DNA of 64,000 nucleotides from an uncultured Christensenella sp. (GTDB taxonomy: Bacteria; Bacillota; Clostridia; Christensenellales; UBA1242): positions 175,126-239,125 of the forward strand of contig CAYSUK010000001.1 in NCBI GenBank assembly GCA_964434265.1, read 5' to 3'. Below are positions 1-64,000 of this stretch, piece after piece. Under the pieces are notes generated by a model. It saw only the letters and a list, made by a program, of their open reading frames with translations, searched no databases and was not told the origin of the DNA. The position numbers were made by a program, and so were the translations under genes. Numbering within the stretch: position 1 is the stretch's first letter; each line of letters begins with the position of its first letter.

Positions 1-616
1 TGACGAATTGTTTGAGCGATACGCACTACAATCAATAGACGATATGTATGCGACAGTTGGTTATGGCGGCCTTACAAGTAGCCAAATTCTAAACAAGCTT
101 ATTGCAATCGACCGTGAGCACAATGCCGATAAGGAAATAAAAACATACCCAGACAAGGTCCTTAAAGAATATCACGACCAAGGTTCGGTCGTTGTACGTG
201 GTTATTCAAACTTACTCACCAAATTTGCAAAATGTTGTAATCCGCTACCAGGCGACGAAATAATAGGATATATCTCACGCGGTAAGGGTGTAACCATTCA
301 TAGAAAAGATTGCCCAGATGTCATTAGTAATACCGACTACGACCGCTTTATTGAGTGCGAGTGGAACAATTCGAAAAACAGCACATTCGTCGGAAGCATA
401 CTAGTTGTGTGTAAAAACACCGCTGGAGTACTTTCAAACATAACAAAGAAAATTACCGATAGCAAATTAAATATTGAAGGCATTGTATCCCGACAAAATC
501 CAAACAATACTTGTTCGCTTCACATCCAACTTAATGTCAAGGAAAAACAAGAACTTGATGATATTATTGCCAAACTAAACAATTTCTCATTTGTGCTAGA
601 AATATATAGGATATAG
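1..616 (+). CDS. relA: RelA/SpoT-family (p)ppGpp synthetase/hydrolase, C-terminal portion (5' end upstream of window)
   Basis: The frame is open to the window edge, so the TTG at 8 is an ORF-caller artefact. Contains the conserved RelA/SpoT C-terminal block CCNPLPGDEIIGYISRGKGVTIHRKDCP plus an ACT-like tail. Confidence 0.8.
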   Translation, partial: DELFERYALQSIDDMYATVGYGGLTSSQILNKLIAIDREHNADKEIKTYPDKVLKEYHDQGSVVVRGYSNLLTKFAKCCNPLPGDEIIGYISRGKGVTIHRKDCPDVISNTDYDRFIECEWNNSKNSTFVGSILVVCKNTAGVLSNITKKITDSKLNIEGIVSRQNPNNTCSLHIQLNVKEKQELDDIIAKLNNFSFVLEIYRI

Positions 617-627
617 GGGAGAACATA

Positions 628-2058
628 ATGAAAATATGTTGTAATGACCAAAATATTGTTCCCGAACTCATTCAGGTTGTAAAGTTATTTTTTGGCGAAA
701 ATTTTGAAGATGCCAGGCTTGATTTATCAGTCAATTATGAGGTAAAAAATTGCACAATATCCACTACTATTATCTACGGAAAAACTGGCAAAAAGAGTAG
801 ATGTGCAATATTTGAAGACACGCTTACTACTACACAATTATCAAATCAAAACAAATACATCAAGAGATATATAAAATTGCACGTGTATAAGGTACTATCT
901 AAATACACTGGCAAAAAATTGCCTTGGGGTTCGCTTACTGGCATTCGTCCTACAAAACTATTGTACGAACTCCGCGACATACACAATAAAGACTTAAATA
1001 AAGCCACATACGACCTAAAAAAGATTTTTTATGTCACAAAACAAAAGGCAAAAATTGCCCAAGAAATAATACAAAATCAAAACATCGTAAAGGACGATAG
1101 AGTGGTCGATTTTTATATCAATATTCCATTCTGTCCCACACGTTGTAGATATTGTAGCTTTGTAAGTGGCGGAATGAAAGAGTGCGGGCATATGCTTGAG
1201 CCATATCTTGATACGCTTATTTATGATGTCGAGAAATCGCTAGAGTTTTTAAAAGAAAATGGTTATGAAATCAAAACCATTTATATCGGTGGTGGGACAC
1301 CAACAACACTCAGTCCAGCCCAACTTGACAGACTACTCAGTTCGATAAACATAAGTGTCAAAGAATTTACTGTAGAGAGTGGGCGACCAGACACAATAAC
1401 CAAAGAAAAACTTGATGTACTCAAATCGCACAATGTCTCGCGTATATGTATAAATCCCCAAACATTTTGTGACGACACTTTAAGAAAAATCGGTCGAGAC
1501 CACTCAACAACTGACACACTAAATGCATATTCACTTGCTAAAAGTTATGATTTCATAATCAATATGGATTTAATTGCAGGACTCGAAGATGAGAGTTTTG
1601 GCACATTTAAAAATAGTTTGAATACGGCCATTTCACTTAATCCTGACAACATAACTGTTCATACACTTAGTGTTAAAAAAGCATCAAGACTTATCGAAGA
1701 AAAACACCAGTTACAATCGGCAAAACTGGTCGAAAAAATGGTTGACTATTCGTACAAAACATTGTCTCGCCATGGCTACAAACCTTACTACTTGTATCGC
1801 CAAAAGAATATGATAGGTAATCTCGAAAACATCGGTTATTTTAAAGGCGACACAAAATGCATTTTCAATATCGATAGCATGGAAGAGTGTGCGAGCATAT
1901 TCGCGTGTGGTGCTAATGCCATATCCAAACGATATTGGAGTAAGTCTGACCGCATAGAAAGATGGGCAAATGTCAAAAACCTAAACGAATACAATACTCG
2001 TATCGACGAAATGCTTGAGAAGAAGTTTGCGCTGTTTGATACAAAAATAATAAATTAG
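628..2058 (+). CDS. hemZ: radical-SAM HemN/HemZ-family protein (oxygen-independent coproporphyrinogen oxidase-like)
   Basis: Radical-SAM cluster motif FCPTRCRYCSF, the GGGTPT motif and a HemN-like C-terminal region. GGGGAG RBS about 6 nt upstream of the ATG. Confidence 0.65.
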   Translation: MKICCNDQNIVPELIQVVKLFFGENFEDARLDLSVNYEVKNCTISTTIIYGKTGKKSRCAIFEDTLTTTQLSNQNKYIKRYIKLHVYKVLSKYTGKKLPWGSLTGIRPTKLLYELRDIHNKDLNKATYDLKKIFYVTKQKAKIAQEIIQNQNIVKDDRVVDFYINIPFCPTRCRYCSFVSGGMKECGHMLEPYLDTLIYDVEKSLEFLKENGYEIKTIYIGGGTPTTLSPAQLDRLLSSINISVKEFTVESGRPDTITKEKLDVLKSHNVSRICINPQTFCDDTLRKIGRDHSTTDTLNAYSLAKSYDFIINMDLIAGLEDESFGTFKNSLNTAISLNPDNITVHTLSVKKASRLIEEKHQLQSAKLVEKMVDYSYKTLSRHGYKPYYLYRQKNMIGNLENIGYFKGDTKCIFNIDSMEECASIFACGANAISKRYWSKSDRIERWANVKNLNEYNTRIDEMLEKKFALFDTKIIN

Positions 2059-2082
2059 TTGTGTTGTATTGCAAAATAACAC

Positions 2083-2111
2083 TTTACATAAGTAAAAATT
2101 TGTGATAATAT
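2083..2111 (+). promoter_or_regulatory. sigma-A type promoter of rpsO
   Basis: TTTACA (2083-2088), a 17 nt spacer, then TAATAT (2106-2111) with an extended -10 TG (gTGaTAATAT). A leader of ~75 nt precedes the AGGAGG RBS of rpsO. Confidence 0.5.
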
Positions 2112-2190
2112 ATACACGTACCTAAGGCTAGGGGATAAGAGACCTCGACTGTCTGCTTGGTTTTGGGCAAATGAAAATTAGGAGGAAATT

Positions 2191-2454
2191 ATGATAAGCA
2201 AAGAGAAAAAACAATCAGTTATCAAAGAGTATGCTCGTAAAGAAGGCGATACAGGTAGCAGCGAAGTTCAAATCGCAATACTTACTGCACGTATTCAAGA
2301 ACTTACTGAGCACATCAAAGCAAATCCAAACGACTTGCATAGCCGTCGTGGTTTGACCCAACTTGTTAGCAATCGCAAAAAGTTGTTGAAATACTTAGAA
2401 CGTACTGATCTTGAAAAATATCGTGCACTTAAGGCACAACTTAAAATCAGATAA
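2191..2454 (+). CDS. rpsO: 30S ribosomal protein S15
   Basis: 87 aa with a typical S15 sequence ([11 protein letters not shown]..., HSRRGL). Strong AGGAGG RBS, and pnp follows as in most bacteria. Confidence 0.95.
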
Positions 2455-2458
2455 TATT

Positions 2459-2486
2459 AAAGCGAAAGACTCTTTCGCTTTTTTAT
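2459..2486 (+). terminator. rho-independent terminator/attenuator between rpsO and pnp
   Basis: Hairpin AGCGAAAG-actc-TTTCGCT followed by a T6 run. Confidence 0.7.
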
Positions 2487-2508
2487 AATTTATATTAGGA
2501 GAAAAATT

Positions 2509-4614
2509 ATGCAACCAAAACTATTTAATCTAAAACCACAAGTTTTTCATACTACAATCGGTGGCAGAGATGTTGAGGTCGAAGTAGGTAAGTATGCTAT
2601 GAACACAAATGGCCACTGCATGGTTAAGTGTGGTGACACTGTTGTTATGGTAAACACCTGTATGTCTGAGACTCCACGTCCAGGTCAAGACTTCTTCCCA
2701 CTAAGCGTAGACTACGAAGAAAAACTATATTCTGTAGGCAAAATTCCAGGCGGGTTTAAAAAACGTGAAGGTCGTCCAGCAGATAGTGCTATTCTTACAA
2801 GCCGTCTTATTGACCGCCCATTACGTCCACTATTCCCAAAAGGATTTTTCAATGACGTAACAGTCACTGTTACACCACTTAGTGTCGATTATGATACACC
2901 ACCTGAGCCACTTGCTATGTTTGCAAGCTCAGTTGCTCTTACTATTAGCGATATGCCTTTCGGTGGCCCAACTGGTAGTGTTCAAGTAGCCCTTGTAGAC
3001 GGCGAGTATATCATTAATCCAAACACTGACCAAATGGAAAAGAGCCTTATCGACCTTAAAGTTGCCGGAACAAAAGAAGCTATCCTTATGGTTGAGGCCG
3101 GTGCTAAAGAAGTAACCGAAGAACAAATGCTTCAAGGTATCCTATTTGCACATGAAGAAATCAAAAAACAAGTAGCCTTCCAAGAAGAGCTTGCTAATAC
3201 ACTTGGTATCAAAAAACGCGATGATATTGAGTATTACGTAATTCCAGAAGATTTGCAAAAAGACGTAAGAGAGTATGCTTATTCAAAAATGGAAGAGGTT
3301 ATGGCTCACTTTGATCGCCACGAACGTGACGATGCCGAAGCACAAATGAATGCAGATGTACTTGCACATTTCGAAGAGCAATATCCAGAGTCCGAACGTG
3401 AAATTCTTGATACACTTTACAAAATCAAGAAAGAAGTTATGCGTAAAAAGATTATCAATGACGGTGTAAGACCAGATGGCAGAAAACTTGACGAAATTCG
3501 TCCTATCTGGTGCGAAGTAGGCATACTTCCACGTGTTCATGGTAGCGCAGTATTTACCCGTGGCGAAACCCAAGCATTGACTACAGTTACTCTTGGCTCG
3601 CTAAGCGATATGCAAAAACTAGAAGGTCTTGACGAAGAAGACGAAAAACGTTATATGCATCACTACAACTTCCCAGGCTATTCGACAGGCGAAGCAAAAC
3701 CATTAAAATCAGCCGGCAGAAGAGAAATTGGTCACGGCGCATTGGCCGAACGTGCACTTGTTCCTGTACTTCCAAGCGAAGAAGAATTCCCTTATGCAAT
3801 CCGTACTGTAAGCGAAATTCTAAGCAGTAATGGTAGCACAAGCCAAGCAAGTGTATGCGGCAGCACACTATCACTTATGGATGCTGGTGTTCCTATCAAA
3901 GCCCCTGTTGCTGGTGTTGCTATGGGTCTTATTAAAGAAGAAGAGAGCGGTAAAGTCGCTATCCTTACTGATATCCAAGGCCTTGAAGACTTCCTTGGCG
4001 ATATGGACTTTAAGGTTGCTGGTACTGAAAAAGGTATCACAGCTATCCAAATGGATATAAAGATTAAGGGTATTGACGAACACATTCTTCGTGAAGCGCT
4101 CGAACGTGCTAGAGTAGGTCGTCTATTCATTCTTAAAAAGATGACTGACGTGATATCACAACCTCGTCCAGAACTTAGCAAATATGCTCCAAAAATCATT
4201 TCCTTTAATATAAACCCTGACAAAATCAAAGACGTAATTGGAAGCGGTGGCAAAACCATTAACAAAATTATCGACGAGACAGGTGTCAAAATTGACATAA
4301 CCGACGAAGGCATGGTTATGATAGCTAGCGTAGATATGGCTATGATGGAACGTGCAAAAGAAATTATCCTTTCTATCACAGAAGACATCGAAGTAGGCAA
4401 GACATATACAGGTACTGTTGATCGAATCCTACAATTTGGTGCATTTGTAAATCTTGGCTTTAATAAAGAAGGCATGATTCACATATCAAAACTTTCATCA
4501 AAACGTGTCGAGAAAGTCGAAGACGTAGTAAAAATTGGTGATAAAGTAGAAGTAAAATGCATCAAAAACGAAAAAGGTAAAATTGACCTACAACTTCTTG
4601 GTGTATTTAACTAA
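2509..4614 (+). CDS. pnp: polynucleotide phosphorylase (PNPase)
   Basis: 701 aa with two RNase PH-like domains and C-terminal KH and S1 domains (GAFVNLGFNKEGMIHISKLS). Conserved rpsO-pnp synteny. Confidence 0.97.
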   Translation: MQPKLFNLKPQVFHTTIGGRDVEVEVGKYAMNTNGHCMVKCGDTVVMVNTCMSETPRPGQDFFPLSVDYEEKLYSVGKIPGGFKKREGRPADSAILTSRLIDRPLRPLFPKGFFNDVTVTVTPLSVDYDTPPEPLAMFASSVALTISDMPFGGPTGSVQVALVDGEYIINPNTDQMEKSLIDLKVAGTKEAILMVEAGAKEVTEEQMLQGILFAHEEIKKQVAFQEELANTLGIKKRDDIEYYVIPEDLQKDVREYAYSKMEEVMAHFDRHERDDAEAQMNADVLAHFEEQYPESEREILDTLYKIKKEVMRKKIINDGVRPDGRKLDEIRPIWCEVGILPRVHGSAVFTRGETQALTTVTLGSLSDMQKLEGLDEEDEKRYMHHYNFPGYSTGEAKPLKSAGRREIGHGALAERALVPVLPSEEEFPYAIRTVSEILSSNGSTSQASVCGSTLSLMDAGVPIKAPVAGVAMGLIKEEESGKVAILTDIQGLEDFLGDMDFKVAGTEKGITAIQMDIKIKGIDEHILREALERARVGRLFILKKMTDVISQPRPELSKYAPKIISFNINPDKIKDVIGSGGKTINKIIDETGVKIDITDEGMVMIASVDMAMMERAKEIILSITEDIEVGKTYTGTVDRILQFGAFVNLGFNKEGMIHISKLSSKRVEKVEDVVKIGDKVEVKCIKNEKGKIDLQLLGVFN

Positions 4615-4637
4615 TATTAATTATCTGATTTTAGAAA

Positions 4638-4665
4638 AATGACTGCAAATGCAGTCATTTTTTGT
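4638..4665 (+). terminator. rho-independent terminator after pnp
   Basis: Hairpin TGACTGC-aaat-GCAGTCA followed by TTTTTTG. Confidence 0.7.
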
Positions 4666-4694
4666 TATTATATAATAACTAATTTTACCTTTTA

Positions 4695-4724
4695 GTCATA
4701 GATTTTATACAAATATCATACAAT
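4695..4724 (+). promoter_or_regulatory. possible sigma-E (mother cell) type promoter
   Basis: TCATAGA (4696-4702), 14 nt, then CATACAAT (4717-4724). This resembles the Bacillus sigma-E consensus. It lies immediately upstream of the deacetylase ATG at 4730. Confidence 0.3.
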
Positions 4725-4729
4725 TTAAT

Positions 4730-5431
4730 ATGAAAAGAAAATCGGTCACAATTATCACAAATATAATTATAATTTGTATGCTCAGCACACTCATGATGTT
4801 TACACTTTCAGTCAAAACACAATATGCCTTCAATTATGAAAATAACGAAGTAATTTATAACGGAGATAGGGACTCAAATAAAGTTTGCCTTATGATAAAT
4901 GTTTATTGGGGAAACGAGTATCTTGACGGGATACTCGATGTATTTGATGAGTACAATGTCAAAACCACATTTTTTGTCGGCGGAACATGGGCAAATAAGT
5001 ATCCAGAGTTGCTTGTAAAAATTGCCGAACATGGTCATGAGATTGCAAATCATGGATACTTTCATAAGGACCAAGACAAACTCGACTATGATGCAAATTA
5101 TGAAGAAATAAATATGTGCCACAAAATTGTCAAGGCGACAATCGGTGTCGATATGAATCTATTTGCACCTCCAAGCGGGGCATACAACAATGCGACCTTG
5201 CAGGCGAGTACTGCACTAGGTTATCGCACAATAATGTGGACGCTAGATACTATTGATTGGCGAGATAAGGATTCAGACCTTATATATTCTCGTGCTACAA
5301 AAAAAGTAAAAGGCGGAGATTTGATACTTGCACACCCGACTGAAAAAACACTCAAAGCACTCCCACATATTTTGGATTATTATGTCGAACATGACCTTAT
5401 CGCCACAACTGTAACAGATGTTTTGGGCTAA
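4730..5431 (+). CDS. ylxY: NodB-type polysaccharide deacetylase, sporulation-associated (YlxY/PdaB-like)
   Basis: N-terminal TM anchor and NodB-type motifs (TFFVGGTWA, HGHEIANHGYFH). It sits directly after pnp, as ylxY does in Bacillus. Confidence 0.75.
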   Translation: MKRKSVTIITNIIIICMLSTLMMFTLSVKTQYAFNYENNEVIYNGDRDSNKVCLMINVYWGNEYLDGILDVFDEYNVKTTFFVGGTWANKYPELLVKIAEHGHEIANHGYFHKDQDKLDYDANYEEINMCHKIVKATIGVDMNLFAPPSGAYNNATLQASTALGYRTIMWTLDTIDWRDKDSDLIYSRATKKVKGGDLILAHPTEKTLKALPHILDYYVEHDLIATTVTDVLG

Positions 5432-5518
5432 AAATGTTTTAAATATATCGAGTTTTTGTTTCCAGTAAAATATTTTATATGATATAATCATATAAATCTA
5501 TTAGTAAGGAGCAGAACC

Positions 5519-8341
5519 TTGGCTATCTATTCGAGCAAACATAACAAACTAAAGAAAGAAACAATTCAAAAGGTTGGTATTTCTTTCATTGTAATTTTTA
5601 GTGTACTTCTTATAAACCTACTTTTTGGAATTATCCCATTTTTAAACTCCTTTTTCCTTGGATTCTTGGGTTTGTTTTCTTATGCGCTTTTTATCTCGAT
5701 GATTGTACTTGGAATTCTTCTCACAAATAAAAAACAAATCAAAACAAATAAAAAGGATATAGTGCTATATGTGTTATGGCTATTTGTTTTTATGGCGATA
5801 TTACATCTTGCGACATCAATACAACTAGGCGAGTCATACGGCACTTATTTGTCAGCAGTTTATAAATATAAATACACTGCCGGTGGACTATTTATGGGCA
5901 TCTTTGTTTACCCACTATATTCTTTTACTTATGCACTTGCAAGTTATATTCTGTACGCCGTCACACTCACAATATTGTCCGCAATTATTATTGACAGAAT
6001 CATTACTCGTCGCAATCTTAAAAAAGCGACACTATCAAAAACAACTGTTAGTGAAGAAGATGTCATTGATCCAAACTTCGAAGAAGTTGTAGAAAACACT
6101 CCACAAAAACCAAAGTATGACGACGACATCTTTGTGTCAGACGACTATGAAGTAAAAAACGACTTAGTAGAGAAGGTTGTGAAGGATAAAGACAAGGACA
6201 AGGCACGAAAAATCTTAGGGTTGACAGATGAAGATGAGCCCCAATCTACTGCAGAGCCTATTATGACAAATTCAAACAAGTTTGATTATACGACCGCTCA
6301 AAAACTTGGCATTGATAAAAACGACTATATTAAGACTCCATACAATCCATTTGATAATGTCGAGTCCGACTCCCAAAATCGTCGTTCGGTTATGGTGCAT
6401 GATGACGAATTTGATCTTGAAGAAGAAAAACAAGTCGAGCAAAAACCAGTTAAGCCAAAAATGACCGAAGCCCGTAAAAAATCGCTTGATTTCCTAAACG
6501 CGACAAAAGGCGAGTACACACCGCTTGAAAGCGATGTAAAAGAAACTACAGTGCCCGAGTTTGACATCTACGACCAAAACTTTTCAATGGAAGAATATAA
6601 AGGCAATAAGGAAAAATATTCTACAACCAATGACTTTAATTTTAATCTAAATACCGATTTTAATAGAGACCTTGTTGTCGAACCTGAAGAAGAAATAACC
6701 GAACTTTCCTTTGACGATATTGATGCGAAAGAAGTTGATTATAAATCATACTCAGTGCCACAAAATCGACCATACACAATGGAAACCAAAGTTGAAGCCG
6801 TCAAGCCAAAAACGTTTATGCAACAAGTCGACATAAACGAGATAAGTAAGAAGGCAGAAAAACCAAAAAAACTTCCAAAGCCTATGCGATATATTGCACC
6901 GGATTTGTCGCTTCTTAGGGATTACAACACAAACAATTCTATTGACCACGAAGAACTTGCCATTAAGGGCGAGCGACTTGAAAAGACTCTTGAATCCTTC
7001 CGTATTCCAGCCAAAATTTCAAACATAACTGTCGGACCAGCATTCACTCGTTACGAATTGCAAATTCCACTTGGTATCCCTGTAAGCCGTGTAAATTCGT
7101 TTATTCCAAATATTGCTATGTCACTTGAAACAACAGGCAATATACGTACAGAAATACCTATCCCGGGTAAAAACGCATTTGGTATCGAAGTTCCTAATAA
7201 GAAAACAACAACAGTAGGGCTTAGAGATATTTTGGAATCTGACAATTTCCAAAAAAACAAAAGCCCGCTTACTTATGCACTTGGTAAAGATATTGGTGGT
7301 GAGTGTAGAGTTTCGACTATAAACGATGCCACACATATGCTTATCGCTGGTAGTACTGGTAGTGGTAAATCGGTATGTTTAAATGCCATGCTCATAAGTC
7401 TTATCTATAAGTCAAGTCCAGAAGATGTTCGTATTATTCTTGTTGACCCAAAACAAGTTGAGTTCACACTATATAATGGACTTCCACATTTACTTGTTCC
7501 TAAGGTTATTACCGCACCCGATAAGGCGCTTGATGCATTAAGTTGGTGTATAGACGAGATGGAACGTCGTTTCTCATTGTTCTCACAATTTCGAGTAAGA
7601 GACATGAAAGAATACAACAATCTCGAAGAAGTGAAATCTCGACTTCAAGAGAAGTTGCCATACCTTATCATCGTTGTCGATGAGCTTGCCGACCTTATGA
7701 CAAACAACAAGAAGGAGTTTGAAGAAAAAATAAACAAGCTCGCAGCCAAATGCCGTGCAGCTGGTATTCACTTAGTACTTGCTACTCAAAGACCAAGTGT
7801 CGATGTCATCACTGGTACTATTAAAAACAACTTGCCATCACGTATCGCATTTGCAGTATCGTCATTTAATGATAGCCGAACAATTCTTGGCGAAGGTGGG
7901 GCAGAGAACCTACTAGGAAAAGGTGACATGCTCTTTGCCATCCAAGGCAAGCCTATATCGCGTATACAAGGTGCATTTATCACAAACGAAGAAGTAAACG
8001 ACATTATAAACTTTGTTAAAGAAAACAACGAAGCTGACTTTGACGAAGAAATTGAAGAGAAGATGTTTAATCGAAATAATGGCGGAATAGGGTTTGAAGC
8101 AGAACCAACCGCTGAGATGTTTGACCCACTCATGAAAGAAGCGCTAAGAAATGTAATCCGCTCAAACAACGTATCTGCAAGCAAACTCCAACGTATTTTT
8201 GCCATAGGATTTACCCGTGCGGGACGTATTGTTGACCAAATGGAGGCGGCTGGCTTTATATCTGCCAAAGACAGCAAAAACAACCGCACAATCTTTATTA
8301 CCCAACAAGAATTTGAAGAGAAATTTGGAGAAGACCTATAA
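5519..8341 (+). CDS. ftsK: DNA translocase FtsK/SpoIIIE
   Basis: N-terminal polytopic membrane domain, a long acidic linker, and a motor domain with Walker A GSTGSGKS and Walker B LIIVVDELAD. C-terminal gamma-like domain. TTG start 7 nt after AAGGAG. Confidence 0.9.
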   Translation: MAIYSSKHNKLKKETIQKVGISFIVIFSVLLINLLFGIIPFLNSFFLGFLGLFSYALFISMIVLGILLTNKKQIKTNKKDIVLYVLWLFVFMAILHLATSIQLGESYGTYLSAVYKYKYTAGGLFMGIFVYPLYSFTYALASYILYAVTLTILSAIIIDRIITRRNLKKATLSKTTVSEEDVIDPNFEEVVENTPQKPKYDDDIFVSDDYEVKNDLVEKVVKDKDKDKARKILGLTDEDEPQSTAEPIMTNSNKFDYTTAQKLGIDKNDYIKTPYNPFDNVESDSQNRRSVMVHDDEFDLEEEKQVEQKPVKPKMTEARKKSLDFLNATKGEYTPLESDVKETTVPEFDIYDQNFSMEEYKGNKEKYSTTNDFNFNLNTDFNRDLVVEPEEEITELSFDDIDAKEVDYKSYSVPQNRPYTMETKVEAVKPKTFMQQVDINEISKKAEKPKKLPKPMRYIAPDLSLLRDYNTNNSIDHEELAIKGERLEKTLESFRIPAKISNITVGPAFTRYELQIPLGIPVSRVNSFIPNIAMSLETTGNIRTEIPIPGKNAFGIEVPNKKTTTVGLRDILESDNFQKNKSPLTYALGKDIGGECRVSTINDATHMLIAGSTGSGKSVCLNAMLISLIYKSSPEDVRIILVDPKQVEFTLYNGLPHLLVPKVITAPDKALDALSWCIDEMERRFSLFSQFRVRDMKEYNNLEEVKSRLQEKLPYLIIVVDELADLMTNNKKEFEEKINKLAAKCRAAGIHLVLATQRPSVDVITGTIKNNLPSRIAFAVSSFNDSRTILGEGGAENLLGKGDMLFAIQGKPISRIQGAFITNEEVNDIINFVKENNEADFDEEIEEKMFNRNNGGIGFEAEPTAEMFDPLMKEALRNVIRSNNVSASKLQRIFAIGFTRAGRIVDQMEAAGFISAKDSKNNRTIFITQQEFEEKFGEDL

Positions 8342-9654
8342 TGAACTACAAAGATTTACAAAAGAAAAAAATTGGTTTTATATCTCTTGGTTGTGATAAA
8401 AACCGTGTTGACCTTGAAAAAGTGATTGCAAATTTTCGTCAAAACGGTTTTGAAATCGCTCCAGTAGACCAAGCCAATGTTGTTGTTATAAATACATGCT
8501 CGTTTATTGAAGATGCAAGAAAAGAGAGTATAGAGTCTATACTTAACACATCGCTCTTAAAGTATGTAAATGTCGAGAAAATAATTGTAACTGGCTGTAT
8601 AAACAACATGAACTACACCGACCTTAGTTCGAGTCTTCCCGAAGTCGATGCATGGGTGAAGCCTGAAAACAATGCCGACATAATTCATGTTTTGGCATCG
8701 CTATATGACGTGAAAGATATCCCAAACATGTATCAATGCGACACAGACCGATTTTTGTCCACACCAGGGCATTATGCATATCTTAAAATAGCAGAAGGCT
8801 GCAACAATTTTTGCTCGTATTGCACAATTCCATACATTCGTGGAAGATTTAGAAGTACTCCAATCGAAGAGCTGATGACTGAAGCAGAGAAATTGGTCAA
8901 TAGCGGTGTTACTGAACTTATATTGGTTGCGCAGGACGTAACAAAATACGGCGAAGATTTGTATGGTAGCCTGTCACTTGTAAAACTCATAAGACAACTC
9001 AGCACAATACAAAATCTGCAAAAAATTCGTTTGTTATATTGTTATCCTGACCTTATTACTCAAGAACTTATCAACGAGATGGCAGCAAATCCAAAGGTTG
9101 CAAAATATATTGATATTCCGCTCCAACATATCGATGATGTCGTTTTGAAAGCAATGAATAGACGTACAAACAAAGCCCAAATTTGCGACATAATTAATCG
9201 ACTTAGACTTGCTATGCCAGATATAAAAATCCGCACAACATTCATTATCGGATTCCCCGGAGAGAGCGAAGACAGTTTTAATAATTTATGCGACTTTGTA
9301 GAAAAGTACAAACTCGATTACGTAGGATTTTTCAAATACAGTAGGGAAGAAGGTACTCGTGCATACAATATGCCAAACCAAGTTCCTGCCAGTGTCAAAT
9401 CCAAACGTCTTAAAATATTGTCGAATATCCAATACGACATAGTCTCAAAGAAAAACGCATCACTAATAGGTCAAAGCCTTGCATGTGTTGTAGATGAAAT
9501 ACGCGACAATTATGCTATTTGTCGACCTGACAACTGCCCTGATGTCGACAATGTAGTATTTGTCAAAGCAAATGACAAAATCAATGTAGGGCATACATAT
9601 AATGTGGTCATTACAAAGACCAAAAAATACGATCTTATAGGAGAAATAAAATGA
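8341..9654 (+). CDS. rimO: ribosomal protein S12 methylthiotransferase RimO
   Basis: MiaB-like N-domain, radical-SAM CNNFCSYC and a TRAM-like C-terminus. The start overlaps the ftsK stop by 1 nt. Position upstream of pgsA is typical for rimO in Clostridia. Confidence 0.8.
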   Translation: MNYKDLQKKKIGFISLGCDKNRVDLEKVIANFRQNGFEIAPVDQANVVVINTCSFIEDARKESIESILNTSLLKYVNVEKIIVTGCINNMNYTDLSSSLPEVDAWVKPENNADIIHVLASLYDVKDIPNMYQCDTDRFLSTPGHYAYLKIAEGCNNFCSYCTIPYIRGRFRSTPIEELMTEAEKLVNSGVTELILVAQDVTKYGEDLYGSLSLVKLIRQLSTIQNLQKIRLLYCYPDLITQELINEMAANPKVAKYIDIPLQHIDDVVLKAMNRRTNKAQICDIINRLRLAMPDIKIRTTFIIGFPGESEDSFNNLCDFVEKYKLDYVGFFKYSREEGTRAYNMPNQVPASVKSKRLKILSNIQYDIVSKKNASLIGQSLACVVDEIRDNYAICRPDNCPDVDNVVFVKANDKINVGHTYNVVITKTKKYDLIGEIK

Positions 9655-10256
9655 ATTTACCAAATAAAATCACAACAGTAAGAATTGTACTTATTCCATT
9701 TATAGTATTTTTCTACCTAGCCGAATTTTTAAATCCTTACGGCAAAATTGTTGCATTTGCATTGTTTATCATTGCAGCGCTCACCGATAGACTTGACGGT
9801 TATCTTGCCCGCAAACTACATCTAGAAACTACTCTTGGAGTTTTCCTAGACACAAATGCCGACAAACTTCTCACAAATGTCAGCCTATTGCTTGTAGTTT
9901 GTGACGGAACAGTCCCAGCACCATGGGGTGTGCTTGTTGCTATCATATTCGTAGGTCGCGACATTGTTATATCTGCATTAAAACAACTTGCTGCTACTAA
10001 AAACTACGTGTTCCACCCAGACCAACTAGGCAGAGTCAAAGCCGGATTCCAAATGGTTGCAATACCAGCACTAATGCTAGCAAACTTTATCGGAAGAGTA
10101 GTGTCAAATACTACTGTTGTTAAGGTGTTTTACATACTTGGCTGGTCACTTCTAGGCATTGCGACTGCACTAACAGTTATATCTATGATAAACTATCTTG
10201 TAAAAAATCACTCTTTTCTAGCTGAGGACAAACCAGAACAAACAAAAGAAGACTAA
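9651..10256 (+). CDS. pgsA: CDP-diacylglycerol--glycerol-3-phosphate 3-phosphatidyltransferase
   Basis: CDP-alcohol phosphatidyltransferase motif (TDRLDGYLARK...D) and multiple TM helices. pgsA-cinA-recA synteny. Confidence 0.9.
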   Translation: MNLPNKITTVRIVLIPFIVFFYLAEFLNPYGKIVAFALFIIAALTDRLDGYLARKLHLETTLGVFLDTNADKLLTNVSLLLVVCDGTVPAPWGVLVAIIFVGRDIVISALKQLAATKNYVFHPDQLGRVKAGFQMVAIPALMLANFIGRVVSNTTVVKVFYILGWSLLGIATALTVISMINYLVKNHSFLAEDKPEQTKED

Positions 10257-10257
10257 T

Positions 10258-11469
10258 ATGACATTTTCCGTTTTGAATATATCAGAGGACATCTTAATAG
10301 GAAAACAACGTGTGCAAAATATCGACCGCTTGTCTAAGCTGTTACATCTTAATGGCGGGACACTAAATGAGTTTTGCGTACTTTTTCCGTCTGTCGGGTC
10401 AATATGTGATTACTTAAATTCGACTGATAGTGATTGTATAATCATTTTAAGTGATGGCAATTATAAATCAAACAATGCTATTAGAAATGCCGTATGTAAT
10501 GCATTTGAATTAGACCTTGTTATATCTGACAGTCTTTCAAAAACAATCAAAACCTTTGCTCCAGATATGTCTGAAAATACACTTAAAGACGAATCATGTA
10601 TTCCGCAAAATTCGTCGATACTAGTAAATCCGTTCGGTTATCTACAAGGCTGGTTGCTTGAAGATAGAAAAGATGTTTTCTTCTTTCAAAACTCCACTGA
10701 TGTTCTAAACTACACACTCTCAAATTCGGTAATTCCTTATCTGAGAAAAAGTCTTAAAAAGTCGTTTGAGTGTGTACAAATCAAAATGTTTGGCATTCGA
10801 GAATCTGATGCTGTTGAGATTTTGCGAGATACTCAAAATAGTTTTTCCGATATTATTTTTGAATTTTATCAAAATGGACAAGTATTGGATTTACTGCTTA
10901 GGTATTCGTCAGACATAAGCCAGGCTAGGGTATCTGATTGTATAAGTTGTATTTATGAAAAATTGCGTAAGTTTATAGTCACAAATGACGACACAACCAT
11001 CTACCAACTTGCCCTTGATCTACTGACAATTTCAAATAGGACATTGGGCATATACGAAACGGTTACTGCCGGAAATATCATGTCAAATTTGTCCGAATGC
11101 AATGGTGTTTCAAAACATCTGATAAAATACGGCAAGGTAAGTTTTGCTCCACAAAACACAATAAGCGAATTGGATATAAATCCAAATCTTACAAATCAGT
11201 ATGGCTATGTAAGTGTAAATGTTGCTTACGAAATCGCAAGCACGTTGCTGGACAGAACAAAGTGTGATATTATTCTCCTTACCCTTGGCGATTTAGAGAA
11301 CGACAACATGTGTTTTACAGCCGTGGGCGACAATGACGGTATTCACATATACAAAAGCAAGGTAAATGTAAATAGTGATGCAAAACAAATACTTAGTGAC
11401 ACAGCAATTTTCTATTTAATTAAAAAACTTAAGCAAAATGATTTGTATTTTAACAAAATTATAGTATAA
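10258..11469 (+). CDS. cinA: CinA-like protein, divergent (competence/damage-inducible family by position and length)
   Basis: 403 aa between pgsA and recA, the classical cinA position. Weak similarity to the CinA N-terminus (ISEDILIGK) and to the PncC-like C-domain (ETVTAGN where ESCTGG is expected). Canonical motifs are degenerate. Confidence 0.5.
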   Translation: MTFSVLNISEDILIGKQRVQNIDRLSKLLHLNGGTLNEFCVLFPSVGSICDYLNSTDSDCIIILSDGNYKSNNAIRNAVCNAFELDLVISDSLSKTIKTFAPDMSENTLKDESCIPQNSSILVNPFGYLQGWLLEDRKDVFFFQNSTDVLNYTLSNSVIPYLRKSLKKSFECVQIKMFGIRESDAVEILRDTQNSFSDIIFEFYQNGQVLDLLLRYSSDISQARVSDCISCIYEKLRKFIVTNDDTTIYQLALDLLTISNRTLGIYETVTAGNIMSNLSECNGVSKHLIKYGKVSFAPQNTISELDINPNLTNQYGYVSVNVAYEIASTLLDRTKCDIILLTLGDLENDNMCFTAVGDNDGIHIYKSKVNVNSDAKQILSDTAIFYLIKKLKQNDLYFNKIIV

Positions 11470-11490
11470 TACTTATAGTACAAATGTTTG
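11465..11490 (+). promoter_or_regulatory. recA promoter -10 element plus LexA (SOS/Cheo-type) operator
   Basis: TATAAT at 11465-11470. The box GTACAAATGTTTG at 11478-11490 matches GAAC-N4-GTTC with 2 core mismatches. It is nearly identical to the box upstream of lexA (GAACAAATGTTTG). Confidence 0.55.
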
Positions 11491-11508
11491 ATAAATTGAG
11501 GTAAAAAT

Positions 11509-12501
11509 ATGGACGAAATGAAAAAGAAACAGTTGGAGCAAGCCATACTCCAAATAGAAAAACAATTTGGCAAGGGCTCAATAATGAAACTTAGTGAAGG
11601 TGCTACTACACACGTAGATGTAATTCCTACTGGTTGTTTGACACTTGATTATGCACTAGGGATTGGGGGAGTTCCAAGGGGACGTATTGTCGAGATATAT
11701 GGACCTGAGAGCAGTGGTAAAACGACTGTTGCTTTACACATACTTGCCGAAGCACAAAAGCTTGGCGGAACAGCAGCATTTATCGATGCTGAGCATGCAC
11801 TTGACCCTTCGTATGCAGAAAAACTTGGTGTAAACATAAACGAACTTTACATTAGCCAACCTGATAATGGCGAACAAGCGCTTGACATATGCGAAACACT
11901 AGTACGTAGTGGCGGCGTGGATATAGTCGTTATTGACTCAGTTGCAGCACTTACTCCAAAGGCCGAAATTGATGGTGAGATGGGCGACAACTTTATTGGA
12001 ACACAAGCACGTCTTATGAGCCAAGCACTTAGAAAACTTACTGCCATTACAAATAAGAGCAAAACTTGTGTTATATTTATAAACCAACTTCGTGATAAAA
12101 TTGGTGTAATTTATGGAAGTCCAGAAACGACTACTGGTGGTAAAGCGCTTAAATTCTATTCATCAATTAGACTTGATGTAAGAAAAGCTGATGTTATCAA
12201 AGACGGCAGTGAGATTATAGGAAATCGCACACGCATCAAAGTAGTTAAAAATAAGATGGCACCTCCATTCAAAACAGCCGAATTTGACATTATGTATGGA
12301 AAGGGTATAAATAAAGAAGGCTGTGTCCTTGACCTTGCAATCGAAGCTGATATCATTCAAAAGAGTGGTTCGTGGTATTCGTACAACGGAAACAAAATCG
12401 GACAAGGTAAAGACAATGTTGCTATTTTCTTACGTGAAAATCCAGAAATTTTTGACGAAGTAAAAAATACATTAAAAACAAAAATGGGTCTTGATGCCTA
12501 A
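11509..12501 (+). CDS. recA: recombinase RecA
   Basis: Unmistakable RecA sequence ([12 protein letters not shown], Walker [10 protein letters not shown]). Confidence 0.98.
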
Positions 12502-12512
12502 TAATTTATAGT

Positions 12513-12543
12513 AAAAAAGAAGATGTACATCTTCTTTTTTTTT
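12513..12543. terminator. bidirectional terminator between recA (+) and the PBP gene (-)
   Basis: Palindrome AAGAAGATGTACATCTTCTT flanked by an A-run upstream and a T-run downstream. Confidence 0.75.
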
Positions 12544-12546
12544 ATC

Positions 12547-14865
12547 TTAATAAAAGTACCAAGGCATGTCGGTGTTGTTTTCAATCTCAGAATGGTTTTC
12601 ATTAATATTAAGTAAATAATTTTCAAAATAATTTGGTGTAATTACGCTTATCATGTTGCTAGTAGCCACTACATTATTATAAATAGAGTAGGCTTCGATT
12701 TGATAATTGTATTGGGTATTTGGCTCAAGATTTTCATGCATATATGTCACATTTCCGTTTTTGTTTTCAATAGTAGTGATTAGGCGACCATTTGATATAA
12801 TGTCATAAATTAGATAATCCTTGGCGTCAAAAGAAATCTCATTTGCACTATCTTTATTTACGACCTTAAATGATGTTAAATCAATATTACTAAATGTTGT
12901 ACTGGTCTCTGTCGGAACATTATTTTTTGAAAATATCGCTTTAAATTTATATCTTGGTGGAGTGCTATTATCCGCCAATTTTACTAGATGTTCATCTTCA
13001 AGACAGAGTCTGTCAATATCAAGTTCGACTATTCCGTCAGGTTGTATAATCTCACTTGGATAGTTATCTTTATATAACTTTTCAAAAGTAGTTTTTATAA
13101 GGCTTGTAGCATACGTTCCGCCATTATTATTTCCTTCAAGATTGTGCTCGCTATCATACGAATAGTTCCCATACCATACACCCATGGTGTGACTAGATGT
13201 ATATGCAATTGAAATGGCATCGGTATTTTGATTTGTTCCTTTTACGGCGACTGTTCCTGTTTTCCCATAGACAGGATAGGGTAGTGTGCTTAGTTTTTTG
13301 CTAGTGCCATTAGTAACCCCATAACGCAACAAATCTGTCGTAAGATAGGCAGTTTCTTCACTCATGACACTTTCACAATTTGTGGATTTTCGATAAATTG
13401 TGACCCCATCACGTGTTTTTATTTCACTTACATAACCGCACTTTGGCATATTTCCATTGTTTGAATATGGAAGATATGATGCAGTCAAATCTTTTAATGT
13501 AGTACCATAAGTAAATCCGCCAAGAGCAAGTGATAAGCCATTGTCGTTTTCATCAAATTTTATTCCACATTTTTCTGCCCATTTCTTGCAATTTTTCACA
13601 CCCAAATAGTCCATTATTTTGACAGCTGGTACATTAAGACTTTGACCTATACACTCATACATATTTACATATCCATGAAAAATATTTCCAACATTGTTTG
13701 GACTGTACCCGTCATAATCAACCTTTTCGTCAAGTATGGTCGAACAATTGTAAATAAGCCCTTCTTCAAGAGCGGGTGAGTACACCATCACGGGCTTTAT
13801 TGCGCTTCCTGGTTGACGTCGCATATCAACAAGGTTGTACTCACTATCTGTATACATTGCCTGGATTCCACCCGAAATATTATTCACTACTATTGCAAGC
13901 CTTTCACAACCATTGCCAAAGCTATTTGTCGGTATCTCATTTTCCGCCATACTTTCTTTGACCTTGTTTTGGATTTCACTATCTAGATAGGTGTATATTT
14001 TATAACCGCTTAATACTAAATCCTTTTCTGTCATGTCCAATATTTCACATGCCTCATTTATGGCACATTGTGTGTAAATATCAAAATTTGATTCAGCGGC
14101 ACAAGATATGTTTAGATTAAGTGGTGTGAGAGCAAGTTCTTCCGCATTAGATATCACACCATCTTTTTGCATTTCTTTTAAAACCAAATTTCTTCGATTA
14201 GTGCAATTCTGTTCGTTATAAATAGGAGAGTATGTATACGGCGACTTAATGATTCCAGCAAGTGTCGCACTTTCAGCAACATCGAGTTCGCTTGCATTTT
14301 TGTTAAAGTAGTGTTTGCTCGCTTCGTTTATTCCATAACATCCGTCACCAAAATAAATAACATTCAGATACATTTCCATAATTTCGTCTTTTGAAAAAGT
14401 CTTCTCAAGTTTTTTAGTAAGCATCATTTCTTTTACTTTACGCCTAATTGTTTTGTCGCTAGAAAGGTGGGTGTTTTTGATAAGTTGTTGGCTGATAGTA
14501 CTTGCACCTTCCTTAAATTTCATACTCTTAATATTGTTTAGCATAGCTTTAGCAATACGCTTGTAATTAAGACCTTTATGATTATAAAACTCTTTATCCT
14601 CAATTGACACAAATGCATCTATAGTATACTCGTTCAAATCAGATATTTTTACAATCTCATGACCTTCCGAACCCGTATTTGTAATGCTATTTCCAGCGTC
14701 ATCGTATACTAAAAACGACTTTGTAGACGCAAGTAATTTTTCCTTATTAAATGGTGTCGATTTGACTTCTTTCATAATACTGTTTATGTAAAAAACACAA
14801 AAAATTGACAGTAACACCACAACAGAAAGTATAACAATAAGTGTGATTTTTAAGGCTTTTTTCAT
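12547..14865 (-). CDS. class A penicillin-binding protein (transglycosylase/transpeptidase, PBP1A family) with C-terminal extension
   Basis: N-terminal TM, GT51 motif (EDKEFYNHKGLNY), transpeptidase motifs SAIK and KTGT. C-terminal beta-rich extension of ~150 aa. Confidence 0.9.
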   Translation of the reverse strand: MKKALKITLIVILSVVVLLSIFCVFYINSIMKEVKSTPFNKEKLLASTKSFLVYDDAGNSITNTGSEGHEIVKISDLNEYTIDAFVSIEDKEFYNHKGLNYKRIAKAMLNNIKSMKFKEGASTISQQLIKNTHLSSDKTIRRKVKEMMLTKKLEKTFSKDEIMEMYLNVIYFGDGCYGINEASKHYFNKNASELDVAESATLAGIIKSPYTYSPIYNEQNCTNRRNLVLKEMQKDGVISNAEELALTPLNLNISCAAESNFDIYTQCAINEACEILDMTEKDLVLSGYKIYTYLDSEIQNKVKESMAENEIPTNSFGNGCERLAIVVNNISGGIQAMYTDSEYNLVDMRRQPGSAIKPVMVYSPALEEGLIYNCSTILDEKVDYDGYSPNNVGNIFHGYVNMYECIGQSLNVPAVKIMDYLGVKNCKKWAEKCGIKFDENDNGLSLALGGFTYGTTLKDLTASYLPYSNNGNMPKCGYVSEIKTRDGVTIYRKSTNCESVMSEETAYLTTDLLRYGVTNGTSKKLSTLPYPVYGKTGTVAVKGTNQNTDAISIAYTSSHTMGVWYGNYSYDSEHNLEGNNNGGTYATSLIKTTFEKLYKDNYPSEIIQPDGIVELDIDRLCLEDEHLVKLADNSTPPRYKFKAIFSKNNVPTETSTTFSNIDLTSFKVVNKDSANEISFDAKDYLIYDIISNGRLITTIENKNGNVTYMHENLEPNTQYNYQIEAYSIYNNVVATSNMISVITPNYFENYLLNINENHSEIENNTDMPWYFY

Positions 14866-14973
14866 ACTACAATTCTCCCAATTTTATTATTATCAAATTT
14901 AATCTAATTATTATAATAATTAAACTTGAAAAGTTGGCGATTTTTATGTATAATTAATGTGGAGAATTATGTT

Positions 14974-16290
14974 ATGACTAAAGAAAAGTATTTTATAAAA
15001 ACATATGGTTGTCAAATGAATGTGCACGAGAGTGAAAAACTCGCAGGCATGCTGATGTCTCTAGGCTATACTGAAACAGACAAAGCGGACGATGCTGATG
15101 TTATTGTGTACAACACGTGTTGTATTCGTGATGGCTGTGAGCAAAAAGTATTTGGAAATTTGGGTTCGCTCAAACCACTTAAAAAGAAAAAACCAAATCT
15201 TATCATTGCAATATGCGGCTGTCTTACACAAGCTGAAGGCAGAAAGGACTATATCGCAAAACGTTTTCCTTACGTGAATATAGTTTTTGGCACACACAAC
15301 TTACACGAATTTAAAAACTATCTTTTGCGTTATAAAACAGACCGCCAAAACGTGTACGATATATGGGAACAAGAAAAGCCTATTAATGAACACGTCGATA
15401 TGTATCGAACAAGCGACTATAATGCATGGGTAAATATTATGTATGGCTGCAACAATTTTTGTAGTTATTGTATAGTGCCATATGTAAGGGGTAGAGAACG
15501 TAGTCGTGACATGACTGATATAATAGACGAAGTAAAGGGACTAATCAAAGACGGATATAAAACAATTACACTTCTTGGTCAAAACGTAAATAGTTATGGC
15601 AATGACTTAGACGACAAGGAGACAACTTTTGCAAATTTGCTCACAACTCTTGCAAATCTTGATGGAGATTTTCGCATAAAATTTATGACCTCACACCCAA
15701 AAGACTTAACTGATGAAGTTATAAATGCGATTGCAACACATGAAAAATTGGCAAAAGTCATTCATCTTCCTATACAATCTGGAAACAACAAAGTATTAAA
15801 AGAAATGAACCGTAAATACACACGTGAACATTATCTTACATTGATAAACAAAATAAGAAATGTAATGCCTGATTGCTATATCTCTACTGACATTATAGTA
15901 GGCTTTCCAGGTGAAACAGATGCCGAATTTATGGACACATATAGTCTAATCGAGCAAGTGCGATACGATGGCGTATTTGCATTTATGTACTCACCAAGAA
16001 GCGGAACTATTGCTGAAAAAATGCCAAACCAAATCCCTGAAAACATTAAGAATGAAAGAGTAAACAAGTTGTTAAAACTTTCAAAAGCTATCTCAAAAGA
16101 GAAAACGGCAGAACTTAAAGGCAAGACACTACCAGTTCTTGTGCGAGAAAAAGTAGGTGATGATTATTGTGCTGTTAGTGAAAGCGGACGCGATATTATT
16201 ATTAAGTCTGATAATGCTCTCACAACAAACAAATTTTACAATTGCAAAATTATATCGACTACAAACAAACAAATTATTGGAACAATCTAA
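14974..16290 (+). CDS. miaB: tRNA-i6A37 methylthiotransferase MiaB
   Basis: Start moved from the TTG at 14926 to the ATG at 14974 (GGAG 9 nt upstream). N-terminus MTKEKYFIKTYGCQMN, radical-SAM CNNFCSYC, TRAM domain. Confidence 0.9.
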   Translation: MTKEKYFIKTYGCQMNVHESEKLAGMLMSLGYTETDKADDADVIVYNTCCIRDGCEQKVFGNLGSLKPLKKKKPNLIIAICGCLTQAEGRKDYIAKRFPYVNIVFGTHNLHEFKNYLLRYKTDRQNVYDIWEQEKPINEHVDMYRTSDYNAWVNIMYGCNNFCSYCIVPYVRGRERSRDMTDIIDEVKGLIKDGYKTITLLGQNVNSYGNDLDDKETTFANLLTTLANLDGDFRIKFMTSHPKDLTDEVINAIATHEKLAKVIHLPIQSGNNKVLKEMNRKYTREHYLTLINKIRNVMPDCYISTDIIVGFPGETDAEFMDTYSLIEQVRYDGVFAFMYSPRSGTIAEKMPNQIPENIKNERVNKLLKLSKAISKEKTAELKGKTLPVLVREKVGDDYCAVSESGRDIIIKSDNALTTNKFYNCKIISTTNKQIIGTI

Positions 16291-16300
16291 GGAGAAATAA

Positions 16301-18931
16301 ATGGCTGAATTCAAAACAATTATCGACAAAGAAAAGCTCACACCAATGATGAGAAAATATGTCGAGACAAAGGAAAAGTATGGCGAATCAATATTGTTTT
16401 ATAGACTTGGCGATTTTTATGAAATGTTTTTTGACGATGCCGAGCTTTGTAGTAGAGTGCTTGGACTTACGCTAACGGGCAAAGATTGTGGATTAGACAA
16501 ACGTGCACCTATGTGTGGAATTCCATATCATGCAGTCGATGGATATGTACAAAAACTTATAAGAGAAGGATATAAAGTTGCAATCTGCGAACAACTTTCT
16601 CTTCCTACAAAGGGCCCAGGTTTGGTCGATCGCGATGTGATTAGGATTATCACACCAGGTACAGTTATTGATTCAAATCTCGTAAAGGAAGACCGCAACA
16701 CTTTCCTTGTCTCACTTTTTAAATCTAAAAATAATGTAGGCATGTCATATATAGATATATCAACGGGCGAATTTTTTGTAAGCGAATTTACAGGCGATGA
16801 TGTTTTGTCTAGACTAAATGATTCGCTTATTCGTATTAGACCAAGTGAAATTATCTGTAATACCGAAATGAAAAAATGTACTGATTTGCCATGCCTAAGG
16901 GGAAAATACGTCCCAGATTTTGAAGAATATGACCAATCAAATTTTGACTTTGAATTGTGTAGTAATATATTGAAAAAACAACTTAATACAAATAATTTAA
17001 AATCATTTGGAATAGCAAATAAAACCTATGCAATAATTGCAGGTGGCAGCATACTTAATTATGTTAAAGAAACACAAAAACGTGATTTGAGTCATATAAA
17101 CAAAGTTCAGTTTGAAATACATGACGAATATATGCAAATAGATGGCAGTACTCGTAGAAATTTGGAGATAAGCGAAACTACTAAGGACAGACGTAAATAT
17201 GGTTCATTGTTGTGGTTGCTTGACAAAACAAAAACCAAAATGGGTCAAAGAACACTTACAAATATTATAGAACAACCATTGTTTAATGCGACAAAAATCA
17301 ATTATAGACTTAAAGGCGTAGAAGAACTTTATAAAAATATTGTTGCTCGCGAAAATATAGGTGGCATATTAAATAAAATATATGACATTGAAAGATTATG
17401 CGGTAAAATCAGTTACAACAATATAAGTCCAAAAGATTGTGTATCACTTAAAAATTCTCTTATGATGTTGCCGGAATTGCAAGTTGCACTAAATAGTTTT
17501 GAAAGTCAAGTCATGTGTGACATAAAACAAAATATTTGCAATTTTGACGATGTTGTATTATTGATAGACAATGCGATTAATGAAGAGAAGGCCACATCAA
17601 CTCTTAAAGATTATGGTTTTATAAAAGAAGGATATAATGCCGAACTTGACGAACTTAACAACATCTCGACTTCTGGACGCAATTGGATTATCCAACTTGA
17701 AGCTAGCGAGAAAGAAAGAACTAATATAAAAGGGCTAAAAATTGCATACAACAAGGTTTTTGGTTATTATATTGAAGTTCCAAACAGTCAAAAAGACCTT
17801 GTTCCTTTCAACTATATTAGAAAGCAAACCATTGTAAATGCTGAAAGATATATCACTGAAGAATTAAAAACTTTGGAAGAAAAGATATTACATGCAGAAG
17901 AAAATAGGGTGAATCTCGAACAAAAACTTTTTGCAGAACTAAGAGAAAAACTATTGGGTTATATTGTCAATTTGCAAAAAACATCTCAAGCAATAGCGTT
18001 GTTAGATGCACTTTTATCGCTGGCTACAGTTTCCGCAGAGCGAAACTATGTCAAACCTATCATTTCAAAATCAATCGATAGTATAGAAATAATCGGTGGA
18101 CGACATCCAATTGTTGAGGCACTAAACAAAGATGAAGATTTTATTCCAAACGACACCATTTTAAATAATGGTGATTCGCGAATTATGATTATCACTGGTC
18201 CAAACATGGCTGGTAAAAGTACATACATGCGTCAAGTTGCACTCATAACATACATGGCACATATAGGCTGTTATGTCCCAGCAACAAGTGCAAAAATATC
18301 ACTAACCGACAAAATATTTACTCGTGTAGGTGCAAGCGATGACCTTAGTTTCGGCCAATCGACTTTTATGGTGGAGATGAGTGAAGTAAGCAATATTGTA
18401 AAGAACGCAACAGACAAGTCGCTTATAGTATTAGATGAAGTAGGACGTGGAACAAGCACATTCGATGGACTTTCTATTGCGTGGAGTGTGATTGAATACA
18501 TTTCTAAAAATCTCAATTCAAAGACACTTTTTGCAACACACTATCACGAACTTACTGACCTTGAAGGAACTTTGGACGGAGTTAAAAATTATAGAGTAAG
18601 TATTAAGGAATACAACAATTCGATAGTATTTCTTCGTAAAATTGTGCGCGGTGGAGCAAACAAAAGCTTTGGTATTGAAGTGGCTTCTCTTGCTGGTCTT
18701 CCTGATGAAATACTAAATCGTGCAAGAGACATTTTGCACATGCTAGAAGAAAACGACCTAAATCACACACCAACAATACAGTCCACATCAAATGACAATG
18801 TCACCAAAAAGGATTTTAGAGCGCAAAACGAAATAATAGGAATACTCAAAGACACAGACCTAAACACTCTTACTCCGCTTAGTGCTTTTGATATATTAGT
18901 CCAACTAAAAAGTTATTTAAAAGACAAATAA
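16301..18931 (+). CDS. mutS: DNA mismatch repair protein MutS
   Basis: 876 aa with an N-terminal mismatch-binding domain (TPMMRKY...GDFYE) and Walker A GPNMAGKST. Confidence 0.97.
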   Translation: MAEFKTIIDKEKLTPMMRKYVETKEKYGESILFYRLGDFYEMFFDDAELCSRVLGLTLTGKDCGLDKRAPMCGIPYHAVDGYVQKLIREGYKVAICEQLSLPTKGPGLVDRDVIRIITPGTVIDSNLVKEDRNTFLVSLFKSKNNVGMSYIDISTGEFFVSEFTGDDVLSRLNDSLIRIRPSEIICNTEMKKCTDLPCLRGKYVPDFEEYDQSNFDFELCSNILKKQLNTNNLKSFGIANKTYAIIAGGSILNYVKETQKRDLSHINKVQFEIHDEYMQIDGSTRRNLEISETTKDRRKYGSLLWLLDKTKTKMGQRTLTNIIEQPLFNATKINYRLKGVEELYKNIVARENIGGILNKIYDIERLCGKISYNNISPKDCVSLKNSLMMLPELQVALNSFESQVMCDIKQNICNFDDVVLLIDNAINEEKATSTLKDYGFIKEGYNAELDELNNISTSGRNWIIQLEASEKERTNIKGLKIAYNKVFGYYIEVPNSQKDLVPFNYIRKQTIVNAERYITEELKTLEEKILHAEENRVNLEQKLFAELREKLLGYIVNLQKTSQAIALLDALLSLATVSAERNYVKPIISKSIDSIEIIGGRHPIVEALNKDEDFIPNDTILNNGDSRIMIITGPNMAGKSTYMRQVALITYMAHIGCYVPATSAKISLTDKIFTRVGASDDLSFGQSTFMVEMSEVSNIVKNATDKSLIVLDEVGRGTSTFDGLSIAWSVIEYISKNLNSKTLFATHYHELTDLEGTLDGVKNYRVSIKEYNNSIVFLRKIVRGGANKSFGIEVASLAGLPDEILNRARDILHMLEENDLNHTPTIQSTSNDNVTKKDFRAQNEIIGILKDTDLNTLTPLSAFDILVQLKSYLKDK

Positions 18932-18941
18932 AAGGATTTTT

Positions 18942-20855
18942 ATGGGAAGAATAAACATATTAGACAAAACAATATACAATCGTATTGCTGCAGGTGAAGT
19001 AGTTGAAAAGCCAGCAAGTGTAGTTAAAGAATTGGTAGAAAACTCAATTGATGGCGGTGCAACTCAGATTTCAATAGATATAAAAAATGGCGGCATTTCA
19101 CGTATTAGAGTAAGCGATAACGGTTGTGGAATAGAAAAGGACGACTTGATACCTGCTTTTATGCCGCACGCAACAAGTAAGATCAAAAACCTAAATGACC
19201 TTGATAAAATCGGCACTCTAGGTTTCCGTGGTGAAGCACTGGCTTCTATTGCATCAGTTAGTATGATAAGCCTTACTAGCAAGGTGTCAAATTGTGACGA
19301 AGGATATATGATAAAGGTTGAAGGTGGCGAACTAGGCGAAATCACACCTGTTGGCACAATAAACGGCACAACAATCATAGTTGAAAATTTATTTTATAAT
19401 GTGCCAGCACGTGCAAAATTTTTACGTAAACCACGCCAAGAAGAAACAGAAATCACAAACTATGTTTCACGTTTGATATTAGCAAACCCGAATATCGCTA
19501 TCAAGTATATTTGCGACAATAAGGTTGTTTTTCAGTCAAACGGCAACGGACTTTATGAAGCTATGTACAGCATATACGGCAAATCGATTGTTGATAATGT
19601 TGTGGAATACAATTATAGTGAAGGCGATTTCAGCTTTAGTGGTTATTTAGGACTGCCTACTTTTTCAAAACCTAATAGAACTTACCAAACGCTAATTATT
19701 AATGGTAGATATGTCATAAATCAATCAATATCTATGGCTGTATTTAAGGCTTATGAAAATTATATTATGAAGTCTACTTTTCCGTTTTATGTCATAAATC
19801 TAAACCTTCCATTAGATAAGGTAGATGTAAATGTCCATCCAAACAAACTTGATGTGAAATTTGAAGATAGCAACAAGATTTTTGGAATGGTATATACAAG
19901 TGTAAGTGAAATACTATCAAAGCTAATGCTAGTAAAGAACATATCTGACGTCCCTGATGAAATAGAAGAAAAACCCATAACATCTTCATCACTATACAAT
20001 GTAAATCAAAATGAAGGGCAGTCATACATTCCTGAAAAGCAAAGTGATGACGACATATCTGAAGTTGAGATAACTGAGAAAGAAGTAAAATCAGACGAAA
20101 ATTCTACTCTTTTTGAAGACAACTTCCGTCAAATAAAATCTTTCCTTACCAAAACGAAAGAAGGCGATTATAGTGTCGAAGACAATGATTTTGCCTATCA
20201 ATTAGCTGAAAAGATGACCCAACAACAACTTGATATTTTGCCAAAAGCGTCTGCTCAAACCGAACTCAAACTTGACATTACAGACTTTAAAATTCTTGGC
20301 ACCTTATTTAATACGTATATACTCATTGAAAAAGATGACTGTTTGTACCTTATCGACCAACATGCCGGACACGAACGTGTTTTGTATGACAAATTTAAGG
20401 CGCAATTAAAAGATTCAAGCATCGCTGTCCAACCTTTACTCATTCCATACATGCTAAATGTTAATGCTCAAGAATATGATTATTTGCATTCAAATTTGGA
20501 CGTGCTTGCAAAAATGGGTTGGGAATTGGAAGAATTTGGTCACAATTCCTACAAGGTAAATACTGTACCTGTATTACTTAAAAATATTAGTTTTAACACA
20601 TTTTTCAATGAAGTATTGGCAAACTTAAACAATCGACTTACATTAAACAACTCGACAGTTCTTGAAGATTATATTGCCAAATCAGCATGTAAGGCTGCTG
20701 TGAAAGCAAACGATATTTTAAGCGAAATGGAAATAAAAATTTTGCTTACAAAATTATCGTCAGAAAACCAAGTTTTGCTCTGTCCACACGGGAGACCTAT
20801 AATACTTAAGATTACGCAAAAAGACATTGAAAAATGGTTTAAAAGGATAGTTTAA
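18942..20855 (+). CDS. mutL: DNA mismatch repair protein MutL
   Basis: GHKL ATPase N-terminus (IAAGEVVEKPASVVKELVENSIDGGA) and a C-terminal dimerisation/endonuclease domain. mutS-mutL synteny. Confidence 0.95.
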   Translation: MGRINILDKTIYNRIAAGEVVEKPASVVKELVENSIDGGATQISIDIKNGGISRIRVSDNGCGIEKDDLIPAFMPHATSKIKNLNDLDKIGTLGFRGEALASIASVSMISLTSKVSNCDEGYMIKVEGGELGEITPVGTINGTTIIVENLFYNVPARAKFLRKPRQEETEITNYVSRLILANPNIAIKYICDNKVVFQSNGNGLYEAMYSIYGKSIVDNVVEYNYSEGDFSFSGYLGLPTFSKPNRTYQTLIINGRYVINQSISMAVFKAYENYIMKSTFPFYVINLNLPLDKVDVNVHPNKLDVKFEDSNKIFGMVYTSVSEILSKLMLVKNISDVPDEIEEKPITSSSLYNVNQNEGQSYIPEKQSDDDISEVEITEKEVKSDENSTLFEDNFRQIKSFLTKTKEGDYSVEDNDFAYQLAEKMTQQQLDILPKASAQTELKLDITDFKILGTLFNTYILIEKDDCLYLIDQHAGHERVLYDKFKAQLKDSSIAVQPLLIPYMLNVNAQEYDYLHSNLDVLAKMGWELEEFGHNSYKVNTVPVLLKNISFNTFFNEVLANLNNRLTLNNSTVLEDYIAKSACKAAVKANDILSEMEIKILLTKLSSENQVLLCPHGRPIILKITQKDIEKWFKRIV

Positions 20856-21766
20856 TGTACAATTGTATTTTGATTATAGGAACTACGGCGAGCGGAAAAT
20901 CTGACCTTGCGCTAAATCTTGCCTTGCGGTATGGTGGCGAAATAATTAATTGTGACAGCCAACAAATTTACAAAAAATTTGATATCGGAACTGCAAAACC
21001 CACAAGTGAAGATTTTGCAAAGGTAAAACACCATCTTTTCGATTATGTTGAGATATCTGAAGAATATTCTGTGTCACGTTACCACAATGATGCAATGAAG
21101 GTATTTGCAAATTTAAAAGCAAATAATATATTGCCTATATTTGTCGGCGGAACAGGTCTATATATTGATTCGCTTATATACAAACATGACTATGGTTTCA
21201 CAAACAAAAATGAAGACGTCAGAAAAAAGTATACCGATATGATATCTCAATTTGGTAATGAATATGTATATAATTTGTTAAAAAAAATAGACCCAATATC
21301 GGCTAGTAAAATTCACCCGAACGACACAAAAAGGGTAATAAGAGCTTTGGAAATTGCCGAATCTGGCAAAATAAAATCAGACCAGGTTTTGACTAAGAAT
21401 GAAGATTTTAGACCATTTATTATATATTCAAATATTAATCGAGATATCTTATATGACAGAATAAACAAACGTGTCGATTTAATGATCAAACAAGGACTAT
21501 TTGACGAAGTCGAGACTTTACACAAACAAGGTCTTTTAAGACCAGAATTCAAACTTCCGATAGGTTATAGCGAATGGCTAGATTACTATGCAAATGCTCA
21601 GACGTACGACCAAACTATCGACCTTATAAAACAACATAGTCGAAACTATGCAAAACGTCAAATAACGTGGTTTAAAAGGCGAGATTTCACGATGGAGTAT
21701 GACCCTACGCATAGTACTATGCAAAGTGTTTTTGATATCTCTGATAAATTTTTTAATAAAAAATAA
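20855..21766 (+). CDS. miaA: tRNA dimethylallyltransferase MiaA
   Basis: P-loop GTTASGKS and IPP-transferase family features. The start overlaps the mutL stop. Confidence 0.93.
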   Translation: MYNCILIIGTTASGKSDLALNLALRYGGEIINCDSQQIYKKFDIGTAKPTSEDFAKVKHHLFDYVEISEEYSVSRYHNDAMKVFANLKANNILPIFVGGTGLYIDSLIYKHDYGFTNKNEDVRKKYTDMISQFGNEYVYNLLKKIDPISASKIHPNDTKRVIRALEIAESGKIKSDQVLTKNEDFRPFIIYSNINRDILYDRINKRVDLMIKQGLFDEVETLHKQGLLRPEFKLPIGYSEWLDYYANAQTYDQTIDLIKQHSRNYAKRQITWFKRRDFTMEYDPTHSTMQSVFDISDKFFNKK

Positions 21767-21792
21767 GTACAGCAAAAGCTGTACTTATTTTT
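21764..21792. terminator. bidirectional terminator between miaA (+) and lexA (-)
   Basis: 11-bp stem ATAAGTACAGC-aaaa-GCTGTACTTAT with a T-run downstream and an A-run upstream. Confidence 0.7.
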
Positions 21793-21793
21793 G

Positions 21794-22408
21794 TTATATA
21801 TTTCGTACCAATCCCACAACTTTTCCTAACAAATCTACGCTATCTACAATAATAGGTTGCATAGTGTCATTTTCAGGTTGCAATCTAAAATGTCCGTCTT
21901 CACGATAAAACCTTTTTACGGTCGCCGAACCATCTATAAGAGCGGCGACAATATCGCCATTTTCTGCATATGATTGTTGGCGTACGACAATTTTATCACC
22001 ATTTAGGATACCTGCATTTATCATACTTTCACCCCTTACAGTAAGCATAAAAAGTCCGTCGCCTCTAAACAAATTTGGAGATACCATATAACATTCGTCA
22101 TAATTCTCGACAGCCAAAATTGGTTGGCCAGCAGTGATTGTTCCAAGCATAGGAATGGATATATAATCGTCGCTTGGTGTATTTGTTATTTTAGGATATT
22201 TGTCCAAAATCTCAATAGCTCTATTTTTATTTTGAGTCTTTCTTATCAAACCATTGTTTTCCAATTTCGTAAGATAATAGGCGATAGTGCTTGTACTACT
22301 TACTTTTATAGCTTCACACATCTCACGTACTGATGGTGGAAATCCATTTTTGTTTTGAAAAGCACGTATATAATCAAGCAATTCTTGTTCTTTATTATAT
22401 CTAGACAT
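21794..22408 (-). CDS. lexA: SOS repressor LexA
   Basis: N-terminal winged HTH (GFPPSVREMCEA), AG cleavage region (GTITAGQPI) and an S24 peptidase domain (GESM ... VKR). Confidence 0.95.
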   Translation of the reverse strand: MSRYNKEQELLDYIRAFQNKNGFPPSVREMCEAIKVSSTSTIAYYLTKLENNGLIRKTQNKNRAIEILDKYPKITNTPSDDYISIPMLGTITAGQPILAVENYDECYMVSPNLFRGDGLFMLTVRGESMINAGILNGDKIVVRQQSYAENGDIVAALIDGSATVKRFYREDGHFRLQPENDTMQPIIVDSVDLLGKVVGLVRNI

Positions 22409-22434
22409 AATTTTTACCTCTCATATTTATTTGC

Positions 22435-22475
22435 ATTATAAAACAAAATAGAACAAATGTCAAACATTTGTTCTA
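22435..22475 (-). promoter_or_regulatory. lexA promoter with embedded LexA operator; the same palindrome can terminate the upstream recombinase gene
   Basis: On the minus strand: TTGACA (22458-22463), 17 nt, then TATAAT (22435-22440). The -35 lies in the loop of a perfect 12-bp inverted repeat, TAGAACAAATGT/ACATTTGTTCTA (22449-22475). That repeat contains the SOS-like box GAACAAATGTTT. Confidence 0.6.
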
Positions 22476-22478
22476 CAT

Positions 22479-23537
22479 TTATTCATCTTTTCTAAGTTTT
22501 ATAGCACTAGCAGCATTTCGCCTTATGTCTTCAGATATAGCAGCGTAGTGTTTACGAGTTGTATTTACATCTTTATGTCCTAGTACATCGGCTACAATGT
22601 ATATGTCGCCAGTTTCACGATATAAGTTTGTGCCAAAGGTACTTCTAAGTTTGTGCGGAGTAATATGCTTAAGCGGAGTCACAAGTTGGCTATATTTTTT
22701 GACCAAGTTTTGAACAGCCCTAACAGTTATACGTTTGTTTTGGAGACTCAAAAACAAAGCACGCTCGTCAGGTGAAACATTTTTATTGTTTTCACGTTCG
22801 ACCAAATATTCTTTTAGTGCTGCGGCAACTTCATCATTGAAATACAAAACGACTTGATTTCCACCTTTTCGTGTTACCCTAAATGCATTTTGTTCGAAAT
22901 TTATATCTTCAATATTTAGCCCAACACACTCGGAAATACGTATGCCTGTACCTAAAAACAAACTTAACATTGCAAAATCACGTTTTTTGGTATGTTTGTG
23001 GAAACCTTTTTGCATATCAGTCAGTTTGTCTCCGGCTTCGGATTCGTTAAGGAGTTTTACAACTTCATCTATGTCAAGTCGGATTATTTCCTTATCGTGA
23101 AGTTTTGGAGTATCAATTTTGTCAGCAATATTTGAAGTAATCTTATCTTTTTTGAAAAAGTACTTCAACATCGAGCGTACAGCACTGAGTTTGCGATTTC
23201 TAGCACGTTCGCCATTATGTATCTTTTTACCATCAGCAATATAAAGATTTAAGTATTCTAAATAATATTCTATGTGTGTAGATGTGATTTTATCTAAATC
23301 GGAGTACGTAAATTCAGTAATTTCTTTACCAGCAAATTCTGGCACTTCCCATGACAAAAACTGAAAAAATATTTTCAAGTCCCGTGCATAACCAAGCCGA
23401 GTAAGGGGAGTTGTGTATGCCTCTATTCCTAAAAAATATTCACTACAAAAAGGAGGCAACTCTTTTCTAAGTTGTCTTAATTTTAAAATATTATCATCAT
23501 CACGAGTTTTAAAATAACTTTCTGACATAACATTCAC
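22479..23537 (-). CDS. tyrosine site-specific recombinase (XerC/XerD/phage-integrase family)
   Basis: SAM-like N-domain. Catalytic residues are recognisable: R (GIRISE), H-x-x-R (HKLRSTF), H and Y (LGHKDVNTTRKHY). Confidence 0.85.
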   Translation of the reverse strand: MNVMSESYFKTRDDDNILKLRQLRKELPPFCSEYFLGIEAYTTPLTRLGYARDLKIFFQFLSWEVPEFAGKEITEFTYSDLDKITSTHIEYYLEYLNLYIADGKKIHNGERARNRKLSAVRSMLKYFFKKDKITSNIADKIDTPKLHDKEIIRLDIDEVVKLLNESEAGDKLTDMQKGFHKHTKKRDFAMLSLFLGTGIRISECVGLNIEDINFEQNAFRVTRKGGNQVVLYFNDEVAAALKEYLVERENNKNVSPDERALFLSLQNKRITVRAVQNLVKKYSQLVTPLKHITPHKLRSTFGTNLYRETGDIYIVADVLGHKDVNTTRKHYAAISEDIRRNAASAIKLRKDE

Positions 23538-23649
23538 CTAAGTATATTATACAGTAATTTTGTAATTTTGAAAAATATAATCACAACAAATGACAAAAAA
23601 TATAAAATATGTTATATTATTTTAAATATGAAAAGGTGAGTAACTGGTT

Positions 23650-24504
23650 ATGGATATAAAAAACCTAATTAAAGAAGAACATAACAATGAAAAACAATTA
23701 TTGCTTGATGAGTTTAAAAGCATAATTGATGCTATAGTTTATGATTATTTTGAAGATAAAGAAATGTTTGAAGATGACAATATCAAAACATACTATTTTG
23801 ATGAATACAAACTTAACACAAATGTTTGCCAAGATACATTTGCGACATTGTATATCGAAATTAATCAACTATCAAATATAAAAAAGTTTAACGAAAAGGC
23901 GATAGTGCAAGAACGATATTTGACCTTGAAAAAAATAAAAGACGATCTTGAGGCAATATCAATAGAGAGTTTTGACCAAAACACGCTTATATGGCAAGAT
24001 AAATATTCTATTAATTATGCAATAAATATTTATGATGAAAATCAAAACAAGACCACACATTATTTTAAAATAATACCATGTTTTACACATCTAAATGATG
24101 AAAACATAAGCGGTATAATGTATCATTCAAATGACAAAGTTCTTATCGAAATCGAATATCCAAAATTAAGTATACGAAACTTTAAAATCAAGAATAAAAA
24201 CACAAATGATTTATATCGCCAATATGTTCTATTATTCAAAAACGCATACAAATTAGAAAAAAATGAAAAAACATTACCATTTGAAATCTTTGAGATATTG
24301 TTGTATTGTGTACCAGATAATTATTTTACAGACCTAAGCATAACGACAATCTTAAAAATTTTAGACTACATCAAAAATTGTGGAATTAAAGTTTCAAAAA
24401 CCATAGACCAACAACAAGAAGCTTTTAAATCAAAATACAAATCATTGTCATCATTGTATGCATCAATGATAATTAAACGTTTATTAAAAATTTTTTCGAA
24501 ATAA
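23650..24504 (+). CDS. hypothetical protein (weak resemblance to a degenerate nucleotidyltransferase/MAB21-like fold)
   Basis: Clean 284-aa ORF with a GGTGAG RBS and its own terminator. The pattern TLYIEIN ... FKIIPCF ... LYRQYVLLFKNAY ... FEIFEILLY resembles minimal NTase-fold proteins. The canonical GS / DxD catalytic residues are not visible. Confidence 0.4.
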   Translation: MDIKNLIKEEHNNEKQLLLDEFKSIIDAIVYDYFEDKEMFEDDNIKTYYFDEYKLNTNVCQDTFATLYIEINQLSNIKKFNEKAIVQERYLTLKKIKDDLEAISIESFDQNTLIWQDKYSINYAINIYDENQNKTTHYFKIIPCFTHLNDENISGIMYHSNDKVLIEIEYPKLSIRNFKIKNKNTNDLYRQYVLLFKNAYKLEKNEKTLPFEIFEILLYCVPDNYFTDLSITTILKILDYIKNCGIKVSKTIDQQQEAFKSKYKSLSSLYASMIIKRLLKIFSK

Positions 24505-24591
24505 TAAAAGTTTTAAATTTCATGTTGTAATATTTAAAATGGAATACAAAATAATTATTACTTATAAATACAATAAATAATAACTAAGAAG

Positions 24592-24617
24592 AAAACCGCT
24601 TAACAAAGCGGTTTTTT
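24592..24617 (+). terminator. rho-independent terminator
   Basis: AAACCGCT-taacaa-AGCGGTTT followed by TTTTTT. Confidence 0.8.
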
Positions 24618-24670
24618 AAATGAAACATAATATTATGCAAAACCCGATTGCATAGTAGTTTTTTAAGCCC

Positions 24671-24711
24671 AAACTATTCGTAAAAGTTGTCTTTTGCGAA
24701 TAGTTACTAAC
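24671..24711. repeat. left boundary repeat (putative attL), hairpin-forming
   Basis: AAACTATTCGTAAAAG-ttgt-CTTTTGCGAATAGTTACTAAC. The stem is CTATTCGTAAAAG/CTTTTGCGAATAG with 1 mismatch. It shares AAACT(T)ATTCG.AAAA...CTTTTGCGAATAGTT...ACTA with 29855-29901. Confidence 0.5.
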
Positions 24712-24831
24712 TGCACTTTTAATATATCACAGGACTCCACCCTTGTCAATTAAAAAATGAAAATATTTTTTATTTTCTTGTGAATATCTATTTTTTATGG
24801 TACACTACTCTAAAAAATAAGGAAGTATCAA

Positions 24832-25380
24832 ATGAAAAGAAAAAACAAAAAAGCATTAAGTTTAACTCTAAAAATAATATTTTGTTTATTATTCTGGTGG
24901 CTAATAATTATAGTAGCAATTATAAAATTAAATAACCAGAACAACAAAAAGACCACTACTCCAACCAACAAGCAATATGAAAGCAAGAGCCTACTAACCA
25001 ATTATGAAAAGTACTTTTATGATATCATAAGTAATGAGTTTTCAAATATGTATTATATCATGCCACAAGTAAACTTAGCGTCAATAGTAAACAAAATCAA
25101 GGACTTTCCTACTCAATATCAAAATGAATTATACCGAAATATTGACATAGGTATATTTGACAAGTCAAATATGACACCACTTTTACTAATTGAGATAAAT
25201 GACAAAACACATAACAACAAAAATCGGATAGCAAGAGACCATAAAGTCAAGGAAATATGTGACACAGCAAACATTCCACTAATAACATTTTATTCCAATT
25301 ATGCAAATAAAAAAGATTACATAATACAAAGAATAAAAGAAACACTAAGCAATAATTTGCCTAATGTTTCTAACAACTGA
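24832..25380 (+). CDS. membrane-anchored DUF2726-family (restriction-endonuclease-like fold) protein
   Basis: N-terminal TM helix. The segment LLTNYEKYFYDII...IMPQVNLASIV...NIDIGIFDK...PLLLIEINDKTHNN..RIARDHKVKEICDTANIPLITF matches the DUF2726 pattern. It converges on the Rep gene and overlaps its 3' end by 36 nt. Confidence 0.65.
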   Translation: MKRKNKKALSLTLKIIFCLLFWWLIIIVAIIKLNNQNNKKTTTPTNKQYESKSLLTNYEKYFYDIISNEFSNMYYIMPQVNLASIVNKIKDFPTQYQNELYRNIDIGIFDKSNMTPLLLIEINDKTHNNKNRIARDHKVKEICDTANIPLITFYSNYANKKDYIIQRIKETLSNNLPNVSNN

Positions 25381-26214
25381 CCAATAATCATATTCAGTCA
25401 CACTAACTATACTATTCATATCGAATAGTATTTTTTTAAATTTGTCTTGTTTTCCCCTACCCAACATTTTTAAATACATGTTAGAATTATCATTTTGCAA
25501 CAGTAACGATAATAAAACCTTATCAGTATCATTCAGATTAACACAATCAAATAAATTTACATTTTTTAAAAAATTTACAATAGGAAGTTGTTTCCTAAAA
25601 TTATCATAATCAAAACAATCAAGAGTAATCTCCAAACGAGTCAAATCATAATCAAGATTACTCTCTTTGGTTTTATTGTACAACTTTACAAAACCATTTC
25701 TATTCCTATGCCCAAGATATTCAGTAATACTATCAATATCAATACTCGCCTGCTCCACCTTGTAAATCTTATCATAATCTCTTAAATCTTTCATTAAACA
25801 ACAAAGTGACCTTTTACATTTTATATCAATAGCAAAATCATATCTCACAATCTCAATCGAACGACCAAAGTTTTTAATAAAATCAATAATAGGAGTTACA
25901 TAACAATTAGACAAACACTTATTAGGATTAAATTCGATAAAACAACTTTTACAATCACTTTTTTTACAACCATTAAAAAACAAACCAACAACAAATGAAT
26001 TGTCAAAGTACTTAAAATTTAGCATATATCTATACGAGAATAAAGCATAACTTTGATACATTTTAAAGTCGTATTTTTTATCTTTAAGACTCAAATCATT
26101 AACATAATCGTTAAATTGTTTACAAACATAATCATCAAAGCGAAAGACTATACGAACCATATCACAAGACAAAATCAAGTTATCACAAGTAATAACTGGA
26201 TTATAGTAATTCAT
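25345..26214 (-). CDS. rolling-circle replication initiator, Rep_trans family (RstA/pII functional analogue)
   Basis: Motifs IVRYDFAIDI, EYLGHRNRNGFVKLYNK and LTRLEITL fit the Rep_trans signature. Start trimmed to the ATG at 26214 (MNYYNP), 8 nt after AGGTGGAG. Confidence 0.7.
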   Translation of the reverse strand: MNYYNPVITCDNLILSCDMVRIVFRFDDYVCKQFNDYVNDLSLKDKKYDFKMYQSYALFSYRYMLNFKYFDNSFVVGLFFNGCKKSDCKSCFIEFNPNKCLSNCYVTPIIDFIKNFGRSIEIVRYDFAIDIKCKRSLCCLMKDLRDYDKIYKVEQASIDIDSITEYLGHRNRNGFVKLYNKTKESNLDYDLTRLEITLDCFDYDNFRKQLPIVNFLKNVNLFDCVNLNDTDKVLLSLLLQNDNSNMYLKMLGRGKQDKFKKILFDMNSIVSVTEYDYWSVVRNIRQIIA

Positions 26215-26250
26215 ATATTCTACTCCACCTTTATGTAATTTTTTACATAG

Positions 26251-26366
26251 TAGCACACCTATTAGACATAGGTGTGCTAGTCAAAGTGGCGGGATAACCC
26301 GCCACCCACCACACACCCGCCATATAATTAACCATTGACAAGCGGATGCTTGTGTACAACACAAGC
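26251..26366. promoter_or_regulatory. cluster of three GC-rich hairpins upstream of rep (candidate replication origin / packaging signal)
   Basis: Three stems: TAGCACACCTAT-tagac-ATAGGTGTGCTA (26251-26279), GTGGCGGG-ataa-CCCGCCAC (26286-26305) and GCTTGTGT-aca-ACACAAGC (26348-26366). This is locally the most GC-rich non-coding DNA in the element. Confidence 0.4.
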
Positions 26367-26497
26367 AATAATATCAGATCAGCCACAATTAAGAAAAGAA
26401 ACCACAACTATGTGTTTTCTTTTCAAGTATTAGCATATTACAACGATATAAATGTCAAAAAATTTGCAAGTTTGCAAAAAATTTGTTACACAAATTT

Positions 26498-26653
26498 CTA
26501 GTTTTTGACATCTATATCGTTATTATCAATAGAACTTACCAAAGTGTCAGAAGACACCTTTTTTGCTTTTTTCTTAGCAATAATAGTTTTAACAAGAACA
26601 TAGATTTCATAGCCCAAATAGCCACAAAGTCCAATCAATATAAAATATTTCAT
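26498..26653 (-). CDS. small (51 aa) single-pass membrane protein, not in the ORF track
   Basis: Hand translation gives MKYFILIGLCGYLGYEIYVLVKTIIAKKKAKKVSSDTLVSSIDNNDIDVKN. The ATG lies 5 nt after the Zot-like stop, with an AAGGTAAGG RBS. The size and TM helix fit the small minor coat or assembly proteins of inoviruses. Confidence 0.45.
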   Translation of the reverse strand: MKYFILIGLCGYLGYEIYVLVKTIIAKKKAKKVSSDTLVSSIDNNDIDVKN

Positions 26654-26658
26654 TTTAA

Positions 26659-27675
26659 TTACCTTACCTTTTCTATATTTTTAAAATCGCTAGTCAGCGG
26701 TTTATATATTTTCCTATGAGAGACTCTAAGCAATGTATATCTCTTCAATTCTGAAAAAACATTCTGAATATCCGTATATGGTACACTATTATATCTTTCA
26801 CTATAACAATACGTATCATATCTTTTTCGCAATGGAAACATACCAAAAGTCACTTTCATATTGTCTTCACTATTTTGTTGTTCAATCGTTTTAATATCTT
26901 CACTTAAAGATAACTCACGAATATTAACTTTATAAAACAATCCAAAATAACCTTTAAAATTCATTAAATTAAACACTTTATTTAATCTAACACGAATAGG
27001 CTTACAAATACTGTCACTACACTGTTCAGTACATATTAGGTAGCCACCACGGCTATAATGCCGAAATAAACGGACAAACTCGTCAAGAGCATATATAACA
27101 TTAGGATTATTATACTCGTATTGATTAACATACCCCCCTATCTCATCAAGAAAAACTATCGATTTATAATTGATATGCTTTTGCAATAACAAATAATCTT
27201 CGGTCAATTCTAACGAACTTTCAATAAATCTACTTACATCACGTCGTTTAATTAAATTATTCAATAACATAGACTCATAATCGACTCTCAAAATATATCG
27301 ACTAATTTTATCCTTGTTTTTATTATTATAATCAAGCCAATAAGAATATTTCAATTTAACTAAATTATACATATTAAACTTGACTCTTTTTTGTCGAATA
27401 AAAATAGGAATAGAACTATATAACATAGGTATTTCAGTAATAATTTGTTTTTTCTCTTTTCTAAATAAATTCAAAAAACGTGATTTAATATTACCAACCC
27501 TAATTTTAAACCTATTTTTTCTAAGTAATTTTATTGATTGTTGCACACCTTTAAAGGTTTTACCACTACCCAATCCACCAGTATATGCGATAATTGTGTC
27601 GTATTTTTCAAAATATGCTTTCAAAACAAGCCATATACATAATATACCTAATAAAATAATAATTATAGACCACAT
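26659..27675 (-). CDS. Zot / pI-like morphogenesis P-loop ATPase
   Basis: N-terminal TM helix then Walker A GGLGSGKT, and Walker B IVFLDEIG. Start trimmed to the ATG at 27675 (MWSIII), preceded by AGGTGAG. Confidence 0.7.
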   Translation of the reverse strand: MWSIIIILLGILCIWLVLKAYFEKYDTIIAYTGGLGSGKTFKGVQQSIKLLRKNRFKIRVGNIKSRFLNLFRKEKKQIITEIPMLYSSIPIFIRQKRVKFNMYNLVKLKYSYWLDYNNKNKDKISRYILRVDYESMLLNNLIKRRDVSRFIESSLELTEDYLLLQKHINYKSIVFLDEIGGYVNQYEYNNPNVIYALDEFVRLFRHYSRGGYLICTEQCSDSICKPIRVRLNKVFNLMNFKGYFGLFYKVNIRELSLSEDIKTIEQQNSEDNMKVTFGMFPLRKRYDTYCYSERYNSVPYTDIQNVFSELKRYTLLRVSHRKIYKPLTSDFKNIEKVR

Positions 27676-27683
27676 ACACTCAC

Positions 27684-28037
27684 CTACCACACCAGCAAAT
27701 TGTATGTACATGAGCATACAATTTTTATAATATATAACAACATTTCAATGCAATACACTAAAAACATCACAGCAAATACAACACATTCATATATAAGTTT
27801 TAGAGTAATCCAAATAACTTTTAGTACTTCATACCATTTACTATCTTCGTCATAATCTCCGTATTCTAGAAAAGTTTTTACAATTTTTTCAGTAGACGGC
27901 ATTTCAGGACGATTTTCAGCGGACTCAGCAACATTAGATAAATAATTTTCAAAACTAAAAGAACTTGTAGCATTATTCACACTAAATAGTGCAATAATAA
28001 CAACTAAACAAATAAAAACAACACCTAATTTACGCAC
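27684..28037 (-). CDS. phage membrane protein (signal peptide plus C-terminal TM helices)
   Basis: 117 aa. The start overlaps the stop of the upstream ORF by 1 nt (translational coupling). Hydrophobic N- and C-termini. Confidence 0.5.
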   Translation of the reverse strand: MRKLGVVFICLVVIIALFSVNNATSSFSFENYLSNVAESAENRPEMPSTEKIVKTFLEYGDYDEDSKWYEVLKVIWITLKLIYECVVFAVMFLVYCIEMLLYIIKIVCSCTYNLLVW

Positions 28038-28264
28038 TATCTTTTACCACCTTTTATATCTTTATATCGCATTATCTTTTGCAAAATTTTAAATGGGAGA
28101 ATTAAAAACAACCAAACAACGATATAACTTACAACACAAACATATAGTACCTTAAAAATATCTATATATTTAAATGACCACGAGCCAATAGTGCTATCAA
28201 GTAAATTCACATCTATAAAAACACCCAATATATCATTTATTAAGATATCAAACAAATTACACAT
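28037..28264 (-). CDS. small phage membrane protein (pVI-like size/topology)
   Basis: 75 aa with a central hydrophobic helix pair and a basic C-terminus. Tightly packed in the operon. Confidence 0.45.
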   Translation of the reverse strand: MCNLFDILINDILGVFIDVNLLDSTIGSWSFKYIDIFKVLYVCVVSYIVVWLFLILPFKILQKIMRYKDIKGGKR

Positions 28265-28274
28265 AATACACCTC

Positions 28275-29279
28275 CTACATAAGTTTTCTTATAACAAAGA
28301 ATACTAGCAACAATGACACAATAGCAATTAAAAAGTAACTCATATTGATACCGAATATTTCAAAATTAAATGCATTACTTAACACATTAAAAGGGGCATC
28401 AATTATAGAAAATATCAAATTTTTAAAAGTAGATTGACCGTTTACAGTATCAGACTCCCCCATATTATAACCATCTGAATAGCCTTGATTAAATCGATCA
28501 CTACCATAATCTATATATTGAGTTTTGTTATACATACCATAATCAGACGGATTTTGTTTGACGTTATCAATACCATCATTATATCCACTTTCATATCCAC
28601 TATCGTATGCATTATCGTATGCATTTTTAGATACCAAATCATAATCAGATGGATTGTCAGTTACTAAATGTGTACCATCACTTACACCAGCATTATACCC
28701 TTCTTCATAACCATAATTACTATCAAAACCATTATTATAGAAATAGCATGCAGAACTAATACAATTAGGCGCACAATATATTCTAGAACCATCAATTTTA
28801 TGAATAAAAACCAACCCCATAACATTTAGAGAATCAAAAAATGATGATAAAGAACTATCAATATTAGGATCATAAGTATTAACAGTAGGATATGTATATT
28901 TTAAAGTTACAAAATTATAAGAGTTTGAATGACTTAACAAAGTAAAATTATCAGGTATGATATCATTATAATAATCATACACATAATAATCATAATCAGT
29001 ATCATAATTTTTAAATGTAAAAGCGTAAAATTTAAAAGTATATGTACATGTTGAAGAAGAAACATCATGAGTCCAAGAAGACAGAGACAAATCTTCACTT
29101 AAATTCATATCATAACTCTTACCATATGGAGAGAAACAATATGTATTACTTATATTTAATGCACCTACAACTGCAACAATACTAAGCATAAGACACATAA
29201 TATAACTAAAAAGGTGGTATTTAGACACCACCTTTTTCTTATATATAGTGTCACAATTATTATTAAACATAATAGACAC
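28275..29279 (-). CDS. pIII-like minor coat/adsorption protein candidate
   Basis: 334 aa with an N-terminal signal anchor and a C-terminal TM anchor (YFLIAIVSLLLVFFVIRKLM). The middle region has Y/D/N/G-rich repeats (GYNxG...NPSDY). It directly follows the major coat candidate. Confidence 0.5.
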   Translation of the reverse strand: MSIMFNNNCDTIYKKKVVSKYHLFSYIMCLMLSIVAVVGALNISNTYCFSPYGKSYDMNLSEDLSLSSWTHDVSSSTCTYTFKFYAFTFKNYDTDYDYYVYDYYNDIIPDNFTLLSHSNSYNFVTLKYTYPTVNTYDPNIDSSLSSFFDSLNVMGLVFIHKIDGSRIYCAPNCISSACYFYNNGFDSNYGYEEGYNAGVSDGTHLVTDNPSDYDLVSKNAYDNAYDSGYESGYNDGIDNVKQNPSDYGMYNKTQYIDYGSDRFNQGYSDGYNMGESDTVNGQSTFKNLIFSIIDAPFNVLSNAFNFEIFGINMSYFLIAIVSLLLVFFVIRKLM

Positions 29280-29287
29280 CCCCTACA

Positions 29288-29506
29288 CTATCTATTGCGA
29301 ACCATACGAATTGCACCATATACCAAGCCAATAGCCATACTAATACCTAGAAATACTAGACCAAATTCAGCAACACTAGAAAGTACTTTTGTACTGGCTT
29401 CCGGGTCTTCATAAAGAATATTTAGAAAAGCCGTTTTTATACCACTAGCAAGATTTGTAATAGTAGTTGTAAAACCAGTGAATATTTTAGAAACTATATC
29501 TGCCAT
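29288..29506 (-). CDS. pVIII-like major coat protein candidate
   Basis: 72 aa. The C-terminal 40 aa show the classical inovirus coat layout: acidic EDPEAS, a hydrophobic helix AEFGLVFLGISMAIGLVYGAI, and a basic tail RMVRNR. Confidence 0.55.
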   Translation of the reverse strand: MADIVSKIFTGFTTTITNLASGIKTAFLNILYEDPEASTKVLSSVAEFGLVFLGISMAIGLVYGAIRMVRNR

Positions 29507-29697
29507 TAGTCAATAACACCCCCTTTTTCATCGTATTTGTGGAATTTTAACAAATACTTAAATAGTTTTTTGTTATCTTCCTTAACTTGTAGAGATATTT
29601 TTTCGCCGTCGATTATTGTGGACAACTCATAATACTCTACACATTCGCCGTCTTTTTCAAACGACTTTTTAACAATACACAAATCAAATTTTTTCAT
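29506..29697 (-). CDS. small phage protein (possible ssDNA-binding or regulatory protein)
   Basis: 63 aa, the first ORF of the structural operon, with a GGAGG RBS. Its stop overlaps the coat gene start by 1 nt. No recognisable motif. Confidence 0.4.
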   Translation of the reverse strand: MKKFDLCIVKKSFEKDGECVEYYELSTIIDGEKISLQVKEDNKKLFKYLLKFHKYDEKGGVID

Positions 29698-29791
29698 TTT
29701 TTAATACCTCCATATAAATTTTATTGTGTACAGATAATAACTACTTCGCAAAAGACACTATTTTGCAAACAATTTTTAATGATACACTATT

Positions 29792-29826
29792 AAAAAAAAG
29801 TACTAACCTTTTTTAACAGTTAGTAC
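29792..29826 (-). terminator. minus-strand terminator insulating the phage operon from upstream host transcription
   Basis: On the minus strand: GTACTAAC-tgttaaaaaag-GTTAGTAC followed by T8. Confidence 0.5.
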
Positions 29827-29854
29827 CAATCATATAATTATAAAGTAGATAACA

Positions 29855-29901
29855 AAACTTATTCGCAAAACTATGGTCACTTTTGCGAATAGTTTGTTAC
29901 T
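29855..29901. repeat. right boundary repeat (putative attR), hairpin-forming
   Basis: AAACTTATTCGCAAAA-ctatggtcac-TTTTGCGAATAGTTTGTTACTA with a perfect 11-bp stem TATTCGCAAAA/TTTTGCGAATA. Imperfect direct copy of 24671-24711. Confidence 0.5.
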
Positions 29902-29990
29902 ATGCTTATATCCGGCAAGTATTGCTAAAATTATCATAAGCACAAAAAACAACTACTTTCTACTCCACTAAAAAGTTGTTGTAGTTGTTT

Positions 29991-30668
29991 TTATCTGCAA
30001 AGTTCTAAAAGAAAACCTTTATTTTTTAAATCAGCCATATTTGATTTGTATTTTGGCATAACAGATTCTATCACTTTATAGAAAGTTTTCGAATGATTAA
30101 ACTCAATCAGGTGTGCCAACTCATGTATTATGATGTAGTCTATCACATTAGGTTTGAGCATAACAATTCTAAAATTAAATTTCAAATCTCCCCTTTTTGA
30201 GCAACTTCCCCACCTTGTTTTATTGTTCATTATCGATATCGAACGATAATTTAGCGACATTAATTTTGCAAAATATGGCACTCTATTAAGAAGAATTTCT
30301 TTACATAATCTTATGTATTCATTTGACACTTTTTTTACCAGTTCGGCATGGGTTAGATTTTGAGATATGTAAACCTTTTTGTTTTTTACATCCCACTCCA
30401 CATTCTTAATTTTTGCCACATCAACTCGTGTATACTCTTTTCCTAAGTATAATAATGTATCGTAATTTAGTACAGATTTGTTTTGGTTATTTCTAATTTG
30501 CATCTGCTCTTGTTTTAATTTTATCCATGGCTCTTTTTCAATTAGAAATTTATTAATTGTTTCCATTGGCAAATGTTTTGGCGCACGTACCACTATCTCC
30601 CCTGATTTGCTTACAGAAATACACAGTGTCTTTCTATAACTTCTTATTATATAATCAGGTTTTATCAT
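29991..30668 (-). CDS. YgjP-like (DUF45 / M48-related) zinc metallohydrolase
   Basis: HELAHLIEFNHS HExxH motif in a DUF45-typical context (...FYKVIESVMP). Start trimmed to the ATG at 30668 (MIKPDY) after AAGGAG. Confidence 0.8.
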   Translation of the reverse strand: MIKPDYIIRSYRKTLCISVSKSGEIVVRAPKHLPMETINKFLIEKEPWIKLKQEQMQIRNNQNKSVLNYDTLLYLGKEYTRVDVAKIKNVEWDVKNKKVYISQNLTHAELVKKVSNEYIRLCKEILLNRVPYFAKLMSLNYRSISIMNNKTRWGSCSKRGDLKFNFRIVMLKPNVIDYIIIHELAHLIEFNHSKTFYKVIESVMPKYKSNMADLKNKGFLLELCR

Positions 30669-30696
30669 ATAATTCTCCTTACGACTTATTAAAAAG

Positions 30697-30801
30697 TTTG
30701 CATAGTACCTATACATTAATATATCACAAAAGGGCTTTATCTCCTACTTTTTTAAAGTAATACTTTGCATAGTATATATAAAATTTTGAGTTTGCATAGT
30801 A
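30697..30801. repeat. three direct copies of TTTGCATAGTA in the divergent intergenic region (candidate operator sites)
   Basis: Exact 11-mers at 30697-30707, 30764-30774 and 30791-30801. A fourth 10-mer, TTGCATAGTA, lies at 24648-24657. Confidence 0.4.
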
Positions 30802-30807
30802 TTTTAT

Positions 30808-30836
30808 TTGACATAAATTGTCGAATTTATTATTAT
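30808..30836 (+). promoter_or_regulatory. sigma-A type promoter of the PadR-like gene
   Basis: TTGACA (30808-30813), 17 nt, then TATTAT (30831-30836). Confidence 0.45.
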
Positions 30837-30879
30837 TTAATTAATTATAATATATCACAATAATTTTGTGGAGGTTTTT

Positions 30880-32697
30880 ATGGCAAGAAAACTCAGAAAT
30901 GTTGCTTCTCGCGGCTCTGTAAACAACATAATTTTAGAGAGTCTTATGACTGGCCAAAAATATGGTTATGAGATTATAAAGGAAGTTGAAGAAAAAACAA
31001 ACGGCAAAATCAAATTAAAACAGCCCTCACTATATAGCAGTTTGAAACGTTTTGAAACTAAAAACATAATTACGTCATACTGGGGAGATAGTGAAATCGG
31101 TGGTCGCAGACACTATTATCTTCTTACAGATTATGGTAGAAAATATTGTGAAAAATTGTTACATAAAAATGAAGACAATATTGACATAGATTTAGATTCC
31201 GAATTTGAAGAAGAGATTGAAGACACCACAAATACTTCACAAGAAGATATAATTGAGAATGTTGATCAAGTAGAAGACCAAACATATGAAGTTGATGAGT
31301 CTGGTGATGAAGAAATCGACATAAATCAAAAGTATAGTAATTTTAGTGTTGAAGACAAAATGAAAGAATTGCTCGGAGAAGAAGATATCGATGATATTGA
31401 TGAAGAGATATTTCAAGAGACCAATCCAGAACCTACTCCACGAGAAACCTTCCTTGAAGATGTTAGACAAGATATTATTGACAATAATCCAATACTTACA
31501 GATAAAGATAATAGCGAAGAAATTCTAAATCAATTATATGACGAAATGGATAAAGACGAATTGGAAAATCCTAGCGAAGAATATGTTGAACCAGTAGTCG
31601 AACAAATAGTCCCTGACCACAACTTCTACAAACCCGTCCCACTAAGTGATTACAAAAACGAACGATATGAAGAAAGCTACAACATACTCTACAACAAAGA
31701 AACTCCAGTCGATCATAAAATAGTAGAAGAAAAAGTTGAATCTCCTACTCCCCAACAAGTTGTTGCAACTCGTAAGAAAAAGATAATAACTGACGAGTAC
31801 GGTATAACAAAATTAGTTTACGAAGATGAAGAAAACTGGAACAACCGTCCACAAGCATCAGCTATAATGACAAATGTAAACAATATTAATATCGACCTAG
31901 TTAAACTTGCCAACCAACCTGAAAAACAAAAACGAAACATATTGGACGAACTTAGTGACGAGGAACGTGAAGAAAGACATATTAAGTTTGTTCAAAAATT
32001 TGAAACAATAACAAACGAACGAAAAGCGCCTGCCTCTCAAACAAATAATATAGAAACAAAACCAAATATTGAGTATAAAGAAAAATTGAGCAATTTGTTT
32101 GTTGAAGACACTGAAGAGACAGCGGACCAAACTCCATATCTAGAAAAAGAACATGAAGTTGTTTCTACTCAAAACATTGCTAAAAGAGTTACTGACACTA
32201 TAGATGATTCAACAATAAACGTTAAAGTTTATTCAAAATCAAAAAATCAAGAACCATCTTCTACCTATTTACAAGTAAATAAGGTTAAATTTGCATTTGG
32301 AATCATTATGCTTATACTAATGCTTCTTGAACTCACCGTTGCAATGGTTATACTTAAAGATAAGGGCCTTTTATATAAAGACAAAATGTGGGCATTCCAA
32401 GTATGCTATGTAGTTGTTGGAATTGTGTGCCTACTCTATTGCGTACCAGTGTTTATAAGTCCAAACAAACAGTCAGCGAATACATTCAAACTTAGTTATG
32501 CAATAATATTTGGACTACTTGGATTTTTCGTATCTTTGATTTTAATCTATACCCTAAATACTTTTGGTGGATTATCATTAGAAAATGTGAAATACTTTAC
32601 TCCTACTATTGTTGCACCACTTGTACTCGCTTCAAACTTTATTGTTGGACCAGTTCTTTATAAAATCCTTACACTAAATAAAAAATTTTACCAATAA
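30880..32697 (+). CDS. PadR-family winged-helix regulator fused to a long acidic linker and a C-terminal polytopic membrane domain
   Basis: PadR wHTH (GQKYGYEIIKEV...LKQPSLYSSLKRFE...RRHYYLLTDYGRKY), a D/E-rich linker of ~350 aa, and 4-5 TM helices at the C-terminus. Start set to the ATG at 30880 after TGGAGG. Confidence 0.7.
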   Translation: MARKLRNVASRGSVNNIILESLMTGQKYGYEIIKEVEEKTNGKIKLKQPSLYSSLKRFETKNIITSYWGDSEIGGRRHYYLLTDYGRKYCEKLLHKNEDNIDIDLDSEFEEEIEDTTNTSQEDIIENVDQVEDQTYEVDESGDEEIDINQKYSNFSVEDKMKELLGEEDIDDIDEEIFQETNPEPTPRETFLEDVRQDIIDNNPILTDKDNSEEILNQLYDEMDKDELENPSEEYVEPVVEQIVPDHNFYKPVPLSDYKNERYEESYNILYNKETPVDHKIVEEKVESPTPQQVVATRKKKIITDEYGITKLVYEDEENWNNRPQASAIMTNVNNINIDLVKLANQPEKQKRNILDELSDEEREERHIKFVQKFETITNERKAPASQTNNIETKPNIEYKEKLSNLFVEDTEETADQTPYLEKEHEVVSTQNIAKRVTDTIDDSTINVKVYSKSKNQEPSSTYLQVNKVKFAFGIIMLILMLLELTVAMVILKDKGLLYKDKMWAFQVCYVVVGIVCLLYCVPVFISPNKQSANTFKLSYAIIFGLLGFFVSLILIYTLNTFGGLSLENVKYFTPTIVAPLVLASNFIVGPVLYKILTLNKKFYQ

Positions 32698-32704
32698 CAC
32701 TATA

Positions 32705-32733
32705 AAAACAACCACATTATTGTGGTTGTTTTT
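32705..32733. terminator. bidirectional terminator
   Basis: AAAACAACCACA-ttat-TGTGGTTGTTTT with flanking A and T runs. Confidence 0.75.
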
Positions 32734-32747
32734 CTCTTTTATATTCC

Positions 32748-33626
32748 TTATTCATTATTGCGTTTGTTAAAACCCAGTCTATCTAAAAACCACTTTTCTA
32801 TTTGTTCTTGATATTTATATGTACAGACCACAACAATAGAAATGATAATTGATAACACAATCCACACAGGTATCCCCCACCCACTAAAAGGAATAACAAA
32901 GCCACCGCCAAAATAACACATACATATCACACTAATCGGTCGAGTAATTGTTGTGGATACAAAGAAAAATTTATAATTCATTCGAGTAAGACCAGAAATA
33001 AGACAAAGTATATCATCGGGAAACATAGGAAGCAAAAATGCCATTGGTAGAAATAATTTGCCTTTTTTATTAAGAATATTGCTATATTTTACAACATTTT
33101 GCTCGCCGCTTATCCACGAAACAACACGAAAACCAAAAAATCGTCCTATAGCATACGAGATATTTGAGCCAAGCAAAACACCAAGTGAACAGTAAAGCCC
33201 ACCAACAAAAGGTCCATAAATTAATCCACCAGCTATGGCAATAACAGCTGCCGGAATGGGCAATATCACAACCTGACAAGCTTGAATAAGAATATACACC
33301 AAAATACCCATGCTTCCTGTCGACAGAATAAACTGCCTAAAAGATGCCACCGAATAAAAAATAGAAAGCATGTCTTTAGTGTAAAAATATAAATAACCAC
33401 CCAACAGAATAGCATACAATACATTTAAAACAAAAAACAACTTAACAATTGACTGCTTGGACGAAAAAGCACCAACAACAACAAACACATCAAAAGCGAT
33501 ACTAACAATAAAAAGTAAAAGTTTTGTAGTGTTTGTAATCCCTCTTCCAAACACGAAAATAGATATACATAGTGCTAACGAGCAAACAATCGATCCAACA
33601 ACAATAAAACAATTACTACGTTTCAT
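32748..33626 (-). CDS. TVP38/TMEM64 (DedA-related, VTT domain) membrane protein
   Basis: Polytopic membrane protein with the PMFPDDILCLISG-type VTT-domain motif. Confidence 0.7.
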   Translation of the reverse strand: MKRSNCFIVVGSIVCSLALCISIFVFGRGITNTTKLLLFIVSIAFDVFVVVGAFSSKQSIVKLFFVLNVLYAILLGGYLYFYTKDMLSIFYSVASFRQFILSTGSMGILVYILIQACQVVILPIPAAVIAIAGGLIYGPFVGGLYCSLGVLLGSNISYAIGRFFGFRVVSWISGEQNVVKYSNILNKKGKLFLPMAFLLPMFPDDILCLISGLTRMNYKFFFVSTTITRPISVICMCYFGGGFVIPFSGWGIPVWIVLSIIISIVVVCTYKYQEQIEKWFLDRLGFNKRNNE

Positions 33627-33731
33627 AAATTTCCTCTTGTATATTATATTAGAAGAAACGTTGTGATATAACTTTACATTTAGGATAAATTATATTATAA
33701 TTTATAAAACTATGATTAAAGGTGTTTGTAA

Positions 33732-34712
33732 ATGTCAACAAATGTTCCTAAATTTCAACAATCATCTCCTGCTAAGAAAAATTGTGTATTATTAGTCAAA
33801 AATCTTACAAAGACTTTTAATGATCGAATAGCAGTAAACAATATCTCCTTTGCCATAAATGAAGGAGAGATTTTTGGTTTTCTAGGCCCAAATGGTGCGG
33901 GTAAATCCACAACCATGAAAATGATATGTGGTCTTATGAAACCCACAAAAGGTTCGATTTTTATATGTGGCAAAAACATAAATACCGACCGTGAAAAAGC
34001 CCTAGAAAATTTAGGCGGGCTAATAGAAACACCACTTATGTATACATACATGTCTGGATATGACAATTTAAAATATTATGCTAGTTTGCACGGCAAAGTA
34101 TCCAAACAAGAAATACTAAATTATGCCAGAGTAGTGGGACTAGAAAACAGACTAAAAGACAAGGTCGGAACATATTCTTTAGGAATGAGACAAAGACTTG
34201 GCATTTGTCAAGCACTACTCCACAAACCAAAACTGCTAGTATTGGACGAACCAATAAGTGGTCTTGATCCTTCTGGAGTAAAAGAAATGCGTGACTTTTT
34301 AAAAAATTTGGCACGCAAACAAAAAATTGGCATTATGATTTCTAGCCACATGCTTGGAGAAATGGAAAACCTTTGCGATACTATCTGTATAATAAACCAA
34401 GGTTCGGTACTAGAAGTAAAAACACTCAACCAACTAAAAGCAGGTCAAGAAAACAGTAAAAAAATTAAGATTATGGTCGATTATCCAAACTTTGCTGGGA
34501 AAATTATACTAAACGAACTACGACTTCCTGTCGATGTCGCCGGCAACTGTGTAATTGTAAAAGCCGGAGATGCAAACATAAACAAAATAACTGAAAAACT
34601 CATATCCTACAACATTTCTATTTTTGGAATCGAAACAGTATACAAACCACTTGAAGAAGTATTTTTAGAAATAATCAACATCAAAAACAAGGGTAACAAT
34701 AGCATATTTTAA
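33732..34712 (+). CDS. ABC transporter ATP-binding protein
   Basis: Walker A GPNGAGKST, signature-like SLGMRQR, Walker B LLVLDEP. Confidence 0.9.
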   Translation: MSTNVPKFQQSSPAKKNCVLLVKNLTKTFNDRIAVNNISFAINEGEIFGFLGPNGAGKSTTMKMICGLMKPTKGSIFICGKNINTDREKALENLGGLIETPLMYTYMSGYDNLKYYASLHGKVSKQEILNYARVVGLENRLKDKVGTYSLGMRQRLGICQALLHKPKLLVLDEPISGLDPSGVKEMRDFLKNLARKQKIGIMISSHMLGEMENLCDTICIINQGSVLEVKTLNQLKAGQENSKKIKIMVDYPNFAGKIILNELRLPVDVAGNCVIVKAGDANINKITEKLISYNISIFGIETVYKPLEEVFLEIINIKNKGNNSIF

Positions 34713-34717
34713 GGAGT

Positions 34718-36850
34718 ATGAATATGCGTGGAATTTTACGTATAACACGAGCAGAATTTAATAAAATATTTAAAAAACCGGCAGTATATATTATGGCTGT
34801 CGTGTTGGTTTTGGCATGCCTTATATCGTTGTTTACATTTGCTCCATCAAATCGACAAGACGACAGAGTAAAGTTGTCAAAAGAAAATGCTGCTGAAAAT
34901 TACAACTTATTTATCAGCGATACTGGCAGTGACAACAAAAAGACATACGACGACCAAATAGACACCACTCTAAATGAGATAAACAGGGTCAAAACAAGAA
35001 ATCAAATATACACTACCCTACATAATTACAAAATCGTAATTGGGCAATGTTATGACAAAATATTGGCAAATGAGAGCAACCATAACACTCTCACAACTCT
35101 TAAGGATACTCTAAATAATGCCAGCACCTATTTTAAGACTATCGATAGTGACGAATATAATGATTACGAACAATATCTCAAATATATTCTAAATTCAAAT
35201 CACATATCCGTAACATTCAATACAAATACAATCACAGAAACCAATCAAAGTTACGTTCAAATACTACAAGCACAACTAAGCGATATATACAACAAAATTA
35301 AGGACGAAAACAATCCAACCAACATTAAGAATTTATTTCAAACAAACAATTATATCACAACAATAAACACCACCTTAGATAATCTTGAAAATTTTATTTC
35401 ATACACGCTAGAAAACATCATTGATGATATCAAAAACATAGAGACAGTATTTAAAAACTATTATTCCCAACAAGCCGGTTCGCTCTCGCCATCGGCAAGT
35501 AAGGATAAAGGCAAAAAAACACTTGAACAACTTAGCAGTAAAATCACAGAGTTTAAAAAAATCACTGACGAAATAGTAAAAGCTGACACAAACATAGCAC
35601 TCATATCAAAAACAAACAAAGAAAAACTAGACGCTATCATAACGCGTGTGTTGGACACAACAGACACAAACAAAATACTTGATAGCGATACAAATTCAAA
35701 ATTTGTTGAAATAGCATCAAACCTAAATGACGACAACTATGTAAATCAATTTAGTTCGTACATTGATATTTTGAAATATGTAGATTATACGGACGATGAG
35801 TTTATTGTAGAACTTGACAAACTCGTCGAGAAAATCAATGTAAATATGGATACACTTTTCACCGAAATAGAAACCTTAAAAACCGATGTTTCTACGACTA
35901 GAATTTACAACAGCATAACATCATACAAATTGATGTCCCAAACATTTAAAAATTTAGTCGATGATTTAATAACCAAAAACTCTATTAAAGACTTGTCAAA
36001 CAAAGAAATAACAAATCTATATGACTATAATTTGAAGGATTATAATCAATATTATCTAAACAACAATATCGCATACAACAATTATTATATTGACACAAAC
36101 ACTTATTCAAATAGTTATCTAAACACCTATCAATATGGTGTCAATATTGATTATGAAACAAGTGCCTACGACTACATATATGCATCGCTAAAAATATGCG
36201 CTTTCCTAATACTAATCTTCACAATGATGATGGCTGCATACCTTATAAGTAGCGAACACGATAGTGGCACTATAAAACTTCTGCTTATGCGACCATACAA
36301 ACGCGGCAAAATACTAGTTGCAAAAATGCTAGCGACACTATTCTTCTCACTTACATTCTTACTACTCGCTATTGTCGTGTCGACAGTGGGCGGTATGGTA
36401 ACATTTGGACTACCTACCCTTTCCAAAATGCTAGTTTCATTTAATGCTTCAAAAATGTTTGTCACTACTCCAGTAGTTATGCTCATGATATATGTTTCGA
36501 CAGTCATCTTGGATATTATATTCTTCTTGATACTCGCATACTTTGTAGCTGTAGTGTTCAAATCATTTGTAGGTACAGTTTCGGTGTCGTTTATAACTAT
36601 CCTTGTCACAGTTGTGCTAAATCTATCTCTATCAAACACATCTGCTTACAAATTTATACCCTTCACAAACATCAATTTGATTAGGTTTTTCGGACAAAAT
36701 GCTAGTTCAAATAAGGACATATTGTCAGTTTTGCTTTCCACTCCTATACAGTCGACCATGACAGTATGGCTTAGTCTAATAATAACCGTTTTGTTCTCTA
36801 CAATATTGTATTTGATAACATCAGCTACATTTAAAAAACGTGATTACTAG
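34718..36850 (+). CDS. ABC-2 type permease with a very large (~450 aa) extracytoplasmic domain
   Basis: One N-terminal TM, a long N/T/D/K-rich predicted helical domain, then five C-terminal TM helices. Immediately downstream of the ATPase gene (5-nt gap). Confidence 0.6.
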   Translation: MNMRGILRITRAEFNKIFKKPAVYIMAVVLVLACLISLFTFAPSNRQDDRVKLSKENAAENYNLFISDTGSDNKKTYDDQIDTTLNEINRVKTRNQIYTTLHNYKIVIGQCYDKILANESNHNTLTTLKDTLNNASTYFKTIDSDEYNDYEQYLKYILNSNHISVTFNTNTITETNQSYVQILQAQLSDIYNKIKDENNPTNIKNLFQTNNYITTINTTLDNLENFISYTLENIIDDIKNIETVFKNYYSQQAGSLSPSASKDKGKKTLEQLSSKITEFKKITDEIVKADTNIALISKTNKEKLDAIITRVLDTTDTNKILDSDTNSKFVEIASNLNDDNYVNQFSSYIDILKYVDYTDDEFIVELDKLVEKINVNMDTLFTEIETLKTDVSTTRIYNSITSYKLMSQTFKNLVDDLITKNSIKDLSNKEITNLYDYNLKDYNQYYLNNNIAYNNYYIDTNTYSNSYLNTYQYGVNIDYETSAYDYIYASLKICAFLILIFTMMMAAYLISSEHDSGTIKLLLMRPYKRGKILVAKMLATLFFSLTFLLLAIVVSTVGGMVTFGLPTLSKMLVSFNASKMFVTTPVVMLMIYVSTVILDIIFFLILAYFVAVVFKSFVGTVSVSFITILVTVVLNLSLSNTSAYKFIPFTNINLIRFFGQNASSNKDILSVLLSTPIQSTMTVWLSLIITVLFSTILYLITSATFKKRDY

Positions 36851-36885
36851 AAATAAAAATATGACCACTAATGTGGCCATATTTT

Positions 36886-37332
36886 TTATTGTTTTGTTTC
36901 AAGCTTAGCTATCTCTCCCCTAGCCAAAATATCGCATCGATTGTTAAGTTCGTTGTCGGCATGTCCCTTGACCTTTACCCAACTGATTTTGTGTGGTCTC
37001 ATCACATCAAGAAGTTCTTTCCATAGGTCTATGTTCTGTACTTCTTTTTTACTAGATGTACGCCAGTTGTTTGCGAGCCAATTTTGAATCCAACCTTGTT
37101 CAAAAGCATTTAAGGTGTACGCACTATCAGTATAGATAGTGACTTCACATGGCACTTTTAGCTTTTTAAGACCTTCTATCACCGCCGTGATTTCCATGCG
37201 GTTGTTTGTAGTATCAGCCACACAGTCAGCCCACTCTTTTTGCACACCATTGTATATAAGGATACAAGCATAACCGCCTGGCCCCGGATTTCCGATACAA
37301 CTACCATCTGTATATAAATCTACTTTCTTCAC
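36886..37332 (-). CDS. rnhA: ribonuclease HI
   Basis: DGSCIGNPGPGGY N-terminal motif and the conserved DEDD-type residues. 148 aa, GTG start after AGGAGA. Confidence 0.9.
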   Translation of the reverse strand: MKKVDLYTDGSCIGNPGPGGYACILIYNGVQKEWADCVADTTNNRMEITAVIEGLKKLKVPCEVTIYTDSAYTLNAFEQGWIQNWLANNWRTSSKKEVQNIDLWKELLDVMRPHKISWVKVKGHADNELNNRCDILARGEIAKLETKQ

Positions 37333-37398
37333 GTCTTTCTCCTACCCTTGCATTATATCAAATTTTATTAAATATAAAAAGCATTTGACACAAATTTA

Positions 37399-37427
37399 TT
37401 GACTAATCCTGCAATATAATATATAAT
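37399..37427 (+). promoter_or_regulatory. promoter of the stand-alone tRNA-Trp gene
   Basis: TTGACT (37399-37404), 17 nt, then TATAAT (37422-37427). The tRNA starts at 37445. Confidence 0.55.
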
Positions 37428-37444
37428 AACACTGTATCCTATAT

Positions 37445-37518
37445 AGGGGCGTAGTTCATCGGTAGAATAAGAGTCTCCAAAACTCCTGAGGAGGGTTCGA
37501 TTCCTTCCGCCCCTGCCA
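37445..37518 (+). tRNA. tRNA-Trp (anticodon CCA)
   Basis: Hand-folded cloverleaf. Acceptor AGGGGCG/CGCCCCT, D-stem GTTC/GAAT, anticodon loop CTCCAAA, T-arm GAGGG-TTCGATT-CCTTC, encoded CCA end. Confidence 0.85.
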
Positions 37519-37521
37519 TAT

Positions 37522-37554
37522 AAAAACACTCAGTTATTTGACTGAGTGTTTTTT
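37522..37554. terminator. bidirectional terminator (tRNA-Trp on +, LRR protein gene on -)
   Basis: AACACTCAGT-tatttg-ACTGAGTGTT flanked by A5 and T5. Confidence 0.75.
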
Positions 37555-37565
37555 ATTTAAATATC

Positions 37566-40328
37566 CTATTTTTCAGATAACTTTTTTATTTTGCTAGTAT
37601 AGTCACTCCAACCCGACACAGTCGTATTTACATATGTGTCATAATACTCATCAGGAACGTAGATAATAAGGTCATCGCTGTAACCAAAAAGGTTGTAACC
37701 CAATGTAGGCGGATTTGCCGAAGTAAATGTGATACTTGTAAGAGATGTATTACCACCGAATGCGCCCACGATACTTGTTACACTACTTGGGATAGTTACA
37801 CTTTTAATAGTTTTATTCTCATAAAATGCCCTTAGAATTCCATAACATTCAGGTATAGTAACATTTTCAGAAGTGCCTATATAATCTACCAGATATTTAT
37901 TTCCATCATTTCCAATTACAAATTTAAAATCACCTTCTGTCGTAATTTGACTAGTCCCACTTGTAGCCACTCTTACAGCATAATATGCTACACTACCATT
38001 ACTAGGACTACCAACCGTAATAGTTAGTGTAGATAAATTTATTACTTCTGCAAGGCGATAACATGAAGAGAATGCATTATAATCAATACTTGTTACACTT
38101 GCTGGAATAGTAATACTTGTGAGAGCTGAACAATTATAGAATGTATTATAATTAATACTTGTCACATTCTCAGGGATTGTGATACTTGTAAGTGATGTAC
38201 AATAATAGAATGCATAACTACTAATACTTGTCACATTCTCAGGGATTGTAATGCTTGTAAGTGATGTACAGCCTCGGAATGCATAATTATTAATACTTGT
38301 AAGTTGACTATTTTCAGCGAATGTCACACCTGTAAGCGCTGAACAACCATCGAATGCTTGCGAACCAATACCGGTTACACCACTTGGGATTGTGATATTT
38401 GTGAGTGATGTACAATTCATAAATGTACAAGGGGCGATATAACTAAGTTGACTATTCTCTGCAAATGTCACACTTGTAAGGGCTGTACAATCACTGAATG
38501 CCTGTAGATGGATACCTGTCACACTCGACGGGATTGTGATACTTGTGAGTGATGTACAGTTGTTGAATGCATTTTCACCAATACCTGTAACTTGCATTCC
38601 ATTGTGGCTTTCAGGTATAACTACTCTTGATATATTTTTACCTAGGACACCCAAAACTGTGACGCGGTCAGATAGAGTAAAATCATCTTGAAGAGTATAT
38701 ATAAAGCATAGCCTAGAAGAGTCGCTAGAAGTAATATTTGAAACTACGCAAGTAGACGATGTAGATAAACTTTGACCAGCAGTAACGTCGCTTGGGTCAT
38801 ATATCTCTACTACACAAAAATCAGTCAAATCAATGATAGGGATATTTAAAGTAACACTACCATTTTCAAAATTTCCAGCATCTAAATTAGAAATTGAACC
38901 ATATAAGCTATATAATATATCTAAAGCACTTACATATTTGAAATAATTTGGCAATACTAATACGCTTTTTGCTTTTGGGTTGTTTAAAGTAATGCTAACT
39001 ACTTCTAAATTTGATACTCGATAGTTTGTGTACGAATATGTAAGAGATTCAGTATCATATGAGTCAGTCATGATAGTTTGAGTGTTTGAAATATCACTAC
39101 CCAAACTATGCTTATCTGCTATCCAGTTTTGAGTAGTTTTTGTGGTGGTCATAGTCGAGTTGTTGTTTGAATACTTGACGGTTATACCAGAGATACCCAT
39201 AGCTTTAAGTTGACCCCCTAAAACATTGCTAGCTAATGCTAAAGTAAGTGACATCTCGCCATTGTCTAGATATGAGTTTGGAATAGTGACTGACACTACT
39301 CCATCGTCAGATGTCGTATAACAATCTTCTATCACTACAAGATTGGAATCTGCAAGTGCATCTTCATATGAAGCATACGAGCCTTTTACGACTATAAACT
39401 CACCCATCTCAATAACAGGCACTAGTGTTTGATCATCAGTACTGTACATCGACATCAAACTACTATCCACCATTACATATGGGAAATAGTCAAAAGTGAT
39501 ATCAAAGCCACTAGGTACATTTGATATATTGAGTGTGGAAATAATATAACCATATTCATATTCATCAGAACTAATTTTCATTGTCTCTACTACTTCAGTG
39601 CCAGTAGACTCGATAGTGGTAGTCTCGATAGTAGGCTCACCCAAAGTCAAGACTGACACACTTGGGCCTGATATACCTGAAAAGTCTTCAAAGTATGGTA
39701 TAAAGTCTACTATAGTAGTAGGTACTTCTCCGCTCTCGCTATGGATTAGGCTTTGGAGCACGATACCTGTCATAGTGATTGTACACTTTTGACCACTGGC
39801 CGAATTACCGAGTGAGTTTGGGAATGTGATAGGGACTGTGAATTTGATAGTAATACCGCTTGTGGTAGGTGTAAATACTTTTAGATTTGCTGTGTTTGAT
39901 TTTTCTGCTAGGTACAAGTCACCATTGTATACTACCATGACTGTATCTGTAGACTTTGTGCCATTGATAGTGACGTCATATGTACTACCTGCGGTGAGTG
40001 TAAGTTTTGCGCCCGTAGAGCCTGCTTTGAGTGATGGGATTACTTTTAGTACTCCGCTTGTAGGGTCGCCATCTGTTCCGTTTTTCACTACAAGTGTAGT
40101 CTCTACATCGACTGTTTGGCTAGGCACGACTGTGAGTCCGTCGCTAGTCGCGACTGACACACCATTCTCGCCATCAAACTCGATTGATGCACCGAGTTTG
40201 ATTTCTGTACTGCCACTCTTACTATCGCCAAAGAATGTGAGTGTTATGCCGACGGTCAGACCGACACAAGCGACTAGTATGAGTGCCATGCAAACTAGCA
40301 TTTTGTGAAATTTAAATTGACTCTTCAT
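37566..40328 (-). CDS. surface protein: SipW-type signal peptide + TasA/camelysin-like N-domain + central region + BspA-type leucine-rich repeats
   Basis: The N-terminus MKSQFKFHKMLVCMALILVACVGLTVGITLTFFGDSKSGSTEIKLGASIEF matches the TasA/CalY class of signal peptides (..GGTFAYFSD..). The C-terminal half holds about 9-10 LRRs of ~23 aa (FxxCTSLTSITIPxSVTSI). Confidence 0.8.
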   Translation of the reverse strand: MKSQFKFHKMLVCMALILVACVGLTVGITLTFFGDSKSGSTEIKLGASIEFDGENGVSVATSDGLTVVPSQTVDVETTLVVKNGTDGDPTSGVLKVIPSLKAGSTGAKLTLTAGSTYDVTINGTKSTDTVMVVYNGDLYLAEKSNTANLKVFTPTTSGITIKFTVPITFPNSLGNSASGQKCTITMTGIVLQSLIHSESGEVPTTIVDFIPYFEDFSGISGPSVSVLTLGEPTIETTTIESTGTEVVETMKISSDEYEYGYIISTLNISNVPSGFDITFDYFPYVMVDSSLMSMYSTDDQTLVPVIEMGEFIVVKGSYASYEDALADSNLVVIEDCYTTSDDGVVSVTIPNSYLDNGEMSLTLALASNVLGGQLKAMGISGITVKYSNNNSTMTTTKTTQNWIADKHSLGSDISNTQTIMTDSYDTESLTYSYTNYRVSNLEVVSITLNNPKAKSVLVLPNYFKYVSALDILYSLYGSISNLDAGNFENGSVTLNIPIIDLTDFCVVEIYDPSDVTAGQSLSTSSTCVVSNITSSDSSRLCFIYTLQDDFTLSDRVTVLGVLGKNISRVVIPESHNGMQVTGIGENAFNNCTSLTSITIPSSVTGIHLQAFSDCTALTSVTFAENSQLSYIAPCTFMNCTSLTNITIPSGVTGIGSQAFDGCSALTGVTFAENSQLTSINNYAFRGCTSLTSITIPENVTSISSYAFYYCTSLTSITIPENVTSINYNTFYNCSALTSITIPASVTSIDYNAFSSCYRLAEVINLSTLTITVGSPSNGSVAYYAVRVATSGTSQITTEGDFKFVIGNDGNKYLVDYIGTSENVTIPECYGILRAFYENKTIKSVTIPSSVTSIVGAFGGNTSLTSITFTSANPPTLGYNLFGYSDDLIIYVPDEYYDTYVNTTVSGWSDYTSKIKKLSEK
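38157..38277. repeat. near-identical 69-bp-period tandem repeat inside the LRR coding region
   Basis: ACTTGTCACATTCTCAGGGATTGT(G/A)AT(A/G)CTTGTAAGTGATGTACA occurs at 38157 and again at 38226. The copies encode TIPENVTSI..YCTSLTS. More diverged copies span ~37990-38600. Confidence 0.8.
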
Positions 40329-40540
40329 TAGTTTTCTCCATTTTTATTCTACCCATATATGGGTGGATTTATATATATTTATAAAGGTATATATGTAGAT
40401 ATATCCACATACTTTCCCCTACAAATCTATTTTACCCCCCCCCCCTATGGGGTGTGTCAAGCGATTTTGCATAAGTTGTGGGAAAAAGTGGTAGTTTTGA
40501 GTAGTTTTGGAGTGAAAACGGGAATGAGTTATGCACAAAA
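39686..40540. repeat. copy A of the duplicated promoter/leader/signal-peptide/TasA-like-domain cassette
   Basis: Aligns with 60873-61717. Similarity is detectable from ~39686 and is near-identical from ~39790 to 40540, covering the first ~180-213 codons plus ~210 nt upstream. Confidence 0.85.
40429..40460 (-). promoter_or_regulatory. promoter with poly-G tract in the spacer (copy A, G11)
   Basis: The minus strand reads TTGACA-caccccata-GGGGGGGGGGG-TAAAAT. The -35 is at 40455-40460, the -10 at 40429-40434, the spacer is 20 nt, and the C11 run on the + strand is at 40435-40445. Confidence 0.55.
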
Positions 40541-40571
40541 AAAGAACCACTTATATTTAAGTGGTTTCTTT
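40534..40571 (-). terminator. rho-independent terminator of rny
   Basis: Minus strand: GAAACCACTTA-aatat-AAGTGGTTC (one bulge) followed by T7. Confidence 0.65.
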
Positions 40572-40586
40572 ATAAATATTTATATA

Positions 40587-42182
40587 TTATTTTGCGTAAT
40601 CTACACTACGTGTTTCACGAATAACATTTACTTTGATTTGGCCTGGATATTCCATTTCTTTTTCAATTTTACTTGCGATATCTTTTGCCAAGAACAATGC
40701 TTGTTCGTCAGATATTTCTTCTGGTTTTACAATTATACGAATCTCTCTGCCGGCTTGGATTGCAAAGCTCTTATCAACACCCTTAAAGTCATTTGCAATG
40801 GATTCAAGTTGTTGGAGACGTTTGATATAGTTTTCAAGCGATTCACGACGAGCACCCGGACGGCTACTACTTATAGCGTCAGCGGTTTGAACCAAAATGG
40901 CTTCGAGACTTTCGTATTCTACTCCGCCATGATGTGCTTCGATACAATGGATTACTTCTTTGCTTTCCTTATATTTTGTAGCAAGGTCAACACCGATAGT
41001 TACGTGTGTTCCTTCTACTTCATGGTCTACAGCTTTACCGATGTCATGTAGTAGTCCGCCACGTTTTGCAATATTTGCATTTGCGCCTACTTCTTCAGCA
41101 AGAAGACCAGCAAGATATGCTACTTCGATAGAGTGTTTTAGTACGTTTTGGCCATAACTTGTACGATATTTTAGACGGCCTAGTACTTTTATTAGTTCGG
41201 GGTGCATACCATGAATGCCAACATCAAATACAGCACTCTCGCCTGCTTCTTTTATAGTTAGTTCCATTTCACGGCTGACTTTGTCTACCATTTCTTCGAT
41301 ACGAGAAGGTTGGATTCGACCATCAAGCATAAGTTTTTCAAGGCTTATACGTGCAATTTCTCTTCGTACCGGGTCAAAGCAACTAAGCACGACTGCTTCT
41401 GGGGTATCGTCAATAATAAGGTCAACACCTGTTGCATTTTCAAGTGCTCTAATATTACGACCTTCACGACCAATAATACGGCCTTTCATTTCATCGCTTG
41501 GTAGTGGAACGGTCGATACTGTAACGTCGCTTGTGTGCTCAACAGCAGTTTTTTGAATAGCAAGTGTAACTATTTCCTTTGCCTTTTTCTCGGCTTCGTC
41601 ACGTGCTGTTTGCTCTATATTGCGTACAAGAATAGCGGCATCTTTCTTGGCATCTTCTTCATATCTAGATACAAGTTCGGCCTTAGCTTCTTCTTTTGTC
41701 ATTTTTGAGATTTTTTCAAGCTCGGCAATCATACTTTTTGTAATGTTGTTTTGCTCTTCAATCTTCTTATTTATGACATCTTCTTTGTTTTTAAGTTCGA
41801 GTTTTGCATTGTCAAGAGCGTCACTCTTGCGGTCTAGCATCTCTTCTTTTTTGTTTATAAAATCTTCCCTTTGGTTTATGCGGTTTTCACTACGTTGTAT
41901 TTCGGCACGACGTTCCTTTATTTCCGCATCACAATCGGTTTTGAGTTTCAAAACCTCGTCTTTTGCTTCTAGGATAGCCTCTTTTTTTAAGTTTTTTGCT
42001 TCGTTTTGTGCTTCCGCCAACAATTCGTCAATCGATGTTTTGCTATCGGACAACTTCTTTTTATTTACAGCATTTACTACTATTATGCTTACAGGTACAC
42101 TTACTACAAGCACAACCAATGCCACAATAACACTTAAAAGAACGGAGGATATTCCTAGAAATGAATACATATTTAGCATCAT
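40587..42182 (-). CDS. rny: ribonuclease Y
   Basis: N-terminal TM, coiled-coil, KH domain and HD domain (LLHDIGKA). 531 aa. Confidence 0.95.
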
Positions 42183-42342
42183 TTCTTTTCTCCCTTTTAA
42201 TGTTTATATAATAAAACAAATATGTTTTGATTTCTATTATACAACCTTATATTATCCCATATCAAAACATTTGTCAAATAAAAAGCAAAACAACATTTCT
42301 AAATATTGTTGTTTTGCCAAATTATTACAAATATTGAGTTTG

Positions 42343-43497
42343 TTATTTACCTATCTCCACAATCTCAATAGTCGACATTGCTTCTTCGATTAGTTTTTCA
42401 ATATCAAGTTTTGACTCTTCAAGTTCGGCTTGTTCGACCCTAGGTTTGATCACAGGATGGTCTGGCAAGAATACGGTACAACAATCTTCATATGGCAAGA
42501 TTGATGTATTAAAAGTATTGATTTTTTGTGCAATTTCTATGATATCGTCTTTATCCATCGCTATAAGCGGTCTCATTACAGGCACAGATTTTACGACATC
42601 ATTTGTCACTGTTATACTCTCGATTGTTTGGCTAGCAACTTGTCCCAAGCTCTCGCCAGTAATAATAGTTTGGAGTTTGTATTTTTTACAAACTCGTTCT
42701 GCGATACGCATCATAATACGTCGCATAATTGTTATCATAAAATCGTCACGACAGCACTTGTGTATTTCTTCTTGGATATGAGTAAAACTGCACACAAACA
42801 ATCTGATGTGTCCAGTATATTCGGTCATAATGTTTGCAAGTTCAACGACCTTGTCACGAGCTTGTTGGCTGGTGTAAGGATAACTATGAAAATGTAGTGC
42901 GGAAAGAGTAAGTCCACGTCTTGCCATAACAAACCCCGCAACAGGGCTATCAATACCGCCAGATAGCAAGAGCAACCCTTTTCCGCCAGTACCAAGTGGC
43001 AAACCCATTGCACCTTTGATTGATTCTGAAAACACAAATGTCTTTTTATTTTCACGAATATCAACATTTACAATATGTTCGGGATTATGCAAATCTACAC
43101 TAAGGTCAGGATTGTTTTTAAGTATTAGTCCACCAAGATGAGCTGAAAGTTGTTGGGAATTTAACTCAAATGTTTTATCAGCCCTATTAACTTTTACCTT
43201 AAACGTTCCATAAAGTCTTATCTCGGAAACAAGTTTCTCGATATTTTCAAGCGTACTATCTACCATATCAGACGGACTAATAGAATGTATGCCAAACACC
43301 TTGGTTAGTTTTTCAATTATCTCACTTTCAATATTCTCATCATAACCAGTAACAATATACCTACCCGAAGTTTTTATAAAATCGTATTCAAAACCATCTA
43401 AATGTTTTGCTATATTTTGGGTCAAAACCTTCTCAAAATAGTTTTTATTGTTACCTTTTAAAAATAATTCGCCATATCTTATAAGTATCGCTCTCAT
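42343..43497 (-). CDS. thiI: tRNA 4-thiouridine synthase ThiI
   Basis: THUMP domain and PP-loop SGGIDSPVA. Overlaps the upstream cysteine desulfurase gene by 4 nt. Confidence 0.9.
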   Translation of the reverse strand: MRAILIRYGELFLKGNNKNYFEKVLTQNIAKHLDGFEYDFIKTSGRYIVTGYDENIESEIIEKLTKVFGIHSISPSDMVDSTLENIEKLVSEIRLYGTFKVKVNRADKTFELNSQQLSAHLGGLILKNNPDLSVDLHNPEHIVNVDIRENKKTFVFSESIKGAMGLPLGTGGKGLLLLSGGIDSPVAGFVMARRGLTLSALHFHSYPYTSQQARDKVVELANIMTEYTGHIRLFVCSFTHIQEEIHKCCRDDFMITIMRRIMMRIAERVCKKYKLQTIITGESLGQVASQTIESITVTNDVVKSVPVMRPLIAMDKDDIIEIAQKINTFNTSILPYEDCCTVFLPDHPVIKPRVEQAELEESKLDIEKLIEEAMSTIEIVEIGK

Positions 43498-44633
43498 CTT
43501 CCTGTACCTTCTTTATATTCCTTGATTACTTTATTAAATGCTTGTACAAATGCCCTAATTTCTTCTATAGTATTATACTCGCTAAAACTTATCCTTAAAG
43601 CACCTTCGATTTCATTGTCTACAAAACCACTTTCCTTAAGTACTCTATTGCCACGTTTTTTAGTACTACATGCCGAACCATTTCCTATCATAAATCCTTC
43701 ATCGTCAAGTTTGTGAAGCAGTGTTTCGCCACGCAAATTTTTGCAGAGTAAAGAAACAACATATGGCGAACACTTGTCGTCGGAAACAATAATGGGTTTG
43801 TATTCAATTTTGTCAAGTTCTGTAAGTAGAGTGTCTTTTAATTTAGTTATGTAATCATAATTTATTGTTTGGTTTTGTTTTGCCAATTTAACTGCTTCTG
43901 CAAATGCCATTATCCCTGACACATTTTCTGTTCCACTTCTAAGTCCATTTTCTTGACCACCGCCAAAAACTTGTGGTCGAAGATTTATCCCAGATTTTAC
44001 ATACAATCCACCTACACCCTTTGGGCCGTGAATTTTATGAGCGGTAATTGTGTACATGTCGACACCAAGTGTCGTTACATTTACATCAAGTTTGCCATAT
44101 GCTTGCACGCCATCACAATGAAAAATGAGATTTTTATTGACATTTTTAGCATATTTTACTAGTTTTTGGATATTGTTTATGGCGCCTGTCTCATTTGAAA
44201 CATGCATAATAGACACAAAACAAACTTCTTTGGTTAGTTTCTTTTTAAAGTCAACTTCATCTACTCCACCTGTTTGGTTAAGCAAAATAAAGTCAACATC
44301 ATACCCTAGATTTTTAAGTTCTAGTGCAGTATTGTACATTGATGGGTGTTCTCCGGCAGAGATAAGTATCTTCCCTTTTTTAAATCTTTTAGCCACATTT
44401 AGAGCAATATTATTTGCTTCCGTAGCACCACTAGTAAAGACAAAATTGTCACCAATTTTACCACCCAAACACGACAATATCTCCTTTCTCGCCTTGGTTA
44501 TGTCATTTGCAATTTTTGTTCCATTTTTATATAGTGCACCAGGATTATAGTATTCATTTTCGTTATATTTTAATAACAATTCGCTTAAATCATGATGCAT
44601 TTTTGTTGTGCTAGCATTATCTAAAAATACCAT
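43494..44633 (-). CDS. cysteine desulfurase (NifS/IscS family)
   Basis: PLP-lysine context AHKIHGPKG and active-site cysteine GSACS. Pairing with thiI is typical of Firmicutes. Confidence 0.9.
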   Translation of the reverse strand: MVFLDNASTTKMHHDLSELLLKYNENEYYNPGALYKNGTKIANDITKARKEILSCLGGKIGDNFVFTSGATEANNIALNVAKRFKKGKILISAGEHPSMYNTALELKNLGYDVDFILLNQTGGVDEVDFKKKLTKEVCFVSIMHVSNETGAINNIQKLVKYAKNVNKNLIFHCDGVQAYGKLDVNVTTLGVDMYTITAHKIHGPKGVGGLYVKSGINLRPQVFGGGQENGLRSGTENVSGIMAFAEAVKLAKQNQTINYDYITKLKDTLLTELDKIEYKPIIVSDDKCSPYVVSLLCKNLRGETLLHKLDDEGFMIGNGSACSTKKRGNRVLKESGFVDNEIEGALRISFSEYNTIEEIRAFVQAFNKVIKEYKEGTGR

Positions 44634-44694
44634 ATAATTTCTCCAATTTACATGGTATTATAGCACATATATTTAAAATATACAATTACAAATT

Positions 44695-45369
44695 TTAGTA
44701 TGGAACAAAGTTTAGAAGTGTAGACAAACTATCGCTATACAAATACACTTCAGGTACGCTTCCTATTAGTATGCTCTCACTTATCAAAACTTGTTGGGAC
44801 GTACTAAACTTTCTAGTATACAAAGGCATTACAATACCTACATTTGCATTTATAGTGATATAAATTCTGTGTATTGTCTGGTTAATTCCCGCCTGCTCAA
44901 AGTCTGACACAAATTTACAATGAACCGACCCTATTGGTGTTATTTTTAAATTTACATTTGGGCCACTGCCCGACAAAATTGGCACTCCAGAAAACGCACC
45001 CAAAGGTATCTCGACACCCAAATCACCATAATCATCAATTAGTTTTTCTGTTGTTTGTGCAAGTTGTTTTGAAATATTGTTTGCCTCTACAGCATTTGCT
45101 TGTATCATTGTTATGTTCCCAAGGTCGTCAGTAACTATTGTGATAAGATTATCATATCTCACTCCACGGCTAACAACGATGTTTATAGCTTCATTTATTG
45201 CACTGGTCGATAAAGCTTTGCTTTTAAGCTCAATAGTGTTTATCAAAACCGGATTTACAAACAGTGCAAAAATAAGAACAACTACAAATACACACAAAAA
45301 GAGAATAAGTAAAAACTTACTTCTCTTTCCAAATCTCCGCTTATTTTTATTTTTGGTACAAGCCTTCAT
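44695..45369 (-). CDS. yunB: sporulation protein YunB
   Basis: N-terminal TM and the YunB-like core (ITPIGSV...AGINQTIHRIY). Confidence 0.65.
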   Translation of the reverse strand: MKACTKNKNKRRFGKRSKFLLILFLCVFVVVLIFALFVNPVLINTIELKSKALSTSAINEAINIVVSRGVRYDNLITIVTDDLGNITMIQANAVEANNISKQLAQTTEKLIDDYGDLGVEIPLGAFSGVPILSGSGPNVNLKITPIGSVHCKFVSDFEQAGINQTIHRIYITINANVGIVMPLYTRKFSTSQQVLISESILIGSVPEVYLYSDSLSTLLNFVPY

Positions 45370-45405
45370 ACAATATGATATGACTTTTGTTGTTTTTTAT
45401 GAAAA

Positions 45406-45771
45406 CTAATACTTTTTTGTTCGACTACTAAATATCAATGCGAAAATGTAAGCAAATATAATTGCAGCAGATATTCCGCCCGCTGTTGCTGTCAGACCGC
45501 CTGTAAATGCACCGAGCAATCCCTTATCTTTGACTGCATCAATTGCGCCCTTTGCGAGACTTCGACCAAAGCCTGTAATCGGCACAGTCGCCCCTGCACT
45601 CGCAAAAGCAACAATAGGGTCATACAAATCAAAGGCTTCCAACACGGCACCAATACACACAAACAATACAAGTATCCTTGCACTTGTCATATTCGTTCTT
45701 ATAATCAAAAGTTGACCAAGCATGCAAATAAATCCACCAACTAAAAAAACTTTAAGATACAACAACCACAT
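45406..45771 (-). CDS. spoVAE: stage V sporulation protein AE
   Basis: 121-aa membrane protein with the GATVPITGFG motif. Last gene of the spoVAC-D-E set. Confidence 0.85.
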   Translation of the reverse strand: MWLLYLKVFLVGGFICMLGQLLIIRTNMTSARILVLFVCIGAVLEAFDLYDPIVAFASAGATVPITGFGRSLAKGAIDAVKDKGLLGAFTGGLTATAGGISAAIIFAYIFALIFSSRTKKY

Positions 45772-46781
45772 TACAAACCCTCCTCGCTTTCAATCACTAT
45801 CGCATGACATATTCCAGGTATTGAATCCCCTTGCTGACTACTCAGTGGACTCAGTAATGCACCTGTAGGTGCAAACAACACTTTCTTCAACTCGCCACTT
45901 TTAAGCTTTGACATAATGTATGAATTAAATACAGCCGCACTACAACCAGCACCACTTCCGCCTTGAAATGTTTTTTGATTATCATTAAACATCATCTGAC
46001 CGCAATCACAATAATTGTTTTTAAGTTTGATGCCTTTATTTTCAAGAAGGTCTATCAGTGTGTCGCTCCCAAGTTTGCCCAGGTCGCCAGTTACAATAAG
46101 GTCATAATCATCAGGTGTAGTTTTAGTGTTTTTGAAATGATTTAGTAAAGTATCCATTGCTGCAGGTGCCATTGCGCCACCCATATTATTAACATCTTTT
46201 ACATCATAGTCAATCACTCTTCCAAAAGTGATCGAGCTTATATATGGCCCACGACCTTTGTTAGACAAGACCGAACATCCACCGCCAGTAATTGTCCATT
46301 GACTTGTGGGCGGACGTTGATTTCCAAGTTCGAGCGGATAACGATATTGGCGTTCTACAGAACTGAAATGACTTACCGTCGAACATGAAACCTTATTTAA
46401 ATAACCACCATCGACCAATATTGCACCCACCCCCAACGTAAGTGCCATTGTAGAACATGCTCCATAGAGACCAACATATTGCAACTCAAGTTCACGTGCT
46501 GCAAAACTAGAAGAAATTATTTGATTAAGAAGGTCGCCACTTAGCATTAAATCAATGTCCTTTTTATTTAATCCCGCATCTTTTATAGCACCTTCTATCA
46601 CATTGATGGCAATTTGTCTTTCTGCTTTTTCAAAAGACTTTTCACCCAACATATCATCTTCCAAAATTCGATGAAAATATTTTTTAAAATTTCCATATCC
46701 TTCTTTACTACCAACAATCGAATAATTCCCGATTATCCTTGGCTTGTTTTTAAGGAAAATAGTTATATTGTTTTTACCCAT
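45771..46781 (-). CDS. spoVAD: stage V sporulation protein AD
   Basis: 336 aa, thiolase-like fold, typical SpoVAD sequence. Flanked by spoVAC and spoVAE. Confidence 0.9.
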   Translation of the reverse strand: MGKNNITIFLKNKPRIIGNYSIVGSKEGYGNFKKYFHRILEDDMLGEKSFEKAERQIAINVIEGAIKDAGLNKKDIDLMLSGDLLNQIISSSFAARELELQYVGLYGACSTMALTLGVGAILVDGGYLNKVSCSTVSHFSSVERQYRYPLELGNQRPPTSQWTITGGGCSVLSNKGRGPYISSITFGRVIDYDVKDVNNMGGAMAPAAMDTLLNHFKNTKTTPDDYDLIVTGDLGKLGSDTLIDLLENKGIKLKNNYCDCGQMMFNDNQKTFQGGSGAGCSAAVFNSYIMSKLKSGELKKVLFAPTGALLSPLSSQQGDSIPGICHAIVIESEEGL

Positions 46782-46789
46782 CTTCTCTC

Positions 46790-47236
46790 CTAAATAAATA
46801 GATATATAATCCCAACAATTATTGATATAGCGACTCCATTAACAATTACTGGACCAGCTACAGTAAACATTTTCACACAAAGACCAAATATAATTCCTTC
46901 CTTTTTAAACTCAATAGCAGGGCTGGCAATTGAATTGGAAAAACCAGTAATCGGCACAATAGAACCTGCACCTGCAAAGACACCGATTCTGTCATACACA
47001 CCAAGACCAGTCAAAAAACTTGCCAAAAATATTAGTATTATTAGCATCCACGAAGTAGCTTCTTCCACCGTCATCGTTTTAAAAATAGCCATTAGACCAT
47101 TCATAATTCCTTGACCAATACAACAAATAAGTCCACCAATCAAAAACGCATAAATTAACGTTGGGAACTGTTTTGTTTGTGGGATCTTTTTCTCCAAATA
47201 TTCGTTATATTTTTTGTTACGTTCTTTACTATCCAT
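46790..47236 (-). CDS. spoVAC: stage V sporulation protein AC
   Basis: Membrane protein with GAGSIVPITGF. Start trimmed to the ATG at 47236 (MDSKERNKKY) after AGGTGG. Confidence 0.9.
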   Translation of the reverse strand: MDSKERNKKYNEYLEKKIPQTKQFPTLIYAFLIGGLICCIGQGIMNGLMAIFKTMTVEEATSWMLIILIFLASFLTGLGVYDRIGVFAGAGSIVPITGFSNSIASPAIEFKKEGIIFGLCVKMFTVAGPVIVNGVAISIIVGIIYLFI

Positions 47237-47342
47237 AAAACCACCTAAAAAATAATAGACACTCAAACAAAAAAATAAACACATTTTATATAAATATTTT
47301 CAAAAAAATGCAACAAAATATAACTAAAATATGGAGGCATAT

Positions 47343-49553
47343 ATGTTTAAAAAAGTTTTAAAATACACATTAAGTATATTACTGGTATGCATAATTTTAT
47401 CTGGATGCACCAGTCAAACAACTCAAGCACAAGTTGGCAAAAATTTAGACAAAAAGTTATCAAACCTATATAGTGTTGTCAAAAACCTAGACACAATTGA
47501 CAATAACTATATAAACAACCCTGATTTACAAATCGTAAACAAAAACTCAAAAAGTGTAAAAAATATTGATAATTTCACAAATTTATCTTTAAACAATCTA
47601 AATAATAAAAACTACATTAAGTTTGAAAACGAAACAAATGAAGTAGAAGATATCATTCAAGAGATAGTGGTAAACGAGCTTGAAAAAAGGCTTAGTCTAA
47701 ACAATAATGGATATTGTAACAACTGTAACAATAATTATGTTTGCGACGAAGATGGCTATTGTGCAAATTGTCATAATGCCATGTTATGTAACGAAAATGG
47801 TAATTGTATTTCATGTAACAACAAATTAACATTAAACGATACAAATACTTGCGAAAACTGTGGTAAAAGTTATCTAACAGCCAAAGTAAGTCAATTAAAT
47901 AATACAAGTCTTGGTGATGATAATGATGCAGTATCTGAACAAACTATAAACGATATAGATGACACACAATATCACATCACTCCACTCTCGACAATCGACA
48001 ATATTGATGACATTAGCGCTACTGATAACATTAGAACATCAGATACTACATCAATCAATACAGAAAATAATAATGACATTTCAAACCCTGTTTCGGAAAA
48101 TACTACAACAAAAGAAAATTTAAATGACACTACTAATACAATTGCACCAAATGACTTAATCAACAATTACGGCAAAGTAGATACAGCAGAAACAACAACT
48201 CAAGAAAAAAATAATGACAATCAAACTATTGAAGAAAACAATGCCATTCCAGATTTAAGAATTTATTACTACACAAATGACAGTTTTTCTCCAGTCAAAT
48301 TAAGATACAATCCAAGATTTGTAAACAGCTATGATGAAAACAATATTAATCAACAACTATCCAATTATCTTTATAAAGTTCAAAGATTATATGCAATGAC
48401 AGAAGACGCCTTAGAAGCAAACAATATCCTTAACACAACAAAACAAGAATTATTGGAATTAATAACAGAAATTAGAGAACTAAATGAAAATATAACAAAC
48501 GGGACATGCACGGCCACAATACAACAACTACAAGCACTTACAAATTATACTAGCGATATTAAAAACACAATTAAGAACCTTAAAAAATGTAATGGCGATT
48601 TAGAAAATGAAGTCTCAAATATTAATTCAAATATACCAAGCACAATCGCATCAAGTGTAGATGTTATGAACAGTAATTATGTAAAACTGATAAATCTTAT
48701 CGATACTCGAATTACCTATCACGAGAGCGCAATCTCAACTTTAGAGCAAATCAAATACTTATTAGAAGACGCAATTAATAGTTCTAATATAAGTGAAGAA
48801 GAAGTAAAGGATATAATCGAACAATTAAGCAGTCAAGAACAAAATATTAATTCAGAAACCACCACAAACGATGTCATGCAAAACAACAATATCGAATATA
48901 TAATGGAAGACAACGAAGCAAAAAATTACATCGACAAGGAAGCAATAACAGGTAACAATACCGAGCAAGAAAGTAGTGATAATATAATAGATGTATCGAC
49001 TCAAAAAAACAATACTGAAGAGCAATCGAAAAAAGAAACCAGTAAGACAATTAAGAATATTGACACATACAAAACACCATCAAACAATCAAATCAATTAT
49101 GATGTAGTACCAGAAAATAATTTTGTTAAAAATAATATCGCAAATGAAAATGATGTCATTTCAAATTCTGGCGAAAACACGCAAAACTACGTAAATAATA
49201 ACAACAACTCAAGTATTATTGACAATAACTATAATAATAATGACACAAACTCCACTTATGATGTAAATTATAGTGGAAATACAAATAATAGTTTATTAAA
49301 CGAAAATTACTACAAAAATAGTGTGATTAATCAAAATAATTTAAATAATAACGATGGTTATGGTGGATATTATTATGCAAATGATGGTCAAATCCACAAC
49401 AATGGAATTAACAATAACAATGAATATGGAAATAATGGCAACACCATTGAAAACAACTTAAACAGAAATAATAATACAAACACATATGGCTACAATACAA
49501 TGCTCGACATAATTAATCAAGGCACTGTAAATAATGGAATAAACACATTATAA
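47343..49553 (+). CDS. low-complexity Asn-rich lipoprotein with a Cys-rich CxxC cluster
   Basis: Lipobox LSGC after a hydrophobic signal sequence, ten Cys in aa 129-177, and an N/T/D/I-rich remainder. Start probably the ATG at 47343 (MFKKVLKY) rather than 47331. Confidence 0.6.
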   Translation: MFKKVLKYTLSILLVCIILSGCTSQTTQAQVGKNLDKKLSNLYSVVKNLDTIDNNYINNPDLQIVNKNSKSVKNIDNFTNLSLNNLNNKNYIKFENETNEVEDIIQEIVVNELEKRLSLNNNGYCNNCNNNYVCDEDGYCANCHNAMLCNENGNCISCNNKLTLNDTNTCENCGKSYLTAKVSQLNNTSLGDDNDAVSEQTINDIDDTQYHITPLSTIDNIDDISATDNIRTSDTTSINTENNNDISNPVSENTTTKENLNDTTNTIAPNDLINNYGKVDTAETTTQEKNNDNQTIEENNAIPDLRIYYYTNDSFSPVKLRYNPRFVNSYDENNINQQLSNYLYKVQRLYAMTEDALEANNILNTTKQELLELITEIRELNENITNGTCTATIQQLQALTNYTSDIKNTIKNLKKCNGDLENEVSNINSNIPSTIASSVDVMNSNYVKLINLIDTRITYHESAISTLEQIKYLLEDAINSSNISEEEVKDIIEQLSSQEQNINSETTTNDVMQNNNIEYIMEDNEAKNYIDKEAITGNNTEQESSDNIIDVSTQKNNTEEQSKKETSKTIKNIDTYKTPSNNQINYDVVPENNFVKNNIANENDVISNSGENTQNYVNNNNNSSIIDNNYNNNDTNSTYDVNYSGNTNNSLLNENYYKNSVINQNNLNNNDGYGGYYYANDGQIHNNGINNNNEYGNNGNTIENNLNRNNNTNTYGYNTMLDIINQGTVNNGINTL

Positions 49554-49596
49554 TTAGTTATTATTTCATAATTATATTTCATCGATAATATAAAAT

Positions 49597-49640
49597 AAAA
49601 GTACTCGATTTTGATCTCCAAAATCGAGTACTTTTATTTT
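49597..49640. terminator. bidirectional terminator (lipoprotein gene on +, sigF on -)
   Basis: Perfect 16-bp stem AAAAGTACTCGATTTT-gatctcc-AAAATCGAGTACTTTT. Confidence 0.8.
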
Positions 49641-50356
49641 ATAATCTCTTTCATTTTTTGCAATATCTTGCTTTCAAGCCTACTTATTTGAACTTGAGAA
49701 ACTCCAAGTTCTTGTGCTATTTCTTTTTGCGTTTTATCTCTAAAATATCTTAATATAATTATCTTCTTATCTCTTGGTGGTAAATTTTCAATCACCTTAT
49801 AAAGCACATGATTATCTATTTCGCTTTCAATTGGATTATCATTTTCGACCCTATCTATAAGTGTCATATCTTTTCCATCATCATCACCTATCGTCGCATT
49901 AAGTGAAACTATTTGTTTACTACTCTCCATCGCATACACCACATCGTATACGTCTACATCAAAATGTTTTGCGACTTCTTCAATACTAGGCGAACTATCG
50001 AAAGTATTTGTATATTCATCAATATATCTATTAATTTTTACCGATAAGGTTTTTATTTTACGCGAAATTTTTATAATCCCGTTGTCACGTAAATATCGTT
50101 TAATCTCACCAGCAATCATAGGTACTGCGTAAGTCGAAAATTTAACATTAAAACTACTATCAAAGTTGTTGATGGCTTTTAAAAAACCAAGACTGCCTAG
50201 TTGATACAGATCATCATACTCTATCCCCTTATTTAGATACAACTTTACTACGCTTTTGATAAGTGGTGAATTTTCATTTATCAATTTTTCTTTTGCTTCA
50301 TCATTATTCTTTTGTGCCTCTTCTATGAGTTTTAGTGTATGTGAAGCATCAAGCAT
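49634..50356 (-). CDS. sigF: sporulation sigma factor SigF
   Basis: Sigma-70 regions 2-4 (region 4.2 HTH QKEIAQELGVSQVQISRLE). Third gene after spoIIAA-spoIIAB. Start set to the ATG at 50356 (MLDASH) after GGGAGGA. Confidence 0.9.
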   Translation of the reverse strand: MLDASHTLKLIEEAQKNNDEAKEKLINENSPLIKSVVKLYLNKGIEYDDLYQLGSLGFLKAINNFDSSFNVKFSTYAVPMIAGEIKRYLRDNGIIKISRKIKTLSVKINRYIDEYTNTFDSSPSIEEVAKHFDVDVYDVVYAMESSKQIVSLNATIGDDDGKDMTLIDRVENDNPIESEIDNHVLYKVIENLPPRDKKIIILRYFRDKTQKEIAQELGVSQVQISRLESKILQKMKEIIK

Positions 50357-50357
50357 C

Positions 50358-50804
50358 TTATCCTCCCACAACCATATTCACAACGTTTAGTTTTTTAGAC
50401 ATCGACACTATCACACCTTTACCAACACTCGACACAACATCTACACTATCCATAAAACCTTCCATAACAGTAAAACCCATACCGCTTCGCTCTGAGTTTG
50501 GCTTTGATGTGTAAAAAGGTTGTTTTGCTTTGTTTATGTCTTGAATGCCAATGCCATAATCCGTAACCGTTATGTAAATTTCATTATTACTGAGTTTTAC
50601 ATTTATTATTACATCTCCGACGGTGTCTGGATATGCATGAACGATTGAGTTTGTAATAGCCTCACTCAATGCAGTTTTTATATCACCTATTTCTTCCATT
50701 GTTGGATTTATGACAGCAACAAAACTAGCCACACTCATACGTGCAAAACTTTCGTTCTCTTTTATTGCCTTAAATCTTAATGTCATTTCATTACTATATC
50801 CCAT
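50358..50804 (-). CDS. spoIIAB: anti-sigma F factor / serine kinase SpoIIAB
   Basis: HATPase_c motifs (EAITNSIVHAY, DYGIGI, GMGFTVM). Confidence 0.9.
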   Translation of the reverse strand: MGYSNEMTLRFKAIKENESFARMSVASFVAVINPTMEEIGDIKTALSEAITNSIVHAYPDTVGDVIINVKLSNNEIYITVTDYGIGIQDINKAKQPFYTSKPNSERSGMGFTVMEGFMDSVDVVSSVGKGVIVSMSKKLNVVNMVVGG

Positions 50805-50812
50805 ATCATCTC

Positions 50813-51121
50813 CTAACTTATTTTGGGCATAATCTCGTACAACCCACTCATATTAAATATTCTTTCAATTTGACTATTAGCATTTGTAATATAAATGCTT
50901 TTATTTTTGTTTTTCAATAATTTGTATCTACCTATCAATACACCAATTCCCGTACTATCCATAAATTCCAGTTGTGATAAGTCATATATAAGTTTATTAA
51001 AAACACTTTCTTTTATTATCTTGTCGAGAATTTGTCGAGTATAACCGGCAGTATACTCATCTAGTTCACCACAAAGCATAATATATAGCGTGTTATTGTA
51101 TAGTTTTTTCTTAATTTGCAT
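50813..51121 (-). CDS. spoIIAA: anti-anti-sigma F factor SpoIIAA (STAS domain)
   Basis: STAS domain with FMDSTGIGVLIG. Start trimmed to the ATG at 51121 (MQIKKK) after GGAGGG. Confidence 0.85.
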   Translation of the reverse strand: MQIKKKLYNNTLYIMLCGELDEYTAGYTRQILDKIIKESVFNKLIYDLSQLEFMDSTGIGVLIGRYKLLKNKNKSIYITNANSQIERIFNMSGLYEIMPKIS

Positions 51122-51249
51122 ATGCCCTCCTATATCTAAAAACATTATATCAAATATAGATTTGAAAAGATTTGGAAGTTATGTCGAAACAGCACTTTTT
51201 ATGTAAAATAAAAATTATTAAATATATGCTTAAATTTTGCTAAAATCCC

Positions 51250-51278
51250 TTGACAATGTCGATACAATATAGTAAAAT
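51250..51278 (+). promoter_or_regulatory. promoter of the tRNA cluster
   Basis: TTGACA (51250-51255), 17 nt, then TAAAAT (51273-51278). Confidence 0.55.
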
Positions 51279-51303
51279 CTTCTCGTTATCATAGAAAACA
51301 TTT

Positions 51304-51380
51304 CGGGGTGTAGCGCAGTTTGGTAGCGCACTTGATTTGGGATCAAGGGGCCGGGAGTTCGAGTCTCTTCACCCCGACCA
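51304..51380 (+). tRNA. tRNA-Pro (anticodon TGG)
   Basis: Acceptor CGGGGTG/CACCCCG, anticodon arm CTTGA-TTTGGGA-TCAAG, T-loop TTCGAGT, encoded CCA. Confidence 0.9.
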
Positions 51381-51395
51381 ATATTTTTATGATAA

Positions 51396-51472
51396 GGGCG
51401 TTTAGCTCAGTTGGTTAGAGCAACCGGCTCATAACCGGTCGGTCCGGGGTTCAAGTCCCTGAACGCCCACCA
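51396..51472 (+). tRNA. tRNA with CAT anticodon (elongator Met or lysidine-modified Ile2; body resembles Ile2-type)
   Basis: Acceptor GGGCGTT/AACGCCC, anticodon arm ACCGG-CTCATAA-CCGGT, T-loop TTCAAGT, encoded CCA. Confidence 0.85.
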
Positions 51473-51481
51473 TAAAAGTCT

Positions 51482-51558
51482 GGCCTGGTAGTTCAGATGG
51501 TTAGAACGCTAGCCTGTCACGCTAGAGGTCGTGGGTTCGATCCCCATCCAGGTCGCCA
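51482..51558 (+). tRNA. tRNA-Asp (anticodon GTC)
   Basis: Acceptor GGCCTGG/CCAGGTC, anticodon arm CTAGC-CTGTCAC-GCTAG, T-loop TTCGATC, encoded CCA. Confidence 0.9.
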
Positions 51559-51568
51559 TTCATAATGT

Positions 51569-51644
<76 letters not shown>

Positions 51645-51668
51645 TTTATGAACTATAAAACTAAATAT

Positions 51669-51744
<76 letters not shown>

Positions 51745-51756
51745 TTTTTTAAATAT

Positions 51757-51841
51757 GGGAGGATTGCAGAGTGGCCAAATGCAACGGACTGTAAATCCGT
51801 CGTCTCCGACTTCGATGGTTCGAATCCATCTCCTCCCACCA
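51757..51841 (+). tRNA. tRNA-Tyr (anticodon GTA), long variable arm
   Basis: Acceptor GGGAGGA/TCCTCCC, anticodon arm ACGGA-CTGTAAA-TCCGT, long variable arm, T-loop TTCGAAT, encoded CCA. Confidence 0.9.
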
Positions 51842-51870
51842 AAAGTCCTTATTTGATAAGGTCTTTTTTT
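51842..51870 (+). terminator. terminator of the tRNA cluster
   Basis: CCTTAT-ttg-ATAAGG hairpin followed by T7. Confidence 0.55.
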
Positions 51871-51929
51871 ATTTATTTTTGCACAAAAAAAACAACCGAT
51901 TATATAAGTCAGTTGTTTTTTATGTATAA

Positions 51930-52733
51930 TTATTCATTTATATTATCAATAATATTTTTAATTTGTTTGTCTATTTGACTCCCTTCACGATAATCAGAGT
52001 CAGCGATATAGTTTACTCGCCCATCTTCAAGAATTTGTTTTGCCTTATTTTCGCTTCTAGGGTCAGAAGCCGAATACAAGCAAAATGAATTGCCACCTTT
52101 ATCCTTTACTATCTTCATACAAGGTATGTCCGTAAGTCCATCGCCCATATATATCATGTTTGAATAAGGAACTACTTCTTGGTGTGGATATTTTACATTT
52201 ATCTTACTATCATCAGTGATATCATCAATAAGATTTTTCTTAATACGGAAAATATATTGAGTTTTTGAAGTATAATTTATAGAAAATGCTGGCCATAGTG
52301 CTACCCCACTATCATCATAAGCATAACTTGAAGCAAAAACCTTTCGAAAATGGCTAAATATCTTACTTCCTTCAATAATTTCGTAGATGCCACTACTTAT
52401 TATATAGTGCTCGACAACTACTCCTTTTGAAAGACCGTATCTATTTATTCTTTCAAACCAATCTTCTACGCCAGGGAAATATTCGATTTTTTTGCCGATA
52501 GAATTCAATGATTTTCGTGTCAAGGCCCAATTATTTTTCTTCGACAACTCAACCATCGAATACATAAAAGACAATTCTCTATCCATACCATATTTGCCAG
52601 TCAGTGTATTATTGCAATAATCCCAGTAGTCGTCACTATTTCTAAAACCCAATTTTTTAATAAGACCATACTCCGACATGCACTTTGGAGAAAGTGTTTG
52701 GTCCCAATCATACATAATTACTAATTTTTTCAT
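51930..52733 (-). CDS. HAD-superfamily hydrolase-like protein
   Basis: N-terminal DxDxT-type motif (MYDWDQTL) and a late GDGLTD motif. Confidence 0.6.
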   Translation of the reverse strand: MKKLVIMYDWDQTLSPKCMSEYGLIKKLGFRNSDDYWDYCNNTLTGKYGMDRELSFMYSMVELSKKNNWALTRKSLNSIGKKIEYFPGVEDWFERINRYGLSKGVVVEHYIISSGIYEIIEGSKIFSHFRKVFASSYAYDDSGVALWPAFSINYTSKTQYIFRIKKNLIDDITDDSKINVKYPHQEVVPYSNMIYMGDGLTDIPCMKIVKDKGGNSFCLYSASDPRSENKAKQILEDGRVNYIADSDYREGSQIDKQIKNIIDNINE

Positions 52734-52934
52734 ATCTCTTCACCTACTATATTATAACAAATTATTTAATAGTTGTAAATACTATAATAATAATTTAAAT
52801 TCTTATATTTATGCACGCAATGTTATAAATATTAAATATGTAAGAATAATTCTATTTTTAATATTTACTTGTAAAATTTTTGTTTATATAATATAATATA
52901 CTAAATAATATTATATAACAGAGAGCTACAAAAT

Positions 52935-53897
52935 ATGAAGTGTTTATTTGTATATAATCCAAACAGCGGAAAAAGTGGATTACAAAAGAGAATTGACTAT
53001 ATAAAAACTGAACTCAGTAAAATATATGATGAAGTAGATTATCATCCGACCGAATATCGTGGTCACGCAAGAGAAATTGCACGAGACGCTTGTGGAAAGT
53101 ACGACTATTTAGTTGTGTCAGGTGGTGATGGAACATTTAATGAGATTGTAAATGGTGTCGCAGAACAAGCGAATGCTCCTATTATAGGCTATCTCCCATC
53201 AGGAACTGTCAACGATATCTCCCGCTCACTCAGAATCCCACGCAATCTCAAAAAGGCAATCAACGTACTTAAATCAAACAATATCTACGAACACGACATT
53301 TTCAAATCAAATGGCGATTATGGAATATACTTTTGTGGTGCTGGTGCATTTACAAGTTCGAGTTATGACACAACCCAAAAGAATAAAAAATTTTGGGGCA
53401 AGGTCGCATATTTTTTCCACGGTGTAAAGGAACTCTTTGACATAACTGATTTTAATGTCAAAATCACTCGTGACGGGCGGACTCTTGCTGATGACAAATA
53501 CATAATGATGCTTATTCTAAACTCACGTTCGACAGCAGGATTTATACTAAATAGTCATGCAGATTTGTCAGATGGCACCGTCGATGTAGTACTCATCAAA
53601 CGTAAAAATAATAAATTTTGGAATAGATTAAAATCACTCCTTACAATGGCTAAAATATTTTTGTTTGACATAAAATCAGTAAAAGATGGACCAAATGTCA
53701 CAAAACTAGCATTGGACGAATTTACTATTCATACAAGTAAACGTCTTATTATAAATGTCGACGGTGAAAAGGGTTCATATGGCAATATGCAATTTAAGAC
53801 ACTTAATAAAGCCATCAAGATTGTAGTCCCTGAAAAAACATTATTGTCTCAAGCAAAAGTTAAAATTAAACACAAAACAGAATTAACAAAGATGTAA
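52935..53897 (+). CDS. diacylglycerol/lipid kinase (DagK/YegS family)
   Basis: NPNSGK N-terminus and the GGDGTFNE catalytic motif. 320 aa. Confidence 0.8.
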   Translation: MKCLFVYNPNSGKSGLQKRIDYIKTELSKIYDEVDYHPTEYRGHAREIARDACGKYDYLVVSGGDGTFNEIVNGVAEQANAPIIGYLPSGTVNDISRSLRIPRNLKKAINVLKSNNIYEHDIFKSNGDYGIYFCGAGAFTSSSYDTTQKNKKFWGKVAYFFHGVKELFDITDFNVKITRDGRTLADDKYIMMLILNSRSTAGFILNSHADLSDGTVDVVLIKRKNNKFWNRLKSLLTMAKIFLFDIKSVKDGPNVTKLALDEFTIHTSKRLIINVDGEKGSYGNMQFKTLNKAIKIVVPEKTLLSQAKVKIKHKTELTKM

Positions 53898-53927
53898 AAA
53901 ATACTTTGGCAAAGCCAAAGTATTTTT

Positions 53928-55583
53928 TTAAAATAAACCTTCTATAATTAAATCATTGTCAATATGCATATTCACAGCAGCAGGAGTTTTGGATAGTCCC
54001 GGCATGAGCATCATATCGCCAGCAAGTGCGACGATAAATTTTGCGCCGTTACGAATTTCCAAGTCTCTTATTGTAATAGTAAAATCTTGTGGTCTACCTA
54101 GCAGATTTTTATTGTCAGAAAGCGAATATTGGGTTTTTGCAATAACAACTGGGTAGTGACTAAGTCCGAGTTCATTTATGTTTTTAAGACTCTCTTTTGC
54201 CTTATCTGTCAAAACAACACCATTTGCACCATATATTTTTGTAGCAATTTTTGTTATTTTCTCTTCAATACTATCTACATTATCGTACGCAAATGCAAAC
54301 TTAGAGTTGTCTGAATTGCATAGCTCGACTACTTCTTTTGCAAGGTCTATTGCACCCTTTCCGCCTTTTCCAAAAACATTTGAAAGTATCGCCTTAACTC
54401 CAAGCTTTTCAACTTCTTCTTTAACAATATTTATTTCGTTTTGTGTATCATCACTAAATTGGTTTATCGCACAAACAACAGGCAATTTGTATACGTCTTT
54501 AATATTTGAGATATGTTTTATTAAGTTTGGCAAACCCAGTCTTAATGCGTCGACATTCTCTTTTTTAAGTTCGTTTTTATCGACACCACCATGTAGTTTT
54601 AATGCACGGATTGTAGCAACGACAACTACACAATTTGGCTTTAATCCCGAGACTCTGCACTTTACATCTAAGAATTTCTCAGCACCAAGGTCGGCACCAA
54701 AACCAGCTTCAGTAACACAATAGTCGGCAAGTGACATTGCCAGACGTGTCGCATTGTTTGAATTGCAACCATGTGCTATGTTTGCAAATGGACCACAATG
54801 CACAATAGCAGGAGTCCCAATAAGTGTTTGAACAAGGTTTGGTCTGATTGCATCTTTAAGCAGAATAGCCATTGCATCTTGTGCATGCAAATCTTTTGCA
54901 TAAACAGGTTTGCCGTCCATATTAAGACCAATCATAATATCACCAAGACGTTTTTTCAAGTCTTCTATATCACTCGCAAGACAAAGTATAGCCATCACTT
55001 CGCTTGCACTAGTGATATTAAATCCGTCCATACGCGGAACACCATTTGTTTTTCCACCAAGCCCGCATTCGATTTGACGTAATGCTCTATCATTCATATC
55101 AACACAACGCTTGTGAAAAATATGATTTGTGTCAATATTAAGTAAGTTCCCTTGGTGAATGTGATTATCTATCATTGCAGATAATAAATTATTTGCACTA
55201 GTTATTGCATGAAAATCACCTGTAAAGTGAAGATTTATGTCTTCCATAGGCACGATTTGGCTGTATCCACCACCAGTCGCACCACCTTTAATTCCAAAAA
55301 CTGGTCCAAGTGATGGTTCTCTCAAAGCAAGGCAAACCTTTTTACCTATTTCACTAAGCCCATCAGCAAGCCCAATACTTACAGTAGTCTTGCCTTCACC
55401 AGCACTTGTTGGATTTATGGCAGTTACAAGAATAAGTTTTCCCTTAGGATTGAGTTTGTCGATACTCAATTTAGCTTTGTACTTTCCATAAAGTTCGAGT
55501 TCGGACTCTTTGATTTTAAGTTTTTTTGCCACCTTAACTATCGGCAAATATTTAGTATTTCTTGCAATTTCAATATCTGTCAT
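53928..55583 (-). CDS. fhs: formate--tetrahydrofolate ligase
   Basis: 551 aa, P-loop [10 protein letters not shown], highly conserved FTHFS sequence throughout. Confidence 0.95.
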
Positions 55584-55595
55584 AATACTCCCCCG

Positions 55596-56213
55596 TTATT
55601 TATTTTTCTTTTTTCGATTGTTTTCCCTTAATTCATTAAACACTTCTGTAATGTATACAGTAGCTTTTTCGATAAGTTCTTTATCGACTTTCTTGTCTTT
55701 AAATTCTTCCATTTCGCTAAGGTTAAAGGCTTTTCCAACGACCATCTTGTTTGGCCTAAATAGCCTAGGTTTTTTAACAATTATACAAGGAACAATTGGA
55801 CTTTTGGTCTTTAGTGCAATCATTGCAAGCCCAGTTTTAACTTCTCCACCTTCTTCACTACTAACACGAGTTCCTTCTGGGAACATGCAAATCGCCTTTC
55901 CTTCGTTTAGATACTTAAAAGTGTTTTTAATTGCATTAATATCATTTGCGCCACGGCTTATAGGATACGCACCAAACTTTTTCAAAATCCAGCCCACAAA
56001 CTTATTTTTTTCAAAAGCTTCTCTTTTGCACATAAATTTGTAACGTCTACGATAAAGTGTCGAAGCGATAACAAAAGCATCGGCATTTGATTGGTGATTG
56101 CAAGCAAGTATCATCTTGCCTTTTCTAGGAATATTTCGTCTGCCTTTAGCACCCATAAGAAACAATATTCTTATAGGCAATGCAGCCAATACAAAACATA
56201 TAAAATATAACAT
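55596..56213 (-). CDS. plsC: 1-acyl-sn-glycerol-3-phosphate acyltransferase
   Basis: Acyltransferase motifs NHQSNAD (HxxxxD) and FPEGTR. Confidence 0.8.
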   Translation of the reverse strand: MLYFICFVLAALPIRILFLMGAKGRRNIPRKGKMILACNHQSNADAFVIASTLYRRRYKFMCKREAFEKNKFVGWILKKFGAYPISRGANDINAIKNTFKYLNEGKAICMFPEGTRVSSEEGGEVKTGLAMIALKTKSPIVPCIIVKKPRLFRPNKMVVGKAFNLSEMEEFKDKKVDKELIEKATVYITEVFNELRENNRKKKNK

Positions 56214-56872
56214 TATTTCTCCTTGATATACGACAACATTTTGTCCACAACTTCATCGATAGTCATATTCGACGAGTCAATATAAATAGCATCTTTTACT
56301 CTCACAAGTGGAGAAACGGTACGGGTTTTGTCGATATAATCACGTTCGGCAAGACTCTTAGTGACTTCTTCCAATGTGAGTGGCTCACCACGATTTATGT
56401 AATCGGCATAACGACGTTTTGCCCTTACTTCAAGTGATGCATCAAGAAAGAACTTGTACTTTGCGTTTGGCAAAACAACAGAACCAATATCACGGCCTTC
56501 GATTACAAGACTGTGATGTTTTGCAATATCCAATTGGGTATCCAAAACAAACTCTCTAAGCCCGACATGTTTTGACACATGGGCAGAAGCACGAGTAACA
56601 TCAGCCGTATACAATTTGTCGTTTATATCCACATCATCAAGTAGTGTCACTTGAATGCCATTTTCATACCTGACACTAATTTTGTGCGACCTAATTTTCT
56701 CCAAAATCGCATCACCATCATCAATAGAAATGCCGTTTTTGATTGCAAAATAACCTACTGCACGATAAAGTGCACCCGAGTTTAAGTGCAAAATTCCTAG
56801 TTTTTCACTGAGCCTATCGCTGACTACTCCTTTTCCTGATGCTGATGGACCATCGATTGCTATTGCATACAT
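56213..56872 (-). CDS. cmk: cytidylate kinase
   Basis: IAIDGPSASGKG P-loop. Start trimmed to the ATG at 56872 (MYAIAIDG). Confidence 0.92.
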   Translation of the reverse strand: MYAIAIDGPSASGKGVVSDRLSEKLGILHLNSGALYRAVGYFAIKNGISIDDGDAILEKIRSHKISVRYENGIQVTLLDDVDINDKLYTADVTRASAHVSKHVGLREFVLDTQLDIAKHHSLVIEGRDIGSVVLPNAKYKFFLDASLEVRAKRRYADYINRGEPLTLEEVTKSLAERDYIDKTRTVSPLVRVKDAIYIDSSNMTIDEVVDKMLSYIKEK

Positions 56873-56876
56873 ATTA

Positions 56877-57578
56877 TCACCTCTCAAAAATCATATTTTT
56901 TTCTTTTTCTGTAAGTTTTCTATAAGATTTTAATGGCAAACTACCAAGTTTTAATTTGCCTATACTAATTCTTGTAAGCAAAAAGACCTTATACCCTATC
57001 GCTTCAAACATGTTCCTAATCTCACGATTTTTGCCTTCATTTATCGTGACCATAACCGAATACAAACCATCTTCAAAGACCGGTCTCGTAACAATCGCTG
57101 GAGCATATTTGACACCATTATATTCAACACCTTGTCTAAGCATGTCAAGCTTGTTTGTATGTGGTCTTACCTTCAACATAACTTTGTATGTCTTGCTTAC
57201 ATTGTTGCTTGGGTGTATAACCTTGTTTGCCCATTCACCATCGTTTGTAAGCAACAACAATCCTTGTGTATTGTAATCTAGCCTTCCAATAGGATATATC
57301 CTTACATCGGTTTTTATAAGGTCAAGTACAGTCGGGCGATTTTGCTCGTCACTTACCGTACACATATAACCCTTTGGCTTGTTTAACATGTAATATACAA
57401 ATTGTTGTTCTAGTTTTACGACTTTACCTTTATATGTAACAACATCATTGTCGTTTACATTAGTCGCAAGACTGTCCACAACAACTCCGTTTATGGTAAT
57501 GTCTTTATTTTTTATAAGTTCTTCGGCTTTACGTCTACTACATAAGCCACTGTGTGCTAAGTATTGATTTATACGCAT
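56877..57578 (-). CDS. rluB: 23S rRNA pseudouridine synthase (RluB/RsuA family)
   Basis: S4 domain (MRINQYLAHSGLCSRR) and catalytic PIGRLDYNTQGLLLLTNDG. Start trimmed to the ATG at 57578 after GGAG. Confidence 0.85.
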   Translation of the reverse strand: MRINQYLAHSGLCSRRKAEELIKNKDITINGVVVDSLATNVNDNDVVTYKGKVVKLEQQFVYYMLNKPKGYMCTVSDEQNRPTVLDLIKTDVRIYPIGRLDYNTQGLLLLTNDGEWANKVIHPSNNVSKTYKVMLKVRPHTNKLDMLRQGVEYNGVKYAPAIVTRPVFEDGLYSVMVTINEGKNREIRNMFEAIGYKVFLLTRISIGKLKLGSLPLKSYRKLTEKEKNMIFER

Positions 57579-57636
57579 AAAATTCTCCAATAGTATTGTA
57601 CCCTATCTAAGACAAATAAGCAAACAAAAGACAACA

Positions 57637-57677
57637 AAAAACACTCACTATTGTACTTTTTATAGTGAGTGTTTTTA
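57637..57677. terminator. terminator downstream of the D-Ala-D-Ala carboxypeptidase gene
   Basis: 12-bp stem AACACTCACTAT-N10-ATAGTGAGTGTT with flanking A and T runs. Confidence 0.7.
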
Positions 57678-58835
57678 TCAAACCCAATTATTTAAAATAT
57701 TGTCAAGCATGTACTTAATATCTATATTTTTGCACGAATCAATCGCATACAAATTGTCTTCAAATACGACATCATCACCCTTATACACATACACTTTACC
57801 TACTGGAACATTTGTCTCAATCGGTGCAGTCACAACATTTGGAATATCATATTCGACACGATATAACGACTCTTCCGATTTTAGTATTACATCTTCAAAA
57901 CCATTTAGCGTCGCTATTCCAATCTCGTTTTTATCACCGTTCTCAATCGTTATTGTGGATACATAATTGTATGGCTTAACCCATGTATGATACACAAAAT
58001 TAATAAGTGCCATATCAGTAAGTCGCTTCGCTTCTTCAAACATCGGTTGGCAATTAAATAACACCGTTATAATTTGCATGTCATTTTCTTCGTGTGCATT
58101 TACAAGACAACGTCCAGCATTGTCAGTAAACCCCGTCTTTACACCGACACAATTTTCATCACTGAAAAGCAATTTGTTTTTATGTTTGAGATACCTTTCA
58201 CCATATACATTTGTCTTTGCAATGTTGTGGTATTTGGTACTCACAATTTCACGGAAAACATCATTGTTTAGCGCATAAGAAGTGATTACCGCAAGGTCGT
58301 AGGCACTTGTATAATGCCCATCTTGGTCTAGCCCATGCGGATTTGCAAAGTGCGTGTCACAAAGCCCAAGCGAAGTCGCAAAATCGTTCATTTTTGCCAC
58401 AAACTCATCTACCCCACATACTTCTTCGGCTATTGCAACCGCACAGTCATTTCCGCTTGCAAGAATAAGCCCATACAACAAATCTCGCATGCTTATTTCT
58501 TCGTCGTGTTTGAGATAAATACTCGTCCCTTCAATGCCCACCGCTTTGTCGCTCACTTTCACTACCTTATCAAGGTCGGGATAATTTTCAATAGCGACAA
58601 TAGCTGTCACTATTTTTGTAGTGCTAGCCATCGCCATGGATTTGTGCATATTGTGCTCGTACAACACCTTGTTTGTATTGCCTTCAAGCACAACCATTCC
58701 ACGTGCAGGTGCCATAACTTGATATCCATCATCACAATACGTCACTTCTATACACATTATTTGAAAAACCAAAAGACAAACAGCTAAAAATATTATACTA
58801 ATCCTTATTTTCTTTTTTTCCATCTTCATCTCCAC
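57678..58835 (-). CDS. dacB: D-alanyl-D-alanine carboxypeptidase (peptidase S11), sporulation-type by synteny
   Basis: Signal/TM N-terminus and motifs STTK, SGND and KTGFT. It lies downstream of scpA-scpB, like Bacillus dacB. Confidence 0.8.
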   Translation of the reverse strand: MEMKMEKKKIRISIIFLAVCLLVFQIMCIEVTYCDDGYQVMAPARGMVVLEGNTNKVLYEHNMHKSMAMASTTKIVTAIVAIENYPDLDKVVKVSDKAVGIEGTSIYLKHDEEISMRDLLYGLILASGNDCAVAIAEEVCGVDEFVAKMNDFATSLGLCDTHFANPHGLDQDGHYTSAYDLAVITSYALNNDVFREIVSTKYHNIAKTNVYGERYLKHKNKLLFSDENCVGVKTGFTDNAGRCLVNAHEENDMQIITVLFNCQPMFEEAKRLTDMALINFVYHTWVKPYNYVSTITIENGDKNEIGIATLNGFEDVILKSEESLYRVEYDIPNVVTAPIETNVPVGKVYVYKGDDVVFEDNLYAIDSCKNIDIKYMLDNILNNWV

Positions 58836-59220
58836 TCTCGACTATCTTTTTTATAAAGGCGGTCGATATCTTTCCCCATTCCTTAAATACACTCATTTTG
58901 TCTACCGCTACAAAATCAAGTTTTTCTCCCATGATTACCAAAAAGCCTATCGGAGTAATATTAAATCCACTACCACTTCCGCCAGCAAATGGGTAATTTT
59001 CCGATTTGATTTTTTTAAGGTTGCATTTTACTTCACCACCACCCGCCACAAATCCAACATTTATCTTAGATACGGGTATAATCGTTTTGTTGTTGTCGAG
59101 TTTTATTGGACTACCCACGACCGTATTTGTCTCTACGAGATTTTTCAACCTATCCATTGCACTTTTTATAATGTCATTTACTTGTTCTTCCTTACTGCTT
59201 GCTTGATTCTTTTTTTCCAT
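58798..59220 (-). CDS. ytfJ: sporulation/germination protein YtfJ (GerW family)
   Basis: Typical GerW/YtfJ core (TVVGSPIKLDNNKTIIPVSKINVGFVAGGGE). Confidence 0.8.
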   Translation of the reverse strand: MEKKNQASSKEEQVNDIIKSAMDRLKNLVETNTVVGSPIKLDNNKTIIPVSKINVGFVAGGGEVKCNLKKIKSENYPFAGGSGSGFNITPIGFLVIMGEKLDFVAVDKMSVFKEWGKISTAFIKKIVESGDEDGKKENKD

Positions 59221-59767
59221 TTAGACCAAAACTCCTTAAATATATACTTCTTATAATCGACCATATAAGGTCATAAAGATTTATTACAAATACCCCTTCA
59301 CACTTTGTCGACAATTCACTTTTTAGATAATCGACTTCTACATTGTTGTAAATACTGATATATTCGTTTTTTGCAAGTATAAGCGACGTAGCCACTCCTA
59401 GAAAAGTGTTCACAAATCCATATAGCATCGAAACATCAAATGGACTTTCACTAGACATACATACTCTTGTTTCAATTTGAAGTGGATTTATTCGCTTGAT
59501 AAATGATTTTGAAATATCTTCTACTATCTTAATCGTCTTTGTATTGATATCCAGTAGTCTTATTTGAATTACCTTTTTATTATTATGGACAAAATTGATA
59601 TAGTCACCTACGAGACTAAACTCGCCAGTATAAATTTTTAGTCCAAATAACGAAAACGATACTTTCCCTATGTTTGATTCAAAGTCATAACTCACTTTTA
59701 CACCGACCCTAATATCAATCACAAGTATCACAATAACAATAAAAAATATAAGTATAGCCAAAACCAT
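59192..59767 (-). CDS. YtfI-like protein (DUF2953-type) by position
   Basis: N-terminal TM, 191 aa, immediately upstream of and overlapping ytfJ, as ytfI is in Bacillus. Confidence 0.5.
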   Translation of the reverse strand: MVLAILIFFIVIVILVIDIRVGVKVSYDFESNIGKVSFSLFGLKIYTGEFSLVGDYINFVHNNKKVIQIRLLDINTKTIKIVEDISKSFIKRINPLQIETRVCMSSESPFDVSMLYGFVNTFLGVATSLILAKNEYISIYNNVEVDYLKSELSTKCEGVFVINLYDLIWSIIRSIYLRSFGLNGKKESSKQ

Positions 59768-59872
59768 ACTATATTTTGCTCAAATTACAAATTTTTATTT
59801 ATAAAAACAAAAAAGACCCTACCATAAGATAAGGTCTTTAATTTATAGATTGATATATAATGTTGGTTTCAC

Positions 59873-61516
59873 CTACAGACTGAGTTGCAAAGCGGGAACA
59901 GCGCCGCTGATCGGATCGTTGACACCGTTGTAGTCGCCGACACAGCCCCCACCGACGCCGGACGCACAGTAGCCGCAGTTGTAACTAGGAGACCGAAGCC
60001 ACACGTCACCACTATCTATCAACATAATATACACATCGTAGTTTTCATCGCCTGGTGAAGGTTCGGTTCCGTCAAATAATAGTTGGATTAAATACTCCTT
60101 GGTATATGTGACTGCTTTTGTCGCTTTTGCATAGTCAGAAGTGCTCCATATACGGGCGGAATCAGACACAGTACGGTCAGAATTAAAGCCGTATGATGTA
60201 TTGATAAGGTCGGCATAACTTAGTGCAAATACATAGTCGTTTGTATCTTCACAAGTGTATGGGTTTTCACCACTAGAACTTGTATATGTGGTAGATACAC
60301 TGTTGTCTACTGTTGTAAGTTGGATAAGGGCCTTTTGGTCTGATGAAAATGATTTCTCATAGAAATCACCAGTAAGGAAACTACGTAATTCACTCCATTT
60401 ATAGTTATTTGCATACACTTGTGTTCCGTTGTCAGTCAATATATTACCCGACGAATCGGTAGCATAATAGTTACTACCGCTTTGAGTGTATTGTGATTGA
60501 TATGCCATTCCTTGGAGTATGGTGTCTGATGTTATCAGTGCTGTGCCGTCAGAATTACTTAGTATTCGCCATTTGATTGGCTCGACTTTAAAGTAGTAGT
60601 CATTGCCTACGGCTAGTGATGTAGTACCATCACTCATTAGGTTTAGTTTACATGTAGACCATGTATTCCAATCCATTCCGATAGCATCTTCGTCATATGT
60701 GTATGTGATTTTAGCATAACGTTCGCCGTCACTACCTAGATAGTATCCGTCAGAATCAGGTGTCGATGATGTGATTGTGACATCAGCCGATTTGATGGTT
60801 TGTGGGAATGAGCCAAATGTAATATATTTGCCGTCTTCGGATAGTTCATATAGACTCTCTGTAGGGGCAAGTTCTTCAAAATATGGCTGAAAGTCTACAA
60901 TTGTTGTGTCTACTTCTCCATTTTCGCCATAGATTAGGCTTTGAACTACTACTCCTTTCATGGATATAGTACATTTTTGACCACTGGCTGAATTACCGAG
61001 TGAGTTTGGGAATGTGATAGGTACTGTGAATTTTATAGTAGTTCCGCTTGTGGTAGGGGTAAATACTTTTAGGTTTGCTTTGTTTGAATTTTCTGCTAGA
61101 TACAAGTCACCATTGTACACTACCATGACTGTATCTGTGGACTTTGTTCCATTGATAGTGACGTCATATGTACTGCCTGCGGTGAGTGTGAGTTTTGCAC
61201 CCGTACTACCTGCTGTAAGTGATGGGATTACTTTTAGCACTCCGCTTGTAGGGTCGCCATCTGTTCCGTTTTTCACTACGAGTGTAGTCTCTACATCGAC
61301 TGTTTGGCTAGGCACTACAGTAAGTCCGTCGCTAGTCGCTACTGACACACCATTCTCGCCATCAAACTCGATTGATGCACCGAGTTTGATTTCCGTACTG
61401 CCACTCTTACTATCGCCAAAGAATGCGACAGTAAGTCCGATAGTTGCACCGACGCATAGGACTAGTATGAGTGCCATGCAGACTAGCATTTTGTGAAACT
61501 TAAATTGACTCTTCAT
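59873..61516 (-). CDS. surface protein paralog: SipW-type signal peptide + TasA/camelysin-like N-domain + DUF6273-like C-terminal domain
   Basis: The first ~213 aa are almost identical to 37566-40328. The C-terminal part carries ITFGSFPQT..., VEPIKWRIL, WSELRSFL, VWLRSPS and ...VPALQLSL, a pattern I recall for the family labelled DUF6273. This needs HMM confirmation. Confidence 0.8.
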   Translation of the reverse strand: MKSQFKFHKMLVCMALILVLCVGATIGLTVAFFGDSKSGSTEIKLGASIEFDGENGVSVATSDGLTVVPSQTVDVETTLVVKNGTDGDPTSGVLKVIPSLTAGSTGAKLTLTAGSTYDVTINGTKSTDTVMVVYNGDLYLAENSNKANLKVFTPTTSGTTIKFTVPITFPNSLGNSASGQKCTISMKGVVVQSLIYGENGEVDTTIVDFQPYFEELAPTESLYELSEDGKYITFGSFPQTIKSADVTITSSTPDSDGYYLGSDGERYAKITYTYDEDAIGMDWNTWSTCKLNLMSDGTTSLAVGNDYYFKVEPIKWRILSNSDGTALITSDTILQGMAYQSQYTQSGSNYYATDSSGNILTDNGTQVYANNYKWSELRSFLTGDFYEKSFSSDQKALIQLTTVDNSVSTTYTSSSGENPYTCEDTNDYVFALSYADLINTSYGFNSDRTVSDSARIWSTSDYAKATKAVTYTKEYLIQLLFDGTEPSPGDENYDVYIMLIDSGDVWLRSPSYNCGYCASGVGGGCVGDYNGVNDPISGAVPALQLSL

Positions 61517-61717
61517 TTATTTTCTCCATTTTTATTCTACCCATATATGAGTGTGATTTATATATATTTATAAAGGTATATATGTGGATATATCCACATA
61601 CTTTCCCCTACAAACATATTTTACCCCCCCCCCTATGGGGTGTGTCAAATGAATTTGGCTAAGTTATAGAAAAAAGTGGTGGTTTTGGAGTGAAAACGGG
61701 AATGAGTTATGCACAAA
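60873..61717. repeat. copy B of the duplicated promoter/leader/signal-peptide/TasA-like-domain cassette
   Basis: Aligns with 39686-40540 in the same (minus) orientation, 21 kb away. Near-identical from ~60977 to 61717. Confidence 0.85.
61618..61648 (-). promoter_or_regulatory. promoter with poly-G tract in the spacer (copy B, G10)
   Basis: Minus strand: TTGACA (61643-61648)-caccccata-G10 (61624-61633)-TAAAAT (61618-61623). The spacer is 19 nt. Confidence 0.55.
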
Positions 61718-61742
61718 ATAAAAAGACGAGCTAGTCGTCTTT
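61715..61742 (-). terminator. terminator of scpB
   Basis: AAAGACGA-gctag-TCGTCTTT, followed on the minus strand by TTTTATTTT. Confidence 0.55.
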
Positions 61743-62439
61743 AAATTATTTCGTCTTCGCTATCGTTTATGTCGTCCATAACCGATTGGAGTTCGTCCAT
61801 TTTTATATCGAGATTTTCTCGCATTTTCTCTACGTCTATTTCTTGTTCGGCTTGAAGTTTTTCTTGTTCTTCAAAGTCAGTAAAATTAAAGAGTGATGAG
61901 TCTTGTGGTTCGTGTAAAACTTTTATACGTTCCAATAGTTCTTCATAGTCAGGCAAGTCATTAAGTGATGACAAGTCAAATTTCTTTAAGAAGTTGTCGG
62001 TTGTGCCAAAAAGCAAAGGTTTTCCGACTGCATCTTTTCGACCAACCACTTCGATAAGGTTGTTTTCGATAAGCATATTTATGGCATAGTCGCTATTTAC
62101 ACCCCTGACATTGTCGACTTCAAGTCTTGTAACTGGTTGTTTGTAAGCGATGATTGCACACACTTCGAGTACGGCTTTTGTAAGGGCTTTTTCCTTTATT
62201 GGATTTAGCACTTCGGATATTTTTTCGCTATATTCGGGATTACTTGAAAGTTGGGCTTTTTCATTAAATATAAGTACTTGAATACCACTACCCGATTGCT
62301 TTTTATCTTCTTGCAATTCTTTTACGGCAGACAAAACTTCGTCTTGGCTAAGTTGTAGTTTTTCAGCGATGTCATATAGTGCCACACTCTCGCCCGCTAC
62401 AAATAGTATCCCCTCAATTATCTGTTTTAAGTTCTCCAT
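61741..62439 (-). CDS. scpB: segregation and condensation protein B
   Basis: ScpB winged-helix repeats (IIEGILFVAGESV..., IAYKQPVTRLEVDNVRGVNSD). Start probably the ATG at 62439 (MENLKQ). Acidic C-terminal tail. Confidence 0.9.
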   Translation of the reverse strand: MENLKQIIEGILFVAGESVALYDIAEKLQLSQDEVLSAVKELQEDKKQSGSGIQVLIFNEKAQLSSNPEYSEKISEVLNPIKEKALTKAVLEVCAIIAYKQPVTRLEVDNVRGVNSDYAINMLIENNLIEVVGRKDAVGKPLLFGTTDNFLKKFDLSSLNDLPDYEELLERIKVLHEPQDSSLFNFTDFEEQEKLQAEQEIDVEKMRENLDIKMDELQSVMDDINDSEDEII

Positions 62440-63172
62440 CTTCTTCCTCTTCAAATTTTGTTATTTCTATGTCGGCAAAGTTGTCAGTTTGTTTTACATG
62501 TATTTCTTGCATTTTAAGTAGTTCGAGCAGTGCCATGAATGTTGTAATAACTTCGTCACGAGATATGCTTTGGCTAAATAGTTCGCTAAAATTTATCTTT
62601 TTTCTGACTAGCAAACTATCTTTGATAGATGCAATTTTTTGCACGACAGTAAATTTTTCTTTTACAATTTCTTTTTCTTCGTTTTCCGAATCGACCTTTT
62701 TCACTCTAAGCATGATGCGACTAAATGCGTCGAGCAACATGTCCATGTTCATATCTTTTATGACATAACGGAATTTGTTTGCATCAGGCTCCGGCTTTTT
62801 ATAAAAGCGGTCAAGATTTTCCATAGGCTTTAATTGATTTGCAGTTTCTTTCAAGAGCATATATTCTTTAAGTCGCATTTTGATTAGGTACTCAGGGTCT
62901 TCTTCGTCTGGATTGTCTTCTTCAATCTTAGGCAAAAGGCTCTTACTCTTTATTTCAATCAATGTCGCAGCCATTTCTATAAACTCACTTGCTCCGTCCA
63001 TGTCGACCTTATCAAGACCGTTTATAATCTCGATATATTGATTAGTTATCTCTGAAAGTTTGACTTCTTCGATGGTCATTTTGCTTTGCTTTATGAGTTG
63101 CAATAGCAAATCAAGCGGGCCTTCAAAATTTTCTAGTTTAAAACTAATGCTATCTACATATTCTTGTTCCAT
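62414..63172 (-). CDS. scpA: segregation and condensation protein A (kleisin)
   Basis: FEGPLDLLLQLIKQ N-terminal kleisin motif. scpA-scpB overlap. Confidence 0.9.
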   Translation of the reverse strand: MEQEYVDSISFKLENFEGPLDLLLQLIKQSKMTIEEVKLSEITNQYIEIINGLDKVDMDGASEFIEMAATLIEIKSKSLLPKIEEDNPDEEDPEYLIKMRLKEYMLLKETANQLKPMENLDRFYKKPEPDANKFRYVIKDMNMDMLLDAFSRIMLRVKKVDSENEEKEIVKEKFTVVQKIASIKDSLLVRKKINFSELFSQSISRDEVITTFMALLELLKMQEIHVKQTDNFADIEITKFEEEEDGELKTDN

Positions 63173-63825
63173 TAGAAAATCAACCCCCAGAATAAAATCA
63201 TCGGCTTAGCGATAGCCCCAACAATATCTGTCAAGAATCCGCTAGCAAACAACAGAAGCACAAGCATAATTATATAGCTGTATTTTAGAAGGAATGTTAT
63301 AAACTTACTTCCAGGATTTGAAAGAGCGAAAACAAATTGAAACCCGTCAAGTGGATACAAAGGAAGAAAGTTAAAAACAGCATTACCGATATTAAAGATA
63401 AACAAAATATCAAAAAACAAATACAATACAAAAATAAATGTACTTGAAAAATCACCAAATTTTATAACAGCACACATAACACCGCATGATATAAATGCGA
63501 TTATGAGATTTGCAATTACACCCGCGCACGAAACTAAAAGCATGCCCTTACGTTGATCTTTAAAATTAAGCGGATTTATTTGGACAGGCTTTGCCCAGCC
63601 GAAGAAGAATAGCACGCTACAAATAAGGCCAAGCGGGTCAAGGTGTGCAATAGGATTTAGTGTAACACGGCCCATCATTTTTGGAGTCGGGTCGCCAGAC
63701 TTATACGCAACATAAGCATGAGCAAACTCATGCACACTAAATGTAATTATTAAAATCAAAATATATAGCAAAGATGCAATTATAAATTCTTTACCAGTAT
63801 AAAATTCGTGCAGATAAAATAGCAT
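63172..63825 (-). CDS. site-2 protease family (peptidase M50) membrane protein
   Basis: HEFAHAY zinc motif within TM helices and a second motif, NFLPLYPLDG. Start trimmed to the ATG at 63825 (MLFYLHEF) after GGAG. Confidence 0.8.
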   Translation of the reverse strand: MLFYLHEFYTGKEFIIASLLYILILIITFSVHEFAHAYVAYKSGDPTPKMMGRVTLNPIAHLDPLGLICSVLFFFGWAKPVQINPLNFKDQRKGMLLVSCAGVIANLIIAFISCGVMCAVIKFGDFSSTFIFVLYLFFDILFIFNIGNAVFNFLPLYPLDGFQFVFALSNPGSKFITFLLKYSYIIMLVLLLFASGFLTDIVGAIAKPMILFWGLIF

Positions 63826-63922
63826 ATGATCTCCAATATACCATAGTATATAATAATTACTAAAAAAACACAATTAAAAAAAGCCCTTTATCAAAAGGAC
63901 TTTTTTGGAAATATATTCTAAT

Positions 63923-64000
63923 TTATGCGACAATGTTCCATTTGTCTGAGATGTGCGATATTACATCTCTATATGATTGGGTCATGACACTCTCATTTGC
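63923..64000 (-). CDS. 3' end of an unidentified minus-strand gene running off the window
   Basis: Open frame from the window edge to TAA at 63923-63925 (...ANESVMTQSYRDVISHISDKWNIVA*). Too short to identify. Confidence 0.25.
   Translation of the reverse strand, partial: ANESVMTQSYRDVISHISDKWNIVA

Follow-up and report, generated by a model that had tools for sequence, protein, structure and literature searches.

Relation to Described Systems

Gut Clostridia such as Enterocloster and Hungatella are a spore-forming group. Cryptic inoviruses have been catalogued by the thousand (Roux 2019, PMC6813254), and inovirus prophages of Enterocloster and Hungatella, which have direct-repeat flanks and lack a secretin, have been demonstrated to be secreted (Burckhardt 2023, PMC10061712). 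Since the literature already contains inovirus prophages of Clostridia (Roux 2019; Burckhardt 2023), the kind of element described here is already known, and the rarity attributed to Gram-positive filamentous phages in a preliminary description of this DNA was overstated. The Enterocloster and Hungatella prophages, together with B5 (Propionibacterium) and CAK1 (Clostridium), can be likened by description to the present element in having Gram-positive hosts and a pI/Zot protein. However, the Enterocloster and Hungatella prophages are 6.5–8.5 kb (one is 16 kb) with 10–16 further ORFs, whereas the present element is 5.2 kb with nine genes, and their integration mechanism is left undefined (PMC10061712).

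In GenBank, circular Inoviridae genomes of 5.3–5.5 kb, sampled in viromes of animals, are the closest relatives. Bajarodino virus 71 (PQ006122.1, 5276 nt, circular) and Dulem virus 72 (PP511697.1, 5519 nt, circular) match the element in size and in the packing of small ORFs around the ATPase gene. By tblastn, 87% of the prophage ATPase aligns to the annotated Zot of bajarodino virus 71 with 40.8% identity, the Rep of Dulem virus 72 shows 35% identity over 74% of length to the prophage Rep, and Dulem virus 72 also has a dif-like palindrome (2997–3023). In contrast, neither genome has detectable DNA similarity to the prophage, the initiator of bajarodino virus 71 is a different one, shorter and on the opposite strand, and both are records of free circles with no known host, whereas the prophage is an integrated one whose host context can be identified.

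Extent and Gene Content of the Element

In the window (the whole 64-kb stretch of DNA analysed), the element occupies about 24691–29894, with a repeat-to-repeat unit of 5189 bp, and comprises eight tightly packed minus-strand genes and one plus-strand gene (ORF list). Taken jointly, the evidence is best explained, with good confidence, by an intact filamentous (inovirus-type) prophage in a spore-forming Firmicute, probably integrated by the host Xer system (IMEX-type integration). The element contains the following features.

24832–25380, plus strand: accessory (moron-like) DUF2726 protein, 182 aa, with an N-terminal membrane helix (Pfam E 6e-16)
25345–26214, minus strand: rolling-circle replication initiator of the Rep_trans superfamily, 289 aa from ATG 26214 (profile, predicted fold)
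26215–26535, minus strand: intergenic region with at least five strong hairpins on the coding strand (fold energy)
26498–26653, minus strand: single-pass membrane protein, 51 aa (ORF list, hydropathy)
26659–27675, minus strand: Zot/pI-like morphogenesis ATPase, 338 aa, with an N-terminal membrane helix, Walker A GGLGSGKT and Walker B VFLDE
27684–28037, minus strand: membrane protein, 117 aa (dN/dS 0.12)
28037–28264, minus strand: membrane protein, 75 aa (dN/dS 0.16)
28275–29279, minus strand: pIII-like candidate adsorption protein, 331 aa from ATG 29270 (likely start)
29288–29506, minus strand: candidate major coat protein, 72 aa, with a hydrophobic helix (41–69) followed by the basic tail RMVRNR
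29506–29697, minus strand: soluble 63-aa protein, first gene of the structural operon (dN/dS 0.05)

The longest ORFs of three genes start further upstream (rep at 26256, 303 aa; ATPase at 27717, 352 aa; pIII-like protein at 29279, 334 aa). The 1-nt overlaps at 29506 and 28037 reported in the preliminary description are real, and its tight packing holds, although the remaining gaps range over 5–17 nt, depending on start-codon choice, rather than 5–10 nt. Its one-strand arrangement applies to the eight minus-strand genes, but the plus-strand gene at 24832–25380 had been overlooked. Likewise, its interval 24671–29901 contains the element, but the first ~20–35 bases (24671–24705) are a host-type dif-like palindrome and not phage DNA. 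A Shine-Dalgarno-like motif (GGAGG/AAGGTGG) lies 5′ of every prophage gene. Base composition also marks the block off from its flanks (GC 0.25–0.29 versus 0.33–0.39), and GC skew within it is −0.25 to −0.45. The Gram-positive spore-forming host is supported by spoVAC, spoVAD, spoIIAB and yunB, each of which exceeds its NCBIfam cut-off.

No protein in the window reaches threshold for a Zot, Rep_trans or coat family in Pfam or PHROGs. A lack of Zot/pI or Rep_trans profile matches had been set beforehand as grounds for abandoning the inovirus reading, and this is literally what was found, but deeper profile and fold tests favour both assignments. That reading is thus supported by the Rep and ATPase profiles, the predicted folds and the Inoviridae relatives. 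As previously proposed, the order of genes (small soluble, coat-like, variable anchored and small membrane proteins, then the ATPase) is that of inovirus modules, and the gene content of the element includes no secretin.

Replication Module

Weak Rep_trans matches are present in 30 of 48 Rep homologues, and the family profile matches RepD-type staphylococcal structures (4cwe/4cwc) with E 7e-11. The AlphaFold model of Rep (pLDDT 90.5) has 4cwe, 4cwc and 4cij as its top Foldseek matches (E 8e-12 to 2e-6). Compared with RepC/RepD of the pT181 family (Rep_trans, PF02486), the prophage protein has a common fold (TM 0.55–0.59) and a common Y-x-K motif, the invariant Y179-x-K181 lining up with the RepD RIYNK motif; however, identity is only ~18%, the prophage Rep lies below any Pfam Rep_trans score, and its context is that of a phage rather than of a plasmid.

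The intergenic region directly upstream of rep (26215–26535) has visible GC-rich stems and a DNA fold energy of −73.6 kcal/mol, compared with −25.9 ± 3.4 for shuffled sequences (z = −14). By analogy with the intergenic region of Ff, it is a candidate for the packaging signal and origins. In the proposed life cycle, a circular replicative form would copy itself by rolling circle.

Morphogenesis and Candidate Structural Genes

Weak Zot matches occur in 21 of 45 ATPase homologues. The ATPase model (pLDDT 84) has the Zot N-domain of Neisseria (2r2a, E 7e-6) as its closest fold, and Inoviridae Zot proteins are also among the closest fold matches (BFVD). In contrast to Ff pI, the sole membrane helix of the prophage ATPase is N-terminal, which counts against the inovirus reading.

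The coat-like protein is 96% identical in amino acids to that of the relative L002 (dN/dS 0.04), and it matches no named coat family in Pfam or PHROGs. The pIII-like protein begins with a signal or anchor, contains GY-x-x-GYN-x-G repeats and ends in a membrane anchor. It is hypervariable, with 45% amino-acid identity to L002 (dN/dS 0.54), a stretch within its gene (28442–29137) that is unalignable as DNA to the relative, and lengths of 331 to 619 aa among relatives. The 63-aa protein yielded no family match and, from its position, may bind ssDNA or act as a regulator. The assignments of these three proteins are candidates, the basis of which is size, position and hydropathy. In the proposed pathway, ssDNA would be coated and then extruded via a complex of the ATPase and the small membrane proteins. 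The DUF2726 protein has a TM-like segment at residues 7–36; its gene is missing from the relatives L010 and L135 and has a dN/dS of 0.07 against L002.

An integrated rolling-circle plasmid, or a non-viral element with a P-loop ATPase and small membrane proteins that forms no filamentous virion, could also be considered, given that Rep_trans is the classical pT181-type plasmid initiator, that the coat and pIII assignments are without homology support and that circular 5-kb contigs would fit a plasmid equally. This explanation is very improbable, in that the fold and sequence of the ATPase are nearest to inovirus Zot/pI proteins, the gene order matches inovirus modules, the relatives, which come from faeces and saliva, were filed as Inoviridae genomes, and the Clostridia inovirus prophages likened by description to this element are secreted (PMC10061712).

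Probable Attachment Sites and Mobility

The junctions of the prophage, the other DNA signals and the nearby host recombinase gene are as follows.

22479–23537, minus strand: host tyrosine recombinase, XerS-like, 352 aa, outside the element (Pfam Phage_integrase E 4e-35)
24670–24705, no strand: left junction, dif-type palindrome CAAACTATTCGTAAAAG-TTGT-CTTTTGCGAATAGTT (sequence, relatives)
24721–24749, minus strand: promoter-like site TTGACA-17-TATATT with a TG-extended −10 (11/12 matches)
29745–29769, no strand: third dif-like palindrome TTCGCAAAAGACACTATTTTGCAAA, just upstream of the 63-aa gene
29792–29826, minus strand: terminator-like hairpin GTACTAAC...GTTAGTAC, then T8, between attP and the third palindrome
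29855–29894, no strand: right junction, attP-type site AAACTTATTCGCAAAAC-TATGGTCA-CTTTTGCGAATAGTT (sequence, relatives)

The left junction has a 28-bp core, TATTCGTAAAA/GTTGTC/TTTTGCGAATA, with an 11-6-11 layout, and apparently equals the reconstituted host site. The central region of the attP-type site is 10–11 nt (10 nt with arms taken as 11 nt). The crossover repeat CTTTTGCGAATAGTT forms the right arm of both sites (24691–24705 and 29880–29894). With 298 distinct repeated 15-mers in the window, such a repeat is in itself statistically unremarkable; it is meaningful because its position coincides exactly with the change in similarity to relatives, because it is an arm of a palindrome occurring only three times in the window, and because four further host backgrounds (L002, L135/136, L137/138 and L139) have the element between the same two sites. 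L010 has the attP-type site only. In L080, a prophage-free locus, the identical left-junction site stands alone between a CD-NTase-like gene and ygjP.

The third palindrome is kept in place in L002, L011 and L139/L140, and L009 and L010 have a more degenerate one there. The promoter-like site, conserved in L001, L002 and L010, faces out of the prophage and would be directed across attP in the circular form. The terminator-like hairpin was read directly from the sequence, its 11-nt loop being the reason that the scanner did not call it.

DNA identity is 85% in the element versus 71–75% in the flanks, and dS is 0.5–0.9 in the element, whereas it is saturated in the flanking host genes; dN/dS is 0.04–0.16 in seven prophage genes (against L002). 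Many Rep and ATPase homologues sit on contigs of 5–6 kb. L010, a 5.3-kb metagenomic relative, is circular or tandem, as joining the contig ends restores the full 72-aa coat ORF.

These data bear on the idea that the block is a fixed, domesticated or decaying remnant, vertically inherited at this locus and immobile. All five host backgrounds seen carry the element at the same ygjP/xer locus, its exact excised form was not found and no exact copy of its ATPase is on record, as a remnant would predict; but site-specific integration explains the recurrent locus by itself. Intact ORFs throughout, strong purifying selection, a dS below that of the host flanks, the flipped orientation in L135 (inverted against the same flanking genes), the empty site in L080 and the existence of a circular relative make immobility quite improbable. 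Synteny across distant relatives without boundary repeats, which had been named beforehand as an argument against a prophage, is not what is observed, given the boundary repeats, the empty-site analogue and the lower divergence of the element than of its flanks.

XerS-like Host Recombinase and Probable Mode of Integration

No ORF of the element contains an integrase or recombinase domain (Pfam). The best NCBIfam match of the host recombinase is XerS (190 bits, under the 267-bit cut-off). At least 120 metagenomic contigs contain an exact match to the 28-bp palindrome pattern, each in a single copy. Among the matches listed, 39 loci have a XerS-like homologue no more than 1.5 kb from the palindrome (median 261 nt), with transcription leading away from it in 37 of them, and the T-containing arm is on the xer side in 28 of 28 asymmetric sites; however, the symmetric variant has a nearby xer in only 8 of 56 of the matches listed, which counts against a Xer site. 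GC skew and gene orientation switch sign at ~22–24 kb, as expected near a terminus, although values close to zero make the skew evidence weak to the left. The insertion site looks like a host chromosome-dimer-resolution site.

The linkage of xerS with difSL is an established precedent (PMC5357621, PMC1914069). As in XerS/difSL of streptococci and lactococci (PMC1914069, PMC2965235), a single recombinase of ~350 aa is encoded beside a palindromic site and transcribed away from it, and the arms are of similar type (TTCGCAAAA/TTTTGCGAA here versus TTTCCGAAAA/TTTTCTTGAAA in difSL), whereas difSL is 31 bp with an 11-bp central region and the host site here is 28 bp (11-6-11). It is odd that the long spacer (10–11 nt) belongs to the phage attP and not to the host site.

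Unequal spacers (10 nt in attP, 6 nt in the host site) are intolerable for classical two-strand tyrosine-recombinase exchange and count against Xer. Rep_trans initiators of the pT181 family act at hairpin origins, and the same 15-nt arm lies in direct orientation inside hairpin-forming palindromes at both ends. The same inovirus-type prophage might thus use its own Rep_trans protein, Xer-free, to nick and join at an origin-like hairpin, or to make ssDNA directly from the chromosome, starting at the palindrome of one end and stopping at that of the other. This route is unlikely: the dif-type palindrome is a host feature, found with no phage gene in at least 120 contigs (0 of 120 palindrome loci among the matches listed have a homologue of Rep or of the ATPase), it is tightly and directionally tied to the host recombinase gene, and an origin is more plausibly placed in the hairpin-rich stretch that directly precedes rep.

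The element is likely to have integrated through Xer, in the IMEX manner. CTX-phi, VGJ-phi and TLC-phi of Vibrio and their relatives (PMC5357621) resemble the prophage in lacking an integrase, in an attP that mimics host dif with one arm well matched and the remainder divergent, and in insertion beside a terminus-associated dif, with an intact dif regenerated at one junction. They differ in using the two recombinases XerC/XerD in Proteobacteria, whereas a candidate single, site-linked XerS-like protein of a Firmicute is deduced here from sequence only. In the proposed scheme, this host recombinase, encoded 1.1 kb away, would act on the element in trans, and the dif-like attP with its 10-nt spacer would recombine with the 28-bp dif-like host site by a crossover at or inside the common 15-nt arm, after which the left junction would carry an intact host-type site and the right junction the attP-type site. 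The strategy would be that of CTX-phi and VGJ-phi, but with a single-recombinase Xer module.

Gene Organization of the Prophage

The element forms a block at about 24.7–29.9 kb whose GC content (0.25–0.29) lies below that of the surrounding DNA (0.33–0.39) and whose GC skew is strongly negative. The ORF list places eight of its nine genes on one strand, in a unit of 5189 bp from repeat to repeat:

Genes of the prophage (window coordinates, strand, product)
29697–29506, minus: 63-aa protein
29506–29288, minus: 72-aa coat-like protein
29279–28275, minus: pIII-like protein, 334 aa (ATG at 29270 is a better fit to the ribosome-binding site)
28264–28037, minus: 75-aa membrane protein
28037–27684, minus: 117-aa membrane protein
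27717 or (better) 27675 to 26659, minus: P-loop ATPase
26653–26498, minus: 51-aa membrane protein
26214–25345, minus: Rep, 289 aa, after a non-coding stretch of 240–280 nt
24832–25380, plus: DUF2726 protein, 182 aa, with an N-terminal membrane helix (Pfam E 6e-16)

A preliminary description, made from the sequence alone, had proposed a compact inovirus-like prophage at this position, and that interpretation is correct: the prophage is real and looks intact. The eight head-to-tail minus-strand genes of that description stand, as do its one-base overlaps at 29506 and 28037, which the ORF list bears out; the plus-strand DUF2726 gene had been missed. A Firmicute-type Shine-Dalgarno motif lies ahead of each element gene. 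When the nine proteins were scanned singly against Pfam and PHROGs, none except DUF2726 gave a match, and the putative coat, pIII-like and assembly labels rest on size, order and hydropathy, named homologues being absent.

The 72-aa protein has a hydrophobic helix (residues 41–69) and a basic tail (RMVRNR), lacks a signal peptide and is highly conserved; it matched no named coat family in Pfam or PHROGs. The 334-aa protein combines a signal or anchor at its N-terminus with glycine/tyrosine-rich repeats and a C-terminal anchor, and the 75-, 117-, and 51-aa products are membrane proteins. In the comparison with L002, the closest relative, purifying selection is strong on every element gene except that for the pIII-like protein: the 63-aa and coat-like proteins are 94–96% identical (dN/dS 0.04–0.05), and the pIII-like protein is 45% identical (dN/dS 0.54), with a central part that cannot be aligned as DNA. 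Among other relatives its length runs from 331 to 619 aa. A receptor-binding protein would be expected to vary in this way.

The non-coding stretch upstream of rep contains at least five strong hairpins on the coding strand and folds at −73.6 kcal/mol, compared with −25.9 ± 3.4 for shuffled sequences (z = −14). It resembles the intergenic region of the Ff phages, and we infer that it carries the packaging signal and origins. At the left end of the element, promoter-like sites lie back to back (24721–24830), the minus-strand site reading out across the att site and the plus-strand site lying where it could drive the DUF2726 gene. A terminator-like hairpin at 29792–29826 would halt read-through in the circular form; a left-end promoter driving the structural operon in that form was considered, and this hairpin intervenes.

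Identity of Rep and the Zot-Like ATPase

Rep and the ATPase each have hundreds of metagenome homologues, none of which is annotated. The preliminary description had assigned them to the Rep_trans and Zot families. Taken alone, neither protein reached the Pfam gathering threshold, the 289-aa Rep having no match to Rep_trans (PF02486) and the ATPase none to Zot (PF05707), an outcome that the preliminary description, read to the letter, had named as refuting it; deeper tests were therefore run, and the evidence from homologues, profiles and folds supports both assignments.

Rep_trans is weakly matched by 30 of the 48 aligned Rep homologues (best E 5.5e-6), and the Rep family profile finds the staphylococcal RepD-type structures 4cwe/4cwc (E 7e-11). 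Tyr179 is invariant in the 48 Rep sequences, and Y179-x-K181 aligns with RIYNK of 4cwe/4cwc, the tyrosine of which we take to be the catalytic Tyr188 of RepD. The AlphaFold model of Rep (pLDDT 90.5) has significant Foldseek matches only to 4cwe, 4cwc, and 4cij (E 8e-12 to 2e-6), with TM scores of about 0.55–0.59 for 4cwe and 4cwc. Identity of 35% also links Rep to the replication protein encoded by Dulem virus 72, an Inoviridae member with a circular 5519-nt genome.

The ATPase has Walker motifs A and B, and its sole transmembrane helix is N-terminal, not central as in pI of the Ff phages. Zot is weakly matched by 21 of 45 ATPase homologues (best E 1.3e-6), and two database homologues carry a precomputed PF05707 match. 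A profile of the ATPase gave only noise against PDB sequences, and its kinship with Zot comes from fold comparison: the model (pLDDT 84) is closest to the N-terminal domain of Neisseria Zot (2r2a, E 7e-6) and, among viral models, to several proteins named "Zonular occludens toxin [Inoviridae sp.]". Bajarodino virus 71, deposited under Inoviridae with a circular genome of 5276 nt, has an annotated Zot to which tblastn aligns 87% of the ATPase at 40.8% identity. Because of these homologue matches, the Rep profile, the folds and the identities to Inoviridae proteins, the Zot and Rep_trans assignments hold at the superfamily level, neither protein being a Pfam member by score.

Relatives and the Circular Form

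Many homologues of the element proteins lie on contigs of 5.2–5.9 kb. One of these contigs, L010 (5319 nt), carries the same genes in circularly permuted order, and joining its ends through an 11-nt overlap gives a complete 72-aa coat ORF, for which reason the molecule is taken to be circular or tandem. The evidence for circularity comes from relatives, namely L010 and circular GenBank records. The element is 85% identical in DNA to that of L002, the flanks being 71–75% identical; dS is 0.5–0.9 for element genes and higher, to saturation, for flanking host genes. The element therefore either came into both lineages once they had separated or passes from one to the other.

No record elsewhere matched the window ATPase exactly, none of 50,697 phage records was matched when the whole element was compared by blastn, and a search of IMG/VR with the ATPase alignment yielded no confirmed relative. 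The assemblies of three relatives (L003, L004, and L005) break at the left palindrome; a mixture of integrated and excised populations was rejected as the reading of these breaks, because a near-perfect 34-nt palindrome suffices to break k-mer assembly. In another relative, the 5661-nt contig L001 with a 93%-identical Rep, the sequence beyond the dif-type site (3782–5661) is not the usual host flank and holds other small genes, one with a weak match to REP_ORF2-G2P; this stretch may represent another rolling-circle element that went into the same site in tandem.

Junctions and Attachment Sites

No integrase, transposase or resolvase domain was found in the nine element ORFs with Pfam and PHROGs. 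The two ends of the element are as follows:

Junctions of the prophage (window coordinates, unstranded)
24670–24705: left junction, CAAACTATTCGTAAAAG-TTGT-CTTTTGCGAATAGTT, a near-perfect palindrome with an 11-6-11 core, like a dif site
29855–29894: right junction, AAACTTATTCGCAAAAC-TATGGTCA-CTTTTGCGAATAGTT, with a central region four bases longer than that of the left

The 15-nt arm common to both junctions forms the direct repeat of the element, with copies 5189 bp apart. This repeat was rejected as stand-alone statistical evidence because repeated 15-mers are common in the AT-rich window.

The two sites were compared in other host backgrounds whose contigs span both element ends, and the integrated copies (L002, L135/136, L137/138, and L139) have one site of each type. 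The circular L010 has a single site, of the long-spacer type only. The same long-spacer site occurs in its integrated cousin L009, at the junction on the ygjP side; just beyond the conserved arm the two sequences part. The more distant relative L080, whose recombinase is 68% identical, has no prophage: its short-spacer site is found by itself, flanked by the same neighbor genes. The short-spacer site is therefore the host attB and the long-spacer site attP, with the crossover at or in the shared arm. The attP mimics the host dif-like site, and the integrated element is flanked by one dif-type and one attP-type site. In L135 (7853–12678), a relative of the prophage is inverted between the same host genes, and the arm shared there is the opposite one of the host palindrome.

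Excision would be predicted to produce an attP reading ...AAACTTATTCGCAAAAC TATGGTCA CTTTTGCGAATAGTT ACTAACTGC... (29855–29894 joined to 24706 onward) and an empty site in which 24670–24705 is joined to 29895 onward. A search for empty sites among genome contigs with the ygjP product returned only an unrelated Rickettsiaceae match.

Just upstream of the first structural gene, at 29745–29769, lies a third dif-like palindrome; its spacer is 7 nt. It is conserved among relatives, at the same position in L002, L011, and L139/L140 and as a more degenerate copy in the same place in L009 and L010. Candidate roles are an operator, a second site for Xer binding, or a partner of the attP2 type.

The Host

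The window encodes PNPase, FtsK, RimO, MiaB, LexA, and RNase Y, together with MutS/MutL, which were assigned from their position and from how the syntenic L002 locus is annotated. The sporulation genes yunB, spoVAD, spoVAC, sigF-type, spoIIAB, and gerW-family lie at 44695–50804 and 58798–59220. SpoVAC, SpoVAD, the anti-sigma-F factor SpoIIAB, and YunB score above the NCBIfam cut-offs; the SigF-type sigma factor and the GerW-family protein are just under them. Because of these proteins, and because Spo0A is present on the contig of one relative, the earlier designation of the host as a Gram-positive endospore-former is supported.

A 920-aa leucine-rich-repeat surface protein (37566–40328, minus) has internal DNA repeats (e.g., 38153–38235) and weak matches to the HupY/LrrG adhesin and PARCEL repeats. 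Six tRNA genes (Pro, Met, Asp, Phe, Thr, and Tyr) form a cluster at 51304–51841, and tRNA-Trp lies at 37445; none of these adjoins the prophage.

The Host Palindrome and the XerS-Like Recombinase

The host palindrome, in the form ATTCGYAAAAG-N4-CTTTTRCGAAT, has at least 120 exact metagenome matches, one per contig; its 28-bp form is TATTCGYAAAA-N6-TTTTRCGAATA (11-6-11). The counts of linkage rest on the matches listed (loci L015–L134), and none of these 120 loci contains a homologue of the phage ATPase or Rep. A homologue of the tyrosine recombinase encoded in the window at 22479–23537 (mostly 45–68% identical) lies within 1.5 kb of the palindrome in at least 39 loci, at a median distance of 261 nt. 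Among the linked loci listed, it is transcribed away from the palindrome in 37 of 39, often with lexA beyond, and the T arm (at the T vs C position) is proximal to the recombinase gene in all 28 asymmetric sites among the matches listed, a rule that the window also follows. This directional linkage to a XerS-like gene, with a single copy of the conserved palindrome per contig, extends across many contigs from gut, rumen, and termite-gut metagenomes.

In streptococci, xerS-difSL comprises a single Xer-type recombinase encoded beside its palindromic target (PMC1914069, PMC5357621). The system of the window shares with it a recombinase gene adjoining its site (as at the median of 261 nt in at least 39 loci), and the difSL arms (TTTCCGAAAA / TTTTCTTGAAA) are of a similar type to those of the host palindrome. 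The two differ in that difSL is a 31-bp site with an 11-bp central region, whereas the host site is 11-6-11, and in that the host recombinase, although its best NCBIfam match is XerS (190 bits), does not reach the XerS equivalog cut-off of 267 bits.

In the window, a CD-NTase-like gene separates the recombinase gene from the palindrome (1.1 kb). It encodes a 284-aa protein (23650–24504, plus; PADLOC oligonucleotide cyclase, E 6e-11), stands alone between the two with no evident effector gene, and has a GC content of 0.25, as low as that of the phage. Its placement is the same in L002, L080, L135, L137, and L139; in the host of L135, xer and the CD-NTase-like gene are separated by a gene for seryl-tRNA synthetase. 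The CD-NTase-like gene might have been left behind by an earlier insertion into the same site.

From 1 to 22 kb, GC skew stays close to zero or just above it; from 24 to 64 kb it is negative, and gene orientation turns from mostly plus to mostly minus where the skew changes. This switch looks like a terminus, with a weak signal on the left side. The 28-bp palindrome and the XerS-like gene may constitute an undescribed dimer-resolution module of Clostridia.

Mechanism of Integration

As judged from sequence, the best reading is that the palindrome would be the dif-like target of the XerS-like enzyme and that the phage would integrate there as an integrative mobile element exploiting Xer (IMEX), a mode of integration used with XerCD by CTX-phi and VGJ-phi in Vibrio (PMC5357621). 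The main alternative, in which Rep itself mediates integration, is disfavored because the site clearly belongs to the host and is linked to the host enzyme. For integration by the host XerS-like enzyme, the unequal spacers (10 nt in attP vs 6 nt in the host site) argue against a classical two-strand exchange; speculatively, a single-strand exchange resolved by replication would fit them. On the free circular virome genome of Dulem virus 72 (PP511697.1), a dif-like palindrome, TTCGTTAAA-N8-TTTTAACGAA, is present at 2997–3023, which suggests that the same integration strategy is in wider use.

Implications for Clostridia and Their Phages

The prophage is another compact inovirus of an already known sort, ordinary in kind, since the inovirus catalogue is already in the thousands (Roux et al., PMC6813254), Enterocloster inovirus prophages are secreted in vitro and in vivo (Burckhardt et al., 2023, PMC10061712), and GenBank already holds virome-derived relatives of the same phage family (bajarodino virus 71 and Dulem virus 72). 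Its value is that of a clean, small, apparently intact example in a spore-former, which could be induced for study.

The integration site is the more useful outcome. The palindrome and its linked gene appear to be a candidate Xer/dif module of gut Clostridia, seemingly exploited by small filamentous phages. The full-text literature covered, which leaves out most subscription journals, yielded no relevant description of IMEX/Xer in Clostridia or of a filamentous phage with XerS, which is absence of evidence only. The element has a slightly less than even chance of being the first recognized IMEX of a Gram-positive endospore-forming host: an integrase-less inovirus hijacking a previously uncharacterized single-recombinase Xer/dif module found gut-Clostridia-wide, in which a XerS-like enzyme, often encoded next to lexA, is linked to the 28-bp 11-6-11 palindrome. 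If so, the place of insertion would effectively mark where this clade resolves its chromosome dimers, and the difference in spacer length would imply that integration, as for CTX-phi, exchanges one strand and is resolved by replication. If the module is the dimer-resolution system of these Clostridia, inoviruses exploit Xer systems beyond Proteobacteria, and small mobile elements can be expected to land at the site, which could then be used in predicting prophages and islands in Clostridia; the idea that xerS-dif linkage guards against such insertions (Le Bourgeois et al., PMC1914069) would then become testable.

Follow-up and report, generated by a model that had tools for sequence, protein, structure and literature searches.

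Guanine tracts in the promoter spacers of two paralogous genes for predicted surface proteins suggest spacer-length phase variation in an endospore-forming Firmicute

Two paralogous genes in the 64-kb stretch of DNA analyzed here (the window) carry a run of ten or eleven guanines between the -35 and -10 hexamers of their putative promoters. Does such a tract act as a length-variable switch of expression, or is it a fixed element of the promoter? Re-reading of the minus strand reproduces copy A exactly as it was given in the preliminary description of this DNA, in sequence, coordinates, and spacer length. At 40460..40429 it reads TTGACA-CACCCCATA-GGGGGGGGGGG-TAAAAT with a spacer of 20 nt, in which the -35 hexamer (40455..40460) is followed by the non-repeat part of the spacer, CACCCCATA (40446..40454), the G11 homopolymer proposed as the hypermutable tract (40435..40445), and the -10 hexamer (40429..40434). 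The paralogous promoter, described beforehand as otherwise identical with G10 and a 19-nt spacer, is confirmed on the same strand at 61648..61618. Here, flanks identical to those of copy A enclose the G10 tract (61624..61633), with the -35 TTGACA at 61643..61648 and the -10 TAAAAT at 61618..61623. In copy A, the C-run of CACCCCATA and the start of the G-tract form an inverted repeat, and this CCCC-ATA-GGGG dyad can indeed pair with itself as had been suggested. Centered on positions 7-9 of the 20-nt spacer, the dyad shifts relative to the -10 with the tract length of copies A and B. Further upstream, 5' of the -35, copy A contains a 10-nt tandem duplication (CAAAACTACT CAAAACTACC; 40486-40508, minus strand) that is missing from copy B.

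Long G/C runs are exceptional in this DNA. A homopolymer census finds runs of at least 7 only in copies A and B, followed by a single run of 6, in agreement with the rarity noted earlier. G8 is matched seven times in the window as compared to 0.10 expected from shuffles, and the hexamer pair TTGACA-N15-21-TAWAAT occurs six times as compared to 0.92 expected. Related loci totaling ~100 kb again have G/C runs of at least 7 at promoters of the family only, so that the survey, together with the window, covers ~164 kb. Copies A and B are not independent occurrences, because both sit in one duplicated unit of ~0.9 kb, which begins just after the rny or scpB terminator, takes in ~85 nt of DNA before the -35, and ends near codon 215 of genes A and B. 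Moreover, the alignment of the two copies contains two further indels besides the G10/G11 difference. Hence, the one-nucleotide difference between the paralogues, previously read as a signature of slipped-strand mispairing, persists as a difference, while its value as a signature is weak when taken alone.

The hexamers flanking the tracts are the best candidates for the functional promoter. A scan for sigma-70-type promoters with a 16-18-nt spacer returns none in either intergenic region, while shuffles give 1.7-1.9. Two alternative -35 elements were rejected: ACACAC, 17 nt from the -10, has 0 of 6 consensus matches, and GACACA, at 18 nt in copy A or 17 nt in copy B, has 3 of 6 and lacks TTG. 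Intrinsic terminators of rny (40545..40566, minus strand) and scpB (61722..61742, minus strand) lie upstream of copy A and copy B, respectively, and are predicted to shield genes A and B from upstream read-through. The window also provides reference promoters, namely TTGACA-17 nt-TAAAAT of the tRNA cluster (51250..51278, plus strand), with the same hexamers as copies A and B, and TTGACA-17 nt-TATAAT of lexA (22435..22463, minus strand). Based on this 17-nt spacing in the tRNA and lexA promoters, the host sigma-A appears to use such hexamers at canonical distance. TTGACA/TAAAAT is the only sigma-A-type promoter candidate that we find for genes A and B, with a transcription start site predicted accordingly.

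Between promoter and gene extends a leader of ~100 nt. In copy A, its predicted 5' end folds into a long imperfect hairpin (40377..40426, minus strand; MFE -26 kcal/mol, z = -3.2) with the core ATGTGGATATATCTACAT at 40410-40393, while the corresponding hairpin of copy B (61564..61617, minus strand; z = -3.8) contains the perfect palindrome ATGTGGATATATCCACAT. The core of the hairpin is the palindrome TGTGGATATATCCACA, in the form ATGTGGATAT/ATATCCACAT when both leaders are considered. A search against Rfam matched tRNAs only and no family in the leader. The hairpin may serve as a 5' mRNA stabilizer or as a palindromic operator and thereby add a second layer of control. Related half-sites, ATATCCACA and ATATGTGGATA, are present in the leader of the homologue on contig L003 (~75-95) and directly after the scpB terminator at the end of contig L025. 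A second, small palindrome or hairpin, TCCACCCATATATGGGTAGA (40348..40367, minus strand), is located just 5' of the ribosome-binding site GGAG of gene A (40339-40336, minus strand), which precedes the first ATG by 8 nt. Public gene calls for the two paralogues, P0001 (911 aa) and P0044 (538 aa), begin at Met10 (window 40301-40328 and 61489-61516). This start removes the K-rich, positively charged n-region that is present in all homologues and ignores the GGAG 8 nt before Met1. The true start of both paralogues is probably Met1.

Both genes are predicted to encode secreted or surface proteins. The product of gene A (37566..40328, minus strand; 920 aa) has an FFGD motif in its signal-anchor and combines a TasA-like N-domain (~215 aa) with leucine-rich repeats of the BspA type. 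In gene B (59873..61516, minus strand; 547 aa), an N-domain 90% identical to that of gene A is followed by DUF6273. The C-terminal parts thus differ as Pfam-type modules, BspA LRR_5 in gene A and DUF6273 in gene B. Members of the family share a K-rich n-region, a transmembrane segment, and then a (T/M)(L/M)A(Y/F)FG(D/G/S) motif. The latter resembles the SipW-type AYFSD/AAFND motif, and the NCBIfam model TIGR04088 matches 1 of 19 members with a marginal E-value of 0.0033. No Peptidase_S26/SipW-like gene is found among the window ORFs scanned, and such a gene may reside in another part of the genome. AlphaFold2 models the N-domain as a beta-sandwich (pLDDT 86.8). In the PDB, this model comes closest to the TasA fibre (8aur_A, E = 4.4e-5, TMq only 0.35), with archaeal TasA-like filaments also listed. 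A profile search against PDB sequences gave no matches. Because of the low TM-score, the TasA-like fold of the modeled domain is suggestive rather than proven. A third paralogue, P0002 (827 aa), is encoded on another NCBI contig (108 kb). Its C-terminus resembles that of gene A, and its N-domain alternates in blocks between A-type and B-type residues, a mosaic that indicates recombination or gene conversion within the family. Proteins of this kind, secreted, modular, adhesin-like, and recombining, are typical targets of contingency switches.

The surrounding genes characterize the host. Genes A and B are directly flanked by rny, rnhA, scpB, and the gene of a small membrane protein, in a wider context of rny, rnhA, thiI, spoVA, yunB, the sigF operon, the tRNA cluster, scpAB, and ytfJ. 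The window further holds dacB, recA, mutS, mutL, and lexA. From these housekeeping and sporulation genes, the host is a low-GC endospore-forming Firmicute equipped with mismatch repair. Intact mutS and mutL, followed by miaA, are located upstream of lexA (16301..20855, plus strand); mismatch repair would damp slippage at the tracts but not abolish it. Two side observations concern other parts of the window. A tyrosine integrase gene (22479-23537) adjoins lexA. After it, within window 22479-29700, comes an island with a GC content of 25-28% and a strongly negative GC skew, along with a DUF2726 gene and several ORFs that Pfam leaves unmatched; this region is probably an integrated element. A 740-aa ORF (47331-49553, plus strand), for which Pfam gives no match, is embedded in low-GC DNA rich in ATGACA-N17/18-AACAAT-like repeats; relatives retain it beside spoVA, as a 690-aa product in L020.

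Members of the N-terminal domain family are scarce, with 40 matches among 1.84 billion representatives in an exhaustive HMMER search. We read the contigs of four homologues, L001, L002, L003, and L005, of which the diverged L001 and L002 come from metagenomes. L001, whose N-domain is ~62% identical, has the promoter TTGACA-CACCCGGGGGAGGGGGGG-TAAAAT with a spacer of 18 nt, while L002 has TTGACA-CACCCCCTAGGGGGG-TATAAT with a spacer of 15 nt. The -35 hexamer of both is identical to that of copies A and B. At the homologous position of L003, a 10-kb ENA contig, the sequence stops within a G7 run ~115 nt 5' of the ATG. In the more distant member L005, poly-G gives way to AT-rich repeats and a small divergent HTH gene; only a subclade of the family thus carries the tract. 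Alignment of the promoters reveals conservation of the -35, a CACCC motif, the terminal G's (at least 6), the -10, and ~25 nt upstream of the -35. CACCC is shared by all four complete promoters, A, B, L001, and L002. All length change between the spacers of 15, 18, 19, and 20 nt is confined to the C/G-run segment. Among the complete promoters, only L001 with 18 nt falls into the 16-18-nt range (1 of 4), a proportion that fits a family mostly in the OFF state and equally a promoter that ignores the 17-nt rule. That CACCC and at least six G's beside the -10 are conserved might mean that the sequence itself matters, and not length counting alone.

Two of these contigs hold further details. On L001, the gene 5' of the homologue (2-1447) ends in ...FEVDANNTIFDTENGKLIKK, the C-terminal motif of the BspA-LRR members P0005 and P0006, and family genes thus stand in tandem in this organism. 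The reading frame of homologue P0004 on L002 is broken at a T8 run (~610-630) in the codons of the conserved FFGD signal-peptide motif and would be restored by T7; the site marks either a sequencing error or a second slippage site, here at the level of translation.

Alleles of the same loci were sought through the neighbors rnhA, rny, and scpB, and the related contigs gave none that includes the promoter. In the closest relatives (L016 5734-6001; L020-L024), the region corresponding to window 37445-40545 has the order rny-terminator-tRNA-rnhA without gene A. We conclude that gene A and its promoter were inserted between the rny terminator and the tRNA gene in a lineage-specific manner. Other related contigs stop in the multi-copy tRNA, and the single relative found for locus B stops 47 nt past scpB, before the promoter. 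With the N-domain as query, a word-indexed protein search, scans of GTDB genomes, and a scan of JGI metagenomes gave no matches. Likewise, a viral contig scan gave no matches, and scans of GTDB genomes with the promoter pattern TTGACACACCCN{0,12}GGGGGGTAWAAT gave none. The sole JGI metagenome match to this pattern (L004) is an unrelated sequence without a family gene and was set aside as a chance hit. Exact-protein look-ups of the products of genes A and B and of P0002 found nothing on record.

Taken together, we favor spacer-length phase variation of the porA/tp0126 type as the best reading of both tracts, with a probability of roughly 55%. It is preferred because the hexamers are conserved, the length of the C/G-run between them is variable, and runs of at least 7 occur only at these promoters. 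Conserved hexamers around a length-variable homopolymer are what a spacer switch predicts, while a fixed binding site would predict the opposite. The earlier proposal of a candidate phase-variable promoter is thus upheld by its anatomy, the conserved hexamers, the variable C/G segment, the lack of any other promoter, and the predicted secreted products, whereas switching itself, hypermutability and length heterogeneity of the tracts, and length-dependent expression are what we infer from these features. In such a mechanism, slipped-strand mispairing at G10 or G11 during replication would add or remove G's and so alter the distance between -35 and -10. G8 would set a spacer of 17 nt and full ON expression, G7 and G9 (16 and 18 nt) would give intermediate levels, and G10 or more (19 nt or more) would be low or OFF. 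In the sequenced consensus, genes A and B would both be low or OFF. Since each paralogue has its own tract, the two would switch independently and give rise to mixed surface phenotypes.

Which other explanations could account for the tracts? The G-rich spacer might belong to a promoter type peculiar to this family, conserved for its structure or sequence and not switching on ecological timescales. Its length differences would then reflect slow evolutionary drift or assembly error, and control would be exerted by a repressor at the leader palindrome or via mRNA stability through the 5' hairpin. The persistence of CACCC and at least six G's abutting the -10 across diverged homologues agrees with such a fixed element, as do the intact mismatch repair genes and the strong conserved palindrome or hairpin just 3' of the -10, the half-sites of which recur in L003 and L025. 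However, the spacer varies in length (15, 18, 19, and 20 nt) while the hexamers are conserved, a sigma-A promoter should be severely impaired by a 19-20-nt spacer, and G runs of 10-11 are intrinsically unstable, to our knowledge in every bacterium tested (for Treponema, see PMC7864442). We consider a fixed spacer unlikely, albeit with a claim that deserves weight. An artefact of assembly or sequencing, with both copies being of equal length in reality, would account for G10 versus G11, as homopolymers of 10-11 are error-prone on all platforms. Against this improbable explanation, no genes of the window are frameshifted despite many A/T runs of up to 8-9, and gene lengths agree with those of relatives. 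Moreover, it bears solely on the argument from G10 versus G11 and leaves the existence, position, and family-wide conservation of the tract untouched.

Spacers of 19-20 bp with an internal inverted repeat are a hallmark of MerR-family promoters such as merT, copA, zntA, and soxS, in which copies A and B, with spacers of 19 and 20 bp around a dyad, find a parallel. A regulator of this type would bind the spacer and untwist the DNA to realign -35 and -10. This activator-remodeled promoter is quite improbable here, since the spacers of 18 and 15 nt in homologues do not conserve the 19-20 bp, and the dyad is off-center and moves with tract length. Further, no MerR-family gene is nearby, as judged from 51 of the 59 window ORFs of at least 60 aa that were scanned or placed by synteny; the Pfam scan for the MerR domain covered 49 window ORFs. 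A sporulation sigma factor could be considered as well, since sigF, spoIIAB, and spoIIAA lie within the window. The B. subtilis sigma-F -10 consensus is GGnnAnAHTR, and the -10 with its adjoining G's matches it in A, B, L001, and L002. In that case, GGGTAAAATA would be a sigma-F -10, and the last G's would belong to the -10 instead of the spacer. Yet neither copy has a GYATA-like -35 14-16 nt upstream, the conserved -35 is a perfect sigma-A element (TTGACA), the consensus finds no match in L003, and secreted adhesin-like proteins are untypical of the forespore. Sigma-F control is thus highly improbable.

The preferred reading, spacer-length phase variation, has well-described counterparts. In T. 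pallidum, tp0126 carries poly-G between -35 and -10 and works best with a spacer of 17 nt, and tprL is active with G8 and near background with G10 (PMC7864442). In N. meningitidis, the spacer homopolymers of the surface antigen genes porA (poly-G) and opc (poly-C) set promoter strength via spacer length (PMC7864442). Our locus resembles T. pallidum tp0126 and tprE/G/J/L in having poly-G (7-11 in Treponema) within the promoters of paralogous surface-protein genes, with the tract common to a paralogous family, and, as for tprL G10, the G10 and G11 tracts predict an OFF state. In contrast to Treponema, the host is an endospore-forming, low-GC, mismatch-repair-proficient Firmicute and not a spirochete, the products are TasA-like/BspA-LRR/DUF6273 secreted proteins and not outer-membrane porins, the G-run follows a C-run with which it makes up a palindrome, and length variation is a prediction from sequence. 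With porA and opc it shares the homopolymer within the -35/-10 spacer of surface-protein genes, but it belongs to another phylum and another gene family, and for porA a series of alleles is documented across isolates. A further parallel exists in the Firmicute-related lineage of Mycoplasma hyorhinis, in which the paralogous vlp surface proteins are switched ON and OFF combinatorially by poly-A in each promoter spacer. Both systems equip each gene of a paralogous surface-protein family with its own spacer homopolymer; there it is poly-A in front of lipoprotein genes of a wall-less host, here poly-G.

The phase variation known to us from Clostridia-like spore-formers works by DNA inversion. If our reading is true, the present locus would add homopolymer spacer-length phase variation in such a spore-former and the first phase-variable TasA-family fibre or adhesin. 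Host group and gene family are unusual; because the mechanism itself is textbook, the gain would lie in taxonomic and gene-family breadth and not in principle. The tracts also matter for metagenome assembly, because contigs break at them. Beyond the single promoters, we tentatively propose, as a somewhat less than even prospect, a small "phasome" in this uncultured, mismatch-repair-proficient, endospore-forming gut Firmicute, made up of portable cassettes that switch independently by slippage in the conserved, palindromic C-run/G-run spacer. Each cassette would consist of the poly-G promoter, the hairpin leader, and the TasA-like export/fibre domain, and would have been inserted behind terminators of housekeeping genes and recombined with adhesin modules (BspA LRR, DUF6273). 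The family presents itself as a compact natural module in which promoter, leader, and export domain are combined with interchangeable binding domains. If true, commensal spore-forming Firmicutes would share the contingency-locus logic of Neisseria, Treponema, and Campylobacter to diversify surface fibres and adhesins, which would have a bearing on the evasion of IgA and phages by gut colonizers.

What the first reader, a model, noticed from the sequence alone, without database searches (positions are those of the whole stretch)
61618..61648. Poly-G spacer promoter, copy B (G10)
This copy has the same TTGACA ... TAAAAT architecture as 40429-40460, but with a 10-nt tract and a 19-nt spacer. It is listed separately because each locus could switch independently, giving combinatorial display of the LRR and DUF6273-type heads.
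Basis: partly seen in the sequence, partly recalled or inferred. Interest (0 to 1): 0.65.

Follow-up and report, generated by a model that had tools for sequence, protein, structure and literature searches.

The report
Poly-G spacer promoter of adhesin paralog
A run of ten G's sits exactly between the two recognition boxes of a conserved promoter for a secreted surface-protein gene in an uncultured gut Clostridia bacterium, which makes it a credible but unproven slippage-driven on/off switch of a kind well known in pathogens.

Summary
On the minus strand, 61648..61618 reads TTGACA-[CACCCCATA+G10, 19 nt]-TAAAAT. It lies about 100 nt upstream of a 547-aa gene (59873..61516). A paralogous copy at 40460..40429 has G11 (20 nt).

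These are the only G/C runs longer than 6 in 64 kb, and this is the only sigma-70-like box pair upstream of either gene. Both boxes are invariant in a diverged orthologue (L100), whose spacer is 18 nt (G5AG7) while the rest of the intergenic DNA has drifted. So a real sigma-A promoter whose spacing is set by a G tract is well supported.

In contigs of related gut metagenomes the tract ranges from 4 to at least 11 G's, and the assemblies break at it.

Switching itself is not shown. No same-strain reads or RNA data could be obtained. Both window copies have off-optimal spacers (19 and 20 nt), so they are predicted low or OFF. MutS and MutL are intact. A 19/20-bp spacer is also the hallmark of MerR-type promoters, which makes that a weak rival.

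The proteins carry a TasA/camelysin-like N-terminal module fused to different heads (DUF6273 or BspA-type LRR).

Verdict: a probable new member of a known kind (porA/vlp-type promoter-spacer phase variation). Interest is moderate.

The parts
61643..61648 (-). -35 box TTGACA (6/6 consensus)
   Evidence: Read directly. Identical in copy A and in orthologue L100.
61624..61642 (-). 19-nt spacer CACCCCATA + G10; the G10 tract is 61624-61633
   Evidence: The G count is the only difference from copy A anywhere between the -35 and -10 boxes.
61618..61623 (-). -10 box TAAAAT (5/6 consensus)
   Evidence: Invariant in copy A and in L100.
61649..61721 (-). Conserved A+T-rich upstream region, UP-element-like. 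It holds one copy of a 10-nt unit (CAAAACyACy) that is duplicated in copy A.
   Evidence: (repeat D3). Relatives carry an 11-nt insertion after 61682. The roughly 35 nt next to the -35 box are partly conserved in L100.
61722..61742 (-). Intrinsic terminator of the upstream gene scpB. It insulates the promoter from read-through.
61569..61612 (-). Predicted 5'-terminal stem-loop of the roughly 95-nt leader. It contains the perfect palindrome ATGTGGATATATCCACAT (61582-61599). The start site near 61611 is inferred, not mapped.
   Evidence: The same fold forms in both copies (z = -2.5 and -2.2), with a G-U replacement in copy A. No Rfam family matches.
61524..61527 (-). Shine-Dalgarno GGAG, 7 nt before the ATG at 61516
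   Evidence: Read directly. AAAAATGGAGA is conserved in copy A and in L100.
59873..61516 (-). Gene B, 547 aa: signal peptide plus a TasA/camelysin-like N-terminal module (aa 1-215) plus a DUF6273 head
59812..59839 (-). Intrinsic terminator of gene B, which makes it a monocistronic unit
   Evidence: 12-pair stem followed by a T-run.
40429..40460 (-). Sister promoter, copy A: TTGACA-[CACCCCATA+G11, 20 nt]-TAAAAT
37566..40328 (-). Gene A, 920 aa: the same N-terminal module (91% aa identity) plus a BspA-type LRR head

Best explanation
61618-61648 is the core of a housekeeping-sigma (sigma-A) promoter that drives the monocistronic gene 59873..61516. That gene encodes a secreted protein with a TasA/camelysin-like N-terminal module and a DUF6273 head. 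The -35 and -10 boxes are near-perfect, so promoter strength is set mainly by their spacing, and a G tract fixes that spacing.

Slipped-strand mispairing during replication is expected to add or remove G's. That would move the spacer between the productive range (G7-G9, 16-18 nt) and unproductive lengths. As assembled, G10 gives 19 nt, so the promoter is predicted weak or OFF. The sister locus (G11, 20 nt) would switch independently.

Shown here: the architecture, the rarity of the tract, conservation of the boxes, and variation of the tract among paralogues and relatives. Inferred: the transcription start, the dependence of activity on tract length, and a rate of change fast enough to count as phase variation.
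For: (1) The architecture and coordinates are exact.

(2) These are the only G/C runs longer than 6 in 64 kb, and both sit at the same promoter position.

(3) This is the only sigma-70-like box pair upstream of both genes. The promoter is bracketed by the upstream gene's terminator and the gene's own terminator.

(4) The stretch from the -35 box to the ATG differs between the paralogues at 4.6% of sites, against 49 of 215 (23%) third codon positions in the adjoining coding sequence. Between the -35 and -10 boxes the sole difference is one G.

(5) Orthologue L100 has 63% aa identity in the N-terminal module. It keeps TTGACACACCC...GGGGGGGTAAAAT with an 18-nt spacer (G5AG7), while the surrounding intergenic DNA has diverged. 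This is a phylogenetic footprint of the two boxes together with a length-variable G-rich spacer, and one of those lengths is productive.

(6) Contigs from related gut metagenomes show G4, G5, G6, G7 and at least G11 at homologous cassettes. In one paralogue the tract region differs between samples of one study (ATA+G5 versus A+G6). Contigs end in the tract, and 31-40-nt unitigs pile up there.

(7) The products are surface or secreted proteins with swappable heads, the usual cargo of contingency loci.

(8) Precedent exists in the porA poly-G spacer and the hif TA spacer (PMC3899988) and in the vlp family, which has a poly-A tract in every promoter (PMC10502178).
Against: No length heterogeneity within one strain or population could be examined. 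The same strain occurs only in Logan contigs of SRR10277277/SRR10277276, which stop short of the promoter. No run with more than 16% shared words is served. No RNA run is available.

None of the assembled states in the window or the close relatives has a 16-18-nt spacer; they are 13, 14, 15, 15, 19 and 20 nt. Only L100 does, at 18 nt.

Reaching G8 from G10 or G11 needs two or three slippage steps. MutS and MutL are intact, which lowers slippage rates.

The sequencing platform of the window is unknown, so the difference between G10 and G11 could partly be homopolymer error.

The differences seen in relatives are largely between paralogues, so they show evolutionary variability rather than rapid switching.
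Confidence: 0.5

Rival explanations
1. The promoter is real but the tract is not a working switch. On this reading the G-rich spacer is an inherited, slowly drifting feature of the cassette. Length differences among paralogues and species reflect ordinary indel evolution. Expression is weak or constitutive, or is controlled elsewhere, for example at the palindrome/5' stem-loop of the leader or the repeat upstream of the -35 box.
For: All the variation seen is between paralogues, strains or species, none of it within a clone. Short tracts (G4-G6, and G5AG7 in L100) are poorly mutable, yet those cassettes persist. Mismatch-repair genes are intact. The leader has a conserved palindrome/stem-loop that could be an operator or a stabiliser.
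Against: Uninterrupted G10 and G11 are extreme outliers in a 34% G+C window, and such tracts are intrinsically unstable. Assemblies of relatives break exactly at the tract. With 19- and 20-nt spacers an unassisted promoter should be nearly silent (PMC7722741), which is hard to reconcile with strong conservation of both boxes.
Confidence: 0.25
2. It is a MerR-type promoter. The 19- and 20-bp spacers would be deliberate, and a MerR-family activator would bind the dyad CCCC-ATA-GGGG in the spacer and untwist the DNA to align the boxes.
For: All 28 experimentally confirmed MerR-regulated promoters surveyed have 19- or 20-bp spacers (PMC7722741), and the two window copies have exactly 19 and 20. 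The boxes are strong, as in MerR targets. The centre of the CCCC-ATA-GGGG dyad falls at about -24 in copy B, by my own count, which is the position of the central kink in the BmrR complex.
Against: The dyad is weak: 4-bp perfect arms, about 6 of 10 when extended, and one arm is simply the homopolymer. No regulator gene lies beside either locus; the neighbours are scpB and rny. None of the 20 other window ORFs scanned has a MerR domain, although the scan was not exhaustive. The orthologue L100 has an 18-nt spacer with a different centre (CCCGGG). Relatives have 13-15-nt spacers.
Confidence: 0.1
3. It is not a functional element. The box-like hexamers and the tract would be a chance arrangement copied by the gene duplication, or an assembly artefact.
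For: Copies A and B descend from one duplication, so they count as a single event. Homopolymers are error-prone in some sequencing chemistries.
Against: An independent lineage (L100, a short-read Logan contig) keeps both boxes and a G-rich spacer while the flanks have diverged. Related short-read metagenomes carry the same element. The non-coding cassette is far more conserved than synonymous sites. No alternative promoter is found.
Confidence: 0.05

Closest known systems
Neisseria meningitidis porA promoter (poly-G tract between the -35 and -10 boxes)
   Same: A homopolymeric G tract lies inside the spacer of a sigma-70-type promoter of a surface-protein gene. Gain or loss of one G changes the transcript level (PMC3899988).
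   Different: The host here is a Gram-positive, spore-forming gut Clostridia relative rather than a proteobacterial pathogen. The cargo is a TasA-like/DUF6273 protein rather than a porin. Dependence of expression on tract length is not demonstrated. The assembled lengths give 19 and 20 nt, further from the optimum than the usual porA states (the porA comparison is from my own knowledge).
Mycoplasma hyorhinis vlp gene family (poly-A tract in the promoter of every vlp gene)
   Same: It is a family of paralogous surface-protein genes. Each is separately transcribed and each has its own homopolymeric promoter tract, which allows independent ON/OFF switching and combinatorial display (PMC10502178).
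   Different: The tract is poly-A rather than poly-G. The vlp products are lipoproteins with repetitive C-termini, whereas here a shared TasA-like N-terminal module is fused to unrelated heads. Only two copies are visible in this window.
Haemophilus influenzae hifA/hifB TA-repeat spacer and Mycoplasma mycoides vmm dinucleotide spacer
   Same: The length of a repeat in the -35/-10 spacer sets promoter activity.
   Different: Those are dinucleotide repeats, and the hif promoter is bidirectional. Here the repeat is a mononucleotide tract in a unidirectional promoter.
MerR-family-regulated promoters (Pbmr, PmerT, PcopA and others)
   Same: Strong -35 and -10 boxes are separated by a 19- or 20-bp spacer that contains a dyad (PMC7722741).
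   Different: The dyad here is short and half of it is a homopolymer. There is no adjacent MerR gene. The spacer length is not conserved in the orthologue (18 nt) or in relatives (13-15 nt).
Bacillus subtilis TasA / camelysin (Pfam Peptidase_M73) fibre proteins
   Same: The N-terminal 215-aa module has the ...TLAYFG-type signal-peptide junction. Five of 40 family members match PF12389 (best E 3e-9). The best PDB fold match of the AF2 model is the TasA fibre 8aur (E 5e-5), followed by archaeal bundling pili.
   Different: The window proteins themselves do not reach any Pfam or NCBIfam model. TM-scores are low (0.38). The module is fused to large LRR or DUF6273 heads, which TasA lacks. No sipW-like peptidase gene was seen nearby.

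Membership tests
SSR-mediated phase-variable promoter (porA/opc/vlp type) | A homopolymeric tract of about 8 nt or more lies between recognisable -35 and -10 boxes | tested here: met
   G10 lies between TTGACA and TAAAAT, and G11 in copy A.
SSR-mediated phase-variable promoter (porA/opc/vlp type) | The boxes are a genuine promoter for the downstream gene | tested here: inconclusive
   Support is indirect. It is the only candidate pair. Both boxes are invariant in the diverged orthologue L100. The non-coding cassette differs at 4.6% of sites against 23% at third codon positions. No transcription-start or RNA data exist.
SSR-mediated phase-variable promoter (porA/opc/vlp type) | Tract length is heterogeneous within a clonal population and changes reversibly at high frequency | not testable with these tools
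Same-strain Logan contigs stop before the promoter. Only variation between paralogues and strains (G4 to at least G11) and graph breaks at the tract were seen in relatives.
SSR-mediated phase-variable promoter (porA/opc/vlp type) | Expression level tracks tract length, with an ON length giving a 17±1-nt spacer | not testable with these tools
   No RNA runs are available. The assembled spacers are 19 and 20 nt, and only L100 has 18 nt.
SSR-mediated phase-variable promoter (porA/opc/vlp type) | The cargo is a surface-exposed or contingency function | tested here: met
   Signal peptide plus TasA-like module plus a DUF6273 or BspA-LRR head.
MerR-type promoter | A 19- or 20-bp -35/-10 spacer | tested here: inconclusive
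   Met in the window (19 and 20 bp). Not conserved elsewhere: 18 nt in L100 and 13-15 nt in relatives.
MerR-type promoter | A long palindromic operator fills the spacer | tested here: not met
   Only CCCC-ATA-GGGG, with 4-bp arms. The extended arms match at about 6 of 10 positions (read).
MerR-type promoter | A cognate MerR-family regulator gene, usually adjacent or divergent | tested here: not met
   The neighbours are scpB and rny. None of the 20 other window ORFs scanned has a MerR domain. The rest of the genome was not available.
TasA/camelysin (Pfam PF12389 Peptidase_M73) for the shared N-terminal module | A sequence match to the family model | tested here: not met
   The window module has no hit at E up to 10. 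It is linked only transitively: 5 of 40 homologues match PF12389, and P0094 carries PF12389.
TasA/camelysin (Pfam PF12389 Peptidase_M73) for the shared N-terminal module | A TasA-like beta-sandwich fold | tested here: inconclusive
   The AF2 model has pLDDT 86.7. The top Foldseek PDB hit is the TasA fibre 8aur (E 5e-5, probability 1.0), but the TM-score is only 0.38.
TasA/camelysin (Pfam PF12389 Peptidase_M73) for the shared N-terminal module | A dedicated SipW-type signal peptidase and its cognate signal-peptide motif | not tested
   The motif ...TVAFFGDSKSG resembles the TasA/CalY junction, but only from my memory. NCBIfam gave no signal-peptide model hit. No sipW gene was sought systematically.

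The most novel reading that the evidence does not exclude
An uncultured Christensenellales-like gut Clostridia lineage carries a family of TasA-like fibre or adhesin genes with interchangeable heads (BspA-LRR, DUF6273). Each gene sits behind its own poly-G spacer promoter. Independent slippage at each tract, together with recombination between the shared 5' cassettes (as the mosaic P0001 suggests), would give combinatorial, heritable variation of the cell surface. This would be a vlp-like system in a spore-forming gut commensal, where phase variation has so far been attributed mainly to invertible promoters.
Probability: 0.35. Interest if true: 0.6.

Novelty: new member of a known kind. Interest (0 to 1): 0.45.

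Why it matters
If the tract really switches, it would show that simple-repeat promoter phase variation operates in uncultured spore-forming gut Firmicutes. That mechanism is textbook in Neisseria, Haemophilus and mycoplasmas. In this case it would control TasA-like proteins with adhesin or lectin-type heads that probably mediate contact with the host, with glycans or with phage.

It would add a mechanism to the inverton-centred picture of surface variation in the gut microbiome.

It would also matter for metagenomics. Such loci break assemblies, and their consensus state (here OFF-like) can misrepresent what the population expresses.

If the tract does not switch, the finding is an ordinary, oddly spaced promoter.

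Tried and rejected
- **Rfam:** nothing at gathering threshold over the whole window, or at E up to 10 on 61450-61780, beyond spurious AT-hairpin miRNA hits. So there is no known riboswitch or leader.
- **Same-strain evidence:** exact-protein look-ups for gene B, gene A, ScpB and RNase Y, including alternative starts, found nothing. FTHFS and ScpA did find Logan contigs of SRR10277277/SRR10277276, but these end before the promoter.
- **Sequencing-run index:** only relatives at roughly 90-94% identity are available, and there are no RNA runs.
- **GTDB representatives:** no relative of the N-terminal module was found with peptide seeds. The nearest genome, L001 (FTHFS 87%), lacks gene B at the syntenic site and has no G8 run. 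L002 also has none.
- **JGI metagenomes:** the G7 pattern gave 0 hits. The G4 pattern gave 13 hits. The one inspected (L084, 62% G+C) is unrelated, and the others look like soil or peat contigs and were not inspected.
- **Viral contigs:** 0 hits.
- **Word-indexed protein search with the module alone:** 0 hits. The exhaustive HMMER search was needed to find homologues.
- **Single-sequence AF2:** useless, pLDDT 38.
- **Invertible-promoter idea:** no flanking inverted repeats beyond AT-rich noise.
- **DGR idea for the DUF6273 head:** no template-repeat-like copy of the gene's 3' end in the window.
- **Distant stand-alone homologue (L097):** it has an ordinary promoter without poly-G, so the tract is clade-specific.
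- **Sporulation-sigma and G-quadruplex readings:** considered by eye and dropped because the spacing or the G-run pattern does not fit.

Full report
**Observation**

On the minus strand, 61648..61618 reads TTGACA, then CACCCCATA plus ten G's (19 nt), then TAAAAT. The sister site at 40460..40429 is identical apart from an eleventh G, which gives a 20-nt spacer.

Runs of eight G's occur only inside these two tracts (7 matches against 0.1 expected). The next longest G/C run in the whole 64-kb window is C6. The longest A/T runs are A8 and T9, even though the DNA is 66% A+T.

The stock promoter scan misses the site only because its spacer range stops at 18 nt. When spacers of 14-21 nt are allowed, this pair scores 11 of 12. 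It is the only pair shared by both copies that scores at least 9 of 12 in the roughly 260 nt upstream of each gene.

**Context**

The window comes from an uncultured, spore-forming Clostridia lineage. It carries a sigF operon, spoVA-like genes, YtfJ and YunB. The closest genome in GTDB representatives is a Clostridia MAG with 87% FTHFS identity, followed by a Christensenella-labelled MAG at 78%.

Each promoter lies directly after the intrinsic terminator of a housekeeping gene: scpB for copy B and rny for copy A. Each lies about 100 nt upstream of a gene on the minus strand. Gene B has its own strong terminator, so it is a monocistronic unit.

The two loci share a cassette of about 210 nt of upstream DNA plus the first 215 codons, at 88% nucleotide identity. 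After that they diverge completely. The head of gene B is DUF6273 (Pfam E 3e-12). The head of gene A is a BspA-type LRR (3e-58).

In the nearest related genome (L001), scpB is followed directly by the ytfI/ytfJ-like genes. Gene B with its promoter is therefore an insertion specific to this lineage.

**Is it a promoter?**

Three lines of evidence say yes.

- It is the only candidate pair upstream of either gene.
- The stretch from the -35 box to the ATG differs between the paralogues at 6 of 131 aligned sites (4.6%). In the adjoining coding region, 49 of 215 third codon positions differ (23%). Between the -35 and -10 boxes the only difference is one G. This points to purifying selection or homogenisation of the regulatory region.
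- A 533-aa DUF6273 orthologue (P0003) has 55% overall identity and 63% identity in the N-terminal module. It sits on Logan contig L100 and has TTGACA-CACCCGGGGGAGGGGGGG-TAAAAT upstream. Both boxes and the flanking CACCC / GGGGGGG are invariant, the spacer is 18 nt, and the rest of the intergenic region has drifted.

The Shine-Dalgarno sequence and the first ATG are conserved too. This suggests that the database start at Met10 (P0002) is a miscall.

The start site near 61611 is inferred. The leader would begin with a stem-loop that contains the perfect palindrome ATGTGGATATATCCACAT. That stem-loop is predicted in both copies. No Rfam family matches.

**Is the tract variable?**

Direct evidence could not be obtained. 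There are no RNA runs.

Indirect evidence comes from gut metagenomes that hold a relative at roughly 90-94% identity (runs X1-X4). At homologous cassettes, laid contigs and their loose ends show the following:

- G6 + TAAAAT (15-nt spacer);
- ATA+G5 + TATAAT (14 nt) in two samples, but A+G6 + TATAAT (13 nt) in two other samples of the same study, with the same downstream sequence;
- G6 + TATAAT in another paralogue;
- G4 joined to a different downstream sequence;
- G7 joined to a different upstream sequence;
- a 2.7-kb contig, at three to five times the flanking depth, that begins inside a tract of at least 11 G's.

Contigs repeatedly end in the tract, and 31-40-nt unitigs accumulate there.

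Together with L100, the series of spacer lengths is 13, 14, 15, 15, 18, 19 and 20 nt. The tract is therefore the evolutionarily labile part of an otherwise conserved core. However, most of these differences are between paralogues or strains, not within a clone.

**What state is this locus in?**

Sigma-A/sigma-70 holoenzymes use spacers of 17±1 bp, and a 19-bp spacer makes an otherwise good promoter inactive without help (PMC7722741).

With G10 the promoter is therefore predicted weak or OFF. G7-G9 would be the ON range. Copy A (G11) is one step further away. The orthologue's 18-nt spacer shows that the family does occupy the productive range.

Neither window copy nor any close relative is assembled in that range, and MutS and MutL are intact. 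These are the main reasons for keeping confidence in active switching at about 0.5. Confidence that this is a genuine promoter whose spacing is governed by a G tract is much higher, roughly 0.8.

**The cargo**

An exhaustive HMMER search of the N-terminal 215 aa found 46 relatives.

- Some are long proteins with LRR_5 or DUF6273 heads.
- Many are stand-alone proteins of 200-250 aa with the junction motif ...TLAYFG....
- Five of 40 aligned family members match Pfam Peptidase_M73, the camelysin/TasA family, with a best E-value of 3e-9.

An AF2 model built on this alignment has pLDDT 86.7. Its best PDB match is the TasA fibre 8aur (E 5e-5), followed among fibre proteins by archaeal bundling pili, although TM-scores are low. 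The module is therefore probably TasA/camelysin-like, but it does not meet the family model itself.

P0001 is an 827-aa LRR protein whose module is a mosaic of the A-type and B-type sequences. This hints at recombination between cassettes. In L100 an LRR gene lies directly upstream of the DUF6273 gene.

**Rivals**

(a) The tract is a slowly drifting relic rather than a working switch, and control lies elsewhere (0.25).

(b) It is a MerR-type promoter (0.10). All 28 confirmed MerR promoters surveyed have 19- or 20-bp spacers, which is exactly what the window shows, and the CCCC-ATA-GGGG dyad is centred near -24. Against this, the dyad is weak. No MerR gene is adjacent or among the 20 other ORFs scanned. 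The orthologue has an 18-nt spacer and relatives have 13-15 nt.

(c) It is chance or an artefact (0.05). The independent short-read occurrences and the footprint argue against this.

**Comparison and novelty**

By mechanism, the closest known systems are the porA poly-G spacer and the hif TA spacer (PMC3899988). For the multi-paralogue aspect, the closest is the Mycoplasma hyorhinis vlp family, in which every gene has its own homopolymeric promoter tract (PMC10502178).

The structural criteria for membership are met. The two defining behavioural criteria, within-clone heterogeneity and length-dependent expression, could not be tested.

I rate it a probable new member of a known kind, in an unusual host and with unusual cargo. 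Literature searches found no report of such a switch in gut Clostridia, which is only weak evidence of absence. Interest is 0.45.

Noticed in passing
window 22479-30716: A low-G+C island (25-28%) with strongly negative GC skew lies next to lexA. It holds a tyrosine integrase (Phage_integrase, E 4e-35), a DUF2726 protein and a string of small unannotatable ORFs. It looks like a small integrated mobile element or prophage.
   Followed up: partly
window 61489-61516 and 40301-40328: Public gene calls start these proteins at Met10 (P0002 equals gene A from residue 10; P0001 starts likewise). The upstream ATG, with its GGAG Shine-Dalgarno and a Lys-rich n-region, is conserved in both copies and in L100, so the longer form is probably the true one.
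   Followed up: partly
protein P0001 (not in the window) versus window 39684-40328 and 60872-61516: P0001 is an 827-aa LRR protein whose signal-peptide region is B-type and whose remaining N-terminal module is A-type. This suggests recombination or gene conversion between cassette paralogues. Its DNA could not be fetched.
   Followed up: partly
window 40491-40509 versus 61676-61684: A 10-nt unit (GTAGTTTTG on the + strand, CAAAACTAC on the gene strand) upstream of the -35 box is duplicated in copy A and single in copy B. Relatives carry an 11-nt insertion at the same spot (after 61682). This is a second length polymorphism, of about one helical turn.
   Followed up: no
window 61582-61599 (and 40393-40410): The perfect 18-nt palindrome ATGTGGATATATCCACAT lies inside the predicted 5'-terminal stem-loop of the leader. 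Copy A has a C-to-T change that keeps a G-U pair in RNA but breaks the DNA palindrome. It could be an mRNA stabiliser or an operator.
   Followed up: partly
window 59873-60300 (3' end of gene B): The DUF6273 head is described in the literature as a target domain of diversity-generating retroelements (titles retrieved). No template-repeat-like copy of this region exists in the window. The rest of the genome is unknown.
   Followed up: partly
L001 5067-6418 versus window 59767-61741: In the nearest GTDB genome, scpB is followed directly by the ytfI/ytfJ-like genes. Gene B plus its promoter is therefore an insertion between conserved housekeeping genes.
   Followed up: yes
L100 2-1447 and 1730-3331: In the related species a BspA-type LRR gene lies immediately upstream of the DUF6273 paralogue, so the two head types are in tandem there. 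In this window they are 21 kb apart.
   Followed up: partly
L084-L096 (JGI contigs): The 19-mer TTGACACACCCCATAGGGG occurs in 13 JGI contigs. The one inspected is a 62% G+C contig with no other similarity. The hits are probably chance or an unrelated conserved site.
   Followed up: partly
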